From the NCBI GenBank assembly GCA_022710725.1, contig JAKLGK010000006.1, positions 257,605 to 321,604 of the forward strand: DNA of 64,000 nucleotides. The letters are read 5' to 3'. This DNA is from Verrucomicrobiota bacterium (GTDB lineage Bacteria; Verrucomicrobiota; Kiritimatiellia; CAIQIC01; JAGNIJ01). Below are positions 1 through 64,000 of this stretch, in pieces. The notes beneath the pieces are model-generated. The model did not search any database, was not told the DNA's origin, and saw only the letters and a list, made by a program, of their open reading frames with translations. The position numbers and the translations under genes were made by a program. Each line of letters starts with the position of its first letter. Position 1 is the first letter of the stretch.

Positions 1-3
1 CAC

Positions 4-2688
4 GTGATCACCAACACGATGTGGAACAGCGACGAGGGTATCCCGCGATGGGATTGCCCCCCTTTCGACGAGGACAGCGACGAAACCACGTTCAGCGATT
101 TGGAGCAGCGGCATATCCGCGAGATATGGGAGCGCGTGGCGGAGGATTTTGCGCCCTTCGATGTGGACGTGACCACCGCGCCGCCGCCCGCCTGGCATTT
201 CCGGACGGGCCACGCGCTGATCACGTCCGCCTACGATGCCGAGGGCCGCGAGACGCCGCTTGTCTATCCGGGGGGCACGTACGGCGGACTCGCCTACCTG
301 AATGCCTTCACGAATTCCGCGTATTCCTACAACGCGGACAACTGCCGGTCGCCCGCGTGGATTCGGCAGAGCCTGAACCTGGACCTCTGCGTGCAGATCG
401 TGGCGGAAACCATCTCCCACGAACTGGGTCATAACCTGGGCTTGAGCCACGATGGCACCGCTTCCGGCGTCGAATACCACGCCGGCTTCGCCGCCACGAC
501 CAACGCGCCGTCGTGGGGGCCGATCATGGGTTCGGTGGCGGGCCGGGACGTCACCCAGTGGAGCCGGGGTGAGTACTCTGATGCCAACCAGAAGGAGGAC
601 GACCTCGCGATCATGGCCCTGCGGCTCGGGTATCTCGCCGACGATCACGGCGCGAGTAACGGCGCGGCCACGGCGATCTCGCCGGCCGGCTACGCCTTTT
701 CCGTCACCGGCCGGGTCGAGCAGACGTTGGACCGCGATGTCTTTGCGCTGACCACGGGCGTGGGCATCGTCACCGCGGCGGTGTATCCCTTCCGGGCGAC
801 CAACTTGAGCTGGGGCGCGAACGCGGACCTCGTTCTGTTGCTCTGCGCGTCCAACGGGACGGTGCTGGCCTCCAACAACGCGCCCGCGGACGTGAAGGCC
901 GTGCTCGCGCCGCGGCCGGTCGCCGCGGGGACCTATTACCTGCACGTGTACCCCGCCGGCGCCGGCTTCCCGTCCAACGCGTCGAGCAGCGGCTACACGG
1001 TCTACGGCTGTCTCGGCACCTACCGGCTCGCCGGCGCCGTGGCCCCGCCGGCGGACACGGTCGTCGTGACCGCGCCGACCCACGGCAGCCGTTTATTCCT
1101 TTCCAACGCGACGGAGATCGCGTGGCTGTCCGGTTTCACGAACCCGGTCCGTGTCGAGCTATGGCGGGGCGGGGCGATGCACACGATGATCGCGACGAAC
1201 CTCGCCAACCAGGGAACCCATTCGTGGACGGTCCCTGCGTCGGTAACGCCGGGGTACGGCTACCGCATGCGCGTGGCCCGTGCTGACAGCCCGGCCGTGT
1301 GCGGGGAAAGCGACGGCCAGGCGGCGGTCTATGGCTTGCCTGTTTCCCTTTTCTTCGAGAACTTCGACGGATCGGGCTCGTTGCCGGCGGGCTGGAACGA
1401 GGAATTCGTGACCAATACGGTTTCGTGGCGCCTGCAGGGCGGCGGCGGCGCGAGCGGAGGGAACAGCCCGGCCGCGGCGTATACCGGGTCCAACAACGCC
1501 CATTTTTTCAGTTCGCCCCGGGCGCAGACGCGGCTGGTCCTGCCGGCGCTGGACATCGGGGACGTTCTCGACCCGCGGCTGTCCTATCGCCTCTGCATGG
1601 CGGACATCGCCATGGAGCAACTGCGGGTGCTCTACCGGACCAATGCGCTGGCGGAATGGGCGCCGCTGACCAACTACTACGGCCGCTATTTCACTTCCTG
1701 GACCCAGCACTCGTTCCCCTTGAGCAACGCGGCGCCCGATTGCGCGCTGGCCTTCGAGGGACGGGCCGCTTCCAGTTCGTATGGAATCTGCGTCGATGAC
1801 GTCGAAGTGACCGGCATTGTCCTGGCCGGCGAGCTGTTGACCAATCGCCTGGAGGTCGCGTCCGATCTCGGGCTGCCCGACCCGCCCGCCGGGACGAACT
1901 GGCTCTCCGTCAATGCGCCGCGGACGATTTCCGCCGGGACCTCGCCGCTGACGGCGGGCTCGACACAGTTCGTGTGCGCGGGCTGGACCGGCACGGGGGA
2001 CGTGCCCGCGTCGGGCACGGAGACGGCGCTGGCCTTCACGCTCTATGTCCACTCCTCGGTCACCTGGCGGTGGCGTACCAACTACAGCTTCGACTGCTCC
2101 GCCGGAGACGACGGGACAGTCGCCGGCGCGACCAGCGGCTGGTACGCCGCGGGCGCCTTGATCACCGTGACCGCCGCGCCCAACCCGTACTGCGATTTTA
2201 CGGGGTGGGGCGGGGACGCGGCGGGTGATACGAACGACCTGGCGCTGACCGTCACATTGGACAGGCCGCGGCAGCTGGTCGCGAACTTTACGCCGCGCCT
2301 GGCGGCCCACCACGGCACGCCGGAATCCTGGCTGGCCGAGCATTATCCAGAGGCCGGCGATCTCGACGCCGTGGAGATCAGCGACACGGACGGCGATGGG
2401 CTGGAGGCCTGGCAGGAATACATCGCGGGAACGTTGCCCGGCGACGCCCTGTCGGTACTGGAGTTGGAGAGCGGCGGCGCGGTGAGCGAGGGCCAATGGC
2501 TCCTGCGCTGGCCGGCGATCTCGGGCCGTTCGTATTCCCTGTGGTTTTTCACCAACCCGATCTCGCCCGAGGACGTGCCCGTGGTCACCAGCCGCCTCGC
2601 CGGCGCGGACGGTGTCATGGCCTGCACCAACGCCATCCCACCGGAGATCCTGCGCGGTTTCTACCGCCTCACCGTGCGGCGCGAATGA
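4..2688 (+). CDS. Secreted metzincin-type zinc metalloprotease (reprolysin/M12B-like) with a long C-terminal beta-rich extension. The N-terminus may be truncated by the window edge (GTG start at 4).
   Basis: Extended zinc-binding motif HELGHNLGLSHDG (HExxHxxGxxHD) about 140 aa from the ORF start. The ORF is long and uninterrupted. The C-terminal region is Gly/Thr/Ala-rich and repetitive. Confidence 0.7.
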   Translation: MITNTMWNSDEGIPRWDCPPFDEDSDETTFSDLEQRHIREIWERVAEDFAPFDVDVTTAPPPAWHFRTGHALITSAYDAEGRETPLVYPGGTYGGLAYLNAFTNSAYSYNADNCRSPAWIRQSLNLDLCVQIVAETISHELGHNLGLSHDGTASGVEYHAGFAATTNAPSWGPIMGSVAGRDVTQWSRGEYSDANQKEDDLAIMALRLGYLADDHGASNGAATAISPAGYAFSVTGRVEQTLDRDVFALTTGVGIVTAAVYPFRATNLSWGANADLVLLLCASNGTVLASNNAPADVKAVLAPRPVAAGTYYLHVYPAGAGFPSNASSSGYTVYGCLGTYRLAGAVAPPADTVVVTAPTHGSRLFLSNATEIAWLSGFTNPVRVELWRGGAMHTMIATNLANQGTHSWTVPASVTPGYGYRMRVARADSPAVCGESDGQAAVYGLPVSLFFENFDGSGSLPAGWNEEFVTNTVSWRLQGGGGASGGNSPAAAYTGSNNAHFFSSPRAQTRLVLPALDIGDVLDPRLSYRLCMADIAMEQLRVLYRTNALAEWAPLTNYYGRYFTSWTQHSFPLSNAAPDCALAFEGRAASSSYGICVDDVEVTGIVLAGELLTNRLEVASDLGLPDPPAGTNWLSVNAPRTISAGTSPLTAGSTQFVCAGWTGTGDVPASGTETALAFTLYVHSSVTWRWRTNYSFDCSAGDDGTVAGATSGWYAAGALITVTAAPNPYCDFTGWGGDAAGDTNDLALTVTLDRPRQLVANFTPRLAAHHGTPESWLAEHYPEAGDLDAVEISDTDGDGLEAWQEYIAGTLPGDALSVLELESGGAVSEGQWLLRWPAISGRSYSLWFFTNPISPEDVPVVTSRLAGADGVMACTNAIPPEILRGFYRLTVRRE

Positions 2689-2974
2689 ACCGATCGCCGG
2701 CCCCCCCATTCGCGGACAAGGACGCGGCCATCCGCTGGCCCTGCCGATTCCGCCCGGCTGCAACGGCCGCGACAAGGCGCGGCCCTCCCGTTTGAGATAT
2801 CCAGTAACCCGTGACAAGGGACGCTGGAGGGCGCCGCTCCGTCGGCGCCGTCAGGCCGGGGCGCGACGTGCCGTCCACATCGCCTGCAGGATCTTGTCCG
2901 CGAATCGGAGGCCCCGTTTCTCCTTGCATTCGCCCGGGGTGTTGGGGATAAAACGGCGTGGTCGCATCGACGCC

Positions 2975-3349
2975 ATGAACTGTCCCGCGTGCAAAGCATC
3001 CATGGCCATCCTGGAATATAGCGGGGTGGAGCTGGATTTCTGTTTTTCCTGCAAGGGTTGCTGGCTGGACGCCGGCGAACTGGGCCTGATTCTCACCGGC
3101 GCGCCCGACCGGCCCGACGACCTGAAGCTGGAAAAGGCGTCGAAGGGCAAGCGGCGCTGCCCGCGCTGCGGGTCGCGCATGCTGGTGGGCCCGGCGCCCG
3201 CCACCGGCGTGGAAGTGGATGCCTGCCCGGCCGGCCACGGGTTCTGGCTCGATGCGGGCGAGCTGGAGCAGATCGTCCAGGCGCGCGGGGCGTCGGGGCG
3301 GGCCGCGGCCGTGGCGAAATTTTGCGCGGATGTTTTTGGTAAAAAATAA
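2975..3349 (+). CDS. Small double zinc-ribbon protein with two zf-TFIIB-like CxxC...CxxC modules.
   Basis: The repeated module MNCPACKASM...FCFSCKGCWLDAGELGLIL is followed by a second copy, RRCPRCGSRM...DACPAGHGFWLDAGELEQIV. The ATG at 2975 lies inside the longer 2612-3349 ORF, whose upstream part overlaps the protease gene and is probably not coding. Confidence 0.55.
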   Translation: MNCPACKASMAILEYSGVELDFCFSCKGCWLDAGELGLILTGAPDRPDDLKLEKASKGKRRCPRCGSRMLVGPAPATGVEVDACPAGHGFWLDAGELEQIVQARGASGRAAAVAKFCADVFGKK

Positions 3350-3367
3350 CAGGAAAAGGAGAGCGCC

Positions 3368-3919
3368 ATGGGTCTCTGGATAGTCATCGGTGTGATCGTA
3401 CTGGTGGTCCTCGCGTACATCGGGATGTACAACAGCCTCGTCTCCCTGCGCAACCAGGTGAAGAACGCCTGGTCGCAGATCGACGTGCAGCTCAAGCGTC
3501 GCCACGACCTGATCCCCAACCTGATCGAGACGGTCAAGGGCTACGTCAAGCACGAGCGGGACACGCTCGAGAACATCACCAAGGCCCGCACCAACGCCAT
3601 GCAGGCCAGCGGCGCGGCCGCGGCCGGCAAGGCGGAGGGCGAGTTGAGCGGGGCGATCAGCAAGCTGATGCTGGTCGTCGAGAACTACCCCGAGCTCAAG
3701 GCCAACCAGAATTTCCTCGCGCTGCAGGAGGAACTGTCCTCGACGGAGAACAAGGTCGGCTTCTCGCGGCAGTTCTACAACGACGCCGTGCTGCGCTTCA
3801 ACACGAAGGTCGAGACCTTCCCGTCGAACATCGTCGCCAACATGTTCGGTTTCAAGCAGGCCGAGTTCTTCGAGATCCAGGTCGCGACCGAGCGCGAGGC
3901 GCCGAAGGTGCAGTTCTGA
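3368..3919 (+). CDS. lemA: LemA family membrane protein.
   Basis: N-terminal TM helix followed by the characteristic LemA sequence YNSLVSLRNQVKNAWSQIDVQLKRRHDLIPNLIETVKGYVKHE. A GGAG ribosome-binding site lies upstream. Confidence 0.88.
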   Translation: MGLWIVIGVIVLVVLAYIGMYNSLVSLRNQVKNAWSQIDVQLKRRHDLIPNLIETVKGYVKHERDTLENITKARTNAMQASGAAAAGKAEGELSGAISKLMLVVENYPELKANQNFLALQEELSSTENKVGFSRQFYNDAVLRFNTKVETFPSNIVANMFGFKQAEFFEIQVATEREAPKVQF

Positions 3920-3999
3920 TGATGTAGGGGCGTCGCTTGCGACGCCCGCGGCCGCGAGCGCGCCGGGCGCCGGCGAGCGGCGCCCTTACGCCTCCCCTC

Positions 4000-5244
4000 A
4001 TGTGGGAAACCATCCAGTCGAACAAGCGGAAGTCGGCGGTGATGATCGTCCTGCTGGCGACCGTCCTGATGTTCGTCGGGTACGCGCTGGGCGCGGCGCT
4101 CGATCCCGCCGCGGGCGTGCTCGGCGTGCTCGCGGCGATGGTCATCTGGGTCGTGCTGACGCTGACCGCGTTCGCCGGCGGCGAGAAGATGCTGCTGGCC
4201 TCGGCCGGCGCGCGGGAGGTGTCGCGCGAGCAGGCGCCGCAGCTCTACAACCTGGTCGAGGAGATGAAGATCGCCTCCGGCCTGCCCGCCATGCCGCGGA
4301 TCTTCATCATGGATTCCGACGTGCCGAACGCCTTCGCGGTGGGGCTCAAGCCCGAGCGCGCGGCGGTCGCCGTGACGACGGGGCTCATGGCGCGGCTGAA
4401 CCGGGACGAACTGCAGGGCGTGATCGCGCACGAGATCGGGCACATCTCGAACCGCGATACGCTCTTCATGACCCTGGCCGGCGTCATGGTCGGCGCGATC
4501 GTGATCCTCGCGGACGTGTTCCGGCGCAGCCTGTGGTACGGCGGGGGGCGCCGCCGCTCGTCCTCGTCGTCGAAGGGCGGCCAGGCGCAGGCCGTCATCG
4601 CGATCGTGGCGATCGTGGTGGCCATCCTCGCGCCGATCCTGGCCCGGCTGCTCTACTTCGCCTGCTCGCGCAAGCGCGAGTACCTGGCCGACGCCTCCTC
4701 CGCCCAGTTCACGCGCTACCCCGAGGGCCTGGCCTCGGCGCTGGATAAAATCTCGCAGTTCAAGCCCGGCGCGCTGAAGGTGAACCAGGCGGTCTCGCCG
4801 ATGTTCATCATCAACCCCCTCGCCGCGACGGGGGGCGGGCTCTCCCTGTTCAGCACTCACCCGCCGACGGCGGATCGCATCCGCGTCCTGCGCGGGATGG
4901 GCAAGAGCGCCTCGCTGGCCGCGTACGAGGAGGCCTTCCGCGCCGCGCACAAGGGTTCCGGCGTGATCGCATCGCGGGACCTGGGCGCCTCGGTCGAGGC
5001 GGCCGCCCGGGAGGGCGCGGCGGGCGCCGCCGACCCGGCCGCGCAGTGGCGTTCCGCGCGCGACCTGCTGCACCAGGTCAATCGCTTCCTCGTGCTCCCG
5101 TGCGCGTGCGGCCTGAAGATCAAGCTGCCGCCCGACTTCAAGGACTCCTCCGTAACCTGCCCGCGCTGCGGCACGAAACACGAGGTGCCCGTGGCGGAAC
5201 TGGCCGCCGCCTCCGCCGCCCTCGAGGCGGCCGGCCGGAAATGA
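4000..5244 (+). CDS. HtpX-like M48 zinc metalloprotease with a C-terminal zinc ribbon.
   Basis: Two N-terminal TM helices and an HEIGHISNRD (HExxH) motif. A C-terminal CxCG...CPRCG zinc ribbon is present. The gene sits immediately downstream of lemA, a common LemA-M48 pairing. The start was chosen at MWETIQSNKRKS. Confidence 0.75.
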   Translation: MWETIQSNKRKSAVMIVLLATVLMFVGYALGAALDPAAGVLGVLAAMVIWVVLTLTAFAGGEKMLLASAGAREVSREQAPQLYNLVEEMKIASGLPAMPRIFIMDSDVPNAFAVGLKPERAAVAVTTGLMARLNRDELQGVIAHEIGHISNRDTLFMTLAGVMVGAIVILADVFRRSLWYGGGRRRSSSSSKGGQAQAVIAIVAIVVAILAPILARLLYFACSRKREYLADASSAQFTRYPEGLASALDKISQFKPGALKVNQAVSPMFIINPLAATGGGLSLFSTHPPTADRIRVLRGMGKSASLAAYEEAFRAAHKGSGVIASRDLGASVEAAAREGAAGAADPAAQWRSARDLLHQVNRFLVLPCACGLKIKLPPDFKDSSVTCPRCGTKHEVPVAELAAASAALEAAGRK

Positions 5245-6524
5245 CCGGTCCACGCGCCATCCTGATCCGAGGCGCCCGTCTGCTGGATCCCGTCCGGAAC
5301 CTGGACGCGCCCGGCGACCTTTTCCTCGCCGGCGGGCTTATCGCCGCGCCGCCTCTGCGTATCCCGCCGGACGCGGAGATCATCGAGGCGCGGGGACTCG
5401 CCGTCGCGCCGGGCTTCATCGACCTGCACGTGCACCTGCGCGAGCCGGGCGGCGAGGAGGCCGAGACGATCGAGACCGGCTGCCGCGCCGCCGCGCGCGG
5501 CGGGTTCACCACCGTCGTCGCCATGCCGAACACCCGCCCGCCGCTGGATACGCCCGAACTCGTCTCGGCGCAGATCCGCCGGGCGGAGGAGGCCGGGCTG
5601 TGCCGGGTGCGCCCGGCGGCGTGCATCACGAGCGGCCGGACCGGCGGCGCGCTCGCGCCGCTGGCCGAACTGGCCGCCGCGGGCGCCTGCGCGTTCACGG
5701 ACGACGGCACGACCGTGGCGGACGAGGCGCTGATGCGCCGCGCGCTGGAACAGGCCGCCGCGCTGGGGCGCCCGATCCTCGATCACGCGCAGGACCCGGC
5801 CCGCGAGAAACAGGGCGTCATGCACGAGGGGGCCTGGTCCGCGCGCTGGGGCCTGCCCGGCATCCCGTCCTCGGCGGAAATCGAGGTGGTCGAACGCGAC
5901 ATCCGGCTGGCGCGGGAGACCGGCGGCCGCGTGCATATCCAGCATGTATCCGCCGCCGGGAGCGCGGCCCTGATCCGGCGCGCGCGGGCCGCGGGCCTGC
6001 CGGTCAGCGGCGAGGCGACGCCGCACCACCTGGCCCTGACCGACGCCGACGTGCGGCCGGAGGACGCCCGCTGGAAGATGAACCCGCCGCTCCGGTCGGA
6101 AGCGGACCGCGCCGCGGTGCTCGGGGCGGTGGAGGAGGGAACAATTACCGTCCTGGCGACCGATCACGCCCCGCATACCGCGGCCGCGAAGGCGCGCGGA
6201 TTCCGCGACGCGCCGTTCGGCGTTATCGGGCTGGAGGCGGCGGTCGGCGTGACGTACACGCGGCTGGTCGCCGGCGGCCGGATGAGCGCGCTGGACTGGG
6301 TACGCCGCTGGACGTCCGGCCCCGCGCGCGTGCTCGGCCTGCCGGAGCCGTCGCTGGCGCCCGGCCTGCCGGCGGACGTGGCGCTGCTGGACCTGGATAC
6401 GGAATGGGAAATCCGGCCGGAGTCCTTCGCGTCGAAATCCCGGAACACGCCGTTCGAGGGCTGGCGCGTGCGCGGCCGGGCGGTGCGGACGTTCCTGGGA
6501 GGCCGCACGACCGCCCGCGCGTGA
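5241..6524 (+). CDS. pyrC: Dihydroorotase (class I amidohydrolase).
   Basis: DHOase motifs DLHVHLREPG, GGFTTVVAMPNTRPP, FTDDG, HIQHVSA and ATDHAPH. The ATG overlaps the upstream stop codon (ATGA). Confidence 0.85.
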   Translation: MTGPRAILIRGARLLDPVRNLDAPGDLFLAGGLIAAPPLRIPPDAEIIEARGLAVAPGFIDLHVHLREPGGEEAETIETGCRAAARGGFTTVVAMPNTRPPLDTPELVSAQIRRAEEAGLCRVRPAACITSGRTGGALAPLAELAAAGACAFTDDGTTVADEALMRRALEQAAALGRPILDHAQDPAREKQGVMHEGAWSARWGLPGIPSSAEIEVVERDIRLARETGGRVHIQHVSAAGSAALIRRARAAGLPVSGEATPHHLALTDADVRPEDARWKMNPPLRSEADRAAVLGAVEEGTITVLATDHAPHTAAAKARGFRDAPFGVIGLEAAVGVTYTRLVAGGRMSALDWVRRWTSGPARVLGLPEPSLAPGLPADVALLDLDTEWEIRPESFASKSRNTPFEGWRVRGRAVRTFLGGRTTARA

Positions 6525-6558
6525 GGGCCTCCTGCCGGCTTGACTTTCGTCGGGGCGG

Positions 6559-7512
6559 ATGTTTCCGTGTGCGCTCGTGAACGGGGTGAAAAGACCTTCC
6601 GTGTGGACGCTGGTTCTCGGTTGGAACCACGCCGAGGACACGATCGAATGCCTGCGCAGCCTCCAGGCCAGCGAGGGCGTGGACCTGAAACTTTTCTTCA
6701 CGGACAACGGCAGCGCGCCGGACCAGGTGGAACGGGTCTGCCGCGAGGTGCCGGCGGCCACGGTCATCCGCCATCCGCAGAACGTGGGGGTGCCGCGGGG
6801 CTTCAACGCGGGCATTGCCTACGCGCTCCAGCACGGCGCGGATTACCTCTTCATGGCCAACAACGACACGACCGTGGCCCCGGACACGATCCGGATCCTG
6901 GTCGAGGCCGCGGAGCGGGATCCCCGCGCGGGCATCATCATGCCGCGCATCTTCTATTATGACCACCGAGACCTGGTCTGGTCGGCGGGTTCCCGCTTCC
7001 GCCGCTTCCCGCCGGCGATCGTCATGCGCAAGGGCCGGGGCGGGTTCGAGCGGGAGGAGGACATCGAGTTCTCCAGCCTCTGCACGGTGCTGCTGCGGGG
7101 GCGGATGTTCAAGGACGCCGGCCTGATGGACCCGAACTTCGTCTTCTACTACGAGGACTACGACCTCTGCCTCCGCATCCGCGACGCGGGGTACGCGATC
7201 AAGCTCGTTCCCGCGGCGCGCTCGTGGCACAAGGTGGCCCGGATCACGCGCGCCGGCTCGACCAGCCCGACGTTCTGGCGGAACTACGGGCGGAGCGTCG
7301 CGATCTTCCAGCGGCTGCAGCGGCGGCGCCGCTGGCTGGCCGGGCCGGCCTTCCTGGCCTTCCAGTACTTCCGCGCGCTGGTCGAGGGCAAGCGGCAGGC
7401 GTGGGCGCCGTTCCGGGAGGGACTGCGCGAGGGCCGCGCCCTGGAGCTGAAGCCCGTGCCGCGCTGGGATCAGCCGCCGATGGATCCCGTCGAAGTGGCG
7501 CAGGCCCCCTGA
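6559..7512 (+). CDS. Family 2 glycosyltransferase (soluble, GT-A fold).
   Basis: N-terminal GT2 architecture (VLGWNHAEDTIECLRSL, FTDNGS, FMANNDT, and the DYDLC D-x-D-like region). Confidence 0.75.
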   Translation: MFPCALVNGVKRPSVWTLVLGWNHAEDTIECLRSLQASEGVDLKLFFTDNGSAPDQVERVCREVPAATVIRHPQNVGVPRGFNAGIAYALQHGADYLFMANNDTTVAPDTIRILVEAAERDPRAGIIMPRIFYYDHRDLVWSAGSRFRRFPPAIVMRKGRGGFEREEDIEFSSLCTVLLRGRMFKDAGLMDPNFVFYYEDYDLCLRIRDAGYAIKLVPAARSWHKVARITRAGSTSPTFWRNYGRSVAIFQRLQRRRRWLAGPAFLAFQYFRALVEGKRQAWAPFREGLREGRALELKPVPRWDQPPMDPVEVAQAP

Positions 7513-7582
7513 CGCGGCGGCCGGGCCGCCGGGAAAAACGCCGTTGCTTCCCGAAACCGGGTGTGTGATCATTTTACCCGCC

Positions 7583-8560
7583 ATGAAGCTCGTGGTGCAA
7601 ATCCCGGCCCTGAACGAGGAAAAGACGATCCAGGACGTCATCCGCTCCATCCCGCGGAATATCCCCGGCATCCGGTCTACGTCGGTCCTCGTGGTGGACG
7701 ACGGCTCGACCGACCGCACCAGCGCGCTGGCCGCCGAGGCGGGCGCGATCGTGGTCCGGCACGACCGCCGGCGGGGCGTCGGCGCGGCGTTCCGGACCGG
7801 CCTCCAGAAATCCATGGAACTCGACGCCGACGTCATCGTCACCATCGACGCCGACGGGCAGTTCAATCCGGAGGACATCCAGAAGCTGACCGAGCCCATC
7901 CTCCGGGGCGAGGCCGACTACGTGACCGCGTCGCGGTTCCTGGATCCGTCGCTGACCCCGGAGATGCCCCGCATGAAGCGGTGGGGCAACGACTTCATGG
8001 CGCGCTGGATCAGCTCGCTGGTGGGGCAGGATTTCAAGGACGTTTCCTGCGGGTTCCGGGCCTACGCGCGCGACGCCTACCTGCGGCTCGTGCTGCTCGG
8101 CGATTTCACCTACACGCACGAGACCTTTCTCACGCTGGCCTTCGCGCGCCTCCGGATCCGGGAAGTGCCGATCCTCGTCCGCGGCGTCCGGGAGCATGGC
8201 CAGTCGAGGGTGGCCAGCAACCTGTGGCGGTACGGCTGGCGCACGGCGGGGATCATCCTGCGGACCTACCGGGACTACCGCCCCCTACGGTTCTTCAACT
8301 ACGTGGCCGGCGTCCTGCTGGTGGCCGCGCTCGGGTTCCTCGGCTTCCTGATCTCCGTGAAGGTGCGCACCGGCATGTTCACGCCGCACAAGTGGTCCGG
8401 CTTCCTCGCCGCCGCGCTGGCCGGGGCCGCCCTGGTGCTGTTCCTGATCGGCCTGGTCGCGGAAATGCTGGACCGCCTGCGCGTGGCGCAGGATGAACTG
8501 GTCTTCCGGGTCCGGCGCATGGAGATGGACCTGAAGCGCGCGAAGCAGCAGCCGTCGTAA
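7583..8560 (+). CDS. Family 2 glycosyltransferase of the polyprenyl-phosphate sugar synthase type (ArnC/GtrB/DPM1-like), with two C-terminal TM helices.
   Basis: The N-terminus KLVVQIPALNEEKTIQDVI...VLVVDDGSTDRTS...IDADGQ is typical of DPM1/GtrB enzymes. Two hydrophobic helices near the C-terminus are consistent with ArnC/GtrB. Confidence 0.8.
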   Translation: MKLVVQIPALNEEKTIQDVIRSIPRNIPGIRSTSVLVVDDGSTDRTSALAAEAGAIVVRHDRRRGVGAAFRTGLQKSMELDADVIVTIDADGQFNPEDIQKLTEPILRGEADYVTASRFLDPSLTPEMPRMKRWGNDFMARWISSLVGQDFKDVSCGFRAYARDAYLRLVLLGDFTYTHETFLTLAFARLRIREVPILVRGVREHGQSRVASNLWRYGWRTAGIILRTYRDYRPLRFFNYVAGVLLVAALGFLGFLISVKVRTGMFTPHKWSGFLAAALAGAALVLFLIGLVAEMLDRLRVAQDELVFRVRRMEMDLKRAKQQPS

Positions 8561-8576
8561 CGCGGGAAGCCGGCGC

Positions 8577-9713
8577 ATGGCCAAGCCCCTCGTGCTGTCC
8601 TACTGGAACGTCAACCGGCCGGTCACCGGTGGCCTGCGGCGCGTAACCGCCCTGCTGGAGGCCCTCGGCCCCGACCTTGTCCTGTGCCAGCCCGAACCGG
8701 CCCACCCCGTGTACGAGACCGCGGCCTACCGCACGAACTGGACGCGCGCTGGAGGGGGCGGCATCAACCGCGGCCTGTTCCATTTCTTCCTGCCCGAACC
8801 CGCGCGCGCGGCGCGGGAAGCCTGGCGGCGCGTCCGGCCCGGGCTCATCGTGCATACCTCCATCTGGACCTTCTGGCCGCTGCGGCGGGCGGGCACGCCG
8901 ATGGTCCTCGACGCGCACGATGCGCTGGGCGCGGCCATGACCGGGCGGTACGGGCGGCGTCATCCGTTCACGCTCCTGGTGCGCGCCTGGGAACGCCGCG
9001 TGGCGCGGCGGGTGGACCGCCTCTTCGTCTGCTCGGACGTGGACCGGGCCTACTTCGCGCGCGAGTACGGGGTCTCCGAGGATCGGCTCTCGGTCGTCCC
9101 GAACGGGGTGCATGTCCGCCCGCCCGCGGAGGGGCCGTTGCCGGCCGGTTGGGAGGGGCGGCTGGCCGGCAAGACCGTGCTCTTCTTCATGGGGAAGCCG
9201 GCCTACCAGCCGAATGCCCAGGGCCTGCAATTCCTCCGCGACACGGTGCTGCCGGAACTGGAGCGGCGGCAGCCCGGCCGGTTCTGCGTCGTGGCCTGCG
9301 GCGGCGAGGCGCGGCCCGGCATGGCGCACCCGGCCCTTCATTTCGCGGGCGTGGTTTCCGACGAGGAGTTGCAGGCCTTCATCCGGCGCGCGGACCTGTG
9401 CCTTTCGCCCACGTTTTCGGGTTCCGGCACTCGGCTGAAAATCCTGGAGTGGCTGGCGGCGGGCAAGGCCGTGATTTCCACGCCCAAGGGCGCGGAGGGC
9501 CTGGGCGCGGTTCCGAGCCGGGATCTGGTCGAGGCCGAAGGCCGGGATTTCGCCGCCGCCATTCTGTCCCTCGCGGAGGCGCCGGATCGAGTCCGTGCCC
9601 TGGGACGGGCGGGCGCCGACTTCGTGCGCCAGCGGTACGACTGGTCGTCCAGCAGCCAGCCGCTGTGGCGGGAGGGGATGAGGCGTTGGCTCGATCCACG
9701 GCAGACCGGATGA
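8577..9713 (+). CDS. Family 1 (GT4-type) glycosyltransferase.
   Basis: A C-terminal GT1 signature (GSGTRLKILEWLAAGKAVISTPKGAEGL) in a GT-B-like layout. Confidence 0.78.
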   Translation: MAKPLVLSYWNVNRPVTGGLRRVTALLEALGPDLVLCQPEPAHPVYETAAYRTNWTRAGGGGINRGLFHFFLPEPARAAREAWRRVRPGLIVHTSIWTFWPLRRAGTPMVLDAHDALGAAMTGRYGRRHPFTLLVRAWERRVARRVDRLFVCSDVDRAYFAREYGVSEDRLSVVPNGVHVRPPAEGPLPAGWEGRLAGKTVLFFMGKPAYQPNAQGLQFLRDTVLPELERRQPGRFCVVACGGEARPGMAHPALHFAGVVSDEELQAFIRRADLCLSPTFSGSGTRLKILEWLAAGKAVISTPKGAEGLGAVPSRDLVEAEGRDFAAAILSLAEAPDRVRALGRAGADFVRQRYDWSSSSQPLWREGMRRWLDPRQTG

Positions 9714-11911
9714 ACGGCGTTCCCGCGAGTCGGCCCCGGCGGGCGGCGGCCTTCCTGCTCCGGCAGGCGCCTTTGCTGCTGGTCGGCGCCGTGATCCTGT
9801 GGGGCGCGTGCCGCATTCAAACCTATATCTGCGCCCAGGATCCCTCCACGTACATCGACCAGGCCCTGCGGTTACTGCGGGCGCCCTGGGGCTCGCCGGA
9901 GATGTGGCAGGCCCTCACCCGCTATTCGCCGCTGCACACCCTGGTGCTGGCCGGCAGCATCCGGTGCTTCGGCACCATGGCGCCCTACTGGGTGAACGTG
10001 TTCTTCGCGTGGGCTTTCCTGGCCTGCCTGTGGTGGTTCCTGGCGCGGCTCTGGCCGTCCGCGGGGGATCGCGCCCTGGCGCTGGCCGTCGCGGTGACCT
10101 GTCTGCTGGCCGGCCATGACGCGAATATCCAGTTTCTGGTGTATCCCTTCCGGGAGGCGTCGGCCTTCTTTTTCATCTTCCTGTCCTACGGGCTGCTGCT
10201 GAAGGGGGACGCGGAGGACCGGCGGAGTTTCAGCGCGCTGGCCGGCCTGGCGATGCTGCTCGGCGTGGCCGCCCGCGAGCCCTTTGTCATGGCCGTCCCG
10301 GGCCCGCTCCTCCTGGCCGTGACGGGCCGCGGCCGCCCCTGGGCGCGACGCCTGGCCCATGCCGGCCTGTTCCTGCTGCCGTTCCTGCTCGCCGGCGGCG
10401 CGTGGTTTACCGTCACGGCGATGACCGGGCAGGGCACGACCGCCCAGTTCAAGGACTGGGCCGAGCTGATGCAATCGCACGGCGCCGGAACCTTCGCGGC
10501 GCGCACGCTCGGCAACGTCCGGTACCTGGCCGGGGTCATTCTCGGCGAGATCGGGTGGTCGGGCGTCGCCCTGCTGGCGGCGGGGCTCTACCCGGGGCGT
10601 CGCGCCCGGATCGTCTACCTGCTGCTGGTCGTGCCGGCTCTTACGGTCGGCCTCTTTTACAGCACGTACAACATCTACATGCGCTACGTGATGTCCGTGC
10701 TGCTGTTCCTCGGGCCCTGGGCCGGGACCGGGCTGCTCAACCTGCTGGCGCTCGCGCGGTTCCTGGCCCGCGGGACGCGCCTGCGGCTGGCCTGGGCGCC
10801 GCTCGCGGGGAGCCTCCTGCTGCTGGGCTCCCTCGCGGTGCAACTGGCGAGCCTGCCGGCCAGCCCCTTCACGCGGCGGGAGGTCGGCGCGTTCCTCGGC
10901 CGGCTTTCAGGCCTGGGCACCGGAACCGTCTACTACGTGGAGCGGATGAACCGGGACATCTGGGCCGCGCTTCGCAATCATACCCACCTCGAAACCAGCC
11001 GCGCCCTCGATGTCCCCCGAAACCTGGAAGCCGGGCGGCCGATGGCGTTTCTGAAGCCGCTCAACGCCGCCAGCCGTGCCCGCGCCAAAGGACGCGAGGA
11101 CGGAGTTCGGATTGAGGAACTGCTTCTGCAATCGGGCGACCTGGTTCCGTGGCCGGGCGTGGTCGAGCCGTGGCGCCTGGGCCGGGGTGCATATGCCGTC
11201 CTGCAGGTCGTGCCGCGAAGCCGGACGTCGGTGAGCGAGCCGGTGGCCATCCCCGCCGGAACGGCCGGCGTCCTCTGGCTGAACTTCCGGGATGTCCGGC
11301 CGGAAGCCGTGAAGAAAATCCGCCTGCTCGGACCCGATGGCCGTGAACGCCTGGCCACGGAGATGATGGGGCAGGGCTTGCAGCCGGTGTGGTGGCCCGG
11401 CGATCCGGCCGAGGAAACCAATCTGGTTCTCGAGACGGCCTCGTCGGCGCCGCTGCCCGCGCGGGTGTACACCGGATTCCAGCCTGCGGCGGAGGCCCGT
11501 GAGTTTCCCCTGGACGCCCGGCGCCTGCTTTCGGCGACGCGGTGGTTCGAGCCGCCGTTCGGCCAGGCGCCGGCGCGCTTCAGCCCGGCCGTATTTTTTT
11601 CCGAGGGGGGCCGATTGCGGCTGCCCTGGCCGAACGATCCCCGCGCGGACCGGCTGCAACTGTCCCTCGAGGGCCGCGTGCCGCCCGACCGGGAAAAGAC
11701 GGGACAGCTCACCGTGCGGTCGGGTCCCCGGGAAGTGCCCTGCGAAGCGAACCGGGTGGGCTACCGCTCCTGGAACATTGACCTGACGATCGAGAGGGAG
11801 TCCGGCGCCCGCGAGGCCGTGCTGGAACTGTCTTACGAGCCGGTGAACACGAACAGGCCGCTCCATCTCACCGTGAGCCAGGCGGCCTTGCGCTACTTCG
11901 GCTCGGAATAG
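9710..11911 (+). CDS. Paralog A of a large GT-C-type membrane glycosyltransferase-like protein (ArnT/PMT-like polytopic N-terminal domain plus a ~400-aa C-terminal non-membrane domain).
   Basis: About ten predicted TM helices in the first ~330 aa and a conserved REP motif (AAREPFVMAV). The ATG overlaps the stop of the upstream GT1 gene (ATGA). It is paralogous to the proteins at 11893-14580 and 18505-20712. The C-terminal domain carries a VLWLNFRD motif shared with paralog C. Confidence 0.62.
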   Translation: MNGVPASRPRRAAAFLLRQAPLLLVGAVILWGACRIQTYICAQDPSTYIDQALRLLRAPWGSPEMWQALTRYSPLHTLVLAGSIRCFGTMAPYWVNVFFAWAFLACLWWFLARLWPSAGDRALALAVAVTCLLAGHDANIQFLVYPFREASAFFFIFLSYGLLLKGDAEDRRSFSALAGLAMLLGVAAREPFVMAVPGPLLLAVTGRGRPWARRLAHAGLFLLPFLLAGGAWFTVTAMTGQGTTAQFKDWAELMQSHGAGTFAARTLGNVRYLAGVILGEIGWSGVALLAAGLYPGRRARIVYLLLVVPALTVGLFYSTYNIYMRYVMSVLLFLGPWAGTGLLNLLALARFLARGTRLRLAWAPLAGSLLLLGSLAVQLASLPASPFTRREVGAFLGRLSGLGTGTVYYVERMNRDIWAALRNHTHLETSRALDVPRNLEAGRPMAFLKPLNAASRARAKGREDGVRIEELLLQSGDLVPWPGVVEPWRLGRGAYAVLQVVPRSRTSVSEPVAIPAGTAGVLWLNFRDVRPEAVKKIRLLGPDGRERLATEMMGQGLQPVWWPGDPAEETNLVLETASSAPLPARVYTGFQPAAEAREFPLDARRLLSATRWFEPPFGQAPARFSPAVFFSEGGRLRLPWPNDPRADRLQLSLEGRVPPDREKTGQLTVRSGPREVPCEANRVGYRSWNIDLTIERESGAREAVLELSYEPVNTNRPLHLTVSQAALRYFGSE

Positions 11912-14580
11912 AAGCCGACGCGGTCCACGGGAATGCCCAGTTGCCGGCTGTCGCCGACGCCCAGGAGTTCGTGCGGCGACCAGGTCGTACTGGACACGGT
12001 CAGCGTGTTGGTGCCCGGCTGCACCAGGGTCGCCGGGATGGCCGCCTCAACGCGGTTGGAATCCACCAGGTGGGCCGCCAGGTCCGTCCCGTTGAACGAC
12101 AGCGCGATCTCCGCCGGCGGCGCGTTGGTCGCGCGGATCTGCGGCTTGAAATCCACGCGCACGACCCGGTCCGTGCCGTCCGCCGCCAGCCAGAACGCCA
12201 GCACGCCCTTCCCGTCGGTCCATCGCATGGTGTCCTCCCCGCGGCCCTCGCGGGCATAGAAACCCGAGACGATGTGGGGGAAGTCCACGCCGCTGCCGAT
12301 ATCCACCGACCGGATGGCGGACAGATCATGGACGGTGATGCGATCCAGTTCCGGGGGGAAGGGCGGCTCGGGCGCGCCGGACATGACATCGAGCGTTTCC
12401 AGCCCGATGCGGCACACCTGGCCCTCGCGCGCGCCGGCGGGGATGCGCAGCACGCGGCGGTGAAAGATGTAGCTCCGCAGGATCCGCCGGGTCTCCGGCG
12501 GCTGGCCGTCGGGCGTAAAGCGCACGTCGACCGGCACCTCGAGGCTCTCCTTGGTCGTGGGGCGCACGCGGAGATAGAAGGATACCTGGATGAGATCGTT
12601 CGGGGGGTAGGGCATGGGCACGGCCACGGTCGCGCGGGCCGGCCAGTGCGGCTTGCGGCGCGTCTGGCCCTTGAGGATCGTGAAGCCCTCTTCCAGCACG
12701 GCGTCGTGCACCGTGTCGCCGCTGCTGGCGAAGCGCAGCACGAGCGGCTCGTCGCGCCGGACGAGTCCGGCCCCGAACGTGTTGGGAACCGGCTGGTCGG
12801 ATTCGAGCGTCAGGCGGTACGGAGGGGTAAAGGACGGCCAGTCCACTCGGTAGTATTGCGTGCCGTTGCCGACGCGCGGCGCGATGACCCGGCCGTTCAG
12901 GCTCAATCTCGCCCAACGGCGCGGCACGCCTTCCAGCCAGAGCGTCGCGCCGTTGAACAGGAGGATGTCGTCGGCGTCCGGGGCGGCCTCCAGCGTGAGG
13001 CTCGTCGCGGTATTGGTCCAGAGCGAAAGGCGCGAGAGCGCGAGGTCGCCCAGCCCGACGGCCGGCTGGAAGTGGTAGCGGTCCGCCGGGGCCCGGGCCA
13101 TGGTTTCCGTGTCGAACAGCTGCCGGACGATCCGGCCGAAGGGATCGTCCGTCGAATCCATGAGATACAGGGGATGCCCGGCGGCCAGCCGCTCTCGGAC
13201 ATGCTGATGAATTTCCACCTCCAGGTTCGTGGGATTCAGGATCGGAATCGCGTAGGCCTCGAGCCGGGTGAAGTAGGACACCAGCCCGCCGAGGCCGGGC
13301 GGGGTCAGGATGACGGCGTCCCGGGGCACGGCCTTTTCGATATCCGCTTTCAGCCGCCGCGCCTGCGGGATCTGGAACGGCGGCATCTCCGGCGGGCGCA
13401 GGAGCGGAATCACCGCGACCAGGACGAAGAGGGCCGCCAGGCTGCGGAGGGCCGGAAGGATCCATCGCTGCTTGCCGGCGGCGCACAGGAGGCGTTCCGC
13501 CAGGGCCAGCGCGCCGCAGGCGGCCAGGGGCACCGACCACAGCACGACGATGAAGAAGTACCGCTTCACGAAGACCCAGTAGAAGCAATAGAAGATGAAA
13601 TGGACCAGCGCGGCGGGCAGCAGCAGATCCCGCAGGAGGCTTCGTCGCCGCACAACGGCCAGGCCGATGCCATAGACCAGCCCGGCCGCGTACAGCCATC
13701 CGCCCCGCCACCAGAAATAGCGGAGGGCGTGGATGAGCGTGGGAACAAAGGCCCGAAGATGGAGTCCGGGCAGCAGGCGGCCCTCGACCACGGCCTGTGG
13801 CGGCACCACGGCATGCCCGGTGCGGAAGTACGATTGCAGCACCAGCGGCAGCACGCCCAGCGCCAGGAACGCGCCGAACAGGATCACCGAGCGGCCGAGC
13901 GGGATGGCGCGGTTCTTCCGCCACGCCGACAGGCCGTACCAGCCCATCACGGGGGCCATCAGCACCGCGGTCTCCCGGACGTCCGTGGCCAGGCCCAGCG
14001 CCAGCGCCGACAGCACCAGGGCGATCCAGGGCCGGCCGCCCCGGCCCAGGTAGGCGATCAGCAGAAGGACGGATGTCAGCAGCAGGACATGCGAGAGGGG
14101 ATCACGATAAGGATTGGTCAGGTAGACCAGGATTTCGGAATCGAAGTAAAGCAACCCGGCCGCGGCGGCGACGCCGGCGTACGCGGCCGCGCGCGCGTCC
14201 ATGCATTCCCGGGCCGCGAGGACGGTCAGCCGGGCGACCAGGAGCACGATCGCGACGAGCAGCGGCAGGTTCGAGACGAACACGTAGAATGGCCCGACCA
14301 GTCGAATCACGAAGCGGAGGAAGACCGGGTAGGCCAGGGGGAACCGCTGGAGGTGGTCGGTCGGGTGGAGGTTGTGGGCCAGCGTCAGCCAGTTCAGGGG
14401 ATCGGAGTACGGCTTCAGGTAGTAGTAGTTCCAGACGAACCACGCCAGGCCGGCGACCACGAAGGCGATCAGCGCGCCGGGCCGGGTAAGGGCGGACAGA
14501 ACGGCGGCGAGCCGCCGCGCGCCGGGCCCGGACAGGATCTTGTGGCGCCACGGATGGAGCATGCGCACCCGATGCCTCAC
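11893..14580 (-). CDS. Paralog B of the large GT-C-type membrane glycosyltransferase-like protein, convergent with paralog A.
   Basis: The same architecture as paralog A: a polytopic N-terminus (ARLTVLAAREC..., DVRETAVLMAPV) and a large C-terminal domain. A GTG start overlaps the stop of the upstream SGNH hydrolase gene (GTGA). Confidence 0.6.
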   Translation of the reverse strand: MRHRVRMLHPWRHKILSGPGARRLAAVLSALTRPGALIAFVVAGLAWFVWNYYYLKPYSDPLNWLTLAHNLHPTDHLQRFPLAYPVFLRFVIRLVGPFYVFVSNLPLLVAIVLLVARLTVLAARECMDARAAAYAGVAAAAGLLYFDSEILVYLTNPYRDPLSHVLLLTSVLLLIAYLGRGGRPWIALVLSALALGLATDVRETAVLMAPVMGWYGLSAWRKNRAIPLGRSVILFGAFLALGVLPLVLQSYFRTGHAVVPPQAVVEGRLLPGLHLRAFVPTLIHALRYFWWRGGWLYAAGLVYGIGLAVVRRRSLLRDLLLPAALVHFIFYCFYWVFVKRYFFIVVLWSVPLAACGALALAERLLCAAGKQRWILPALRSLAALFVLVAVIPLLRPPEMPPFQIPQARRLKADIEKAVPRDAVILTPPGLGGLVSYFTRLEAYAIPILNPTNLEVEIHQHVRERLAAGHPLYLMDSTDDPFGRIVRQLFDTETMARAPADRYHFQPAVGLGDLALSRLSLWTNTATSLTLEAAPDADDILLFNGATLWLEGVPRRWARLSLNGRVIAPRVGNGTQYYRVDWPSFTPPYRLTLESDQPVPNTFGAGLVRRDEPLVLRFASSGDTVHDAVLEEGFTILKGQTRRKPHWPARATVAVPMPYPPNDLIQVSFYLRVRPTTKESLEVPVDVRFTPDGQPPETRRILRSYIFHRRVLRIPAGAREGQVCRIGLETLDVMSGAPEPPFPPELDRITVHDLSAIRSVDIGSGVDFPHIVSGFYAREGRGEDTMRWTDGKGVLAFWLAADGTDRVVRVDFKPQIRATNAPPAEIALSFNGTDLAAHLVDSNRVEAAIPATLVQPGTNTLTVSSTTWSPHELLGVGDSRQLGIPVDRVGFYSEPK

Positions 14581-15656
14581 TCCACGGGCGCCTGCGGCTC
14601 GACCTCCGAGCGGGCGCTCTCGGGCTTGGCCATGCGCTCGTACATGGCTTCCCAGTACTTGTTGAGCTGCAGGGCCTCGTTGCGGGGGATGTAGGCGGCG
14701 TCGACCAGGCCCTCGTTGAGCAGGTAGTGGAAAATCGCCTCGGCGGCGATCCGGTGCGCAATCTCGCTCGGATGCCCGTCCGCGCCGGGCAGGGTTTCCA
14801 TCCGGGTCGGCGAACGGCCCCGGAGCGAATCCAGCAGGTCCAGATAGCGGATGTTCTCGGACTGGAGGTGGGCGATGATCTTGTCGTGTGCGAACTGGAA
14901 GGGGTAGGGGGTCCGGTCCACGAAGGACAGGCAGGGCCAGATCACCACGAGGAATTCAACCTGCTGGTCGCGGCAGGCCTTGTGGAAGTCGCGCGCGGCG
15001 TCCTGGAACAGCTTCCAGCCGCTGTAGTCGTCGTCGTACAGCCGTTCGTAGTAGCGATGGAAGCCCCGCCCGCTCTTCACGTCGCCGATCTTCTTGTTGA
15101 ACCACGCCAGGGCCCGCGAGCGGCGGATGAGCGGGGCCAGCCAGCCGGTGGGCACGGGGGGCATCATCTCCGTCCGCCAGGCGCGCAGTTCCTTGTAGTT
15201 GTTGAAATTTTCCGTGTCGTTCAGGTACATGGCCAGGATCACGAGGCGCGGCCGCGTCGCCAGGGCCTCGTCCAGGAACCCGCGCTGCATGTAGGTCGAG
15301 GTCCCGCCCTTGGCGAAGACGTCCACGGCGGCCGGCGTGGCGTCCTTCTTGAGGTTGAGCAGTCGCTCCAGCCGCATGCCGAAGGTGTCGTCCGGCTGCA
15401 CGCCCTGGCCGGTCGTGAACGAGTCGCCCACGATGGCGACGCGGAGCACGTGGTTGGTGTCCCGCACCCAGGGATGGATCCGTTCGGCGTCGGAAGCGAA
15501 GTAGAACCGGCTGCGGTCGAAGAGCGGGGTCTGCTTGATGGACTCCGGCATCGGGCCGCGCAGGCGCAGCGCGAGTTCCAGCGCCGCGAGCGCGCAGAAC
15601 AGTACAAACAGCATGAGGACGACGCGCAGGATGATGGATTTGACGATGGGCTTCAT
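14577..15656 (-). CDS. SGNH/GDSL-family hydrolase with an N-terminal membrane anchor (copy 1 of a tandem pair).
   Basis: GDS block VAIVGDSFTTGQG and catalytic DxxH block ADGHPSEIAHRIAAE. There is one N-terminal TM helix and a Pro/Glu-rich C-terminal tail. The start was chosen at MKPIVKSI. Confidence 0.72.
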   Translation of the reverse strand: MKPIVKSIILRVVLMLFVLFCALAALELALRLRGPMPESIKQTPLFDRSRFYFASDAERIHPWVRDTNHVLRVAIVGDSFTTGQGVQPDDTFGMRLERLLNLKKDATPAAVDVFAKGGTSTYMQRGFLDEALATRPRLVILAMYLNDTENFNNYKELRAWRTEMMPPVPTGWLAPLIRRSRALAWFNKKIGDVKSGRGFHRYYERLYDDDYSGWKLFQDAARDFHKACRDQQVEFLVVIWPCLSFVDRTPYPFQFAHDKIIAHLQSENIRYLDLLDSLRGRSPTRMETLPGADGHPSEIAHRIAAEAIFHYLLNEGLVDAAYIPRNEALQLNKYWEAMYERMAKPESARSEVEPQAPVE

Positions 15657-15706
15657 ATTTTCTTGATTACATCCGATTGTAAGGGCGGGGGCGGCGCGCC
15701 GCAACG

Positions 15707-16789
15707 TCATTCCGGGGTCAGGGGGGCGGGCTCGGCAACCGGCTCGCCGTGTCCGGCCAGCCTGTCCGCCTCGTCCTGCTTGACCGCGGTCACATCGTTC
15801 ATGAAGGCCGACAGGATGCGCCACTGCTCCTCCGGAGACCGGCTGGCGATTGCCGGCAGGTATTCGGGATAGATCAGCTTTTCGGCCAGCAGGTACTTCA
15901 GGATCGCCTCCGCGGCGATGCGGTGCCCGATCTCGTTCGGGTGGGCATCCACCCGCGGGATGGCTTGCAGCCGTTCCGACGGCAGCCCCTTGTAGACGGG
16001 GAGCAAATCCAGATACGGTATTCCGGCGGCATCGAGTTCCTCGTGGACCTGCTCATGGATCCAGTCGAACGGATAATCATCGATGTGGCTAAGGAGCGGA
16101 AAGACCACGGCCACCATCTTGATGTTGTTCCGGCGCGTGGTCTCGGAGAAATCCTTGAGCGCCTTGGTGAAAAGCTTCCAGCCGCCGTACTCCTTGTCGA
16201 ACAGCTTGCGGTTCATTTCCAGGTAGCCGCGGCGGGCGCGGGCATCCTCCAGTTTCTGGTATACAAGCGTGGCCAGGCGCGACCAGCCCAGCGAACGAGC
16301 GAACCAGCGGGAGGGTTGATGGGGCAGGGCATCCATGCGCCATCGCGTCAGTTCCTCCTTGCGCCGGGGGTCCTCGGTATCGTTCAGGCAGATGCCGAGG
16401 ATCAGCAGTTCCGGCTTCCATGCGACGGCTTCCTCCAGGAATTTCAACTCGCCGAAGGTGCACATGCCGCCCCGCGCCCAGACACGGACCTCGGCGGGCC
16501 GTTGACCGTCGTTGAGGTTCAGGAGGCGCTCGAGCCGCGCCCCGTAGGCATCCTGGGGCTGGCTTCCGGCGCCCACGGTGATGGAGTCGCCCAGCACGGC
16601 GATGCGCAGCGCGTTCGTCGCGCCGCGGCTCCACGGGTGCATCCTGGTCTCGCCGTCGTAAAAGGAAACGGGGGGGCGATCATGACGCAGTTGCTGGTCG
16701 GGCGCCACGCGGTAGTAGGCGCGCAGGCCCAGTTCGCAGAAGGCCAAGATCATCAATAACAGAATTCCCGAGAACACGATCTTTTTCAC
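15707..16789 (-). CDS. SGNH/GDSL-family hydrolase with an N-terminal membrane anchor (copy 2, paralog of 14577-15656).
   Basis: IAVLGDSITVGAGS and VDAHPNEIGHRIAAE motifs. The protein is collinear with the neighbouring paralog over its whole length. Confidence 0.72.
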   Translation of the reverse strand: MKKIVFSGILLLMILAFCELGLRAYYRVAPDQQLRHDRPPVSFYDGETRMHPWSRGATNALRIAVLGDSITVGAGSQPQDAYGARLERLLNLNDGQRPAEVRVWARGGMCTFGELKFLEEAVAWKPELLILGICLNDTEDPRRKEELTRWRMDALPHQPSRWFARSLGWSRLATLVYQKLEDARARRGYLEMNRKLFDKEYGGWKLFTKALKDFSETTRRNNIKMVAVVFPLLSHIDDYPFDWIHEQVHEELDAAGIPYLDLLPVYKGLPSERLQAIPRVDAHPNEIGHRIAAEAILKYLLAEKLIYPEYLPAIASRSPEEQWRILSAFMNDVTAVKQDEADRLAGHGEPVAEPAPLTPE

Positions 16790-16968
16790 GCTGGTCCGTC
16801 CGGTGTGAGCATGGGGCGATTTTGTAGCGCGTCGGCGGGCATTTCACAAGAGCGAACACCCGCAACCTTGCCGATACTTCTGATGAGTCTGCGCCGGCCC
16901 GGTCCACGGATGGGCTGGAACCTCTTATGTATCCTGTAGATGAAAAGCGGAGGCCGGTCAGCATCGCC

Positions 16969-16996
16969 ATGCTCACACTTCTAGAAGTGTGAGCAT
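16969..16996. repeat. 28-bp perfect palindrome ATGCTCACACTTCTAGAAGTGTGAGCAT (copy 1 of 2).
   Basis: Read directly from the sequence. Its reverse complement is identical. It lies in a 556-bp non-coding gap upstream of the SGNH hydrolase operon. Confidence 0.9.
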
Positions 16997-17073
16997 CAGT
17001 CCGGATAGGCAATTATGAGAACTGCGTCACAAGAATTTGCATTACAGCATATAGTGTCGATTTATATTAGCAT

Positions 17074-17093
17074 CACACTTCTAGAAGTGTGAG
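17074..17093. repeat. 20-bp perfect palindrome TCACACTTCTAGAAGTGTGA (copy 2), sharing a 23-bp identical core with copy 1.
   Basis: Read directly from the sequence. It is about 100 bp from copy 1, and the intervening segment is unusually AT-rich for this genome. Confidence 0.9.
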
Positions 17094-17345
17094 CACAAGT
17101 TTACTGACGTTTTTTTACAGGAACGATCCTCACTGGAGACCGAGCCGTGCCATCGCCGCCTGTTTCCATCCCAAAAGGAGGCCGGTCGGCATAGGCGCGA
17201 TGCGTTGGCGGCATGCCCTGTCGGATGCCGGTCCGTGACGACGTCAACGTTCCCGACGATTCCCCGACCAGTATTGGCGATCGGATCCGCGGGTGAATGC
17301 CGGGGCCGGGACTCCCGTGGGCGGCCGCCGGTCGCGACGCGCGGC

Positions 17346-18503
17346 TTAGGTCGCTTTCCCGCCGGCGAGATCCTGGAACACGGTCTCGTACCGCGCCGAA
17401 ATGACCTCCCACGAGAACTGGTCGCGCGCCCGCTGCCGGCCGGCTTCGCCCAGGCGCCGGCGCTCGGTGTCGTTCCGGAGAAGAGCCGCCACCGCAGCCC
17501 GCATGGCCTCGGCATCATCCGGCTCCACCAACCGGCCCGTGACACCGTCCTCCACGGCCTCCAGGATTCCGCCGACACGCGTGGCGACGGACGGCAACCC
17601 CGCCAGGGCCGCCTCGAGGAACACGATCCCGAAGCCCTCCACGTCTCCCGGGATGTCCCGGGCCGGCAGTGCGAAGACCCTTGCCTCACGGTACAGGGCC
17701 GCCACTTCCTCGTCGCGGAGCCGGCCGGCGAGATGCACGTGGCGGGCCAGCCCCAGCTCCTGCACGCGCCGCGCGATCAGGTCGCGCCTCCGCTCATGGT
17801 GCACAAGGGAATGATGAGCGTCGTCCCCGACCACGACGTACAACACGTCGGAAAATTCCCGGACCAGCGGGGGCATCACCTGCTCCACGAACTCGAGGAC
17901 CCCCTTGCGCCGGATGAGCCGACCGACGGTCATCAGCACGCGGCGCCCGGCCACGAGGTCCGACAATTCTTTCGGCAGCGGCGGCGGGGAGACGTCGGCG
18001 GGCGGCACGAGGACGCCAGGCGGAACGACAACGATCCGCTCCGGCCGCTGCCCGGCCGCGATCAGCAGGTCGCGCGTCCGCCCGCTGTTCGCGCACAGCC
18101 GGTCGGCCCGGCCGAACAGCCAGCGGACGGCGCGGGTGTACAACCATCCGGGGTAGAGGATGTCGCTGCCGTGCGCCAGCACGACCAGCGGCCGGCGGAA
18201 CAGCCGCGAGAGCATCCATCCCGCCGGCGCGGACACGACGCTCGAGCATGCGATCACGTCCGGCCGTTCCCCGCGGCAGAGCGAAAAACCCCGGGCAAGG
18301 GAAAACAAGACATAGGCTTTCAGACCCGGCCGCGCCGCGCGCCAGGTGTCCGGTTCCGGCGGTGCGTCCTTCGCATGGGCCGTGACCACGCGGACGGCGT
18401 GGCCCCTCGCCCGCAATCCGCGGACGAGATGTTCGGCGACGTACTCGATCCCGCCCGTGACCGGCGGGTAGTTCCAGGTGAGCATCAGGATGCGCAGGCC
18501 CAT
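17346..18503 (-). CDS. Family 1 (GT4-type) glycosyltransferase.
   Basis: N-terminus MGLRILMLTWNYPPVTGGIEYV and C-terminal GFGIVFLEAALAGLPSVAT...E motifs typical of GT4. Its start abuts the stop of the upstream GT-C gene. Confidence 0.8.
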   Translation of the reverse strand: MGLRILMLTWNYPPVTGGIEYVAEHLVRGLRARGHAVRVVTAHAKDAPPEPDTWRAARPGLKAYVLFSLARGFSLCRGERPDVIACSSVVSAPAGWMLSRLFRRPLVVLAHGSDILYPGWLYTRAVRWLFGRADRLCANSGRTRDLLIAAGQRPERIVVVPPGVLVPPADVSPPPLPKELSDLVAGRRVLMTVGRLIRRKGVLEFVEQVMPPLVREFSDVLYVVVGDDAHHSLVHHERRRDLIARRVQELGLARHVHLAGRLRDEEVAALYREARVFALPARDIPGDVEGFGIVFLEAALAGLPSVATRVGGILEAVEDGVTGRLVEPDDAEAMRAAVAALLRNDTERRRLGEAGRQRARDQFSWEVISARYETVFQDLAGGKAT

Positions 18504-18504
18504 G

Positions 18505-20712
18505 TCATTCCGTTTCGTTGCGGCCGGCCGCGGCCGGCTCAATCGCCGCTTGGACCGTTTCGGTGGCAAACCATAGCGTTGTCCCGCCGGGCGCATCAAT
18601 AAAAAGGTCGAGCGGCCTGGCCGCCTGCTGGGGATCCAATATCGCGCCCGTCCAAATCCTGGATTGGGGCAGGGCGACCGCCCAGTTCGTCACGGCCCGG
18701 CCATCCTGCTCGTACCGGAAGGACACCGTTCCCTGGAAGGGGGCCGCCTTCATGCCGAGGGCCAGGTTGAACGCGCCGTAGGATCCGTGCACGGCCGGCA
18801 GGCGGAGCCGTCCGCCCGACGAAGCGGGCGCGGCCAGCGCGGCGCCGACGAACGCCGGCTCAAACCAGCGCTCCAGGGACGGGCCGCGCTGGGGGCCGGC
18901 TTCGAACCGCGCCGGCTTGCCGGCCGGGACCACCGTGTACACGAAGCCGGAGGGACCCGGTCGGTCGCCCGATACGTCGACGAGGGCCGCCCCGGGCTCC
19001 GCCGGCTTCTCGAAGATGAAGGCCTGCAGAAACCGCGCATCCTCGACGAGCCACGAAGCCAGTGTTTGTCCCCCGTCCGTCCGGACCTCGACGCGCCGCG
19101 CGGCATTCGACGGGCCATCCTTGAAATCCAGCCAGAGCACGGCCGTGTCCCCGGCGGGCAGGGTCACGCGCGCGGAGACGCTCGTGGCGGACCAGGGCCG
19201 CACGTCGTACACGCCATACCGGCCGCCGCCGAGGGCCAGCTGGAGCGGTTGGCCGTCCGGGCCCACCCGCGCCTGGACGTCATGCCGGTAACGAAGGTGG
19301 CGCGACGCCGAGTTGGCCAGGTCCCGGCGAAAGGAGCCGGGCGGGAAGCAGTCGCGCGTCAGGGGCTCCAGGTAGAAACACCGGGCGCCGCCCCCGTCCA
19401 TCCCCGCGCGCGCGGGATCGGCGGGCCGGTGCGCCAGGTGATAGATCATCGTCTCGCCGAGATGCCGGCAGATCGGCTCGATCACCACGAGATCCTCCGG
19501 CCGCACGACCGCATCGAAGTCCCGGCGGAATTGCTCCACGTCCTGACGCGTTATCCGCGGGCCCCACGGCTGAAGGGTCCAGGCCGTGCGGATGAGCCCG
19601 ACGGCCAGCAGGGCGGCGGCCAGGACGCGCGCGGGTCCGGCGATGGGACGGCGGACCAGCCGGACAGCCAGAACGGACAATTTATCGATGGCCAGGTGAA
19701 GGCCGTACGCGGCGAACGGGCAGAGCGGCAGCAGCACGGCCAGGGCGTACCGGCGGTGCGCCGTGTAGGTCGCGTACAGGAAGAGATAAGCCAGGGCGCT
19801 GAACAGGAAGAACCAGAGCGCCGCGCGGTTGCGCCGCAACCCGGCGAGGCCCAGCAAGCCGAGCAGCAGCCACGGATAGCCCAGCGCGTCCCGGAGAAAG
19901 ACGAGCAGGGCGCGCAGGGAATGGACGTAGGCGTCCCGGAAGGCCGGGGGCGGCGTGTGCAGCAGCCGCGCGCTCCACCACTGCCATTGCCCGCTGGACG
20001 GGGAGCCCACGGCCTGCCGCGCCAGGAGCCAGGTCCCGCCGGCCAGCAGCCACGGCAGGATCGCGCCGAAAAAGCACGCCCGGCGCGCGCGCCCGCTTTC
20101 CTTCCGCCGAAAGAGCAGCCACAGGTACGGGCCGATGGCCCCGCAAACCGCCGGCTCCCGCATGGCGGCCGCGATGACGAACGCGCACCCTCCGGCGAAA
20201 AACAGGCCCGGCTTCCGCCGGTCGTCCGCCAGGAGAAAAAGGAGCCACCCCGCGGCCACGAACAGGAACGACGGCGTCTCGCGAAACGCGTACAGGAGAA
20301 AGTGCGCGTTCAGGACATACCCGCGCAGGAGGATCAGCAGCGTCGCGAGCAGGCCCAGCCCGGCGGCCCGGTCGTCCCCGAAAACGCGGCGGAGAACCAG
20401 GAGATACAGGCCCAGCAGGAGGCCGGCGAGCGCGACGTTGATCCAGGCGGTGACCCACGGCCCGGCCACCCGGATCGCCAGCGCCAGGAACAGCGGCCAT
20501 CCCGGCGCGACATGCGTAAGCGCCTGGCGGAATTCCGGGGAGGACCGGTCGGCGGACAGGATCGTGCGCGCGAAAATCCTGTGCGTGGCGTCGTCCTGGC
20601 CGCTGACCGCCGTCCGGATCTGCCAAGCGGCCAGGGCCAGGATGCCCAGGGCGAACAGCCAAGCCGCCAGGGGCGCCAGGCGGGGCGCCGGCACATGAGG
20701 TTTGGGGTCCAT
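18505..20712 (-). CDS. Paralog C of the large GT-C-type membrane glycosyltransferase-like protein.
   Basis: A polytopic N-terminus (AFRETPSFLFVAAGWLLFLL, AMREPAVCG) aligns with paralog A (PFREASAFFFIFLSYGLLL, AAREPFVMAV). The C-terminal domain carries VLWLDFKDG, matching VLWLNFRD in paralog A. Confidence 0.62.
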   Translation of the reverse strand: MDPKPHVPAPRLAPLAAWLFALGILALAAWQIRTAVSGQDDATHRIFARTILSADRSSPEFRQALTHVAPGWPLFLALAIRVAGPWVTAWINVALAGLLLGLYLLVLRRVFGDDRAAGLGLLATLLILLRGYVLNAHFLLYAFRETPSFLFVAAGWLLFLLADDRRKPGLFFAGGCAFVIAAAMREPAVCGAIGPYLWLLFRRKESGRARRACFFGAILPWLLAGGTWLLARQAVGSPSSGQWQWWSARLLHTPPPAFRDAYVHSLRALLVFLRDALGYPWLLLGLLGLAGLRRNRAALWFFLFSALAYLFLYATYTAHRRYALAVLLPLCPFAAYGLHLAIDKLSVLAVRLVRRPIAGPARVLAAALLAVGLIRTAWTLQPWGPRITRQDVEQFRRDFDAVVRPEDLVVIEPICRHLGETMIYHLAHRPADPARAGMDGGGARCFYLEPLTRDCFPPGSFRRDLANSASRHLRYRHDVQARVGPDGQPLQLALGGGRYGVYDVRPWSATSVSARVTLPAGDTAVLWLDFKDGPSNAARRVEVRTDGGQTLASWLVEDARFLQAFIFEKPAEPGAALVDVSGDRPGPSGFVYTVVPAGKPARFEAGPQRGPSLERWFEPAFVGAALAAPASSGGRLRLPAVHGSYGAFNLALGMKAAPFQGTVSFRYEQDGRAVTNWAVALPQSRIWTGAILDPQQAARPLDLFIDAPGGTTLWFATETVQAAIEPAAAGRNETE

Positions 20713-20838
20713 GTTGCTGCGGCAAATCGTATAACTCCGCGACCCTGCCCGTAAAGCATCAAGGTCCGGCCGGACCGCCTCGCTTTTTTTTGTGTGCCGG
20801 GAGTAAACTTGGCGTATAAAGAAGTGTAGGTTGCAATC

Positions 20839-21360
20839 ATGAGGCGCTCCTGTCAGGCCGGCGGCATAACCTGCGCGTTGCTTGCGGCGGGCTGGCTGGC
20901 GACGGCCTGGTCCGGCGAGGTCCCGCGCGTCGAGGTCGGGGGCGCGACCGTGTCGGAGGAAACGCCCGCCGTGCGGATTGTCCGGAAAATCGCGAGGCCG
21001 GCCGCCGTCGGCCGCCCCGTGGATGTCGTGGTCAGCAGCGGCGAATCCCCGCAGACGAACGGGTGGGATGTGGCGGACGGCGACCTCGAGACCGCGTGGG
21101 CGGGCCGCGCCGGCGAAAACGGCTGGTGGCTGGCGCTGGTCTACGAGCCCCCTCTGAAGATGACGGACATCGAACTGCTCCTGGCGCCTTCCTCGACGAC
21201 CAACGTCATGATCCTCGGCAGCGCGGATGCGCTGGACTGGATCGAACTGCCGGCGGCCCCGGAGTCGGGCCTGGACCGGATCCGCTATCTCTGGATCGTC
21301 TTCGAGCCGGATGCCTCCGGACGCCGGCCCGTGGTCCTGGAAGTCAAACCCATCCCGTAG
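20839..21360 (+). CDS. Small secreted protein, possibly an F5/8-type-C (discoidin/CBM32-like) carbohydrate-binding fold.
   Basis: Signal-peptide-like N-terminus (ALLAAGWLATAWSG). A GWDVADGDLETAWAG motif resembles the DGxxxTxW block of discoidin domains. Confidence 0.45.
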   Translation: MRRSCQAGGITCALLAAGWLATAWSGEVPRVEVGGATVSEETPAVRIVRKIARPAAVGRPVDVVVSSGESPQTNGWDVADGDLETAWAGRAGENGWWLALVYEPPLKMTDIELLLAPSSTTNVMILGSADALDWIELPAAPESGLDRIRYLWIVFEPDASGRRPVVLEVKPIP

Positions 21361-21410
21361 CCGCCGGCGCGCCCGGCGGGACCCATCCGGCGGGAGGACC
21401 GGACAGGCCT

Positions 21411-22670
21411 ATGCGAGTAACGGCTGTGCTCAAGGAATGCGTGCGGCAGGAAGTGGAGGCGCGCGCCTCCCCGTCGCGGCAACGCCGTCTCCAGTCCGCG
21501 CGGCTGGCGCGCCTGGTGGCCCGCGCCGCCGTGCGCGTGCCGTTCTATCGCGAGGCCTTCGCCGCCGCCTCGCTCGACCCGGCGATCGTGCGAGGTTTGG
21601 ACGACCTGGCGCGGATTCCCGTCACCCGCAAGCTGGAATACCGCCGCTGCCCGCCCGGGGAGCGGTTGGCCGCGGGCGTGCGTCCCGAGGACTGCCGCGT
21701 GGAGCACACGAGCGGGTCCACGGGGATCCCGCTGAACGTCTACCTCTCGGAAGGCGAGCAAGCCCAGCGCTCGGCGCTCTGGCTGCGCGCGCGGCTGCGG
21801 TGCGGATTGTGGCCCTGGCGGCGGCACCTCCTGGTCGGCTATTACCAGCCCCCGCCCGTGCCGTGGTTCCTGCGCCGGAGACGGATCCACGCGACGGCCG
21901 CCGAGGCCTGCGCGATCCTCGGGCATTTCCGGCCCCAGGTAATCGGCGCCTATACCTCGCAGCTGCTCCTCCTGGCCGTGGAACTCCAGCGCCGCGGCAT
22001 TCCGCCGCCGCGGCCCCGGGTGCTGCGCACGGGCGGCGAGACGCTGTCCCCGGCGGCGCGGCAACGGCTGGAACAGTTCTTCGGGGCGCCGGCGCGGGAT
22101 TTTTACGCGGCCGTCGAGTTCGGCCTCATCGGCTCCTCCTGCCCGGCGCGGGGCGGCTACCATCTTGCCTCGGGCGACCTGCTGGTGGAAATCGTGCGGG
22201 ACGGCCGCCCGGCGGCGCCGGGCGAGGAGGGGGAAGTCCTGGTCACCTCGCTCGTGGCGCACGCCATGCCGCTGATCCGGTACGAAATCGGCGACGTCGG
22301 CGCGCTCGCGCCCCTGGAGTCCTGTCCCTGCGGAAATCCCTTTCCGCGCCTGGCCGGCCTGTCGGGCCGCTCGGAGGATATGATCGTGCTGCCGGGCGGC
22401 CGCCGCGCCTCGCCGCGCCTGGCGGCCATCCCGTTCTGGGAAAACACCAGCATCCTCCAGTACCGCGTGACCCAGCGCGCCGTGGGCGAGTTCGAGGTGG
22501 AGGTGGTGCCCGACGGACCGCTCGACCCCGGGCTGGCCGACCGCGTGCGGAGCTATTTTCGCGAGCACTTCGAGGCCGCGCGCACGGACATCCGCGTGCG
22601 CGACCGGATCGATCCCGATCCGCAGGGCAAGCTGCGGAAGGTCGTCGTGCTGGCGTCAGACGGCCGGTGA
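21411..22670 (+). CDS. PaaK-like adenylate-forming enzyme (phenylacetate-CoA ligase / CapK / F390-synthetase family).
   Basis: The TSGSTGIPLNVYL P-loop-like motif is typical of the PaaK family, and the overall ~420-aa layout fits. The start is at MRVTAVLKE. Confidence 0.68.
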   Translation: MRVTAVLKECVRQEVEARASPSRQRRLQSARLARLVARAAVRVPFYREAFAAASLDPAIVRGLDDLARIPVTRKLEYRRCPPGERLAAGVRPEDCRVEHTSGSTGIPLNVYLSEGEQAQRSALWLRARLRCGLWPWRRHLLVGYYQPPPVPWFLRRRRIHATAAEACAILGHFRPQVIGAYTSQLLLLAVELQRRGIPPPRPRVLRTGGETLSPAARQRLEQFFGAPARDFYAAVEFGLIGSSCPARGGYHLASGDLLVEIVRDGRPAAPGEEGEVLVTSLVAHAMPLIRYEIGDVGALAPLESCPCGNPFPRLAGLSGRSEDMIVLPGGRRASPRLAAIPFWENTSILQYRVTQRAVGEFEVEVVPDGPLDPGLADRVRSYFREHFEAARTDIRVRDRIDPDPQGKLRKVVVLASDGR

Positions 22671-24272
22671 TCCCGCGCGGAAACGGTCCCAGTAAACCGA
22701 CGGGTCCTGCGCGACGCCGTTGACCCGCAATTCGACGTGGAGGTGCGGGTAGTCGTAGTCGCCCAGCCCGCGCGGGATGCCCGTGCGGCCGGAGTAGCCG
22801 ATGATCTCCCCCATGGCCACGGGGCCGCGCCGGCGGACGATCCGGTCGAGGTGGGCGTACAGGCTGACCGTGTTGGTGAAATGCCGGATGCGCACGGCCC
22901 GCCCGTACGCGCCATTCCAGCCCGCCCGCCGGATCTCGCCGTCCGCCATCGCGCGGACCGGCGTGCCGGGCTCGGCCGGCAGATCGATGCCTTCGTGGCG
23001 CCGGTCGGCGATCCGGTACGCGCCGAATGCGCCCACCGCCCGCGGCGCGGGCATGGCCTCGATCGGAGGGGCGAACCACGGCCGGCCGAGGCGCCGGATG
23101 ACGTCGCCGAGCGCGAGCTGGTTGGACCCCTTGAACAGCGCGACGTCGCCGGGCCGGAGTTCATCTTCCAGCCGGGCGAGCAGCTCGAACTTGCTGTCCG
23201 TCTGCGCCGTGCGCTCCGCCGGGAAGCCCGCCTCAACGGCGCCCTGAAGGATGAACTCCGAGAGCGGCGCGTACCCGAACAGCCGCTGGATGCCGGGGAA
23301 CGCGCGGGCCAGCCGGCGCCCGAGTTCGCGGTGCAGGTCCGGGCCGCGCTCGCCCAGCTCGAGCATGCTGCCGAGCACCACGACCTTGCGGCCGTCCAGC
23401 AGGTGCATCGCCTCCAGCGCCGCCCATGCGGCCTCGGGGTTGGAGCTGTAGGTGTCGTCGAGGACCGTCCACTCGCGGTTCGTTCCGACGCTCACGCGGG
23501 ACGGCGCCGGCCGGAACCGGGCCAGCCCGCGCCGCATCGCCTCGGCGTCCAGGCCGAAGAGCGACGCGCAGGAGGCGGCCGCGAGCAGGGGATACACGGC
23601 GTGGCGACCCAGCAGTTCCGATTCGATCCGCGCCAGGACGCGGCCTTCACGGACCAGGTCGAACCGCACGCCGCGCGCGTCGGCCTCCACGTTCCGCGCC
23701 CGGAAATCCGCCTCCTGTTCAACGCCGAACGTCTTCGCCCGCGGATCGCTCCGCAGCGTCCCCAGCAGGTCGTCGTCGGCATTGACGAGGAGCGTGCCGC
23801 CGGGTTTGAGCGCGCCGAGGAGCGCCTTCTTCTGTTCGAACACGCCCTCGCGACTGTGCAGCCATTGCAGGTGGGTATGGCCGATCATCGTGAGGATCAG
23901 CACGTCCGAGGCGACGGCGGCGTTCCAGCGCGGGGCGTTGGAGGCGCTTTGGATGCCGGCCTCCAGGACCAGGATCTGCCGGCGCCGCCGGGCGCCGAGC
24001 CGGAAGACGAACCGGTGCTGGTGGCAGTCGATATTGTCGTTGTCCCGCGTGCCCACCGTCTCGCATCGCTCCGCGAGCAGGCTCTGCAGCAGCAGGCACG
24101 TCGTCGTCTTGCCGCTGCTGCCGCTGATGAGAATGACGGGGACATCGGAGCGGTACGCCAGCCAGGCGCGCGTCGCCGCGCGCAGCAGCGGCCCGCCGCC
24201 CGGAATCCAGCCGGAGACGAGGCCGGCGGCTTTTCTCGCGCCCGCCCGCCAACCGGTTCCCGCGCCGTTCAT
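22656..24272 (-). CDS. Fusion protein of a MurF-like Mur-ligase (central and C-terminal domains) with a C-terminal M23/LytM metallopeptidase domain.
   Basis: Mur-ligase P-loop ILISGSSGKTTT and the MurF-type motif LDDTYSSNPEAA. These are followed in the same frame, with no stop, by an M23 domain with intact HEGIDL (HxxxD) and HLHVEL (HxH) zinc motifs. The start at MNGAGTG abuts the stop of the upstream pyruvyl transferase. Confidence 0.68.
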   Translation of the reverse strand: MNGAGTGWRAGARKAAGLVSGWIPGGGPLLRAATRAWLAYRSDVPVILISGSSGKTTTCLLLQSLLAERCETVGTRDNDNIDCHQHRFVFRLGARRRRQILVLEAGIQSASNAPRWNAAVASDVLILTMIGHTHLQWLHSREGVFEQKKALLGALKPGGTLLVNADDDLLGTLRSDPRAKTFGVEQEADFRARNVEADARGVRFDLVREGRVLARIESELLGRHAVYPLLAAASCASLFGLDAEAMRRGLARFRPAPSRVSVGTNREWTVLDDTYSSNPEAAWAALEAMHLLDGRKVVVLGSMLELGERGPDLHRELGRRLARAFPGIQRLFGYAPLSEFILQGAVEAGFPAERTAQTDSKFELLARLEDELRPGDVALFKGSNQLALGDVIRRLGRPWFAPPIEAMPAPRAVGAFGAYRIADRRHEGIDLPAEPGTPVRAMADGEIRRAGWNGAYGRAVRIRHFTNTVSLYAHLDRIVRRRGPVAMGEIIGYSGRTGIPRGLGDYDYPHLHVELRVNGVAQDPSVYWDRFRAGSPAV

Positions 24273-25507
24273 GGCCCGCTCCCTGCGCCGGCGGCGCGGC
24301 GCGATAAGGATCCTGACCGGGCGTCGCGGACCAGGTCGGCATAGCCGCTCTGGCACTCCGCCGCCAGGGGCGCCCAGCGCGCGGCCTGCTCCGACCGGAT
24401 TTCCTGCCCATGCCCGTGAAGCCGCGCCAGCTTCCCGAGCAGGAGATCCCCGCCGCCGGGCCCGGCGGCCGCGGCGATGTCCACGAGCTGTTCTTCGAGA
24501 CCGAGCCGCTCGAACAGGTTGCTGCTCTTGCGGACGTACCCGATCCCCAGGGTCGGGACGTTCATGCCGAGGGCCAGGATGGCGCTGTGGAGGCGCACCC
24601 CGACGAAAAGATCGCACAGGCCGGTGAGCGCCTTGATCCGCCGGGCCGGGATGTCCAGGTTCAGGATATGCGAGGGCAGGCGAAGCCGCCGCCCCAGGTC
24701 CAGCGATTCCAGGTCGTCGCCCTCCCAGGGGACGGCGTACATCGGGAAAAAAAGCAGGCGGAGCCGCCGGCCCTCGGAAAACCGGCCGAGGGCGCCGGCC
24801 AGGTTGTGCAGCAACTGCTCGTGGGTGGGCGGGGCCTCCGGCCGCCGGCCGGTCAGTCTCCATTTCCACTGGAGCGGAAAGAAACGGCGACCGATGTGGA
24901 ACCAGCGCCGCAGCCCGATCCCGATCCGGACCTCGTCCGGCCGAATCGGGACGCCCTGGTGCTCCAGTTCCGCGCGCGCCTCGGATTCGGCCGCGGGCTG
25001 GAGCCCCACGGCAGGATCCGGCAGGACCCGGATCGGCGGCGGGGGACGGGCCCATTGCCGGACCCACTCCGCCGAATCGTTGTCCCGCGCCGCGACGCCG
25101 TCGAGCTGGCGGATCGCCTGCCTCGCGAAGCACCGGCCCCACGCGGTGTCAATGGGGCCGATGCCGATCCCGCAGCCGATGATCGGGCAGCGCGTGCGCC
25201 GTCGCAGGGCCCGGAGCACGAAGGCCCAGTAGACGTTCTTGACCTTGCTCGAATCGTCCTGCAGGAGGTGCCCGCCGCCCCAGAGGACCAGTTCGAGGTC
25301 GCGCAGCAGCGTCGCGTTCTTCAGCAGCCGCGAAACGGAGGAGGCGGCGACCTCCACGCCCCACTCTGCGCGGTCCGCTTCGGGGGTGCGGGACACGACG
25401 GCGATGCGGGCGGCCGGATCGGCGGCCCGCAGGAAGTCCACCAGGGCCGCGCGGATCGCGCGGTCCCCGCGATTATGGCTCGTATCTCCGCCCAGGATCA
25501 GGATCAC
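24269..25507 (-). CDS. Polysaccharide pyruvyl transferase family protein (CsaB/WcaK-like).
   Basis: The N-terminus MILILGGDTSHNRGDRAIRAALVDFL and a size of ~410 aa are typical of the PS_pyruv_trans family. Confidence 0.65.
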   Translation of the reverse strand: MILILGGDTSHNRGDRAIRAALVDFLRAADPAARIAVVSRTPEADRAEWGVEVAASSVSRLLKNATLLRDLELVLWGGGHLLQDDSSKVKNVYWAFVLRALRRRTRCPIIGCGIGIGPIDTAWGRCFARQAIRQLDGVAARDNDSAEWVRQWARPPPPIRVLPDPAVGLQPAAESEARAELEHQGVPIRPDEVRIGIGLRRWFHIGRRFFPLQWKWRLTGRRPEAPPTHEQLLHNLAGALGRFSEGRRLRLLFFPMYAVPWEGDDLESLDLGRRLRLPSHILNLDIPARRIKALTGLCDLFVGVRLHSAILALGMNVPTLGIGYVRKSSNLFERLGLEEQLVDIAAAAGPGGGDLLLGKLARLHGHGQEIRSEQAARWAPLAAECQSGYADLVRDARSGSLSRRAAGAGSGP

Positions 25508-25510
25508 GGT

Positions 25511-26641
25511 TCAGGTCCCCGTGTTCGACAACGCTTCGCGGTAGCGGCGCCAGGCCGCCGACCAGTCATGCTCCATCGCGGCGCGGCGCGCGGCGGCGCC
25601 CAGCCGTTTCCGCAGGCCCGGGTCGCGGAGCCGGTCCAGGGCCGCGCGGATCGCGTCCGGGCGGCCGGGCTCGACCAGCAGCGCGTTCTCGCCGTCCCTC
25701 AACACGGAGGGGATACCCCCGACGGGCGTCGCGATCACGGCCAGGCCCGAGGCCATGGCCTCGAGCAACGCCAGCGGCAGGCCCTCCTGCAGCGAGGGCA
25801 ACGCGAACACGTCGGCGCCCTGCAGTCGCGCCGGCATGTCGGCCGGCGACACGGCGCCCGCAAACTCGACGCGGTCCTGCATCCCGCGCGAGGCCGCCAG
25901 CGCCCGCAATTCCGCCTCCTGCGGGCCGGTCCCGCAGAGGGCCAACCGCTCTTCGCCGGCCAGCGCGGCGACCAGGTGGCGGAGCCCCTTCCGCTCGATC
26001 AACTGGGCCGCCGCGATCACGCGCAGCGGGGCGTCCCCGGCCGGCCGCGGCCCGGCCGGGCGGAACAGTTCGGTGTCCACGCCGTTCGGTATGACGGAGA
26101 TGGACCCGCCGGGCCAGGTCCGGAGCGCCAGGTCGCGCAGCGAGTCGCTCACGGCGATGACGCGGTGGGCGTCGCGCCAGACCCGGCGGACCACCGGCTT
26201 GAGGGCGGCGTACAGGAGGCCGAACCGTTCGGGCTGGTAGCCGGGGACGTCCGAGCCGTGCAGCACGACGGCGTAGGGTATCCCGTGCCGCCGTTTCAGG
26301 CGCCGGGCCAGCAGGCCCGCCGGGAAGGAGAAATGCGCCAGCACGCGATCCGGCGGCGGGCCCGCAAACCGGTCGACGGCCCGGCGCGCGGCGAGGTAGA
26401 AGCGGCCGAGTTCCGCGGCCGTGTGCCGGGTCCACTCCTTCTTGGGGGCGCGGATGCGCCGGATGGCCGCGCCGTCGCGCGTCTCCTCCGCGGGCAGTCG
26501 TCCGCCGAGGTCGGAGGTCAGCACGTCCACGGCCCAGCCGTCGCGCGCGGCCTCGCGGGCGAGATACCCGGCGGCCAGTTCCGCGCCGCCGTGATAGGGG
26601 GGAAATCCGTGGCAGATCACCAGGAGGCGCGGGTTACTCAT
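25511..26641 (-). CDS. Family 1 (GT4-type) glycosyltransferase.
   Basis: RLLVICHGFPPYHGGAELAAGYLAREA near the N-terminus and a C-terminal LPSLQEGLPLALLEAMASGLAVIAT...E GT4 motif. Confidence 0.8.
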   Translation of the reverse strand: MSNPRLLVICHGFPPYHGGAELAAGYLAREAARDGWAVDVLTSDLGGRLPAEETRDGAAIRRIRAPKKEWTRHTAAELGRFYLAARRAVDRFAGPPPDRVLAHFSFPAGLLARRLKRRHGIPYAVVLHGSDVPGYQPERFGLLYAALKPVVRRVWRDAHRVIAVSDSLRDLALRTWPGGSISVIPNGVDTELFRPAGPRPAGDAPLRVIAAAQLIERKGLRHLVAALAGEERLALCGTGPQEAELRALAASRGMQDRVEFAGAVSPADMPARLQGADVFALPSLQEGLPLALLEAMASGLAVIATPVGGIPSVLRDGENALLVEPGRPDAIRAALDRLRDPGLRKRLGAAARRAAMEHDWSAAWRRYREALSNTGT

Positions 26642-27563
26642 CCCCGTTTTTTCCGCGTTGCTGTTCGAGTTCCCAGAAGAGGCTGTTGTGAGAACTGATT
26701 TCCTTGCGCAGGCTGGCGATCTGGTCCGCGAGCAGCCCGAACAGGAACAGGATCACGCCGGCCAGGATGGCGAGGATCGCGCCGCCGACGATCTTCAGGC
26801 GGAAGGCCATGATCTCGTAGAGCTGGTATACGGCGCCGACGGTCATCAGCGCCACGGCCGGCACGCCGAGGACGCGCAGGGGATCGAACAGCATCACCAG
26901 CCGGAGCGCCAGCAGCACGGCCTTGATGCCGTCGCTGAAAATGCGGACCGAGCTCTTGCCGACGCGCGGCCCGCAGTGGACGGGCACGAAGACGTAGGAG
27001 TGGCGGCTCTTGATGACGAACATCAGCGAGGTGATGGAAAACGAGAACCCCTCCGGCAGCAGGTCCAGCATGCGCATGAACAGCAGGCGCCGCCCGGCGC
27101 GCAGGCCGCAGTTGAGGTCGGGGATTTTCCGGCCCGCCAGGAACTGGCAAACGTGCTGCAGCAGCCACTTGCCGGGCTTCCGGACGAGCGGGATGCCGGC
27201 GCCGGGAGGCCGCGCGCCGAAGACGCATTCGTGCCGCTCGAGCTCCTCCAGCAGCCTCGGCAGGTCGGCGACATCATGCTGACCGTCGCTGTCGAAGAAG
27301 AGCACGTTCCGCGCCTGGGTAGCCAGGATGCCGGTTTTCAGCGAGGCCCCGTATCCGCGGTTCGAGGAGTGCCGCCGGACGATCACCCGTTCGCCCAACC
27401 CCGCCAGCACCTTGTCCGTGCCGTCGTCGGAGCCGTCGTCCACCGCGATGATTTCCATGTCGCGGTTTTCGGCGAAGCGGACGAGGGCTTCCAGTACGGG
27501 CCCCACCGCTTCCCGCTCGTTGAACACGGGCACGATCACGGCCAGATGACTCGATCGCTTCAT
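26634..27563 (-). CDS. Family 2 glycosyltransferase of the polyprenyl-phosphate sugar synthase type (ArnC/GtrB/DPM1-like), with C-terminal TM helices.
   Basis: LAVIVPVFNEREAV...IIAVDDGSDDGTD...FDSDGQHD motifs plus two C-terminal hydrophobic helices. Confidence 0.8.
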   Translation of the reverse strand: MKRSSHLAVIVPVFNEREAVGPVLEALVRFAENRDMEIIAVDDGSDDGTDKVLAGLGERVIVRRHSSNRGYGASLKTGILATQARNVLFFDSDGQHDVADLPRLLEELERHECVFGARPPGAGIPLVRKPGKWLLQHVCQFLAGRKIPDLNCGLRAGRRLLFMRMLDLLPEGFSFSITSLMFVIKSRHSYVFVPVHCGPRVGKSSVRIFSDGIKAVLLALRLVMLFDPLRVLGVPAVALMTVGAVYQLYEIMAFRLKIVGGAILAILAGVILFLFGLLADQIASLRKEISSHNSLFWELEQQRGKNGDE

Positions 27564-27639
27564 GGCATCGCCCCGGGGGAAAGATAAGGCAACAAGGGCC
27601 GCCGCGGCAAGGGAAAGCGGCCGGCGGGAGGGGGGCCCG

Positions 27640-27667
27640 TTGACTTTTCAAGGGCAGCTTGTAGAGT
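27640..27667 (+). promoter_or_regulatory. Candidate sigma70-like promoter (TTGACT, 16-nt spacer, TAGAGT) upstream of nqrA.
   Basis: Hexamers were read from the sequence about 40 bp upstream of the nqrA ATG. No strong Shine-Dalgarno is present, so this is speculative. Confidence 0.3.
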
Positions 27668-27707
27668 ACTGCGGAGTCTCTGACCGGCTGGACGACGCCG
27701 GGCCTTC

Positions 27708-29078
27708 ATGAACACGTGCACGCTTAAAAAGGGCATGAATATACCGCTGGGCGGGGCGCCGGAGGCCGTTCTGGCCGAGGGGGGGCCCGCGGCGCGAATC
27801 ACCCTTTACCCGAACGAGTTTGAGGGGATCAAGCCCCGGCCCGCGGTCAAGGTCGGCGACGCGGTGAAGCGCGGCACCATCCTATATTATAGTAAGAGGC
27901 ACGCCGCCCTCACATTCCGCTCGCCGGCCGCGGGAACCGTCGAGGAACTTGCGCTGGGGCATCGCCGCATGCTGGAGCGCATCGTGATCCGGTTCGGCGC
28001 GTCGGACGACGTGGAGCCGCTGTCCCGCTTCGAGGCCGGGCGGATCGGGAGCTTGTCCCGCGAGCAGATTCTGGCGGCGCTGCTGGATACGGGCTATCTC
28101 GCCTTGCTGAAGCAGAGGCCGTTCTCCCGCATTCCCGACCCGGCCGCCCGGCCAAAATCCATTTTTGTCAACGCCATGAACACGGCGCCGTTCCAGCCGG
28201 ACGCGGCCGTGATCGTCCGCGGACAGGAAACCGCATTCCAGGCCGGCCTGGACGCGATGACCCGGCTCACGGCCGGGAAGGTGCGGCTGTGCCTGCCCGG
28301 CGGCCGGGCCGACCTGCCCCCGGCGCTGACCGCCGCGAAGAACGTGGAGATACATTACTTCGCAGGCCCGCATCCCGCGGGCAATTCCAGCGTGCATATC
28401 CACCACCTCGACCCGATTCGCCCGCACGACGTGGTCTGGACGGTCAGGGCCGTGGACCTCGTGCAGATCGGGCGGCTCCTGCTCGACGGCGCCATGCCGC
28501 CGGACCGCGTCGTCACGCTGGCGGGGCCCGGCGTGCGCGAGGGCGAACGTCGCTATTATCGGGTCCGGCTCGGCGCGCCGATCGAGGCGCTGCTCCAGGG
28601 CCGCCTCGCGCCCGGGGAGCAGCGGATCGTCGCGGGCGACGTGCTGGCCGGCAAGCGCGTGGCGCCGGACAGCGCGCTCCGGTTCCAGGATTCGGGAATC
28701 TGCGTCCTGCCCGAGGGCCGGGAGCGGCATTTCCTGGGCTGGATCGCGCCGGGCTGGAACCGGTTCAGCTGGTCGCCGACTTTCCTCTCCACCTGGCTGC
28801 GGCGCGGGGCGCAGTGGGCGCTGGACACGAGCCGCCGCGGCAGTCCGCGGGCCATGGTGCTGACCGGCCTGTACGACCGCTACGTTCCGATGCGGATCAT
28901 GACCGATTACCTCCTGCGCGCGGTGCTGGCGCGCGACACGGACGAGGCCGTGAAACTGGGCCTCCTGGAGGTCGATCCCGAGGACTTCGCGCTGTGCGCG
29001 TTCGCCTGCCCGTCGAAGATGGACCTCGTCGGCATCATCCGCCGCGGCCTGGCCGAGGCGGAGAAGGAAGGGATTTGA
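27708..29078 (+). CDS. nqrA: Na+-translocating NADH:quinone oxidoreductase subunit A.
   Basis: N-terminus TLKKGMNIPLGGAPE, the expected length and the operon position. Confidence 0.88.
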   Translation: MNTCTLKKGMNIPLGGAPEAVLAEGGPAARITLYPNEFEGIKPRPAVKVGDAVKRGTILYYSKRHAALTFRSPAAGTVEELALGHRRMLERIVIRFGASDDVEPLSRFEAGRIGSLSREQILAALLDTGYLALLKQRPFSRIPDPAARPKSIFVNAMNTAPFQPDAAVIVRGQETAFQAGLDAMTRLTAGKVRLCLPGGRADLPPALTAAKNVEIHYFAGPHPAGNSSVHIHHLDPIRPHDVVWTVRAVDLVQIGRLLLDGAMPPDRVVTLAGPGVREGERRYYRVRLGAPIEALLQGRLAPGEQRIVAGDVLAGKRVAPDSALRFQDSGICVLPEGRERHFLGWIAPGWNRFSWSPTFLSTWLRRGAQWALDTSRRGSPRAMVLTGLYDRYVPMRIMTDYLLRAVLARDTDEAVKLGLLEVDPEDFALCAFACPSKMDLVGIIRRGLAEAEKEGI

Positions 29079-29158
29079 ACGGAAGGCGCGAAGGGCGCGA
29101 AGACGGAAGAGCAGGAGCAGGAGCAAGAAGCTGAATCCTGTACCCTAGAAATGCTTCG

Positions 29159-30367
29159 ATGAAAATTGCGGAACAGATGCTGGACAGGATGCGTCCGCTG
29201 TTTGCGCCGGGCAGGCCGCTGCATCTTTTCCATGCCGTGTTCGACGCGACGGACACCTTCCTGCTTACCCCGCCGGACGTGACGGACGGGCCGCCGCACG
29301 TCCGGGACGCGGTGGACATGAAGCGGGTGATGATGTTCGTGGTCATCGCCCTGATCCCCTGCACACTGTTTGGCGTCTTCAACGCTGGGTATATGTACAA
29401 CACGGTCAACGGGGTGCCCGGGGCTGGCTTCGTGCAGCACGTTCTCCGGGGCCTGCGCCTCGTGCTTCCGATCATCATCACGTCGTACGCCGTCGGCGGG
29501 TTCTGGGAGGTCGTATTCGCCACGGTGCGCAAGCACGAGATCAACGAGGGCTTCCTGGTGACCGGCCTGCTGTTCCCGCTGACCCTGCCTCCGACGATCC
29601 CGCTCTGGCAGGTGGCGGTGGGGATCTCGTTCGGGGTGGTGATCGGCAAGGAGATCTTCGGCGGCACGGGGTTCAACGTGCTCAACCCGGCGCTGACCGC
29701 GCGGGCGTTCCTCTACTTTGCATACCCGGCGCAGATCTCGGGCGACAAGGTCTGGGCCGGCGTGGCCGACTGGGCGCACGTGGCCGACGGGTTCACGGGC
29801 GCGACTTCGCTGGCCGCGGCCAAGGCGGCGCCGGCCGGCGCGAACGCGATGGAGTTCCTCAAGGAATCCGGCTTCACGCTCCAGCGCATGATCGTCGGCC
29901 TGGAGCCCGGCAGCATCGGCGAGACGTCCGCGATCGCGGTGGCGCTCGGCCTGCTGGTCCTCGTGCTGACGGGCATCGGCTCCTGGCGGATCATCGCGGG
30001 CGGCCTGCTGGGCCTGGCGGTGACGGGCACGCTGCTCAACCTCCTCCCCGAGGCGACTCGCCTGGCGAACCCGGTGCTCCAGTTGCCCTTCTACTTCGAC
30101 TTGGTCATGGGCGGCGTTTTCTTCGGCATCGTGTTCATGGCCACCGACCCGGTTTCCGCGGCGGCTACGCCCGCGGGCAAGTGGATCTACGGGTTCCTGA
30201 TCGGCCTGATGACCGTCGTCATCCGCGCGTTCAATCCCGCGTACCCGGCGGGGAACATGCTGGCCATCCTGTTCTGCAACGTGACGGCCCCGCTGCTGGA
30301 CCATATCGTGCTGCAGGCGCACATCCGCGGACGGCAACGCTACCTGGCGAGGATGAACCATGGCTAA
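29159..30367 (+). CDS. nqrB: Na+-NQR subunit B.
   Basis: A polytopic membrane protein with a conserved NqrB/RnfD-like core. It is second in the operon. Confidence 0.88.
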   Translation: MKIAEQMLDRMRPLFAPGRPLHLFHAVFDATDTFLLTPPDVTDGPPHVRDAVDMKRVMMFVVIALIPCTLFGVFNAGYMYNTVNGVPGAGFVQHVLRGLRLVLPIIITSYAVGGFWEVVFATVRKHEINEGFLVTGLLFPLTLPPTIPLWQVAVGISFGVVIGKEIFGGTGFNVLNPALTARAFLYFAYPAQISGDKVWAGVADWAHVADGFTGATSLAAAKAAPAGANAMEFLKESGFTLQRMIVGLEPGSIGETSAIAVALGLLVLVLTGIGSWRIIAGGLLGLAVTGTLLNLLPEATRLANPVLQLPFYFDLVMGGVFFGIVFMATDPVSAAATPAGKWIYGFLIGLMTVVIRAFNPAYPAGNMLAILFCNVTAPLLDHIVLQAHIRGRQRYLARMNHG

Positions 30368-31088
30368 GGGCGACGCCTATACGCTGGGCTACGCGGCGGC
30401 CGTTTGCGTCGCGTGCAGCCTGCTGCTGTCGGGCACGGCCGCCCTCCTGAAGTCGAAGCAGGACTTCCAGGTGGAACTGGATCGCAAGGTCAACGTGCTC
30501 AAGGCGTTCGGCGTCGCCACGATCGACGGGCAGGGGCGGGCCATCGGCGGCGAGGAGGTCGAGAAGATCTTCGGCGAGCACATCTCGGAGGTCGTGCTCG
30601 ACGGGGAGACGGGGCAGGTCCTGCCCGGCCTCGCGGTCCGCGACGTGTCCCGGGACGACCTGGAGGGCAAGAAGAAGCTGCCCCTGTTCCTCTGGAAGGA
30701 CGGGGACCGCGTGACGCGCTATGCCTTCCCGATTTCGGGGAAGGGCCTGTGGTCCACGATCTACGGGTACCTCGCCCTCGGCGAGGACTTGAGCACGATC
30801 CTCGGCGTGACCTTCTACCGCCACGGCGAGACGCCCGGCCTCGGCGCGGAGATCTCCACCGACGCCTTCCAGAAGCAGTTCGTCGGCAAGAAGGTTTTCA
30901 AGGACGGGCGGCTGCAGCCGATCGAGGTGGTCAAGGGGCGCGTGGCGAACCGTTATCCGGAGGGAAGCGACCGCGCCGTGGACGGCATCAGCGGCGCGAC
31001 GCTGACGGGCAACGGGATCAACCGTTTCCTGAACGGGGACCTTGAGAAGTACGAGACATACTTTGCCGGCATTCGCGGCGGAGGATGA
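30360..31088 (+). CDS. nqrC: Na+-NQR subunit C (FMN-binding).
   Basis: [18 protein letters not shown] and [12 protein letters not shown]-attachment region. Confidence 0.88.
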
Positions 31089-31714
31089 GCGGCATGGCGG
31101 GCAACCTTAAAAAGGTGCTGGTGGATCCGTTGTCGGAGAACAACCCGGTGACGATACAGATCCTCGGCATCTGCTCGTCGCTGGCCGTCACCGTCAAGCT
31201 GGAGACCGCGCTGGTCATGGCGATCGGGCTGACGGTGGTCACCGCCGGCTCGAACTGGGTCATCTCGCTGCTGCGCAACACGATCCCGAGCAAGATCCGG
31301 ATGATCGTGGAGATGGCCGTGGTGTCGGTGCTGGTGATCGTGGCGGACCAGTTCCTGCGGGCCTACCTGTTCGAGATCAGCCGGCAGTTGAGCGTGTTCG
31401 TGGGCCTGATCATCACCAACTGCATCGTCATGGGGCGGCTGGAGGCCTATGCTCTTCAGAATCCGCCGGGGTTGTCGTTCCTCGACGGGATCGGCAACGG
31501 ATTGGGCTACAGCCTCGTGCTGGTCATCGTCGCGTCGGTGCGCGAGATCCTCGGCTCGGGGAAGTGGCTCGGCTTCCGGGTCATCCCGGAGGCGGCCTAC
31601 AGCGCGGGGTACATCAACAACGGGTTCATGCTGCTGGCCCCGGGCGCGTTCATCGTGCTGGGGCTGCTGATCTGGGTGCAGCGGACGCTGTCGAAGAAGT
31701 TTGAAACGGACTAA
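31085..31714 (+). CDS. nqrD: Na+-NQR subunit D.
   Basis: NqrD/RnfE-like membrane protein ([21 protein letters not shown]). Confidence 0.88.
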
Positions 31715-31722
31715 GGGCGAAC

Positions 31723-32337
31723 ATGGAACTGATCAGCCTGGCGATACGGTCGATCTTCATCGAGAACATCCTGCTCTCGACGTTCCTCGGGATGTGCTCG
31801 TTCCTGGCCATCTCGAAGCGGATCGACACGGCCATGGGCCTGGGCGCGGCGGTGATCTTCGTCCAGTTCATCACCGTGCCGGCGAACTGGGCGATCAAGC
31901 ATTTCTTCCTGGAGCCCGGCGCCCTGGCCTGGACGGGGGTCCCGGCCCTGGCGGCGCTGGACCTATCGTTCCTGATTTTCATCTGCTTCATCGCCGTCAT
32001 CGCCTGCCTCGTGCAGTTCGTCGAGATGGTCCTGGACCGGTTCTTCCCGCCGCTCTACCAGTCGCTCGGCATCTTCCTGCCGCTGATCACGGTCAACTGC
32101 GCGATCCTCGGCGGCTCGCTGTTCATGGTCGAGCGCAACTACACCTTCGTGCAGTCCGTCGTGTACGGCTTCTCGTCCGGCGCCGGCTGGGCGCTGGCCA
32201 TCACCTGCATGGGCGCGATCCGCAAGAAGCTGCGCTACTCCAACATCCCGCCGGGCCTGAAGGGCCTCGGGATCACGATGCTGCTGACGGGCCTGATGGC
32301 GATGGCGTTCATGTGCTTCTCGGGGATCAGCCTGTAG
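31723..32337 (+). CDS. nqrE: Na+-NQR subunit E.
   Basis: NqrE/RnfA-like membrane protein ([19 protein letters not shown]). Confidence 0.88.
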
Positions 32338-32346
32338 GCGGAAAAC

Positions 32347-33573
32347 ATGGAACACCCGGTCCTCTACATCCTGGCGAGCGTGGCGGTGTTCACGGGGATC
32401 ATCCTGTTCCTCACCGCCGGCCTGATGATCGCGTCGCGCCGCCTGGCGCCGAGCGGGCCCGTGACCATCGACATCAACGAGGGCTACAAGAAGCTGACGG
32501 TGGACGCGGGGGCCACGCTGCTGTCCTCGCTGGCTTCCGAGCGCATCTTCCTGCCGTCGGCCTGCGGCGGCGGCGGGACCTGCGCGATGTGCAAGTGCAC
32601 CGTGACCGACGGCGGCGGGAGCATCCTGCCGACGGAGACCGGGCATATCAGCAAGCAGCAGGCCAAGGAGGGGCTGCGCCTGGCGTGCCAGTTGAAGGTC
32701 AAGCGCGACCTCAAGATACGGATCCCGTCCGACGTGCTCGAGATCCGGAAGTTCGAGGGCACGGTGCGGTCGAACCGCAACGTGGCGACGTTCATCAAGG
32801 AGCTGGTGATCGACCTTCCCGCGGGCACGGACCTCAAGTACCGGGCGGGCGGGTACATCCAGATCGACATCCCGCCGTACGAGCTGGCCTACCGCGATTT
32901 CGACATCGACGAGCGGTTCCGCGACGCGTGGGACGCGTTCAGGCTCTGGGACCTGAAGGTGAAAAGCGCCGAGCCCATCTTCCGAGCCTACTCCATGGCG
33001 AGCTATCCCGCCGAGGGCAACCTGGTGAAGCTCAACGTCCGCATCGCCACGCCGCCGCCCGGGATGAACGCGCCGCCGGGGATCGCGTCGAGTTACATCT
33101 TCGGCCTCAAGCCTAGCGACAAGGTCGTGGTCAGCGGGCCGTACGGCGAGTTCTTCGCCAGGGAGAGCGACCGCGAGATGCTGTACATCGGCGGCGGCGC
33201 GGGCATGGCCCCGCTGCGCAGCCACATCATGGACCTGCTGGTCACGAAGAAATCGAATCGCAAGATCAGCTTCTGGTACGGCGCGCGGTCGCTGCGCGAG
33301 ATGTTCTACGAGGAGGACTTCCGGAAGCTGGAGCGGGAGCACCCGAACTTCAAATTCCATATCGCGTTGAGCGAGCCGCGACCCGAGGATGACTGGAAGG
33401 GGCCCGTGGGTTTCATCCATTCGGTCGTCCACGACCGCTACCTGGCGAACCACGAAGACCCGTCCGAGATCGAGTATTACATGTGCGGCCCGCCGCCCAT
33501 GATCGCCGCCGTCAACGCCATGCTGTACAATGTCGGCGTGGACAAGGACATGATTGCCTACGACGAGTTCTGA
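32347..33573 (+). CDS. nqrF: Na+-NQR subunit F (2Fe-2S ferredoxin and FAD/NADH-binding reductase).
   Basis: N-terminal TM helix, 2Fe-2S motif CGGGGTCAMCKC, and an FNR-like domain with RAYSMAS and MLYIGGGAGMAP. Confidence 0.9.
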   Translation: MEHPVLYILASVAVFTGIILFLTAGLMIASRRLAPSGPVTIDINEGYKKLTVDAGATLLSSLASERIFLPSACGGGGTCAMCKCTVTDGGGSILPTETGHISKQQAKEGLRLACQLKVKRDLKIRIPSDVLEIRKFEGTVRSNRNVATFIKELVIDLPAGTDLKYRAGGYIQIDIPPYELAYRDFDIDERFRDAWDAFRLWDLKVKSAEPIFRAYSMASYPAEGNLVKLNVRIATPPPGMNAPPGIASSYIFGLKPSDKVVVSGPYGEFFARESDREMLYIGGGAGMAPLRSHIMDLLVTKKSNRKISFWYGARSLREMFYEEDFRKLEREHPNFKFHIALSEPRPEDDWKGPVGFIHSVVHDRYLANHEDPSEIEYYMCGPPPMIAAVNAMLYNVGVDKDMIAYDEF

Positions 33574-33576
33574 CGC

Positions 33577-34659
33577 ATGCTCGTCCAGCCCCGCAGAATG
33601 AATCCATGGAAGCTGCTCTGGGTCCTGGCGGTGATCTTGGCCTTCGCCGCCTTCACCTGGCGCCGCGATCCGCCGGGTCCGAAAAATCCCTCGTGGGCCG
33701 GAGAGACGATGGGCACCCTGTACTCGATCAAGCTGGCCGATTCGCCGTTGGGGCAGGGCGCGCTGCGCGAATTGCAGGCCGAGGTGGACCGCTGCCTGGT
33801 CGAGGTTAACCGCGAAATGTCCCACTACCAACCGGACAGCGAACTTTCGCAGTTCAATCGTCACGAATCCGCCGAGCCGTTCCCGGTGTCGCCCGGGTTC
33901 GCGAGCGTAGTCCGCTTTGCCCTCGAGTTAAACCGGCGGTCGGGCGGTGTTTTCGATCCCACGCTGGGCCCGCTCATCGACTTGTGGGGATTCGGCGCGC
34001 CGGGTCATGTGAGCGAGCCGCCTTCGCCGGCGCAGGTCGAGGAGGCGCGGGCGCGGATCGGCGGACAGCATCTCTCCGTCACTCCGGCGGGACAGCTGGT
34101 CAAGGGGATTCCCAGCCTTCGCCTGAACCTGGGCGCCGTGGCCAAGGGCTACGGGGTGGACGAAGTGGCGCGGGTGATCCGCGCGAACGGCATCAGCAAC
34201 CTGTTCGTCGAGATCGGCGGCGAAGTCGTCACCGCCGGCCACAATGCCGAGGGGCAAGCGTGGCGGATCGGCGTGGATGCGCCGCGCCCCGATGCGCTGC
34301 CCGGGCAGGAGTTGGAGACCATCCTTCACCTGTCCGGCCTCGCGGTCGCCACGTCCGGCGACTACCGGAACTACTTCGTGGACGGCGCAGGGATGCGGTT
34401 CACGCACATTCTCGATCCGCGCACCGGCCGGCCGATCCAGCATAACCTGGCCAGCGTCTCCGTGGTGGCGCCGGATTGCATGACGGCGGATGGCCTGGCC
34501 ACGACGCTGTTCGTCATGGGCGCCGAGGAGGGGATGAAGTGGATCGGGTCCTGGCCGGGCGTCGAGGCGCTTTTCATCCTGCGGGAGCCCGATGGCCGGT
34601 TCGTCTGCCGGCCGACCCCGGGCTTCGTGGCCTTGACCGGCTGTGCGCTCCCCGAGTGA
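33577..34659 (+). CDS. apbE: FAD:protein FMN transferase (flavin transferase for NqrB/NqrC).
   Basis: ApbE-family motifs (FDPTLGPLIDLWGFG, AKGYGVD, TSGDYRNYF). It is in the canonical position after nqrF. Confidence 0.85.
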   Translation: MLVQPRRMNPWKLLWVLAVILAFAAFTWRRDPPGPKNPSWAGETMGTLYSIKLADSPLGQGALRELQAEVDRCLVEVNREMSHYQPDSELSQFNRHESAEPFPVSPGFASVVRFALELNRRSGGVFDPTLGPLIDLWGFGAPGHVSEPPSPAQVEEARARIGGQHLSVTPAGQLVKGIPSLRLNLGAVAKGYGVDEVARVIRANGISNLFVEIGGEVVTAGHNAEGQAWRIGVDAPRPDALPGQELETILHLSGLAVATSGDYRNYFVDGAGMRFTHILDPRTGRPIQHNLASVSVVAPDCMTADGLATTLFVMGAEEGMKWIGSWPGVEALFILREPDGRFVCRPTPGFVALTGCALPE

Positions 34660-34757
34660 TCCCCGCGCGTCCGGGCGCCGGGTCGTCTTCCTGGCTCCGG
34701 CTGTTCTGCTCATGCCGGCTCGTTCAGGGCCCCCGCCCGCCAATCCTGCCGGACTTG

Positions 34758-34791
34758 TATTCATATATAGCCATATGGCTATATATGAATA
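34758..34791. repeat. 34-bp perfect AT-rich palindrome TATTCATATATAGCCATATGGCTATATATGAATA.
   Basis: Read from the sequence and self-complementary. It lies in the apbE-sppA intergenic region and is 76% AT in a ~68% GC context. Confidence 0.9.
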
Positions 34792-34923
34792 AAAGACCGG
34801 CTTTTTCGCAACGCGGAGCCGGGCGGGCCAGCGGGGACGGCGACGGGCAATCTGGCTCGGCGCATCGTTGCCGCCAATAGCCGCGCTTGCGCCGGCCGCG
34901 GGCAGGCCTTATCCTTTGAGCCC

Positions 34924-35931
34924 ATGGACAAAACGCACTCGGGCTCTCATGTCGGATTCTGGGCCGTCATCCTGCTGCTGCTGATCGCGCTCGTCGGCAG
35001 CCTGGCGATGAACGCCGGGCTTCTCCTGGGCCGCGCCCTGACGGGCTGGAGCCCGGAAGAGGAGGAAGCCGAAGACGAGTTTCCCGCCTTCGACGAGGTC
35101 TGGTCGTGGGGGGAGGGCGAGGCCAAGGTGGTCCGCATCCCCATCCAGGGCGAGTTGTTCCACTATGTCTCGGAGGGCTCCCTTTTCTCGCCCTCGTTCG
35201 ACCCGATCGAATCAATCCTCCGGCAGATCCGCGCGGCGCAGAACGACGAGGACGTCGTGGCCCTCATCCTGGAAGTCAGCTCGCCGGGCGGCGACATGAC
35301 GTCCGCCGACGAAATCTACCAGGCGGTCCAGAAATTCAAGGCCAGCGGCGAGGATCGCCGCGTGATCGCCCACGTCCAGGACCTGGCGGCCTCCGGCGGG
35401 TATTACGCCATCCTGCCGGCCGACCGGATCGTCGCCGAGCCCACCGCCATGCTGGGCTCCATCGGCGTGATCATGCAGACGCTCAACTGGAAGACGCTCG
35501 GCGAGAAGCTGGGCATCGCCGATACCACCATCAAGTCCGGCGAGCACAAGGACCTGCTCAATCCCTTCCGCGAAGTGTCGGAGGAGCAGCGGGCGATCCT
35601 CCAGAAGATCGTGGATTCCGCGTACAGCCGGTTCTTCGATCTCGTGGTGACCAACCGCGGCGTCGAGCCGGCGAAGCTGCGCGAGCTCGCGGACGGGCGG
35701 GTCTTCGACGCGTCCGTAGCCCTGGAAGGGGGGCTGATCGACGACATCGGCTACTGGACCGACGTGCTCGACCAGTTGCCGGAAGTGACCGGGGAGGACT
35801 CCGTGAAGATCGTGCGGTATTCCCACTCGCTGACTTTCTCCGACTGGCTGGGCTCCGTGCATGCGCGTTTCCGGTGGCCCCGCTGGATCCAGTCGGACGC
35901 CCCCCGCCTGATGTACCTGTGGCGGCCGTGA
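34924..35931 (+). CDS. sppA: Signal peptide peptidase SppA (S49 family, 36K type).
   Basis: N-terminal TM helix and the S49 catalytic region LAASGGYYAI. The size and layout fit the SppA 36K type. Confidence 0.78.
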   Translation: MDKTHSGSHVGFWAVILLLLIALVGSLAMNAGLLLGRALTGWSPEEEEAEDEFPAFDEVWSWGEGEAKVVRIPIQGELFHYVSEGSLFSPSFDPIESILRQIRAAQNDEDVVALILEVSSPGGDMTSADEIYQAVQKFKASGEDRRVIAHVQDLAASGGYYAILPADRIVAEPTAMLGSIGVIMQTLNWKTLGEKLGIADTTIKSGEHKDLLNPFREVSEEQRAILQKIVDSAYSRFFDLVVTNRGVEPAKLRELADGRVFDASVALEGGLIDDIGYWTDVLDQLPEVTGEDSVKIVRYSHSLTFSDWLGSVHARFRWPRWIQSDAPRLMYLWRP

Positions 35932-36033
35932 GCGCCGGTCCGGCCTCTCCGGGGATGGGAAATGCGCGCCCGTTTTCCAAGCAACGGAAAAACTAGGCAT
36001 CCGGCGGGGTTTCGCTAGAATAACCAAGGAGAG

Positions 36034-37128
36034 ATGCTCTACCGCCTCATAGTGTTGAGCGGGCCGCTCAAGGGCCGCCGCCTGACCGTGGAGCGCGCCC
36101 CGACCACGGTCGGCCGCGATCCTGCCTGTTCCATTCATCTGGACGACGAGGAGGTGGCGCTCCGGCACGCCGTGTTCGAGCATAACGACACCGGGCTGGT
36201 CGTCCGCGATCTCGGCACGATGAACCGCGTGCTGGTGAACAAGCGGGAGGTCCGCGAGGCGCACCTGCGGCATGGCGACGAGATCGAGATCGGCCGGACC
36301 CGCTTTCTTGTCCAGGCCCTCCTCCAGACCGAGGTCGAGGCGCCGGCGGAAGAGGAGGGCGAGCCCCGCCGCGGGCTGGGCGCGACGCCGAGGGTCCTGC
36401 TGCTGCTTCTCCTCTTTCTCGCGCTGTTCATCGCGTACCAGCGATGGGCCGCCCAGCGCACCCGCCCGACGACCGCGTTCCGTCCCCCGGTCGAGACGCC
36501 GGCCGTCGCGCCGTCCAATGTCCCCGCCCCGATCGAGCCGCCCGCCTTGCCGCCCCAGATGGAGGAAGAACTCCGGTCCATGCGGGCGACGCTGGCCACG
36601 ATCAAGGAGACCGTCGAGGACCTGGGCACCCGGACCGCCATGCCGCCCGCCGCGCCGGTCAGCCCGGCGGTCCCGTCGGAGCCCCCGGTCCCTTCGCCGG
36701 ACTACACGGCGTGGCTCGCCATCGAGAGCGTCGAACAGGTCAAGCTGCCCCAGGACGACTCCCCCGACGAAGCCCGCCTGCTGCGCCTGCGCCTGCGCGC
36801 GGCGCCGGGCGTGACCATCGAGCCCGACGGCGTGCGGATGGAGGTCCAGCTGTTCATCCGCGAGGAGGAGACGCTGCGCATCTTCCCCGCCCGCGTCGAG
36901 GTGCTCGTCAGCCCGCCCGAATTTCACGACGGGGTTCTGACCAACGGCGGCTCGGCGATCGCCACGATGCAGTGCCGGGTCCCCGGCGCCGCGGGCCGCC
37001 TGGGCCGGTACTACGGGTTCCGGCTGAAACTGTTCTACAAGGACGTGCTCCAGGCCGAGGTGGACCGGCCGCGCACCCTCGCCGCCGACCTGTGGCGCGA
37101 GACCGACGGCGAGCTTTCTCCGGACTGA
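36034..37128 (+). CDS. FHA-domain membrane protein (N-terminal FHA, central TM helix, Pro-rich linker, C-terminal domain of unknown function).
   Basis: FHA motifs TVGRDPACSIHLDD, ALRHAVF, DLGTMNRVLVN and HGDEIEIGRTRF. One hydrophobic helix (VLLLLLLFLALFIAY) is present. Confidence 0.68.
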   Translation: MLYRLIVLSGPLKGRRLTVERAPTTVGRDPACSIHLDDEEVALRHAVFEHNDTGLVVRDLGTMNRVLVNKREVREAHLRHGDEIEIGRTRFLVQALLQTEVEAPAEEEGEPRRGLGATPRVLLLLLLFLALFIAYQRWAAQRTRPTTAFRPPVETPAVAPSNVPAPIEPPALPPQMEEELRSMRATLATIKETVEDLGTRTAMPPAAPVSPAVPSEPPVPSPDYTAWLAIESVEQVKLPQDDSPDEARLLRLRLRAAPGVTIEPDGVRMEVQLFIREEETLRIFPARVEVLVSPPEFHDGVLTNGGSAIATMQCRVPGAAGRLGRYYGFRLKLFYKDVLQAEVDRPRTLAADLWRETDGELSPD

Positions 37129-37134
37129 TCCGCC

Positions 37135-37914
37135 ATGCGCGAGAAGATATCCGCCTGCGTCATCTGCTTCAACGAGGAGCGGAAGATACGCCGCTGCCTC
37201 GCCAGCCTCTCGTGGTGCGACGAGATCATCGTGATGGACAGCTTCAGCACCGACCAGACCCCGGCCATCTGCCGCGAGTACACGGAACGGTTCTACCAGC
37301 ACGAGTGGCTCGGGTACATCGCCCAGCGCAACATGGTCCGCGACCTGGCGTTGTACCCGTGGATCCTCTACCTGGATTCCGACGAGGAGGTCTCGCCCGC
37401 GTTGCGCGACGAGATCCTGGCCGAGTTCGAGCGTGGCACCGATCCCTTCGTGGGCTACGAATTCCCGCGCCAGGTGTATTACATCGGGCGCTGGATCCGG
37501 CACGGCGAGTGGTACCCCGACGTCAAGCTGCGCCTGTTCCGCAAGAGCCGCGGCCGCACGGAGGGGATCGAGCCGCACGACACCGTGGTCGTCAAGGGCC
37601 CCGTCCAGCGGCTCCAGGCGCCCGTCTGGCACTATACCTACGACGATTTGCGCGACCACATGGACACCGCCAACCGGTTTTCCACGATCTCGGCCCAGCA
37701 GAAGTTCGTGCAGGAAGTGCCGTTCCGGTGGCTGGACCTGTTCCTGCGGCCGCCCTTCCATTTCCTCAAGGGCTACGTCCTGCGGGCCGGGTTCCTCGAC
37801 GGGATGCACGGCTTCATCATTGCCGTCATCAGCGCCTACGCCGCGTTCGCCAAGTATGCCAAGCTGTGGGAGCTCGAACGCCGGCACAAGCACCACTTCC
37901 GCGAACTGCCGTAG
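37135..37914 (+). CDS. Family 2 glycosyltransferase (LPS-core/KdtX-WaaE-like small GT2).
   Basis: ISACVICFNEERKIRRCLASL...IVMDSFSTDQT...DSDE motifs. Confidence 0.72.
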   Translation: MREKISACVICFNEERKIRRCLASLSWCDEIIVMDSFSTDQTPAICREYTERFYQHEWLGYIAQRNMVRDLALYPWILYLDSDEEVSPALRDEILAEFERGTDPFVGYEFPRQVYYIGRWIRHGEWYPDVKLRLFRKSRGRTEGIEPHDTVVVKGPVQRLQAPVWHYTYDDLRDHMDTANRFSTISAQQKFVQEVPFRWLDLFLRPPFHFLKGYVLRAGFLDGMHGFIIAVISAYAAFAKYAKLWELERRHKHHFRELP

Positions 37915-37921
37915 GGCAGGG

Positions 37922-38419
37922 TCAGCCTTTTTCCAGCCGGTACTCCAGCATCTTGTCCCCGTCGAAAAGGAACCGGCCATGGAATGGCGTGCCGGCCAGC
38001 ATCAGGGGAATCCACACGCGGTCATCCTCCCACATGCGGTCGAAGGGGATTTGGTCCAGCGGGGTCCACAACGGGATCGCCTCGCCGGTCTCCTGCGGCT
38101 CGCCCTCGATGCCGGTCGCCGTGAAAACGTAGCCGTGGATGGAAAACCCGTCCACGAACTGGAACATCAGTTCGCCCGCCTCGCGGACGCCGGTAGGGGT
38201 GACGACCAGCTCCTCCTGCACCTCGCGGATCGCCGCCTGCCGGGGCGTCTCGCCCGGGTCCAGCCGGCCGCCGGGTCCGTTGATCTTGCCCGCGCCCAGC
38301 CCCTTTTTCTTGTGGATCAGCAACACCTGCCCGTCGCGGATCACGAACATCAGCGTCGCGCGCTCGGTCGGGTTCCAGTGCGCCCAGTCCACCTCGGAGA
38401 AATGCGAATATCGTTTCAT
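37922..38419 (-). CDS. NUDIX hydrolase (MutT-like).
   Basis: NUDIX box [26 protein letters not shown] (GX5EX7REUXEEXGU). Confidence 0.8.
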
Positions 38420-38464
38420 GGAATGACCAGGAAATACACGAAAGACACGGAAACGGAAAGGCTC

Positions 38465-40663
38465 TTATTGACCCGCCGCGGCCCGCCGGATCAGTTCCAG
38501 GAACGAGCGTACCTTGTCGTTGCCGGGGTCCGCGCGGAGACAAGCTGCAATCACGGCCTCCGCGTCGTTGAATTTCCGCCGTTGCATGAGCACGTCGGCC
38601 AAGCGGTAGTTGGCCTCCGGGCTGTCGGGGTACAGGGCTAGGGCCTGGCGAAAAGCATATTCGGCCTCATCGAACAGGCCCCGATAGGCATAGAGGCCGG
38701 CGATGGCGCAACGAAGCTTGCAGAAGCTCCTGCGAGCCGCCACGTCCCGCAGGAAGGCAGGCCGGTCGAGCAGGCGCCGGGAATACCAGTTCCAGAATGC
38801 GCGGTCCTGGTTTACAAGCTCCGGCGGGAGCGACGGCAGCGGCTCGGCATGGAGCCTCATGATCAGGCCGTGGGGCGCGAGGTGCGGGAACATCCACGGG
38901 ATGACGTAGCTCTCCTCGATGTAGAAGGCGTGCCGGTCCTTGTTCGCCTCGAAAAACCGCCGAGCCAGTATCCCATTAATCGCCATGACGCCGGCTACGC
39001 CTTGGACGGTGACCCGATCGCCCTGGGGCTTGGCGCCGGTGCCCGGCGGCAGACGGCCCGCCTGAAGTTCTTCCATGTACTGATAGAATGCGGCGTCCGC
39101 ATCCGCCGGGGACGGGATACGTATAGCGCCTCCGTAAAGGTCCCGCAGGGCATTCAGGTAGGTACGGTCCGCGAGCGCATTCTGGGTCAGCAGGAATACG
39201 TCGGGCCGGATCCCGGCGGAGAAGATCATGTACGTGGGCACGAACCGTCCGGGGTCCGTGCCGCCAAACAGGAGAGCGCCGCGTTCCAGCGGCGGCGGAT
39301 AGTCGCGGGCGGGCAGCGGTGTTTCTCCGGGTTGGAGGTCCGCGACGATGCCGCCGAGGCCTTCCAGTTGATGGCGCCCGAACTGCCAGCCGAAGTCATG
39401 ACCACTCTGACTGCTGCCGCCATACACGCGGACCAGCTCCCGGTCCCGCTGCTGACGGACCAGTGGCACTAATGGGAGCAGGAGAGCGGCGAAGAACACC
39501 GAGGCCAGGACGGGCCGGTGCCGGGAGGCCGCGCTGAAGATCCATCCGAGTCCAAGTCCGATGAGGATGGCGGCGAGGGCATAGGAGGGTATCCACACCA
39601 CGCGGCAATAGTACAGCGTCTGGTGGTCGAGCGGTGGATTCATGCCGATCGTCGTGCCCGTGCCGTAGAGCAGGAAGGCCGCCAGCAAGGCCGGCTTCCA
39701 CAGGCCGCCATGCCGCATGCCGAACAACGCGGGGATGCCGAGGACCAGCACCGGTGTCGAGAACTGCGCGGCCAGCAGGCGGATATAGGTGGCCATCTGA
39801 GCTAGGAAGACGTCGGGAGCGCTGAAAACGGGCGTCAGCGTCATGTGTTCGTACTGCCCGCGCGTGACGAGGTGGATGAATCCGTCGAGCGTCCGCGCAT
39901 AGCCCCAGTTGACCGGCGGATTCTGCGCAGAGGCGAGGGGGAGGTAGGCCATCGGGAGGAGCCCCAACGCCAGACACAGCAGGAGCGCGGGGACCTGCCT
40001 CCACGTCCCCCGCTTGGCCCAGGCGGCTGCAAACAGGGGAATCATCAGCACGAAGGTGGGGCTGTTCAGGAACCCGATCCCCAGCAGGAAGGCCAGCGGA
40101 TAGAGAAAACGTTTCCCGTCATCCAATACCCCGCCCTGTAGCAGCGCGAGGAACAAAACCACGGAGAACACGTTCAGTGTATTGGTTTCCGCGATGACCG
40201 ATTGCGCCCACATGAATGGACTGAACGCGAACAGGAGGCCGGCCGACGTCCCGGCGATCCAAGCCGCGCAGCTCGCCTGTGGATCGGAGACCCCCCGGGA
40301 TTCGGACCGAACGGAGCGGCTGACCATGTGCGCGACCAGCCCGCATGAAAGGCTGCCGAAAAACGCGGACATAAAATTAACGCCCCACGCCGGGTTGGGC
40401 GCGCCGTGATAGCGGACGAAGCCGAAGAGCTTCTGGAAGAACCAGGCCAGCAAGGTCCACACGGGGTAGCCCGGCGGGTTGGCAACGCCGAGGCTGTCGG
40501 CTGCCGTGACGAGCGAGCCCGAGTACTCCAGCGTAACCGAGGGAGCCAGTGTGATCGTGTACAGGAGAAGGGAAATTCCGGAAACCAGCCAGAAGACAGG
40601 CGGCGACGTGTGGCTTCCGCTTGTCATGAGCGTTGAGACAACCTGCCGCGGTGATGCGTTCAC
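38465..40663 (-). CDS. DUF2723-type GT-C membrane glycosyltransferase-like protein (TMEM260-like, putative O-mannosyltransferase family) with a C-terminal TPR region.
   Basis: The N-terminal region YSGSLVTAADSLGVANPPGYPVWTLLAWFF resembles the DUF2723 signature (DSGEL...GIAHPPGYPL). The protein is polytopic, with TPR-like repeats at the C-terminus (YAFRQALALYPDSPEANYRLADVLMQRRKFNDA). Confidence 0.55.
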   Translation of the reverse strand: MNASPRQVVSTLMTSGSHTSPPVFWLVSGISLLLYTITLAPSVTLEYSGSLVTAADSLGVANPPGYPVWTLLAWFFQKLFGFVRYHGAPNPAWGVNFMSAFFGSLSCGLVAHMVSRSVRSESRGVSDPQASCAAWIAGTSAGLLFAFSPFMWAQSVIAETNTLNVFSVVLFLALLQGGVLDDGKRFLYPLAFLLGIGFLNSPTFVLMIPLFAAAWAKRGTWRQVPALLLCLALGLLPMAYLPLASAQNPPVNWGYARTLDGFIHLVTRGQYEHMTLTPVFSAPDVFLAQMATYIRLLAAQFSTPVLVLGIPALFGMRHGGLWKPALLAAFLLYGTGTTIGMNPPLDHQTLYYCRVVWIPSYALAAILIGLGLGWIFSAASRHRPVLASVFFAALLLPLVPLVRQQRDRELVRVYGGSSQSGHDFGWQFGRHQLEGLGGIVADLQPGETPLPARDYPPPLERGALLFGGTDPGRFVPTYMIFSAGIRPDVFLLTQNALADRTYLNALRDLYGGAIRIPSPADADAAFYQYMEELQAGRLPPGTGAKPQGDRVTVQGVAGVMAINGILARRFFEANKDRHAFYIEESYVIPWMFPHLAPHGLIMRLHAEPLPSLPPELVNQDRAFWNWYSRRLLDRPAFLRDVAARRSFCKLRCAIAGLYAYRGLFDEAEYAFRQALALYPDSPEANYRLADVLMQRRKFNDAEAVIAACLRADPGNDKVRSFLELIRRAAAGQ

Positions 40664-40671
40664 TTCCGCCG

Positions 40672-43600
40672 TCAGACGTTGAAGTACTTCGCTGCTGGAT
40701 GGTGCGCCACGAGCGCGGAAGTGGTCACCTCCGGCACCATCATGAAATTGTCCGACAGGCTCACCCCGATATCGGCCGCGTGGACCAGGTCGCAGCAGAC
40801 CTTGTTCATGGAGAGGTCCGGGCAGGCCGGGTAGCCGAACCCGTACCGCGAGCCCCGGTATTTCTGCACAATGTAATCCTGGATCGCCAGCTTCGGCTCG
40901 GTGAAGCCCAACTCCGCGCGCATCCGGGCGTGCCAGTACTCGGCCAGCGCGTCGGTGACCTCGACCGCCAGGCCGTGCAGCAGGAAGTAGTCCTGGTAAT
41001 GATCACGCTGCAGCAGCCGGGCGTTCTCGGTCTCGAGCCCGGGCCCGAGCGTCACGACCATAAACCCGATCACGTCCTCGTCGCGCCGGAAGAAATCGGG
41101 GATCGAAAGGCCCGGCGAACGGGATTGGCGAGGGAAGACCATGCGGATCGGTTCTCCGCCTTCCGAGGGGAACACCGTCAGCGCCTCGCCTTCGGCCCGG
41201 CACCAGAACCAGCCGTGTGCCGCCTTCGGCCGGAAGAGGCCCGACTCGGCGCACTGCTTCTTCAGCGCTTCGAGACGGGGCTTCACCTCGTCCTCGATCA
41301 GCCGGTCGTATTCCTCCGCGCCCATCTTGCCGCGCCGGTAACCCCAGCGCCCGCGGATCAGCGCAGTCTCGTTCAGGTGCGGATACACGTCCTCCAGCCG
41401 GATGCTCTCCGTGATCCGGTGGCCGAGGAACGGCGGCTTGGGCGGCGGCAACGAGAGATCAATCGATACCGGGGGCGCCTCGAAATCGGGGGGCGGCGCG
41501 CTGGGTGGCCGCGGTTGCGCTTTTTCCAGGCGGCCGGTCTCGGACAACTCGCGCATTCTGGCCAGGCCCTCGAAGGCGTCCTTGCAGTACACGACGGGCG
41601 CGGAGTAGCGGGGCTGGCACGAGTCGGCCACGAACCCCGGCGTCAGCGCCGCGCCGCCCAGGAAAACGGGGATCCGGATGCCGGCGGCCTCCAGCGCCTT
41701 CATGTTCTCCGCCATGATCGCGGCGGATTTCACCAGCAGTCCGCTCATTCCCAGCACGTCGGCCTTGTGCTCGCGCACGGCCGCGATCATCCGCTCGATC
41801 GGGATCTTCGTGCCCAGGTTGACGACGTGGAAGCCGTTGTTGCTCAAGATGATGTCCACGAGGTTCTTGCCGATGTCGTGGACGTCGCCCGCGACGGTGG
41901 CGAGGACCATCAGGCCGCGCCGCCCGCCGGACTCGTCCTTCTTCATGTGCGGCTTGAGCAGGTCGACGGCTTTCTTCATGACCTCGGCGGATTTCAGCAC
42001 GAAGGGCAGTTGGAGGATGCCGTCGTTGAACAGGCGGCCGACCTCCTTCATCGCCGGGATCAGGATCTCGTTCAGGATGAATTCCGCCGGGTGCTGGCCG
42101 AGCAGTGCGGGGATCGCGGCCTCCAGCGGCTGCGGCCGTCCCTTGATCACGGCCCGGGCCAGCGCTTCCGCCGGCGGCAGGGCGGCCGCGGCGGCCTCCG
42201 CCCCCGCGTCGACGGCTCCCTCGAAGAACCGTATGAAGTTCTCCAGCGGGTCGCCCGCCGACGCGTCGTTGTCCAGCAGCGCGCCGGCCACGCGCAGGGC
42301 GTCGGGCGCGATGTCCGTCAGCGGCACGATGGACGCGACGTTGATGATGCACGCGTCCATGCCGGCCTTCAGGCAGCGGTCGAGAAAGACGGTGTTGAGC
42401 ACCTTCCGGCCCGCGGGCTTGAGGCCGAAGGAGATGTTCGACAGGCCGAGGATCGTCCGGACGTCCGGCAGTTCCTTCTTGATCCGGCGGATCGCCTCCA
42501 GGGTCTCCAGGGCGGCTGTGCGCAGCGTCGGGTCGCCGCTGCCGATGGTGAAGGTCAGCGTGTCCACGAACAGCGCGTCCCGCCGGATGCCCTCGGCCTC
42601 GCAGAACTCGACCAGCCGCCGCGCGATGGCGACCTTGCGGTCCGCGGTCATGGCCATGCCGGTCTCGTCGATCGTCAGGCAGACCAGCCCGGCGCCGAAT
42701 TTCCGCGCGAGCCCGGCGACGTGCCGCGCGCGTTCCTCGCCGGACTCGAAGTTGATGGAATTGACCAGCGCGCGCCCGCCGTAGAGCTTGAGCGCGGCCT
42801 CGGTGACATCGGCCTGCGTGGAATCGATCATCAGCGGGGCGCGGCACTCGCGGGCGGCGCGCGCAACGAGGATCTCCATGTCCTTCTTCTCGTCGCGGCC
42901 CGCGTAGGCGCAGCTCAAGTCGAGGACGTGGGCGCTGGCCTCCTCCTGCTCCGGAAGCACGGCGAAGGCGTCGTCGTACTTGTCCGCCAGCAGGGCGTCG
43001 CGGAACTTCTTCGAGCCCGTGGCGTTCGCGCGCTCGCCGATGTACAGCGGCGGCGGGTCCTGCGTCAGGTCCACCGGCGAGAACACGCTCGCGGCCTGCT
43101 GCGGCGCGCGCGCGGCGCGGGCCGGGGCCTGGAACCCGCGCAGGCCCTGGGCCAGCGCGCGGATATGGTCCGGCGTCGTGCCGCAGCAGCCGCCGACGAC
43201 GTTCAGGCCGACCTCGCGGGCCATCGCGCCGAGTTTCTCCGCGAAGAACGCGGGTCCGAGCGGGTAGCGGACCCCGCCGGCCTTCATCTCCGGCAGGCCG
43301 GCGTTCGGCATGCAGGCCAGGAGGCGGGGCCAGTTCGCCGCCAGGTAGTCCAGGTGAAGGCGCATCGCCTCGGGCCCGGTCGCGCAGTTGAGGCCCAGGA
43401 TGTGGATGGGGTAAGGCGACAGCGCGGCCACGACGGCGGCGATGGACGACCCGATCAGCAGCGTGCCGGTCTGCTCCACGGTCACGGAGACGTACAGCGG
43501 AACCTTCGCCGAGCGGCCGACGACGTCGTCGTACGCCGCCAGCCCCGCCTTGATCTGGAGCAGGTCCTGGCAGGTTTCCAGCAGGATGCCATCCGCGCCG

Positions 43601-44043
43601 CCTTCGAGCAGGCCCTCGATCTGGACCCGCAGCGCCGCGCGCAGTTCGTCGAACCCCACCTGGCCGAGCGTCGGCAGCCGGGTGCCGGGCCCTATGGAGC
43701 CGAAGACGAAACGCGGTTTTTCAGGGGCCGTGAAAGAAGCCGCCGCCTCGCGGGCCAGCCGGGCGGCCGCCCGGTTGATCTCCCGCGCGCGGCCGCTCAA
43801 TTCGTATTCCCCGAGCGTGATGGGCGAGGCGCCGAACGTGTTCGTCTCGACGGCGTCGCTGCCGGCCTCGAAATAGGCGCGATGGATGGACCCGATGATG
43901 TCCGGGGCGGTGACGTTGAGCAATTCGTTGCACCCGTCGCGGCCCTGCCAGGCGTCCGCCGGCACGGCGCGGGCCTGGATCTGGGTGCCCATGGCCCCGT
44001 CCATCACGAAAACGCCCTGTAGAATTCTGGCCAGCAAGTCCAT
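40672..44043 (-). CDS. metH: Cobalamin-dependent methionine synthase.
   Basis: Hcy-binding, pterin-binding, B12-binding (DxHxxG-like ATVAGDVHDIGKNLV) and AdoMet-activation domains are collinear. The start is at MDLLARILQG. Confidence 0.9.
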   Translation of the reverse strand: MDLLARILQGVFVMDGAMGTQIQARAVPADAWQGRDGCNELLNVTAPDIIGSIHRAYFEAGSDAVETNTFGASPITLGEYELSGRAREINRAAARLAREAAASFTAPEKPRFVFGSIGPGTRLPTLGQVGFDELRAALRVQIEGLLEGGADGILLETCQDLLQIKAGLAAYDDVVGRSAKVPLYVSVTVEQTGTLLIGSSIAAVVAALSPYPIHILGLNCATGPEAMRLHLDYLAANWPRLLACMPNAGLPEMKAGGVRYPLGPAFFAEKLGAMAREVGLNVVGGCCGTTPDHIRALAQGLRGFQAPARAARAPQQAASVFSPVDLTQDPPPLYIGERANATGSKKFRDALLADKYDDAFAVLPEQEEASAHVLDLSCAYAGRDEKKDMEILVARAARECRAPLMIDSTQADVTEAALKLYGGRALVNSINFESGEERARHVAGLARKFGAGLVCLTIDETGMAMTADRKVAIARRLVEFCEAEGIRRDALFVDTLTFTIGSGDPTLRTAALETLEAIRRIKKELPDVRTILGLSNISFGLKPAGRKVLNTVFLDRCLKAGMDACIINVASIVPLTDIAPDALRVAGALLDNDASAGDPLENFIRFFEGAVDAGAEAAAAALPPAEALARAVIKGRPQPLEAAIPALLGQHPAEFILNEILIPAMKEVGRLFNDGILQLPFVLKSAEVMKKAVDLLKPHMKKDESGGRRGLMVLATVAGDVHDIGKNLVDIILSNNGFHVVNLGTKIPIERMIAAVREHKADVLGMSGLLVKSAAIMAENMKALEAAGIRIPVFLGGAALTPGFVADSCQPRYSAPVVYCKDAFEGLARMRELSETGRLEKAQPRPPSAPPPDFEAPPVSIDLSLPPPKPPFLGHRITESIRLEDVYPHLNETALIRGRWGYRRGKMGAEEYDRLIEDEVKPRLEALKKQCAESGLFRPKAAHGWFWCRAEGEALTVFPSEGGEPIRMVFPRQSRSPGLSIPDFFRRDEDVIGFMVVTLGPGLETENARLLQRDHYQDYFLLHGLAVEVTDALAEYWHARMRAELGFTEPKLAIQDYIVQKYRGSRYGFGYPACPDLSMNKVCCDLVHAADIGVSLSDNFMMVPEVTTSALVAHHPAAKYFNV

Positions 44044-44185
44044 TTGTTCCTCTCCGCGCAAACGGTCACGATACCAGCGGACAGGTAAAAAGCCAGCCGG
44101 TTTGCGCCATAAGAAGCTGGATGGAGGAGCGAACTCCCGCGAGCCCACGCGGCGTCGCGGAGATCCGCCCTCCATGGACCTCGCA

Positions 44186-46087
44186 TTACGGGCGGGGGAC
44201 GACGCCTATCGGCGCGGACGAGACCTCGTTGCTCGCGCCGGAAATGGCAACGCGGTAGTAGGCTTGGGGAACCGTGCCCGAATCCCACACGTTCGTGAAC
44301 CCGGTCAGCGCGCCCGCGACGGGGATGTTGGAAGCCACGCAGGTCCAGCCGTCGCCGTCGGCCATGCTGGTCGACCGGTAGAGATCGTACGTGCGGCCGG
44401 AATCGAATCCTTCCTGCCCGCTCTGCCACGCGACGGCCACGGCGTTGGATTCCGAAGGCAGGGCCTCGATCAGTTGAAGCACGGAAGCTCCGTTCGTGGG
44501 ATCGGTGTTCGCGCTGAATTCCTGCCCGTTGAGCAGCCCGTCGCCGTCGGGATCGAAGCCGGCGTCGGCGGCGTTTGTCGGGTTGAGGTCGAAGACGATT
44601 TCCCACCAGTTCGGCATGCCGTCCGCGTCGTCATCGTCGAGCCCCACGGCCCGGTAGGCGTCCACGCGGCCCCAGCCGTACGTGTTGTTGGGCACGTTCG
44701 TCCCGGACAGGCCGCCGCATACCTGGGTCGTGGTGCGGGGCAGGGCCGTGCGCGTGAGCAGTTTCTCGATCCGGTCCACCTGGCCCCGCAACCCGGGATG
44801 CGCGGAGAGCACCAGCGCCACCGTGCCCGCGACATGCGGCCCGGCCATGCTCGTGCCGGTCTTGTAGCCGAATCCGGTGCCCGGCACGCAGGAGCGGACG
44901 CTGGTGCCCGGCGCGCTGATGTCGGGCTTCATCCGCCCGCTGCCGTCCGCCGTCGCCGGCCCGCGGCTGCTGCCGCTGTTGATGTTGTCGCTGGAGTCCG
45001 TGTTGCCGACGGTGAAGGAGTCCTCGTAGAAGGACGGCGGATCGCTGACCGTGCCGCAGGACGAGCCGCTGTTGCCCGCCGAGACCACCACGACGATGCC
45101 CGCGGCCCGCGCGGCGGCGACCACGCCGCTCAAGACGTTGGGGTCCGTGCAGCCCTCGGCGGTGGGGCATCCCCAGGAGTTGTTGATCACGTCCGGCGCC
45201 CTGGCCGGGTCGGGGTTCCCGTTGGCCAGGTCGGTGGGCGCAACGAACCACTGGAAGCACTCGGCATACGTGGCCGGGGTGCCCCAGCCGACGTTCATGT
45301 TGCGGCAGCCGATCCACCGCGCGCCGGGGGCGACGCCCACCTGGTTGGTCCCGTCGTCGCCAACCATCGTGCCCATGGTATGCGTGCCGTGGGTGCCGTC
45401 GTCGCACGGGACCGGCGAATCCGGTCCGCAGCCGCCGCCCCCGCTGTGGATGGCGTCGTGCCAGTTGTAATTATGGTCGGCGCTCTCGCCGTCCCAACCA
45501 CGATACTGGGCCTTCAGGGCCGCATGGTCCCAGTCGTAGCCGGTGTCCTGTCCGCCGACGATGACGCCCTGCCCGGTGAAGCCCAGGGCCCAGGCGCCGG
45601 TCGCGTTGATCTTGCTGATGTTCCACTCCGCAGCCGCGGGCGCGTCCGGGGCGCGCGGCGCCGCCCGGTCGCGCGGCAGGCGCGCGTCCACCCAGGGATT
45701 CGCGGACAGGCGGCGAACGTCGGGCCGCTCCGCCAACTCGCGGACCAGGGACGCGTTGCCGTGCACGAGGAGCATATTGTCGATCCAGAAGGCTTGTTGA
45801 ATTGCGCCCAGCGTTTGCAGGCGCGCGCGCAGGGCCGGCTGCGTCCGCGCGGCGGTCTGGGTTAGCGCGCGGTACACGAACCGGCCCTTTTCATCCTTCG
45901 TGCGCAAGGCGTCCGCGCCCGACAGGTCCGCGCGCTCCTGGAGAAAAACGAGGAATTCCGTTTGCGCATCACCGGAGCCGTCAACGGATTGCAGCACGCG
46001 CGGGTCCACCTTGTCCTGCCATTCGCCGGCCGCGGGGTGGCCGGCCAGCAGCGCGAAGAGCAGGCTCGAATGAAGCAGCCGTTTCAT
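44186..46087 (-). CDS. Secreted subtilisin-like serine protease (S8) with a C-terminal beta-domain.
   Basis: Signal peptide plus the S8 catalytic triad blocks (VIVGGQDTGYDWDH, HGTHTMGTMVG, GTSMAGPHVAG). Confidence 0.85.
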   Translation of the reverse strand: MKRLLHSSLLFALLAGHPAAGEWQDKVDPRVLQSVDGSGDAQTEFLVFLQERADLSGADALRTKDEKGRFVYRALTQTAARTQPALRARLQTLGAIQQAFWIDNMLLVHGNASLVRELAERPDVRRLSANPWVDARLPRDRAAPRAPDAPAAAEWNISKINATGAWALGFTGQGVIVGGQDTGYDWDHAALKAQYRGWDGESADHNYNWHDAIHSGGGGCGPDSPVPCDDGTHGTHTMGTMVGDDGTNQVGVAPGARWIGCRNMNVGWGTPATYAECFQWFVAPTDLANGNPDPARAPDVINNSWGCPTAEGCTDPNVLSGVVAAARAAGIVVVVSAGNSGSSCGTVSDPPSFYEDSFTVGNTDSSDNINSGSSRGPATADGSGRMKPDISAPGTSVRSCVPGTGFGYKTGTSMAGPHVAGTVALVLSAHPGLRGQVDRIEKLLTRTALPRTTTQVCGGLSGTNVPNNTYGWGRVDAYRAVGLDDDDADGMPNWWEIVFDLNPTNAADAGFDPDGDGLLNGQEFSANTDPTNGASVLQLIEALPSESNAVAVAWQSGQEGFDSGRTYDLYRSTSMADGDGWTCVASNIPVAGALTGFTNVWDSGTVPQAYYRVAISGASNEVSSAPIGVVPRP

Positions 46088-46135
46088 CAGCCTCTTTTTG
46101 TACCAGCCGCGGGCGATCAGGTATAGTATGCTTAT

Positions 46136-46525
46136 TTGAGGGAAAAATGTTTGGAGAAGGGACGGGCGAATATGGCGTCAACTAAAACAGGGAAACAGTC
46201 AGGCGAGTTGATGTCCAGGGCGCTACCGCTGGCCGGGCTGGCGGACTACCAGGCCGGCGCCGTAGTCAGCCGCACGATCCTCTCCAAGAAGGCCGGCACG
46301 GTGACCGTGTTCGCGTTCGACAAGGGGCAGGGTTTGAGCACCCATTCCGCGCCGTATGACGCGATGGTCTGGATCCTTGACGGCGAGGCGCGCATCACGA
46401 TTTCCGGAAAGGGGCTGCGGGCGAAGACCGGCGACATGGTCATCATGCCGGCGAACCAGCCGCACGCCCTCAAGGCCGCGAAGCCTTTTAAAATGGCTCT
46501 AGTCATGATCAAGAGCGAGTCATGA
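46136..46525 (+). CDS. Cupin-domain protein. The true start is probably the internal Met at about 46172 (MASTKTGK).
   Basis: Small beta-barrel cupin-like sequence (MVWILDGEARITISGKG...GDMVIMPANQPHAL). Confidence 0.55.
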   Translation: MREKCLEKGRANMASTKTGKQSGELMSRALPLAGLADYQAGAVVSRTILSKKAGTVTVFAFDKGQGLSTHSAPYDAMVWILDGEARITISGKGLRAKTGDMVIMPANQPHALKAAKPFKMALVMIKSES

Positions 46526-46686
46526 ATCAGCTCGTGCAACTGGGCATCGTGCTGGGCATCGTGGCGCTGTGCGTTGTCGGGCTCGGATTCGCGTTGACTC
46601 GCCGCAACCGCCGCCATGGCTCCTGCAGCTGCAAGGGTCTCTCCGGCGAAAAGTCATCCTGTGCCTGTTCTTCCCCTGAATCCTGA
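46522..46686 (+). CDS. Small (54-aa) membrane peptide with a Cys-rich tail, resembling FeoB-associated Cys-rich membrane proteins. It is below the ORF-track size cut-off.
   Basis: Read from the sequence: MNQLVQLGIVLGIVALCVVGLGFALTRRNRRHGSCSCKGLSGEKSSCACSSPES. It has one TM helix followed by a Cys-rich tail (CxC and CxC pairs). The ATG overlaps the cupin stop. Confidence 0.4.
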   Translation: MNQLVQLGIVLGIVALCVVGLGFALTRRNRRHGSCSCKGLSGEKSSCACSSPES

Positions 46687-46694
46687 ATCCTCCC

Positions 46695-47984
46695 ATGACC
46701 CGCAAAGGCAACATCCAGTGGCTCCTCGGCGAGTTGCCCGGATGGGTAGGCCAGGGCGTCCTGACGCCGGAGCAGGCGGAATCCTTGCGCCGCCACTATC
46801 GCTCCGCCCAACCGGCCGCGGGCCGCGGGTGGCTGCTGACGCTCTTCGCGATCCTGGGCGCCGTGCTGATCGGGTTCGGCATCATCCTCCTACTGGCGCA
46901 CAACTGGGAACAGATATCCCGTCCCGTGCGCGCGGGGATGTCCCTCGCCCTCCTGCTGTTCGGCCAGGTCATGGCGGGCCGCGCGGTCGTTCGCCAGGCT
47001 GCGGCCGCGGGCCTGCGGGAGGCGTCCTCCGCGTTTCTCATGCTGGTGGCGGGCGCGTCGCTGGCCCTGATTGCCCAGACGTATCACGTGGCAGCCGACA
47101 TGGAGTCGTTCATCCTGACCTGGATGCTGCTCGGTTTGCCGCTGGTCTACACGCATCGCGCGGTCCTGCCGGCCGTGTTCTATCTCGCCGGGGTTTCCTC
47201 CTGGAGCCTGATGGCCCTGGAGACCTGCGGGCCGACGGGCTACTGGCTTCTGATCGCCCTCTTGCTGCCGTTCCTGTGGGCCCGGATCCGGGAAGACCGG
47301 TACCAGGCCCGCGCCGCGCTGCTGTTGTGGGGGCTGGCGGTCAGCCTGCTGATCCTGTCCGGGGTCATTACGGGTGAACAGGAAGACGAGTATCTCCTGC
47401 TGATGTTCAGCCTGCTGCTCGCGTCGTTCTACCTGGCCGACGCGCTCTGGCTGGAAGGGGCGCCGACGGCCTGGCAGCGCCCGACGAAGCTGCTGGGCGC
47501 CGGCGGCATCGTGATCATGGCCTTCATCTTGAGCTTCGAGTGGGAGGCCGGGCGGCTCTCATTCCAGGAATACGCGGCGTTCGTGGGCGGCGGCCTGTCC
47601 GGCGTCCTGCTCGGCGTGTGCCTTCCGCTGCTGTACCTCGCGACGGCAGGGCGGGCCGTGCTGGGCGGGCGCGGGGGCCGGATGGTATTCGGAGTCTTTC
47701 CGCTGCTCGTGTGGATCGGCGTGCTGGCGGGCCAGGGGCGGGGCTGGCTCATCGCCAACGGCTACCTGTTCGGGCTTGGTCTGTTCCTGCTGGTGTCCGG
47801 CGCCCGGCAGCGGCAGTTGGGCAAGACCAACGGCGGCATGTTGATCCTGGGCGCCCTCATCATCATACGCTTTTTCGACTCGGACCTGTCCTTCGTGGCT
47901 AAAGGCATTGTCTTTATCCTCCTGGGGCTCGGTTTTCTCGGCGCCAACTGGATCATGCTGCGGCGGAAGGGAGGCGCGCCATGA
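46695..47984 (+). CDS. Polytopic membrane protein, DUF2157-like.
   Basis: About 11 TM helices. It is paired with a downstream GDYXXLXY-type protein, which is the usual gene neighbourhood for this family. Confidence 0.5.
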   Translation: MTRKGNIQWLLGELPGWVGQGVLTPEQAESLRRHYRSAQPAAGRGWLLTLFAILGAVLIGFGIILLLAHNWEQISRPVRAGMSLALLLFGQVMAGRAVVRQAAAAGLREASSAFLMLVAGASLALIAQTYHVAADMESFILTWMLLGLPLVYTHRAVLPAVFYLAGVSSWSLMALETCGPTGYWLLIALLLPFLWARIREDRYQARAALLLWGLAVSLLILSGVITGEQEDEYLLLMFSLLLASFYLADALWLEGAPTAWQRPTKLLGAGGIVIMAFILSFEWEAGRLSFQEYAAFVGGGLSGVLLGVCLPLLYLATAGRAVLGGRGGRMVFGVFPLLVWIGVLAGQGRGWLIANGYLFGLGLFLLVSGARQRQLGKTNGGMLILGALIIIRFFDSDLSFVAKGIVFILLGLGFLGANWIMLRRKGGAP

Positions 47985-48532
47985 ACCGCCGCGTCCTGCT
48001 CGTCCTCTTCCTCGCCGCCTGTGTCGCGCAGTGGGTCGCTGCGACCTGGAAGATCGCCGAACGCGAGCTGATCCTGCGCCTTGGCCATGTGTACAAGTTC
48101 AAGACGGCGCCGATGGATCCCGTGGACGCCTTCCGCGGCCGCTACGTGGCCGTCCGGGTGGAGCAGAACACCGCGCCGTTTGAAGGCCCCTGGACGCGCA
48201 AGCAAGGCGGCTGGTTTTTCGCGGAGTTGGCCGTCGGCGAGGACGGGTTCGCCCGGTTCGTCCGGTTACATCGCCGGCCGCCGGCCGGCGCGCCGGCGAT
48301 CCGCACGAGGATTGCCTCGTTCAACGTGCAGGAACAAAAAGCCTGGCTCAACCTTCCGCTGGACCGGTTCTACATGAGCGAGCGACAGGCCCCCGAGGCC
48401 GAGCGCGCCTACCGCGAGCACAGCCGGCAGGACGCGCAGGACGCCTGGCTGGCCGTCCGCGTCTGGCGCGGGCGCGCGGCCATCGAGAATCTCTACATCG
48501 GCGACCGGCCCATCCTCGACGTCGTTCGGTAA
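47981..48532 (+). CDS. GDYXXLXY-domain protein (partner of DUF2157).
   Basis: N-terminal TM helix and a FRGRYVAVRVE region matching the GDYXXLXY motif class. It overlaps the upstream gene by 4 nt. Confidence 0.45.
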   Translation: MNRRVLLVLFLAACVAQWVAATWKIAERELILRLGHVYKFKTAPMDPVDAFRGRYVAVRVEQNTAPFEGPWTRKQGGWFFAELAVGEDGFARFVRLHRRPPAGAPAIRTRIASFNVQEQKAWLNLPLDRFYMSERQAPEAERAYREHSRQDAQDAWLAVRVWRGRAAIENLYIGDRPILDVVR

Positions 48533-48679
48533 GCCGGCCCCGCGAAGCGTTCGGGCGAGCCGTATCTCTTTATCCCCCGGTTGATTGCAGCATGCGTCTC
48601 CCGCGGGCGGGACGAAAGGAATCCCGCGGCGCGACTACAGGGCTGAAGTCCCGGCCCGTATCGGTCCGCGGAATCGAGA

Positions 48680-49906
48680 GTGGAGAAGGGCATGAAAAAG
48701 GCAATCGCGGTATTCGGTTTTATAATGATGTCCTGGTGCGCGTCCGCGCAAATCGTCCAGGACGGGGACATGGAGGCGGCGGACACGAATGCATGGCTGG
48801 ACTGGAGCGTGCCGTTCGTCAAGGCCAAGGAATTCGACGCGGAACGCGGTTCGACGGTTCTCCACGTGGCGACCGGCGGCGTGCAGCAGTTGAATCTGCC
48901 CGTGACCGCCGGCGCCGAGTACACGCTGCGCTTGTCGGCCAAGGTGAAGACCGGCACGTTGCGCGTGGTCCTGGGCATCGGCGATTCCAACAGCGACTTC
49001 GAGAACCGGTACTATGATTTGAGCGCCGCCAACTACGGGACCTGGAACGCCATGGAGCGCCGGTTCACCGTGCCCGCCGGTTTTACCCACGACTTCCGCC
49101 TGGCCCTGGTCGCCAGCGCCGGCGAGGCCTGGGCCGACGACGTGGAGATCACGGCCGGGCAGGATGCGCGGATCGTCCTGGACGGCGACATGGAGAACGC
49201 TCAACTTGGCCAGTGGTGGCGCTGGGGCACGCCCGAGTTGAAGGAGAAAAGCGCGGCCGATCCGCACGCGGGCGCGCAATCGCTCCATTTCCGGACATTC
49301 AGTGGGACCAACTGGATCGCCAACCGCAGCGGCCTGCAGCAGCGTTTCGTCCCCGTCGCAACGGGGCGTTGGTATCGCTTGAGCTTCTGGTACCGCGTCG
49401 CATCCGGCACGCTGTGTCCCCGACTGGGCCACAACGATTCCAACAACGACTACCAGCTCGGGCTTGGCGAGTTTCCCGTCCTGGCCGCGACCGGCGGCGA
49501 GTGGCGTTTCTACGAGCGGGCGTTCAGGACCCCTGATGCCATCACGGGCGATTTCCGAATAGTGCTGCCCCTCAATCCCTATAATTATCTGACCCGGACC
49601 ACCAACGATTTCGCCGAGGCCGAGGTGGACGACCTGGCCATCGAGCCCTACGACGCGAAGAGGGATCTCATCCCGGACCTGGACATCGCGGTGACCGGCG
49701 CGGAGGGCCTGTTCCAGTGGCCGGTCACGAACGGGCTGGTGTATTCCCTGGAGTACACGACCAACCTGACGCCGGGGTCCGTCTGGCGGGCCGTGCGGAA
49801 CTACGGCGGGCTGCCGGGATTCGACGGGCAATGCTCGGCGACCGTGGACGTGTCGAAGGTGCTGACGGGATATTCCAACTTCTTCTTCCGGGTCCGCGCC
49901 CAGTAG
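48680..49906 (+). CDS. Secreted protein with two tandem CBM4/9-like (carbohydrate-binding, beta-sandwich) repeats. The likely start is at MKKAIAVF (about 48692).
   Basis: Signal peptide. An internal repeat (IVQDGDMEAADTNAWLDW... versus IVLDGDMENAQLGQWWRWG...) is typical of CBM_4_9 modules. Confidence 0.45.
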   Translation: MEKGMKKAIAVFGFIMMSWCASAQIVQDGDMEAADTNAWLDWSVPFVKAKEFDAERGSTVLHVATGGVQQLNLPVTAGAEYTLRLSAKVKTGTLRVVLGIGDSNSDFENRYYDLSAANYGTWNAMERRFTVPAGFTHDFRLALVASAGEAWADDVEITAGQDARIVLDGDMENAQLGQWWRWGTPELKEKSAADPHAGAQSLHFRTFSGTNWIANRSGLQQRFVPVATGRWYRLSFWYRVASGTLCPRLGHNDSNNDYQLGLGEFPVLAATGGEWRFYERAFRTPDAITGDFRIVLPLNPYNYLTRTTNDFAEAEVDDLAIEPYDAKRDLIPDLDIAVTGAEGLFQWPVTNGLVYSLEYTTNLTPGSVWRAVRNYGGLPGFDGQCSATVDVSKVLTGYSNFFFRVRAQ

Positions 49907-49915
49907 TCGCCGCTG

Positions 49916-50566
49916 TCAGCGGAACCCGATGACCTTGAAGAACCCGCCTGCCGCGGACGGCGGCAGGTCGTTGCTGCAAACGCCCCCCGGCCCGGCGGCG
50001 GCCGCGCCGTTGGTCCTCCACGAGCCCGCCAGACTGTCGGCGGAAAGCACGCGGTAGCTGAAGCCGGTCGCGCCGGACATGACGACGCGCAGCGCGCCGT
50101 TCTCTGTCCATTCAATCCGCTCCACGGCCGCCGTGACCGGCGGGAGATGCCCCAGCAGGCGGGGGACGAAGGTCGGCTCGTATTGGATGCCCGTCGTGCG
50201 GTCGAGGTAGGCGAGGGGATTCCCGGGATCGATCACGCAGATCAGCGGGAGCGTGTAGGATCCCAGTCCTCCCGTGTAAGGATTTTCCTCCGTGGACGTG
50301 TCCACGGGGCAGAACCAGCAGACGTAGTCCGCATCGAGGATCGAGCGCACCGAGTTCGTCTCGCAGACCGTGTACTTCATGTAGTGGCAGTTCCCGCAGG
50401 ACTCCCGTCCCGCCAGCAGCAGGATGAGCCGTCCGGAATTCAGCGCCTGCTCGACCGCCGCGGCCCGGGAATCGCACCATTCAATGGAATCGCTTCGCGC
50501 GGGAGCGGCGAACCCGAGGGTTGCCGCCGCGAAGATAAGGAGGCCGGGCCTGTTGATGCGAGACAT
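49916..50566 (-). CDS. Secreted thioredoxin-like protein with a CxxC motif.
   Basis: Signal peptide and the sequence LLLAGRESCGNCHYMKY, which fits a thioredoxin-like fold. Confidence 0.45.
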   Translation of the reverse strand: MSRINRPGLLIFAAATLGFAAPARSDSIEWCDSRAAAVEQALNSGRLILLLAGRESCGNCHYMKYTVCETNSVRSILDADYVCWFCPVDTSTEENPYTGGLGSYTLPLICVIDPGNPLAYLDRTTGIQYEPTFVPRLLGHLPPVTAAVERIEWTENGALRVVMSGATGFSYRVLSADSLAGSWRTNGAAAAGPGGVCSNDLPPSAAGGFFKVIGFR

Positions 50567-50737
50567 GGTTTCCAGAGACCGTCGTATGATTACCCCAGAA
50601 AGCCGCGTCCGCAAATGGAAATGAAGAATGGATCGCCATGCGCCCGGCTTGGCCATTTCATCCAGGGACGGGGGGCCGTACAAGACGGATCAACAGGCAG
50701 GTTGATTTTCTGGTTGACCGCCAGAAGAATGCCGGGT

Positions 50738-50755
50738 ATTGTCTGATTGTGAAAT
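50738..50755. promoter_or_regulatory. Rex operator TTGTGAAATGATTCACAA, a perfect match to the Rex-box consensus TTGTGAAnnnnTTCACAA.
   Basis: Read from the sequence about 30 bp upstream of the rex start codon. It is an 18-bp inverted repeat. Confidence 0.6.
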
Positions 50756-50786
50756 GATTCACAATGTGAATCGGATAACGAAATAA

Positions 50787-51413
50787 ATGTTATCTTCTGA
50801 AAATACGGGAGTTCCGGCGAGGACCGTAGAAAGGCTTGTGCTTTATCGCCGGCTATTGAATGGCCTTACCGAGCAGGGCGTGGAGTTCATTCACTCCCAC
50901 GAAATCGCCGAGAAGGCCAATAATTCGGCCGCCCAGGTGCGGCGCGACCTGATGGCGATCGGCTACACCGGCAACCCGGCGCGCGGCTACGCGGTGAACG
51001 ACCTGGTCCGCAGCATCAACGGGCTTTTCGAGCAGAAACGCGACCAGAAGGCCGCGCTCGTCGGCATCGGCAAACTCGGGCGCGCGATCCTCGGGTACTT
51101 CGCGCTGCGCCAGGCCCGGCCGCGGATCGTCGCGGCCTTCGATAGCGACCCGGCCAAGGGACAGGGCGAGTTCGCCGGCTGCCCGTGCTATCCGGTGGAC
51201 GCGCTGACGTCCGTGATCGCCCGCGATGGCATCACGGTCGGCATCCTGACCGTCCCCGCGGATTTCGCCCAGCCGGTGACGGACCTGATGCTGGTCGCCG
51301 GCGTCCGGGGCATCCTGAATTTCGCGCCGACGCCGCTGAAGACGCCGGCATGGGCGGTGGTGGACAACGTGGACATTGCGACGAAGCTTGAGAAGGTGGC
51401 GTTTTTCTGTTGA
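50787..51413 (+). CDS. rex: Redox-sensing transcriptional repressor Rex.
   Basis: N-terminal winged-helix region (RLVLYRRLL...HEIAEKANNSAAQVRRDLMAIGYTG) and a Rossmann NADH-binding region (ALVGIGKLGRAI). Confidence 0.85.
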   Translation: MLSSENTGVPARTVERLVLYRRLLNGLTEQGVEFIHSHEIAEKANNSAAQVRRDLMAIGYTGNPARGYAVNDLVRSINGLFEQKRDQKAALVGIGKLGRAILGYFALRQARPRIVAAFDSDPAKGQGEFAGCPCYPVDALTSVIARDGITVGILTVPADFAQPVTDLMLVAGVRGILNFAPTPLKTPAWAVVDNVDIATKLEKVAFFC

Positions 51414-51425
51414 GGTACGGCCTCC

Positions 51426-53387
51426 ATGCTTAAGACCAAACTATTCCAGGCGTTCGCGGCGCTGGCGATCGTGTTCGGGCTGCTCTCCTCCGTCATCGGC
51501 ATCCAGATCATCCGCAAGCGGGTGATGGGCGAGGCGCAGAACCAGGTGAGCCTCGACATCGGCAGCGCATGGGCGATCTTCAATTCCAAGCTGCACGACC
51601 TGGAAACGGTCCTGGATCTCGTCGCCATCAAGAAGATCGTGGTGGACGCCGCATCCGAACACGACTGGGCGTCCGAGGACATCCAGCAGCGGCTCGAGAC
51701 CATCCGCACGAGCTTCGGCCTGGATTTCCTGACCGTGGTCTCGCCGGAAGGCCAGGTGGTGCTGCGCGCCGCGCCCCCGTACCGTACCGGCGACTTCCAG
51801 AAGCAGAACCCTGTGGTGCTGCGCGCGCTGAAGGGGGAGCACGCCTCCGGCGTGACGCTGATGTCGCAGCCCGAGCTGGACCTCGAGGCCGAGGGCCTGT
51901 CCGAGAAGGCGTTCCTGGTGCTGGAGAAGACCCCGCGCGCCCGGGCGACCCCGCTGACCGAGGAGAGTCGGGGCATGGTCCTCGCGACCGGCGTGCCGAT
52001 TTTCAAGGGCCCCCAGTTGCTGGGGGCGGTCTACGCCGGCGTTTTGCTCAACCGCAACCAGGACCTCGTGGACCGGATGACGGAGGTTATCTACAAGAAC
52101 GAGCAGTACAAGGGCCTCGCCATGGGCACGGCGACGATTTTCCTGAAGGACTGCCGCGTCGCCACCACCGTGCGTCTGCCCAACGGCAACCGGGCGATCG
52201 GCACGCGCGTCTCCAAGGAAGTCGCGGACCGCGTCCTGGACAACGGCCTGCCGTGGATCGGCCCCGCCTTCGTGGTCAAGGAGCCGTACCTCACTGCCTA
52301 CGATCCCATCCGCGGCTTCGACGGCGAGGTCATCGGCATGCTGTACGTCGGCCGGCTGGAGCGGCCGTTCAAGGCCCTGAGCCGGAATATCATGATGCGG
52401 TACGCCGGCCTGTCGGTTTTCGGCCTCGCGGCCGCGCTGGTCCTGGCCTTCATCATGGCCGGCCGGCTGGCGAATCCCATCCACCGGCTGGTGGAAGCCT
52501 CGCAGCGCATGCGGAAGGGCGAGCCGCACACCCCCGTCGAATGCCGGAGTTCCTGCGGCGAGATCGAGAACCTCGTCGTCGCCTTCAACGAGATGGCCAC
52601 GGCCCTCGAGGAGCGCGAGGGCCGCCTGAAGGAAGCCAACGAGAAGCTGGAGAAGACCAACGAGGCCGTCTCCGCCCTCAACTTGAGCTACATGGACATG
52701 CTGGGCTTCGTTTCGCACGAACTGAAGAGCCCGGTGGCCTCGATCATGAACTACGTCTTCCTGCTGCGGCAGCAGAAGCTCGGGCCGCTGACGCCGGGCC
52801 AGGAGAAGGCCGCGCGCAACATCGAGACCAACAGCAAGCGCATCGTGGAGATGGTCCGCCACTACCTGAACCTCTCCCGCATCGAGACCGGCGAGCTGCG
52901 GCCCGTGCCGACCCGCGTCGCGGTCGCCGACGAGGTCGTGCGCCCGCTGCTGGAGGCCTCGGAGGGCGACGCCCAGGCCCGCCGCATGCGCGTGGAGAGC
53001 CGCATCGGCGACGACCTGCGGCTGAAGACGGACCTGAACATGACCCGCGAGGTCTTCGAGAACCTGGTCAGCAACGCGATCAAGTACGGCCGCGACGACG
53101 GGCTGCTCCAGCTCGACGCGCAGCGCCGGGACGGCTTCGTCGAGTTCAGCGTGTTCAACGAGGGCGCCGGCATCCCGCGCGACAAGATCGAAACGGTCTT
53201 CCAGAAATTCACGCGCCTCGAGGAGGCCGACGGGACCCGCCACCAGAAGGGCACGGGCCTCGGGCTCTTCATCACGCGCCACATCGTCGAGGCCCACGGC
53301 GGCCGGATCCAGGTCGAATCCGAGCCGGGCCAGTGGGTCCGTTTCCGTTTCACGCTTCCGGTCTTCCCCGAACAGGAGAAAGCATAA
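51426..53387 (+). CDS. Sensor histidine kinase with a periplasmic Cache-type sensor domain (TM, Cache, TM, HAMP, HisKA, HATPase).
   Basis: Two TM helices flank a ~300-aa extracytoplasmic domain. H-box VSHELKSP is present, along with the ATPase G-boxes NAIKYG and GTGLGLFI. Confidence 0.85.
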   Translation: MLKTKLFQAFAALAIVFGLLSSVIGIQIIRKRVMGEAQNQVSLDIGSAWAIFNSKLHDLETVLDLVAIKKIVVDAASEHDWASEDIQQRLETIRTSFGLDFLTVVSPEGQVVLRAAPPYRTGDFQKQNPVVLRALKGEHASGVTLMSQPELDLEAEGLSEKAFLVLEKTPRARATPLTEESRGMVLATGVPIFKGPQLLGAVYAGVLLNRNQDLVDRMTEVIYKNEQYKGLAMGTATIFLKDCRVATTVRLPNGNRAIGTRVSKEVADRVLDNGLPWIGPAFVVKEPYLTAYDPIRGFDGEVIGMLYVGRLERPFKALSRNIMMRYAGLSVFGLAAALVLAFIMAGRLANPIHRLVEASQRMRKGEPHTPVECRSSCGEIENLVVAFNEMATALEEREGRLKEANEKLEKTNEAVSALNLSYMDMLGFVSHELKSPVASIMNYVFLLRQQKLGPLTPGQEKAARNIETNSKRIVEMVRHYLNLSRIETGELRPVPTRVAVADEVVRPLLEASEGDAQARRMRVESRIGDDLRLKTDLNMTREVFENLVSNAIKYGRDDGLLQLDAQRRDGFVEFSVFNEGAGIPRDKIETVFQKFTRLEEADGTRHQKGTGLGLFITRHIVEAHGGRIQVESEPGQWVRFRFTLPVFPEQEKA

Positions 53388-53390
53388 ACC

Positions 53391-55550
53391 ATGGCCACGC
53401 CGAAGGATAAAGTGCTGCAGATGCGCCGAGGGGCCGTCATGCGGCTATTCGAATCCAAGTTCCAGAATCCCACCCGCATCACCGTGGGCTCCGCGACGTG
53501 CGAAAACGCCGCGGGCGCCGGGGCCGTCTACGACGCGTTTGCCGAGCTGTTGTCAAAGCCCGGCGCGCCGAAGGTGGCCCTCGGGCGCGTCGGCTGCACC
53601 GGCCGCTGCGACCTCGAGCCCGTCGTCTCCGTGATCGCGCAGGGGCACATCCCCGTGAAGTACGTCAAGGTCACGCCCGCCCGCGCGGAGAAGATCGTCG
53701 AGCAGCACATCCGCGGCGGGAAGATCGTGGACGAGTTCACGATGCGGCACGTGGCGAATCTCCCGATGACCGGCAAGGTCGTTGGCGTGTGCGGCGGGAT
53801 GCATTGCCGCCAGGGGCAGGGCATCCGGGAGGCCTTCCTCCGGGGCGTGGAGGAGCAGGGCCTGAAGGAGCAGGTGGCGGTCACGACCTCCGCGTGCTTC
53901 GGCCTTTGCGAACGCGGGCCCAACGCCTTCGTCTATCCCGACGGCGTGCTCTACCAGAAGCTCACGCCCGAGAAGGTGGCGAAGATCGTCGAGAAGCACC
54001 TGAAGGGCGACCGGCCGGTGGCCGAGTGCGCGTGGGGCGGCAAGCGGATCGCGAACCGGTTCCTCCCGCTCTACGGCGACGAGGCCTTTTTCGGCAAGCA
54101 GCTGCGCCTGACGCTTCGCAACTGCGGCGTGATCGATCCCGAGAGCCTCGACGAATACGTCGCCGTCGAGGGCTACGACGCGCTGGCAAGAGTGCTGACC
54201 GAGATGTCGCCGAAGCAGGTGGTGGACGCCGTGGTCAAGTCCGGCCTGCGCGGGCGCGGCGGCGGCGGATTCCCGACGGGGACCAAGTGGCAGTTCGCGG
54301 CGTCGCAGAAGGCCGACCAGAAGTACATGGTCTGCAACGCCGACGAGGGCGACCCCGGCGCGTTCATGGACCGCAGCACGATCGAGGGCGACCCGCACAC
54401 GATCCTCGAGGGCCTGATGATCGGCGGCTATGCCATCGGCGCGAACCAGGGCTACGTCTACATCCGCGCGGAGTACCCGCTGGCCATCAAGCGGCTCGAG
54501 CGCGCCATCGCGGACGCCCGCGCGGCGGGCCTGCTGGGCAGAAACATCCTGGGCTCGAAGTTCGATTTCGACATCGAGCTGCGGCTCGGCGCCGGCGCGT
54601 TCGTCTGCGGCGAGGAGACGGCGCTGCTGAAGTCCATCGAGGGCTCGCGCGGCATGCCGCGGCCCCGGCCGCCGTTCCCGACCACGGCCGGCCTCTGGGG
54701 CAAGCCGACGGTGATCAACAACGTCGAGACACTGGCCAACGTGCCGGTCGTGATCATCGACGGGCCGGAGTGGTTCGCGTCGCTGGGCACGGCGAAGAGC
54801 AAGGGGACCAAGGTCTTCTCCCTCGCCGGCAAGGTCAACAACACGGGCCTGGTCGAGGTGCCGATGGGCACGACGCTGCGCGAGGTCGTCTACGACGTCG
54901 GCGGCGGCATCAAGGGCGGCAAGGCGTTCAAGGCCGTGCAGACCGGCGGCCCCGCGGGCGGCTGCATGCCGGCGGCGGCGCTGGACACGCCCGTGGATTA
55001 CGACTCGCTCGCCGCGGCGGGCAGTATCATGGGCTCGGGCGGGATGATCGTGATGGACGAGGACACCTGCATGGTGGACGTCGCGCGGTTCTTCCTCGAG
55101 TTCACGCAGGACGAGTCCTGCGGCAAGTGCACGCCCTGCCGCGAGGGCACCAAGCGCATGCTGGAGATGCTCGAGCGGATCACGAAGGGGCAGGGGCAGG
55201 AGGGCGACGTCGAGAAGCTCTTGCGCCTGGCCGACACGGTGAAGAAGGCGTCGCTGTGCGGCCTGGGCCAGGCGGCGCCCAACCCGGTGATCAGCACGAT
55301 CAAGCATTTCCGCGACGAGTACGACGCGCACATCCGCGAAAAGAAATGCCCGGCCGGCGTATGCGCCTCGCTGGTGACCTACTCGGTCATCCCGGAGAAC
55401 TGCACCGGCTGCACGGCCTGCGCGCGGAAGTGCCCGGTGAAGTGCATCGACGGCGCGCCGAAGAAGGCGCACGTGATCGACCAGGAGCAGTGCATCCGGT
55501 GCGGCCAGTGCCTCGCCGCGTGCAAGTTCGACGCCATCTTGAGGAAATGA
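53391..55550 (+). CDS. hydB: NuoF-like flavoprotein subunit of a multimeric (bifurcating-type) [FeFe] hydrogenase (HydB).
   Basis: N-terminal thioredoxin-like 2Fe-2S region (CTGRCDLEP), the NuoF core GRGGGGFPTGTKW, and C-terminal 2x[4Fe-4S] (CTGCTACARKCPVKC, CIRCGQC). Confidence 0.85.
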   Translation: MATPKDKVLQMRRGAVMRLFESKFQNPTRITVGSATCENAAGAGAVYDAFAELLSKPGAPKVALGRVGCTGRCDLEPVVSVIAQGHIPVKYVKVTPARAEKIVEQHIRGGKIVDEFTMRHVANLPMTGKVVGVCGGMHCRQGQGIREAFLRGVEEQGLKEQVAVTTSACFGLCERGPNAFVYPDGVLYQKLTPEKVAKIVEKHLKGDRPVAECAWGGKRIANRFLPLYGDEAFFGKQLRLTLRNCGVIDPESLDEYVAVEGYDALARVLTEMSPKQVVDAVVKSGLRGRGGGGFPTGTKWQFAASQKADQKYMVCNADEGDPGAFMDRSTIEGDPHTILEGLMIGGYAIGANQGYVYIRAEYPLAIKRLERAIADARAAGLLGRNILGSKFDFDIELRLGAGAFVCGEETALLKSIEGSRGMPRPRPPFPTTAGLWGKPTVINNVETLANVPVVIIDGPEWFASLGTAKSKGTKVFSLAGKVNNTGLVEVPMGTTLREVVYDVGGGIKGGKAFKAVQTGGPAGGCMPAAALDTPVDYDSLAAAGSIMGSGGMIVMDEDTCMVDVARFFLEFTQDESCGKCTPCREGTKRMLEMLERITKGQGQEGDVEKLLRLADTVKKASLCGLGQAAPNPVISTIKHFRDEYDAHIREKKCPAGVCASLVTYSVIPENCTGCTACARKCPVKCIDGAPKKAHVIDQEQCIRCGQCLAACKFDAILRK

Positions 55551-55552
55551 CC

Positions 55553-57319
55553 ATGTCCACCACCGAGAACGAAGTCACCCTGTCGATCGACGGCATCGTC
55601 ACCAAGGCGCCGGCCGGGTCCACGATCATGGATGCCGCCGACTCCGTCGGGATCAAGATCCCGCGGCTCTGCTACCACCCGCACTTGAGCATCCTCGGCG
55701 CGTGCCGCGTGTGCCTGGTCGAGGTCGAGGGCCAGCGCAACCCGGTCGCGTCCTGCGCCTATCCCGTCGCGGACGGCATGAAGGTCCGGACCTCCTCCAA
55801 CCAGCTCCGGCGCCTGCGCCGCGACGTGGTGGAGCTGATCCTCGACAGCCACCCGAAGGACTGCCAGACCTGCGAGCGCAACGGGAACTGCGAGCTCCAG
55901 AAGCTGTCCTACGACCTGGGCATCCGCGAGCGGTTGTTCGAGGGCGAGCGCAAGCAGCCGCCGAAGGACCTGTCTTCGCCGGCCGTCATCCGCGACCCGG
56001 AGAAGTGCATCCTGTGCGGGCGGTGTGTCCGCGTATGCAACGAGGTGCAGGGTGTTTACAACTTGAGCCAGCACCAGCGCGGCTTCCAGATCTGCGTCGC
56101 GCCAGCCCACGAGGGCGACATGCTGAACTCGGTGTGCGTGCAGTGCGGCCAGTGCGCGAACGTCTGCCCGACGGCGGCGATCATCGAGCACAGCGCCACC
56201 GACGAGGTGTTCAAGGCGCTGGAGGATCCAGCCAAGCACGTCGTGGTCCAGACCGCGCCGTCCATCCGCGCGGCGATCGGCGAGGGGTTCGGCTTCGAGC
56301 CCGGCACGCCGGCGACGGGCAAGATGATCAGCGCGCTGCGCACGCTCGGTTTCGACCGGGTGTTCGACACGAACTTCGGCGCCGACCTGACGATCGTCGA
56401 GGAGGCGCACGAGTTCATCCGGCGCCTGAAGAACAACGACCGACTGCCGCTGATCACGTCCTGCTCGCCGGGCTGGATCAAGTTCATGGAGCATTTTTAT
56501 CCCGAGCTGATCCCGCACGCGTCGACGTGCCGCTCGCCGATGACGATGCTCTCCGTGCTGCTGAAGACGTACTACGCGGAGAAGCAGGGGCTCGACCCGA
56601 AGAACATCTACGTGGTCGGCGTCATGCCCTGCACGGCGAAGAAGTACGAGGCGCGCCGGCCCGAGCACGCGGACGCGAACGGGGTGCCGTACACCGACGC
56701 CGTGCTCACGACGCGCGAGCTGATCTGGATGATGAAGACCTTCGGGATCGAGTTCAAGCACCTGCACGACGGCGACTTCGACAACCCGCTGGGCTTCTCC
56801 TCCGGCGCGGCGGACATCTTCGGCACGACGGGCGGCGTGATGGAGGCCGCGCTGCGTACGGCGTACGAGACCGTCACCGGCCAGCCGTGCGAGAACCTGG
56901 ACTTCGTCGAGGTGCGCGGCGTCGAGGGCGTGAAGGAGTCGAAGGTGAAGATCGGCGACCAGACGCTGAACGTGGCCGTGTCCAACGGCCTGCAGAACGC
57001 CAAGCGGCTGTTCGACCGCGTGCTGAAGGGGGACAAGAAGTACCACATGATCGAGGTCATGGCGTGCCCCGGCGGGTGCATCGGGGGCGGCGGCCAGCCG
57101 TACCCGCCGCCGGGCCTGCACATCATGGACGCCAAGCTCCTGCGCATGCGGGCCAAGGCGCTGTACGCGATCGACCACCACAAGCAGATTCGGAAGTCGC
57201 ACGAGAACCCGTACATCCAGCAGCTCTACAAGCACTACCTCGGCGAGCCGAATAGTCCCAAGGCCCATGAACTGCTGCACACGCATTACGAAGCCAAACT
57301 GCCCCGGGGGACCCGATGA
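55553..57319 (+). CDS. hydA: [FeFe] hydrogenase catalytic subunit (group A3-like, N-terminal 2Fe-2S and FeS clusters plus H-cluster).
   Basis: H-cluster motifs TSCSPGW (L1), MPCTAKKYE (L2) and EVMACPGGCIGGGGQP (L3), plus an N-terminal 2Fe-2S ferredoxin region. Confidence 0.9.
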   Translation: MSTTENEVTLSIDGIVTKAPAGSTIMDAADSVGIKIPRLCYHPHLSILGACRVCLVEVEGQRNPVASCAYPVADGMKVRTSSNQLRRLRRDVVELILDSHPKDCQTCERNGNCELQKLSYDLGIRERLFEGERKQPPKDLSSPAVIRDPEKCILCGRCVRVCNEVQGVYNLSQHQRGFQICVAPAHEGDMLNSVCVQCGQCANVCPTAAIIEHSATDEVFKALEDPAKHVVVQTAPSIRAAIGEGFGFEPGTPATGKMISALRTLGFDRVFDTNFGADLTIVEEAHEFIRRLKNNDRLPLITSCSPGWIKFMEHFYPELIPHASTCRSPMTMLSVLLKTYYAEKQGLDPKNIYVVGVMPCTAKKYEARRPEHADANGVPYTDAVLTTRELIWMMKTFGIEFKHLHDGDFDNPLGFSSGAADIFGTTGGVMEAALRTAYETVTGQPCENLDFVEVRGVEGVKESKVKIGDQTLNVAVSNGLQNAKRLFDRVLKGDKKYHMIEVMACPGGCIGGGGQPYPPPGLHIMDAKLLRMRAKALYAIDHHKQIRKSHENPYIQQLYKHYLGEPNSPKAHELLHTHYEAKLPRGTR

Positions 57320-57834
57320 CAGCCCAGGAAGAAAAAGTCACCACGCTGGCCGAACTGCCCGAGCCCATCGCGCGGTTCATCGACGAGACGCGCGACCGGC
57401 CGAACGCGGACAGCTACCTCGTGGCCGTGCTGCAGATGATCCAGAAACATTTCGGCTACCTGCCCGCCGGCGCGCTGAACACCGTGTCGCAGAAGATGCA
57501 GATCCCGGCCGCGAAGGTGACCGGGGTGGCGACGTTCTACCACTTCTTCACCTTCGTCCCCAAGGGCAAGCACACCGTGTCCGTGTGCATGGGCACGGCC
57601 TGCTACGTCAAGGGTGCGGGGATCCTGGTGGACCGCCTGAAGGACCTGCTCGGCATCCGGCAGATCGGCCACGCGTCGAAGGACGGCCAGTTCACGCTGG
57701 AGGTCGCCCGCTGTGTGGGCGCCTGCGCCCTGGCGCCGGTGCTGATCGTGGACGACAAGGTCTACGCCAACGTCCGGCCGGACGAACTGCCGAAAATCCT
57801 GTCGAAATATGGTTTCAAACCGAAAGCGGAATAG
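57316..57834 (+). CDS. hydC: NuoE-like 2Fe-2S thioredoxin-like subunit of the hydrogenase (HydC).
   Basis: CMGTACYVKG...CVGACALAP 2Fe-2S motif. It overlaps the hydA stop. Confidence 0.8.
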   Translation: MTAQEEKVTTLAELPEPIARFIDETRDRPNADSYLVAVLQMIQKHFGYLPAGALNTVSQKMQIPAAKVTGVATFYHFFTFVPKGKHTVSVCMGTACYVKGAGILVDRLKDLLGIRQIGHASKDGQFTLEVARCVGACALAPVLIVDDKVYANVRPDELPKILSKYGFKPKAE

Positions 57835-57875
57835 TTATATGTAACAGGCAGGGCGCGTTGGCGCAACGCGCCGTG

Positions 57876-58307
57876 ATGCGAATGAGCGACGGCAAGACCA
57901 TCCTGATCGTGGACGACGATCCCGACTTCGTGGAATCCAACCGGGACCTCCTCGAGGCCTACGGCTACTCCGTCCACGCCGCGCACAACGGCGCCGACGG
58001 CCTGGACCTGGCGCGGAAGGTCAGGCCGGACGTGCTGATCCTCGACGTGATGATGGCGACCAACACCGAGGGTTTCGAGGTGGCGCGCAAGATCCCCGAG
58101 ACGCCCGAGTTGAAGGGGCTCCGCGTGCTGCTGGTCACGGGCGTCACGAAGGACATGCACCTGCCTTTCGGCTTCGAGCCGGACGCGAGTTGGCTTCCGG
58201 TGGACCGCGTGCTTGAAAAACCCATAGCCCCCAACCGGCTCCTGACCGAGATCCAGAAGGTGCTGGGCGAGGCGAACCCCAAAGGAGAGAACTCCCATGC
58301 CGGCTAG
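57876..58307 (+). CDS. Single-domain response regulator (receiver only), copy 1 of a tandem pair.
   Basis: Receiver-domain residues ILIVDDD, LILDVMM (phospho-Asp), LLVTG and EKP (Lys). No output domain is present. Confidence 0.75.
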   Translation: MRMSDGKTILIVDDDPDFVESNRDLLEAYGYSVHAAHNGADGLDLARKVRPDVLILDVMMATNTEGFEVARKIPETPELKGLRVLLVTGVTKDMHLPFGFEPDASWLPVDRVLEKPIAPNRLLTEIQKVLGEANPKGENSHAG

Positions 58308-58689
58308 CAAGAAAACCATCCTGATCGTGGATGACGATCGCGATTTCGTGGAATCGAACAAGGACCTGCTCGAGGCCAACGGGTACCGCGTGATTTCCGC
58401 CCACGACGGCGCGAGCGGCCTGGCGCTGGCCAAGAAGGAGCGGCCGGCCCTGATGATTCTCGACGTCATGATGGCGACGAACACGGAGGGGTTCGAGGTC
58501 AGCCGGAGAATCCCCGAGTCGCCCGAGCTCAAGAACATGCCGGTCCTCATGGTCACGGGCATCCGCAAGGAGATGCACCTGCCCTTCGCCTTCGAGCCGG
58601 ACGAGACCTGGCTGCCGGTATCCAGCCTGTTCGAAAAGCCCATCGAGCCCGCCACGCTGCTGGCCGAGATCAAGAAGCGGATCGGGTGA
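58297..58689 (+). CDS. Single-domain response regulator (receiver only), copy 2 of a tandem pair.
   Basis: About 60% identical to copy 1 over its full length (TILIVDDDRDFVESNKDLLEANGY...MILDVMMATNTEGFEV...). It overlaps copy 1 by 11 nt. Confidence 0.8.
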   Translation: MPASKKTILIVDDDRDFVESNKDLLEANGYRVISAHDGASGLALAKKERPALMILDVMMATNTEGFEVSRRIPESPELKNMPVLMVTGIRKEMHLPFAFEPDETWLPVSSLFEKPIEPATLLAEIKKRIG

Positions 58690-58716
58690 CGCGGGCGGAG
58701 CCGCGCCCGCTCCGAA

Positions 58717-59286
58717 CTACTGCTTCGCGAGAAGGGCCGCGTAAGCGCAGCCTACGCGGGGCGTTGTGCGGAGGATGAACCCCGTTTCCTTCGCGATCCT
58801 CACTTCCGCCTCGAAAGCCGGCCCGTCCACGTGCCCCTTGGGCTCGGCGATGAGCAACGTGCCGCCCGGCTTGAGCGCCCGGTGAAAAGCGGCCAGCAGG
58901 CGTTGGACATCCGGCACCTCGTGGATGACCGCGAAGGCCAGGATGAAATCCATGGCGCCTTCGAATTCCTGCAACCCGAAGTCCTCGTGCCCGCAACGCC
59001 GGATGAAGATCCGGCCCGAAAGCCCGCGCCGGGCCGCGCGCCGTTTCAGCTGGTCCAGCATGCCGTCCTGGACATCCACAGCGTACACCCGGCCGGTCGG
59101 CCCGACGAGTTCGGCCAGCGGCAGCGTGAAGAACCCCATGGCGCAGCCGAAATCCAGCGCGCGCATGCCGGGCCGGACGCAGGGCGCGAGGATCTTCCGG
59201 GGATCCTGGAGCAACCTGCGGAGCGGGTTCAGCAGGAGCCAGCCGATCCAAACGGGACAGGCATGGTGTTTATGCGGGGCTGTCAT
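58717..59286 (-). CDS. Class I SAM-dependent methyltransferase.
   Basis: Motif I ALDFGCAMGFF and the post-I acidic residue VYAVDV. About 190 aa. Confidence 0.68.
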   Translation of the reverse strand: MTAPHKHHACPVWIGWLLLNPLRRLLQDPRKILAPCVRPGMRALDFGCAMGFFTLPLAELVGPTGRVYAVDVQDGMLDQLKRRAARRGLSGRIFIRRCGHEDFGLQEFEGAMDFILAFAVIHEVPDVQRLLAAFHRALKPGGTLLIAEPKGHVDGPAFEAEVRIAKETGFILRTTPRVGCAYAALLAKQ

Positions 59287-59292
59287 GATGTA

Positions 59293-60282
59293 TTACTCCG
59301 CCGGTTGAAGCCGCAGGGAATCCCCCCGCTCCAGGCTGGCCGTGCGGCCGGCCAGTCGGATGGCGCGCCGCGCGGATTCCAGGTCCGCGCAAACGCGCTT
59401 GTCGTACAGGCGGTAGCTGGCGCGGTACGAATCAGGAGTCCCGTTGACCATGATCACGTTGCAACCGAAACGCAAGCCGGCGGCGAAGCCCTCGGACGGA
59501 TCGAGCGTGGCCAGCGCGGTCGTGGCGGGCAGGTGCGTGCCGGGCGACGCGATGCGGGCCAGCGCCAGCAGGCGGAGCACGGTCTCCCGCTCGCCAGCCT
59601 GCTGGTCGGCGAACGGAGTGTCCGCCTGCGGAAGGAACGGGCCGATCCCGGCCATGTCGGGCTGGAAATCCTGCAGGAAGAGTATTTCGCCCGCCAGGTC
59701 CTCCGCGGTCTGACCCGGCAGGCCGACGAGAAAACCGACGCCTACCTGGTAGCCCAGTTCGCGCAGCCGTTCGATGATGCTCATCCGCACGGCGTGGGAC
59801 TGGCCGGGATGAATGCGGTCGTACAGCGTGGCGTTGACGGTCTCGTGCTTCAGCAGGTAGCGATCCGCGCCCGCCTCGCGAAAGGCCTCGTAGTCCTCCA
59901 GGGGCCGCTCGCCGATGGACAGCGTGATGGCCGCGCCGGGCGCGTCGGTCTTGATGTCCCGGATGATGTCGCACAGCATGGCCGTGGTGTAGTGCGCGTC
60001 GTCACCGGATTGCAGGATGACGGTGCGGAGGCCCCAGCGCAGGAGGGTGGACGCGGCCTGCCGGATTTCCGCGGGGCTCATGCGGTAGCGCTTGAGGCGG
60101 CGATTCTCGCGGCGCAGCCCGCAGTACCGGCAACTCCGCGCGCAGCAATTGGAGAACTCCACGATGCCGCGCAGGAACACCCCCTCGCCGCAATGCTCCC
60201 GCCGCGCCGCGTCCGCCCGGCCCCTCAACGCATGCGAGTCCGGGGCCCGGAGCTCATCAAGAATATCGTTCTTCGACAGCAT
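59293..60282 (-). CDS. hydE: [FeFe] hydrogenase maturase HydE (radical SAM). The longer ORF could start at 60339 instead.
   Basis: Radical-SAM motif FSNCCARSCRYCG (CxxxCxxC) and a BioB/HydE-like layout. It lies next to hydG and hydF. Confidence 0.72.
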   Translation of the reverse strand: MLSKNDILDELRAPDSHALRGRADAARREHCGEGVFLRGIVEFSNCCARSCRYCGLRRENRRLKRYRMSPAEIRQAASTLLRWGLRTVILQSGDDAHYTTAMLCDIIRDIKTDAPGAAITLSIGERPLEDYEAFREAGADRYLLKHETVNATLYDRIHPGQSHAVRMSIIERLRELGYQVGVGFLVGLPGQTAEDLAGEILFLQDFQPDMAGIGPFLPQADTPFADQQAGERETVLRLLALARIASPGTHLPATTALATLDPSEGFAAGLRFGCNVIMVNGTPDSYRASYRLYDKRVCADLESARRAIRLAGRTASLERGDSLRLQPAE

Positions 60283-60366
60283 CGGAATCCTCAACTGCGA
60301 AACACGCGAAATACGCGAAAGAAAAGATGAGGAACTCAATTTTCGCGCGTTTCGTAGTTCCTTCTT

Positions 60367-61863
60367 CTACAGGAACAAATCCCGCTCCCCCCGCGCCGTC
60401 CGTTCGTAGAACTGCATGAACACCGGATAGCCCTTCGGGTTCTGCTCCCGTATCTCGGCCAGTTCGTGCTGCAGCACTTTTTCGCCCGCCGCCTGCGTGG
60501 CCGGGCTGGCGAAGTCGTCCAGCCACTCGCGGAACGTCAGGACCGCGTTCAGCTTGCAGAACTTCCCTTCGCGCCCGCTGCGGAGCAGGTCCATGATGCA
60601 CTGGCCCGTCCGCCCGCACCGGTAGCCGGCCGTGCAGAACGAAGTAATATAGCCCATCTCCGCGAGTTCGCGCACCACGTCGTCGAGACTGCGGGTGTCG
60701 CCCAGCAGAAACTGTTGGCGCGAGCCCTGTTGCGACTCGTAGGCTTCGCTGTACGCGCCGACCCCGATGCGCGACGACGCGTCGGTCTGCGTGCAGCCGA
60801 GCGGGATCAGCCGCCGCCGCATCCCGGCGTTTTCCCGCGCGGTCAGGATCATGCCGGTGTACGGCACGGAGAGCCGGAGGACGACCACCGCGCGCTCCAT
60901 GTCCTCGTCGCTTACGAGGAACCCGGACTCCTGCGTGAAGGGCGTGCTCTCCGCGGGCTCGAGGCGGGGGAAGGAGATCGTGTGCGGGCCGATTCCGAAC
61001 GCGCGCTCCAACTCCCGCGCGTGATAAAGAAGCCCCATGACCTCGAAGCGCCAGTCGGCCAGGCCGAACAACGCGCCGAGACCGACGTCGTCGATCCCGG
61101 CCTCCATCGCCCGGTGCATGGCGTACAACCGCCAGGCGTAGTCGCCCTTGATCGTGCCGGCGGGATGCAGCCGGGCATACGTGTCGTGGTGGTAGGTCTC
61201 CTGGAAAACCTGGTACGTGCCGAGCCCGACCTCGTGCAGAATCTTCAGTTCCTCCACCCGCAGGGGCGGCGCGTTGACGTTGATGCGCCGGATCTGCCCG
61301 AAGCCGATCCGCGCCTTGACCCTGGCGCTGTAAATCGTGCGCAGCGATTCCGCCATGTAGTCAATCGCGGAATCCGGATGCTCCCCGTAAACGACAATTA
61401 ACCTCTTGTGACCGATTTGCCCGGCCAGCACCTCGGCCTCGCGCCGGATCTCGTCCTGCGTCAGCACGCGTCGCTCGATCGCCGCGTTGGCGCAGCGCAG
61501 CCCGCAGTAGAGGCAGTTGTTGACGCACCGGTTGCTTAAATAGAGAGGGGCGAACGTGACGATGCGGTTGTCGTAGACCTTCCGCTTGATCCGCGCGGCG
61601 GCCGTCTTCATCTCCGTCCACAGGTCGGGATCGGTGACGTGCAGCAGGGCGGCGGTCTCGTCCGGTTCCAGGGTCTGGATGGCCTCGGATTTCGCGATGA
61701 TGGCGCGGATGCGAGCGGGATCAGGCTCCCGGTTCGCGCGCAGCCGCGCTTCGATCTCGGCGTCGGGGATGAAATCGCCGTCGTCGGTCCGGTACTTGTC
61801 GATCTGGTCCCGCGCAATGCGGTTGCGGATCCAGGAGGAGCGTTCGGTGAGTTGTGTGGTCAT
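60367..61863 (-). CDS. hydG: [FeFe] hydrogenase maturase HydG (radical SAM tyrosine lyase, ThiH-like). An alternative start at 61899 is possible.
   Basis: Radical-SAM motif SNRCVNNCLYCG. A length of ~500 aa and a C-terminal Cys-containing region are consistent with HydG. Confidence 0.78.
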   Translation of the reverse strand: MTTQLTERSSWIRNRIARDQIDKYRTDDGDFIPDAEIEARLRANREPDPARIRAIIAKSEAIQTLEPDETAALLHVTDPDLWTEMKTAAARIKRKVYDNRIVTFAPLYLSNRCVNNCLYCGLRCANAAIERRVLTQDEIRREAEVLAGQIGHKRLIVVYGEHPDSAIDYMAESLRTIYSARVKARIGFGQIRRINVNAPPLRVEELKILHEVGLGTYQVFQETYHHDTYARLHPAGTIKGDYAWRLYAMHRAMEAGIDDVGLGALFGLADWRFEVMGLLYHARELERAFGIGPHTISFPRLEPAESTPFTQESGFLVSDEDMERAVVVLRLSVPYTGMILTARENAGMRRRLIPLGCTQTDASSRIGVGAYSEAYESQQGSRQQFLLGDTRSLDDVVRELAEMGYITSFCTAGYRCGRTGQCIMDLLRSGREGKFCKLNAVLTFREWLDDFASPATQAAGEKVLQHELAEIREQNPKGYPVFMQFYERTARGERDLFL

Positions 61864-61877
61864 GAGAGGGTCGGGGT

Positions 61878-63140
61878 TCAGGACGGGGCTCCTGCCCACG
61901 CCGTCTTGCTTTGCGCCTTCTGTTCAATTCCGAATGGTTCCAGCACCCGGGGCAGCACGCCTTGCAGGTGCGAGATGCACAGGCCGTAGTTCGTGATCGG
62001 CACGCCCGCCGCGGCGGCCTTCTCGATCCGGGCCAGCACCTCGCGCTGGGTCAGCATGCACGCGCCGCACAGGATGATGAGCGAGTACGACGCCACGTCG
62101 TCCGGCCAGTCGCGGCCCGAGCAGACCGTAACCTCCACGTCGAACCCGAGATGCTTCTTCAGCCAGCGCGGGATCTTTACGCGGCCGATGTCGTCCTCCA
62201 CGGCGTGGTGCGTACAGGCCTCGGCGATCAGCACGCGGTCGCCGGGCCGCAGCCGGTCGATGGCCGACACGCCCTCGGTCTGCCGCGCGAGGTCGCCGCG
62301 GAACCGGGAGAAGAGGATCGAAAACGTCGTGCACTTCACGCCGGGCGGCGTCTCCGCGACCATCCGGTGGACGACCTGGGAGTCGCACACCACAAGATCC
62401 GGCGGGCGAGCCAGTTGCGAAAGCAGGGCGGTGTACTCGGTTTCCCGGCAGACGGCGACCATTTCGCCGTGGTCCAGCGCGTCGCGGATCGCCTGGACCT
62501 GCGGGAGAATGATCCGCCCTTTCGGCGCCTCCTTGTCGATCGGGATGATCAGCACGATCAGCCCGCCGGGCGGGACCAGGTCGCCGAGCAGGCTGGGCGC
62601 CGCGACGACATGGTCGGGGCAGATTTCCAGCAGGTGCTCCTTGAACTGGTGAACCACGCGATCGCGCTCCGCGCCCGTGAACGGGTGACTGGCACACTGG
62701 AGCAGGCGCGGGATTTTCGCGCGGACCGCTTCGATAAAAGCGGCCGTCGGTTGTTCCAGGTCCGCTTTATTGATGACCGCGATGACCGGCGTCTTGCGTT
62801 TGGTGAATTCGCCGAGCAGTTCGTCCTCGAACGCCGTCCAGCGGTTCGGCTCCAGCAGCAGGACCGCGACATCGCTGCGATCCAGCGCGCGGCGGGTGCG
62901 GTCGACCCGGCCGGCCCCGAGCTCGGACGTGTCGTCGAGACCGCCGGTGTCCAGGAACGCAACCGGGCCGACGGGCAGCAGTTCCATGGCCTTCTCCACG
63001 ACGTCCGTGGTCGTGCCGGGTATGGGCGAAGTCAGGGCGACGTCCTGGCCTGCGACGAGGTTCAGGAAGCTGGACTTCCCGACGTTCGTCCGGCCGAAGA
63101 GGCCGATGTGCAGCCGCAGGGATTTGGGTGTTTTTTCCAT
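61878..63140 (-). CDS. hydF: [FeFe] hydrogenase maturation GTPase HydF.
   Basis: N-terminal GTPase motifs GRTNVGKSS (G1), DTGG (G3) and NKAD (G4). A C-terminal cluster-binding region with CxH...C is present. Confidence 0.8.
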   Translation of the reverse strand: MEKTPKSLRLHIGLFGRTNVGKSSFLNLVAGQDVALTSPIPGTTTDVVEKAMELLPVGPVAFLDTGGLDDTSELGAGRVDRTRRALDRSDVAVLLLEPNRWTAFEDELLGEFTKRKTPVIAVINKADLEQPTAAFIEAVRAKIPRLLQCASHPFTGAERDRVVHQFKEHLLEICPDHVVAAPSLLGDLVPPGGLIVLIIPIDKEAPKGRIILPQVQAIRDALDHGEMVAVCRETEYTALLSQLARPPDLVVCDSQVVHRMVAETPPGVKCTTFSILFSRFRGDLARQTEGVSAIDRLRPGDRVLIAEACTHHAVEDDIGRVKIPRWLKKHLGFDVEVTVCSGRDWPDDVASYSLIILCGACMLTQREVLARIEKAAAAGVPITNYGLCISHLQGVLPRVLEPFGIEQKAQSKTAWAGAPS

Positions 63141-63203
63141 GAGCTTGATTCAATTGTAGGAAGCCGGCTTGCTGGCGACTGCTATCGCGAGCAAGCTCGC
63201 TTC

Positions 63204-63452
63204 CTACTTCGAGGTCATCGCCGATTTGACAGACACGCCCTCGATCTGGCCCAGCTTGCCCGTCAGGCTGCCGACCTCGTCTGTGGTCGCGCGGACGATC
63301 AGGGTGATGACGCTATGGTCCTCTTCCAGGTGGGGAATGCCCATGCGGCCGTAGATCAGGTTGCCGAACTCGGTCAGCACCTGGTTGACCAGCCCCGCGC
63401 TCTTCTTGCGGTTCTCCACGACGATCCCGACGAATCCCAGTCTTTTCTTCAT
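63204..63452 (-). CDS. Small TM1266-like putative iron-only hydrogenase system regulator (ACT/NikR-C-like fold).
   Basis: 82-aa protein, MKKRLGFVGIVVENRKKSAGLVNQVLTEFGNLIYGRMGIP..., adjacent to hydF as in characterised hyd maturase clusters. A GGGAGGA ribosome-binding site lies upstream. Confidence 0.55.
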   Translation of the reverse strand: MKKRLGFVGIVVENRKKSAGLVNQVLTEFGNLIYGRMGIPHLEEDHSVITLIVRATTDEVGSLTGKLGQIEGVSVKSAMTSK

Positions 63453-63647
63453 ATGTTCCTCCCGATAATAAAAAAACCGGCCCGCCTGAGAGGCGATGCC
63501 GGATGCATTTTTTCCGTTCCGCCCTTGAACTCAGAGTTTGCGCTCCTCGTCGCAGGTTTCGCGCACTGTACATGCCGCCGAGTCCGGCGTCAAGGCCGAC
63601 CGGGTTTTCGTTTGGCCTGCGGGGCGGGCGGGGGTAGCATGTCCCGC

Positions 63648-64000
63648 ATGCGGATCGCGTTTCTATTGCAGGACACCGGGCGCATTTACGGGGCCGAGCG
63701 GGCGACGCTGGACCTCGCGCGCGGCCTGCGGTCCGCCGGCGTCGAGGTCGCCGCGTGGCTGATCGAGGAATCGCGGCTGGGGCTGGAAAAGAGCGAGTTG
63801 AAAACCGCGATCCTCGAGGCGGGCCTGGAGTGTTCCGCGTTGCCGGTTCACAGCGCCTTCTCGCGCGATCTTCTTCGGATGCTCCGGGAAAAAGCGGGAC
63901 GCGAAAAACCAGATGTCCTTCATACGATCGGCCCGAAGGCCACGGTGCATGCGGCGTGGGCCTTGCGGGGCCGGGTGCCGCTGGTGACCACGGTCCACGG
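63648..64000 (+). CDS. Family 1 (GT4-type) glycosyltransferase, N-terminal fragment truncated by the window end.
   Basis: Translation MRIAFLLQDTGRIYGAERATLDLARGLRSAGVEVAAWLIEE...PDVLHTIGPKATVHAAWALRGRVPLVTTVHG matches the Glyco_trans_4 N-terminal domain. It is not in the ORF track because no stop codon lies within the window. Confidence 0.5.
   Translation, partial: MRIAFLLQDTGRIYGAERATLDLARGLRSAGVEVAAWLIEESRLGLEKSELKTAILEAGLECSALPVHSAFSRDLLRMLREKAGREKPDVLHTIGPKATVHAAWALRGRVPLVTTVH

Follow-up and report, generated by a model that had tools for sequence, protein, structure and literature searches.

This locus, from an uncultured anaerobe, raises the question of why a membrane sensor kinase and two receiver-only response regulators (RRs) should lie among the structural genes of a hydrogenase. 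The window (the whole stretch of DNA analysed, 64,000 nt) contains an operator and seven genes, all on one strand and identified from the sequence and with Pfam, in the order rex, Cache-HAMP histidine kinase (HK), hydB, hydA, hydC, RR1 and RR2, which is the gene content given by a first-pass annotation of the same DNA. The reading that we favour, at about even confidence, is that of a Rex-repressed HydABC unit which has a two-component module of its own, probably a sensor of formate, that acts by docking on another protein.

The genes are tightly packed, with gaps of 12 nt between rex and HK and 3 nt between HK and hydB, overlaps of 4 nt (ATGA) at both hydB-hydA and hydA-hydC, and an overlap of 11 nt between RR1 and RR2. 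The spacing previously described for the cluster (3 to 13 nt plus overlaps) holds except between hydC and RR1, where the gap is 41-47 nt. No terminator-like sites were found in the intergenic gaps of the cluster, and rex to RR2 is probably a single transcription unit, whose end is probably a GC-rich hairpin (GCGGGCG-GAGCCG-CGCCCGC, 58691..58710; read by eye, unscored) between RR2 and the convergent methyltransferase gene. Upstream, a promoter-like site on the forward strand (TTGACC, 17-nt spacer, TATTGT; 50714..50742) was the sole sigma-70-like match in the region 50000-59500, which is no more than chance (shuffle mean 0.9); its position is suggestive because the Rex operator begins 5 nt past the -10 hexamer. 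This operator, TTGTGAA-ATGA-TTCACAA (TTGTGAAATGATTCACAA, 50747-50764), is indeed the perfect palindrome that had been reported ahead of rex, found once in the window and never in 100 shuffles. It lies 23 nt ahead of the gene and is directly followed by an extra half-site, TGTGAA (50765-50770). Both PMC6391272 and PMC2883068 quote the Rex consensus as TTGTGAANNNNTTCACAA, which the former attributes to Ravcheev et al. 2012. The rex gene itself (50787..51413, forward strand) encodes a redox-sensing repressor of 208 aa with the Pfam domains Put_DNA-bind_N and CoA_binding, and its product scored 193.6 bits against the NCBIfam Rex model NF003995 (cutoff 126).

The three structural genes, also on the forward strand, encode the hydrogenase. 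HydB (53391..55550, 719 aa, NuoF-type by Pfam) carries the canonical 2Fe-2S, FMN/NADH, 4Fe-4S and C-terminal 2x[4Fe-4S] regions, and its residues 132-717 and HydB of A. woodii (7q4v_B, E 2.7e-246) align from one end to the other. Residues 1-131 form an extra HydD/HndB-like thioredoxin-like domain, fused N-terminally, which is a separate ORF of ~123 aa in four related loci (L009, L029, L033 and L064). Because HydB includes this domain, the enzyme earlier called trimeric, although it has three genes, is a fusion of the tetrameric layout. The catalytic subunit HydA (55547..57319, 590 aa, Pfam Fe_hyd_lg_C and SSU) matched HydA1 of T. kivui (E 7e-180) and A. woodii (2e-177), contained the motifs TSCSPGW, MPCTAKKYE and EVMACPGGCIGGGGQP, and reached 854 bits (cutoff 765) against NCBIfam NF040763, NADH-dependent [FeFe] hydrogenase, group A6. 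HydC (57316..57834, 172 aa) is a NuoE-like [2Fe-2S] subunit (Pfam 2Fe-2S_thioredx, E 3.8e-45). From these sequences the complex is predicted to be an NADH- and ferredoxin-linked [FeFe] hydrogenase of Acetobacterium/Thermoanaerobacter type, electron-bifurcating or confurcating. Accessory genes on the reverse strand span 58717..63140: a SAM methyltransferase gene (58717-59286), convergent with RR2, then hydE (59293-60339, 334 bits), hydG (60367-61899, 452 bits) and hydF (61878-63140, 507 bits), each above its NCBIfam cutoff, with a TM1266-like gene next after hydF.

The HK gene (51426..53387, forward strand) encodes 653 aa arranged as TM1, bimodular dCache, TM2, HAMP, HisKA and HATPase_c. Pfam assigned sCache_3_3/dCache_3, HAMP, HisKA and HATPase_c, the two hydrophobic segments lie at about residues 5-31 and 322-352, and an AF2 model of residues 28-335 (pLDDT 92, pTM 0.86) consists of two alpha/beta modules. 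This architecture agrees with the periplasm-facing Cache kinase that had been claimed. The kinase call, which had been made dependent on the H-box histidine, stands since His431 (codon 52716..52718, forward strand; H-box GFVSHELKSP) lines up with the WalK and HK853 H-boxes and is invariant in 119/119 homologues. Besides the H-box, the N, F and G2 boxes are conserved; since the G1-box has Asn in all 119 homologues, against the adenine-contacting Asp of other kinases, the kinase chemistry may be atypical.

Sequence comparison and structure prediction, the latter proposed in the first-pass annotation for identifying the ligand class of the Cache domain, gave a result that the annotation had not foreseen, namely a module of the formate-binding sCache_3_3 type. 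This is the membrane-proximal module (HK residues 227-311; 52104..52358, forward strand). In Pfam, sCache_3_3 was matched over its full length and Cache_3-Cache_2 in part, a combination that marks formate sensors according to PMC11804620. Apart from one weak match (E 0.2), phmmer against the PDB gave significant matches only to the formate-bound structures 8PY0 and 8PY1, and the best local structural match of the module by Foldseek was 8py0 (rmsd 1.9 Å and 28% identity over 111 columns). With the marker residues of the formate pocket taken from PMC11804620, the pocket comprises T237, F239, R244, T247, T260, Y292 and Y307, the first six of which are kept in 118-119 of 119 homologues, whereas the Phe of the pocket floor is replaced by Tyr (Y307). 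Since the pocket is of sCache_3_3/PacF type, the module is predicted from sequence and model to bind, most likely, formate.

It is possible, though we doubt it, that this pocket holds nitrite, bicarbonate/CO2, acetate or another small ligand, or that the distal module is the real sensor. The low identity to 8PY0 and the Tyr on the pocket floor point that way, and so does the position of the module, membrane-proximal here and membrane-distal in PacF, most dCache domains binding their ligand distally (PMC11804620). In addition, the distal module is highly conserved, with many invariant polar residues, and could be the real or a second sensor. However, all the formate-contacting residues of 8PY0/8PY1 and PacF are kept, and the change from Phe to Tyr leaves the pocket no larger, size exclusion being the basis to which the authors ascribe formate specificity (PMC11804620). 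The formate-related gene neighbourhood also favours formate, with FdhA-like genes in 6 related loci and an FHL-like cluster directly after the RR-RR pair in another (L074). In anoxic habitats, formate is the soluble counterpart of H2.

The arrangement had been regarded as unusual, which is true with respect to model organisms only, for the same cassette is conserved in many phyla. At 48-70% identity, orthologues of the kinase are encoded in 66 genomes, which represent about eight phylum-level lineages, and the 65 related loci examined, all from MAGs, were taken as ±10 kb around each kinase. Hydrogenase-related genes are present in 56 of these loci, and in 36/39 of those with long flanks. The neighbours comprise [FeFe] hydBAC or hydCBA, [NiFe] group-3-like small and large subunits, hydEFG and FDH/FHL-like genes, and some loci have hydB-hydC without hydA. 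Most enzymes adjoining the kinase have in common an NADH-dehydrogenase-like module. The B-A-C order, correctly described before but taken for a deviation, is shared by about 22 loci as a hallmark of the cassette, C-B-A occurring too. Usually the kinase is accompanied by one to three RRs of one dedicated stand-alone family, although about a fifth of the loci with good flanks have no RR nearby; independent look-ups starting from RR homologues recovered the same cassette. One locus (L037) consists of two Rex genes followed by HK and two RRs and has no hydrogenase within 10 kb; a regulatory target, for example Rex, would explain it no less well than an enzyme would. The related loci, with a combined length of 1.1 Mb, contain 5 Rex operators with at most one mismatch (0.1 expected), each of them upstream of rex, HK or hydC. 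The sensor-receiver package is thus no one-off: many bacterial phyla have it beside their hydrogenases, and apparently it has not been described before.

RR1 (57882..58307, 141 aa; alternative starts at 57873 and 57876) and RR2 (58297..58689, 130 aa), both on the forward strand and 68% identical, contain Response_reg alone, as the receiver-only call had it. D12, D13, D56, T87 and K114 (RR2 numbering) are invariant in the family, and in place of the alpha4 region there is an invariant segment, LPFxFEPDxxWLPV, modelled in RR2 (residues 91-98) with pLDDT below 50 despite its invariant sequence. The 120 closest homologues are all stand-alone (127-152 aa), and in one lineage, Phycisphaerae, the receiver is fused to a CBS pair. 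No DNA-binding RR was detected by tblastn and ORF clustering in the 65 loci, which fits the earlier idea that the output does not pass through a linked DNA-binding regulator. The output is probably protein-protein rather than DNA binding, as the receivers, having no DNA-binding domain and an invariant surface in place of alpha4, would act by docking.

We propose that at low cytoplasmic NADH/NAD+ Rex would sit on its operator, over the transcription start to judge from its position, and keep the whole unit off, rex included, and that a rise in NADH would allow expression from rex to RR2. The kinase would add a second, extracellular input, formate at the membrane-proximal Cache module. HAMP would relay the signal to the kinase core, and His431 would pass its phosphate on to Asp56 in both receivers. 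The receivers would then dock through the family-specific surface replacing helix alpha4, most likely on the NADH-dehydrogenase-like module (HydB/HydC and relatives); we infer this target, as we do the direction of the response.

Alternatively, the receivers might be intermediates or branches of a phosphorelay ending at a distant DNA-binding regulator or other effector; with a regulator elsewhere as its end, the kinase would control hydrogenase transcription indirectly. Stand-alone receivers such as Spo0F are relay intermediates, the two to three paralogous RRs per locus would suit a relay or a phosphate sink, and the loci viewed span ±10 kb of the kinase. We consider this unlikely, as no Hpt-like or DNA-binding RR family recurs in the 65 loci (ORF clustering and tblastn, with the ORFs partly domain-scanned) and a relay to a distant target needs no strict co-localisation of RR and enzyme genes across phyla.

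A decidedly unlikely reading is that the phosphorylated receivers bind Rex and change its DNA binding, by which external formate and internal NADH would be integrated at one operator. Rex is the sole recurrent DNA-binding protein of the related loci (18/65, directly adjacent to the kinase in 12), the L037 arrangement agrees with it as a target, and the whole module here is itself behind a Rex box. Against this, 47/65 loci have no Rex within reach, and an RR-Rex complex would, to our knowledge, be without precedent. Rex also regulates hydrogenase operons without any two-component system (PMC6391272), and therefore its adjacency to the kinase may reflect a shared regulon. Finally, that the kinase and receivers entered the operon by chance or hitch-hiking and regulate something outside hydrogen metabolism is highly improbable, for although the stretches retrieved for 9/65 loci lack a hydrogenase gene (several are short contigs), the linkage is otherwise kept across about eight phylum-level lineages and different hydrogenase classes.

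Compared with known systems, the favoured unit, a Rex-repressed HydABC with a docking two-component module, resembles the HydABC complexes with known structures, those of A. woodii (7q4v), T. kivui (8a6t) and T. maritima (7p5h), with full-length alignment (E 1e-177 to 1e-246), all their cofactor-binding domains and, in HydA, an L1 motif TSCSPGW identical to that of A. woodii HydA1; it differs in the B-A-C order, the extra HydB domain, and an operon including rex, HK and two RRs. The receivers resemble CheY, DivK and the DVU0259 family in having a single domain with the canonical acidic pocket, Thr and Lys; their best matches are DivK in the PDB and DVU0259_DivK in NCBIfam, but they score far below the family cutoffs (55-69 bits against 160) and differ in the alpha4 segment. 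In the E. coli formate regulon, FhlA/HycA control hyc, hyp and fdhF; FhlA is a sigma-54 activator in the cytoplasm that has formate as its direct ligand and controls the [NiFe] group-4 FHL. Formate, predicted in our case, is the signal controlling a hydrogenase system in both, whereas here the sensor is an extracytoplasmic two-component kinase with no DNA-binding output. The H2-sensing two-component systems HoxBC-HoxJ-HoxA and HupUV-HupT-HupR and the putative sensory [FeFe] hydrogenases HydS likewise place a dedicated signalling module beside hydrogenase structural genes. Those systems use a cytoplasmic hydrogenase-like H2 sensor and end at an NtrC-type regulator or Ser/Thr kinase-phosphatase pairs, while at this locus sensory hydrogenases, PAS domains and NtrC-type regulators are all absent. 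Hydrogenase operons under Rex control in Firmicutes and Thermotogae (e.g. Caldicellulosiruptor; PMC6391272) share the operator consensus, autoregulation of rex and, as targets, genes for [FeFe] hydrogenase and maturases, but the present locus belongs to a Kiritimatiellia MAG (PVC group), rex comes first in the hydrogenase unit, and a transmembrane sensor kinase and two receivers lie within it. Lastly, the sensor shares its Pfam signature, a 1.9 Å superposition and the pocket Arg, two or three Thr, Tyr and Phe with PacF, Atu0526 and the sCache_3_3 receptors 8PY0/8PY1, in whose descriptions (PMC11804620; PMC12415202) there is no mention of a link to hydrogenases. In contrast to these formate-sensing chemoreceptors, the pocket floor has Tyr for Phe, the formate-type module makes up the membrane-proximal half of a sensor domain with two modules, the distal one being of a different kind, and the output is a histidine kinase.

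The hydrogenase unit consists of seven genes on the plus strand, namely rex (50787-51413), the gene of a Cache-HAMP histidine kinase, HK (51426-53387), hydB (53391-55550), hydA (55547-57319), hydC (57316-57834) and the genes of two receiver-only response regulators, RR1 (57882-58307) and RR2 (58297-58689). Their junctions are, in order, a 12-nt gap, a 3-nt gap, two 4-nt overlaps, a gap of 41-47 nt between hydC and RR1 and an 11-nt overlap. The first-pass annotation had given gaps of at most 13 nt, which is correct for all junctions but hydC-RR1 and therefore wrong at that one. The scan for terminators gave four matches, with 5.3 expected, and none of them was located in any intergenic gap of the cluster. 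A GC-rich hairpin at 57851-57871, in the hydC-RR1 gap, was discarded as a feature because its folding was no better than that of shuffled sequences (z -0.45). The unit ends after RR2, where another GC-rich hairpin separates this gene from a convergent methyltransferase gene. Past the latter, hydE, hydG and hydF, and then a TM1266-like gene, were identified on the minus strand. The structural genes and the convergent hydE, hydG and hydF thus constitute a complete [FeFe]-hydrogenase island. The methyltransferase gene located between RR2 and hydE (58717-59286, minus strand) encodes a small SAM-dependent enzyme; two of the related loci carrying HK orthologues (L001 and L003) have none at that position, RR2 being directly followed by hydE.

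HydA showed high similarity to HydA1 of T. kivui (E 7e-180) and of A. woodii (E 2e-177), and passed the NCBIfam model NF040763, 'NADH-dependent [FeFe] hydrogenase, group A6', with 854 bits (cutoff 765), a family name which goes no further than 'NADH-dependent'. Its H-cluster motifs L1 to L3 are TSCSPGW, MPCTAKKYE and EVMACPGGCIGGGGQP. L1 (window ~56430-56450) has TSCSPGW instead of TSCCPxW, Ser replacing the second Cys, which we take to be a [4Fe-4S] ligand in CpI. Since the L1 motif of A. woodii HydA1 (7q4v) is identical, TSCSPGW is a variant that occurs naturally among enzymes of this group. According to Pfam and alignment, HydB is NuoF-like, having a [2Fe-2S] domain at its N-terminus and a 2x[4Fe-4S] domain at its C-terminus, and HydC is NuoE-like. 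Residues 132-717 of HydB aligned end-to-end with A. woodii HydB (E 2.7e-246), and residues 1-131 (53391-53783) form a fused extra thioredoxin-like domain with three Cys only, which resembles HydD/HndB of tetrameric enzymes. This domain is encoded by a free-standing ORF of ~123 aa in four related loci (L009, L029, L033 and L064). The NCBI annotation of this Kiritimatiellia MAG starts hydB 136 codons late, missing the extra domain and leaving a false gap of 412 nt; the long form is backed by the JGI gene call and by tblastn matches in other genomes. Judging from these motifs and domains, HydABC is probably a multimeric NADH-linked [FeFe] hydrogenase of the bifurcating type, with a predicted bifurcation/confurcation activity.

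The Rex protein combines a winged helix at the N-terminus with a Rossmann domain for NAD(H) binding, is above the cutoff in Pfam and in NCBIfam NF003995, and contains the glycine motif GIGKLG. The Rex operator consensus TTGTGAANNNNTTCACAA is perfectly matched at 50747-50764, in the promoter region of rex and beside a -10-like hexamer. The first-pass annotation had indicated a perfect Rex box before rex, and indeed this 18-mer, TTGTGAAATGATTCACAA, has one copy in the window and none in 100 shuffles. The box starts 5 nt past the -10-like hexamer and ends 23 nt ahead of the rex start codon, the position expected for a repressor blocking initiation. A sigma-70-like match (TTGACC, 17 nt, TATTGT) at 50714-50742 is the only one in the region 50000-59500, a number no higher than chance (shuffle mean 0.9). 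A second inverted repeat, TTCACA-A-TGTGAA, at 50758-50770, is composed of the right half of the Rex box and the next 7 nt, giving three half-sites in a row; these might accommodate a second dimer or be merely a product of chance. When further Rex boxes were searched in the window with the centre free and up to 3 mismatches, just two weak matches with 3 mismatches appeared, at 17015 and, inside hydB, at 53725. A complete nqrABCDEF-apbE operon, for the Na+-translocating NADH:quinone oxidoreductase, is located at 27708-34659. The search for a Rex box upstream of nqr, suggested by the first-pass annotation, did not yield any with up to 3 mismatches in the window. As for the related loci, Rex-like genes were found in 18 of 65, in 12 cases immediately ahead of the kinase gene. 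In the 1.1 Mb of these loci, 5 operators with no more than one mismatch were detected, versus 0.1 in shuffles, and all 5 were upstream of rex, HK or hydC.

The distribution of the kinase was studied by a search with the HK protein, which gave 833 relatives with E <= 1e-20, among which the top 120 are full-length with an identity of 52% or more, and by scanning genomes, one for each species, which gave 69 loci, 66 with true HK orthologues. These belong to Kiritimatiellia/Verrucomicrobiota, Lentisphaerae/Victivallales, Planctomycetota (Brocadiia and Phycisphaerae), Fibrobacterota/Chitinivibrionales, Deltaproteobacteria/Syntrophaceae, Spirochaetales and Ca. Vecturithrix. A greedy ORF caller dropped small RR genes in favour of antisense shadow ORFs; the synteny counts come from tblastn mapping of the window proteins onto the loci, in which divergent RRs may still be missed. 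The order HK-hydB-hydA-hydC-RR(-RR) was present in ~22 loci, HK-hydB-hydC-RR-RR without hydA in 5, and hydB-X-hydC variants in 3. In ~8 loci, RR-HK(-RR) comes after a conventional hydC-hydB-hydA operon whose HydB is joined to a GltD-like NAD(P)H module. Furthermore, HK-RR adjoins the small and large subunits of a [NiFe] hydrogenase in 10 loci, and HK adjoins hydE/F/G in 13. A hydrogenase-related gene was present in 56/65 loci, and in 36/39 of those with long flanks, and look-ups starting from RR homologues recovered the same cassette. This linkage across hydrogenase types indicates that the kinase is tied to hydrogen metabolism and not to one enzyme. The genes found most constantly near it encode the NuoF/NuoE-like subunits: 43 loci have HydB and 36 have HydC. 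Neither a DNA-binding RR nor any other recurrent regulator was detected in the related loci by tblastn mapping and ORF clustering.

Some of these loci presented additional characteristics. The fusions of HydB to a GltD/NfnB-like NAD(P)H-FAD module in hydC-hydB-hydA operons (1048-1061 aa; L072 4615-7761 and L018 15512-18697) suggest an NADP-linked hydrogenase. In L074, an FHL-like cluster (10427-18414) is close downstream of HK-hydBAC-RR-RR, past a rubrerythrin gene, and includes a molybdopterin enzyme, Fer4_22, HycI, an antiporter-like subunit and a group-4 [NiFe] large subunit. A gene for a TonB-dependent outer-membrane receptor comes directly after the last RR in L016, L022, L023, L027, L035, L046 and L051 and follows the kinase in L060, making eight such loci, mostly of Victivallales/Lentisphaerae. 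An aspartate ammonia-lyase/fumarase-like gene beside hydF or hydE in seven loci (L001, L017, L019, L021, L026, L039 and L058) suggests an accessory role in H-cluster maturation. Finally, the Spirochaetales locus L037 (6045-10343) contains two divergent rex genes, HK and two RRs, with no hydrogenase gene within 10 kb and with an RR-HisKA_2 hybrid kinase just upstream.

HK presents two hydrophobic segments (residues ~5-31 and ~322-352) and the Pfam domains HAMP, HisKA and HATPase_c; no curated NCBIfam family was passed either by HK or by the RRs. The H-box histidine, on which the kinase assignment of the first-pass annotation depended, is His431, located in the sequence GFVSHELKSP, aligned with its H-box counterparts in WalK and HK853 and present in 119/119 homologues. 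The N box (ENLxSNAxKY), the F box (FxKF) and the G2 box (GTGLGL) are all invariant. According to the alignment with WalK and HK853, the Asp of the G1 box (DxGxG) is Asn578 in 119/119 homologues, the motif being N-E/D-G-x-G and, in this protein, N-E-G-A-G (residues 578-582, window 53157-53171). Asn578 may imply an atypical use of the nucleotide or an altered kinase/phosphatase balance.

The AF2 model of HK residues 28-335 (pLDDT 92, pTM 0.86) consists of a long helix and two alpha/beta modules. Foldseek matched the whole domain to the bimodular dCache sensors HK1s-Z16, PctA, DctB and LuxQ, with 10-15% identity and at ~8 Å. Structure prediction, by which the first-pass annotation had proposed to establish the ligand class of the Cache domain, was informative for the second module, which matched two formate-bound sCache_3_3 structures: 8py0 with an rmsd of 1.9 Å over 111 columns and 28% identity in Foldseek, and 8py1 with 1.9-2.0 Å. 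Identity to 8PY0 and 8PY1 was 24-28%, and they were the only significant PDB sequence relatives of the entire sensor region. In Pfam, sCache_3_3 was matched with E 3.6e-30 (profile 3-105 of 107) and Cache_3-Cache_2 from profile position 92 to 195 of 299; a full match to the first and a partial match to the second is the pattern of formate sensors (PMC11804620). The markers for formate in the receptors PacF and R6 are a central Arg (PacF R142, R6 R111), Thr (PacF T145 and T158, R6 T100), Tyr (R6 Y160) and a pair of Phe; R6 F175, from this pair, shuts the pocket, which is very small (PMC11804620). These markers correspond in HK to R244, T247, T260, T237, Y292, F239 and Y307. All but Y307 are retained in 118-119 of the 119 homologues, and the position of R6 F175 is occupied by Tyr307 in 118/119 and by Phe in 1. 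Formate binding has been confirmed for another sCache_3_3 receptor with these residues (PMC12415202). The formate-type module of HK comes after the other module and is continued by TM2, being neither the distal nor the sole module; in the model it is membrane-proximal, whereas that of PacF is distal. Nevertheless, a proximal position is not disqualifying, given that in C. jejuni Tlp1 it is the proximal module to which formate binds (PMC11804620). The distal module of HK has a different fold without an assigned family and is also highly conserved. We consider formate the probable, though by no means certain, ligand of the sensor. A redox or haem sensor, with a c-type haem or metal site, was rejected, as there is no CXXCH and the single periplasmic Cys243 is variable.

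RR1 and RR2 are 68% identical. Residues D12, D13, D56, T87 and K114 show no variation among 32 database sequences and are conserved in an 87-sequence alignment from the loci. The family is also characterised by the motif TEGFE past the acceptor Asp and by LPFxFEPDxxWLPV at the position of helix alpha4. In the AF2 model of the receiver, residues 91-98 have a pLDDT below 50 and are the sole poorly predicted part, yet their sequence is invariant; this would suit a LPFxFEPDxxWLPV surface becoming ordered upon contact with a partner. None of the best 120 RR homologues has a fused output domain, all being stand-alone proteins of 127-152 aa. The best curated family was DVU0259/DivK-type (NCBIfam NF045717), with 55.1 and 68.6 bits, far below its cutoff of 160. 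The only fusion seen was that of a receiver with a CBS pair, in two Phycisphaerae loci (L049 12081-12947 and L050 12060-12911). Both fusions adjoin HK and a [NiFe] hydrogenase, and a further, unfused CBS protein is encoded upstream in L049.

The best-supported reading of these data is that two inputs meet on one enzyme. The internal input would be NADH/NAD+ through Rex, whose operator and protein are both present and which would act by repression. The external input would be formate through the kinase, in whose sensor the pocket was observed and to which formate may bind. As output, the phosphorylated stand-alone receivers would dock on a protein target. An NADH-dehydrogenase-like module is common to [FeFe] hydrogenases, [NiFe] hydrogenases and formate dehydrogenases, and the NuoF/NuoE-like module is the favoured target because it is the commonest neighbour regardless of the catalytic subunit. 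The main alternative is that the receivers act on Rex, as could be proposed from L037, in which Rex, Rex, HK, RR and RR appear without hydrogenase. The other rival is an unlinked phosphorelay.

Formate is a sensible signal. In anoxic communities it is interconvertible with H2 + CO2, and a simple protein pocket can bind formate, unlike H2. Confurcating H2 production is feasible only at low H2/formate. The most novel proposal, in which extracellular formate in the proximal Cache pocket would be a soluble proxy of H2 partial pressure and the atypical receivers would dock on the HydB/HydC-type module, toggling confurcation post-translationally, is for the moment an improbable one.

To our knowledge, little is known about the control of NADH-linked bifurcating-type hydrogenases in fermenting and syntrophic anaerobes beyond Rex and uncharacterised sensory hydrogenases. 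The cassette offers a concrete second input, a membrane kinase with a pocket like those of experimentally defined formate sensors, and this kinase is tied to two unrelated catalytic hydrogenase classes in uncultured anaerobes that span many phyla and come from digesters, sediments and guts. If the two-input reading is true, interspecies formate/H2 exchange would be linked to enzyme control, the formate-sensing Cache family would reach from chemotaxis into energy metabolism, and a family of receiver-only regulators would acquire a function. If docking on the enzyme is also true, no earlier two-component system would have been shown to act on a hydrogenase itself and not on its gene, and the cell would be 'sensing hydrogen' with no need for a hydrogenase as sensor. 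HK together with the B-A-C gene order and the WLPV-type receivers gives a marker of hydrogenase regulation for the annotation of metagenomes.

No description of a hydrogenase-linked Cache kinase or receiver module was found in the full-text literature, a search covering mainly journals outside subscription. The separate parts are of known kinds: the Rex regulon (PMC6391272, PMC2883068), the formate-type Cache domains (PMC11804620), the HydABC of 7q4v, 8a6t and 7p5h, to which the hydrogenase belongs, and the CheY/DivK-like receivers. What is new with respect to these systems is the combination of the parts, its spread over phyla and hydrogenase classes, the dedicated receiver family and, as predicted from its residues, a formate-type pocket in a kinase and at the proximal position.
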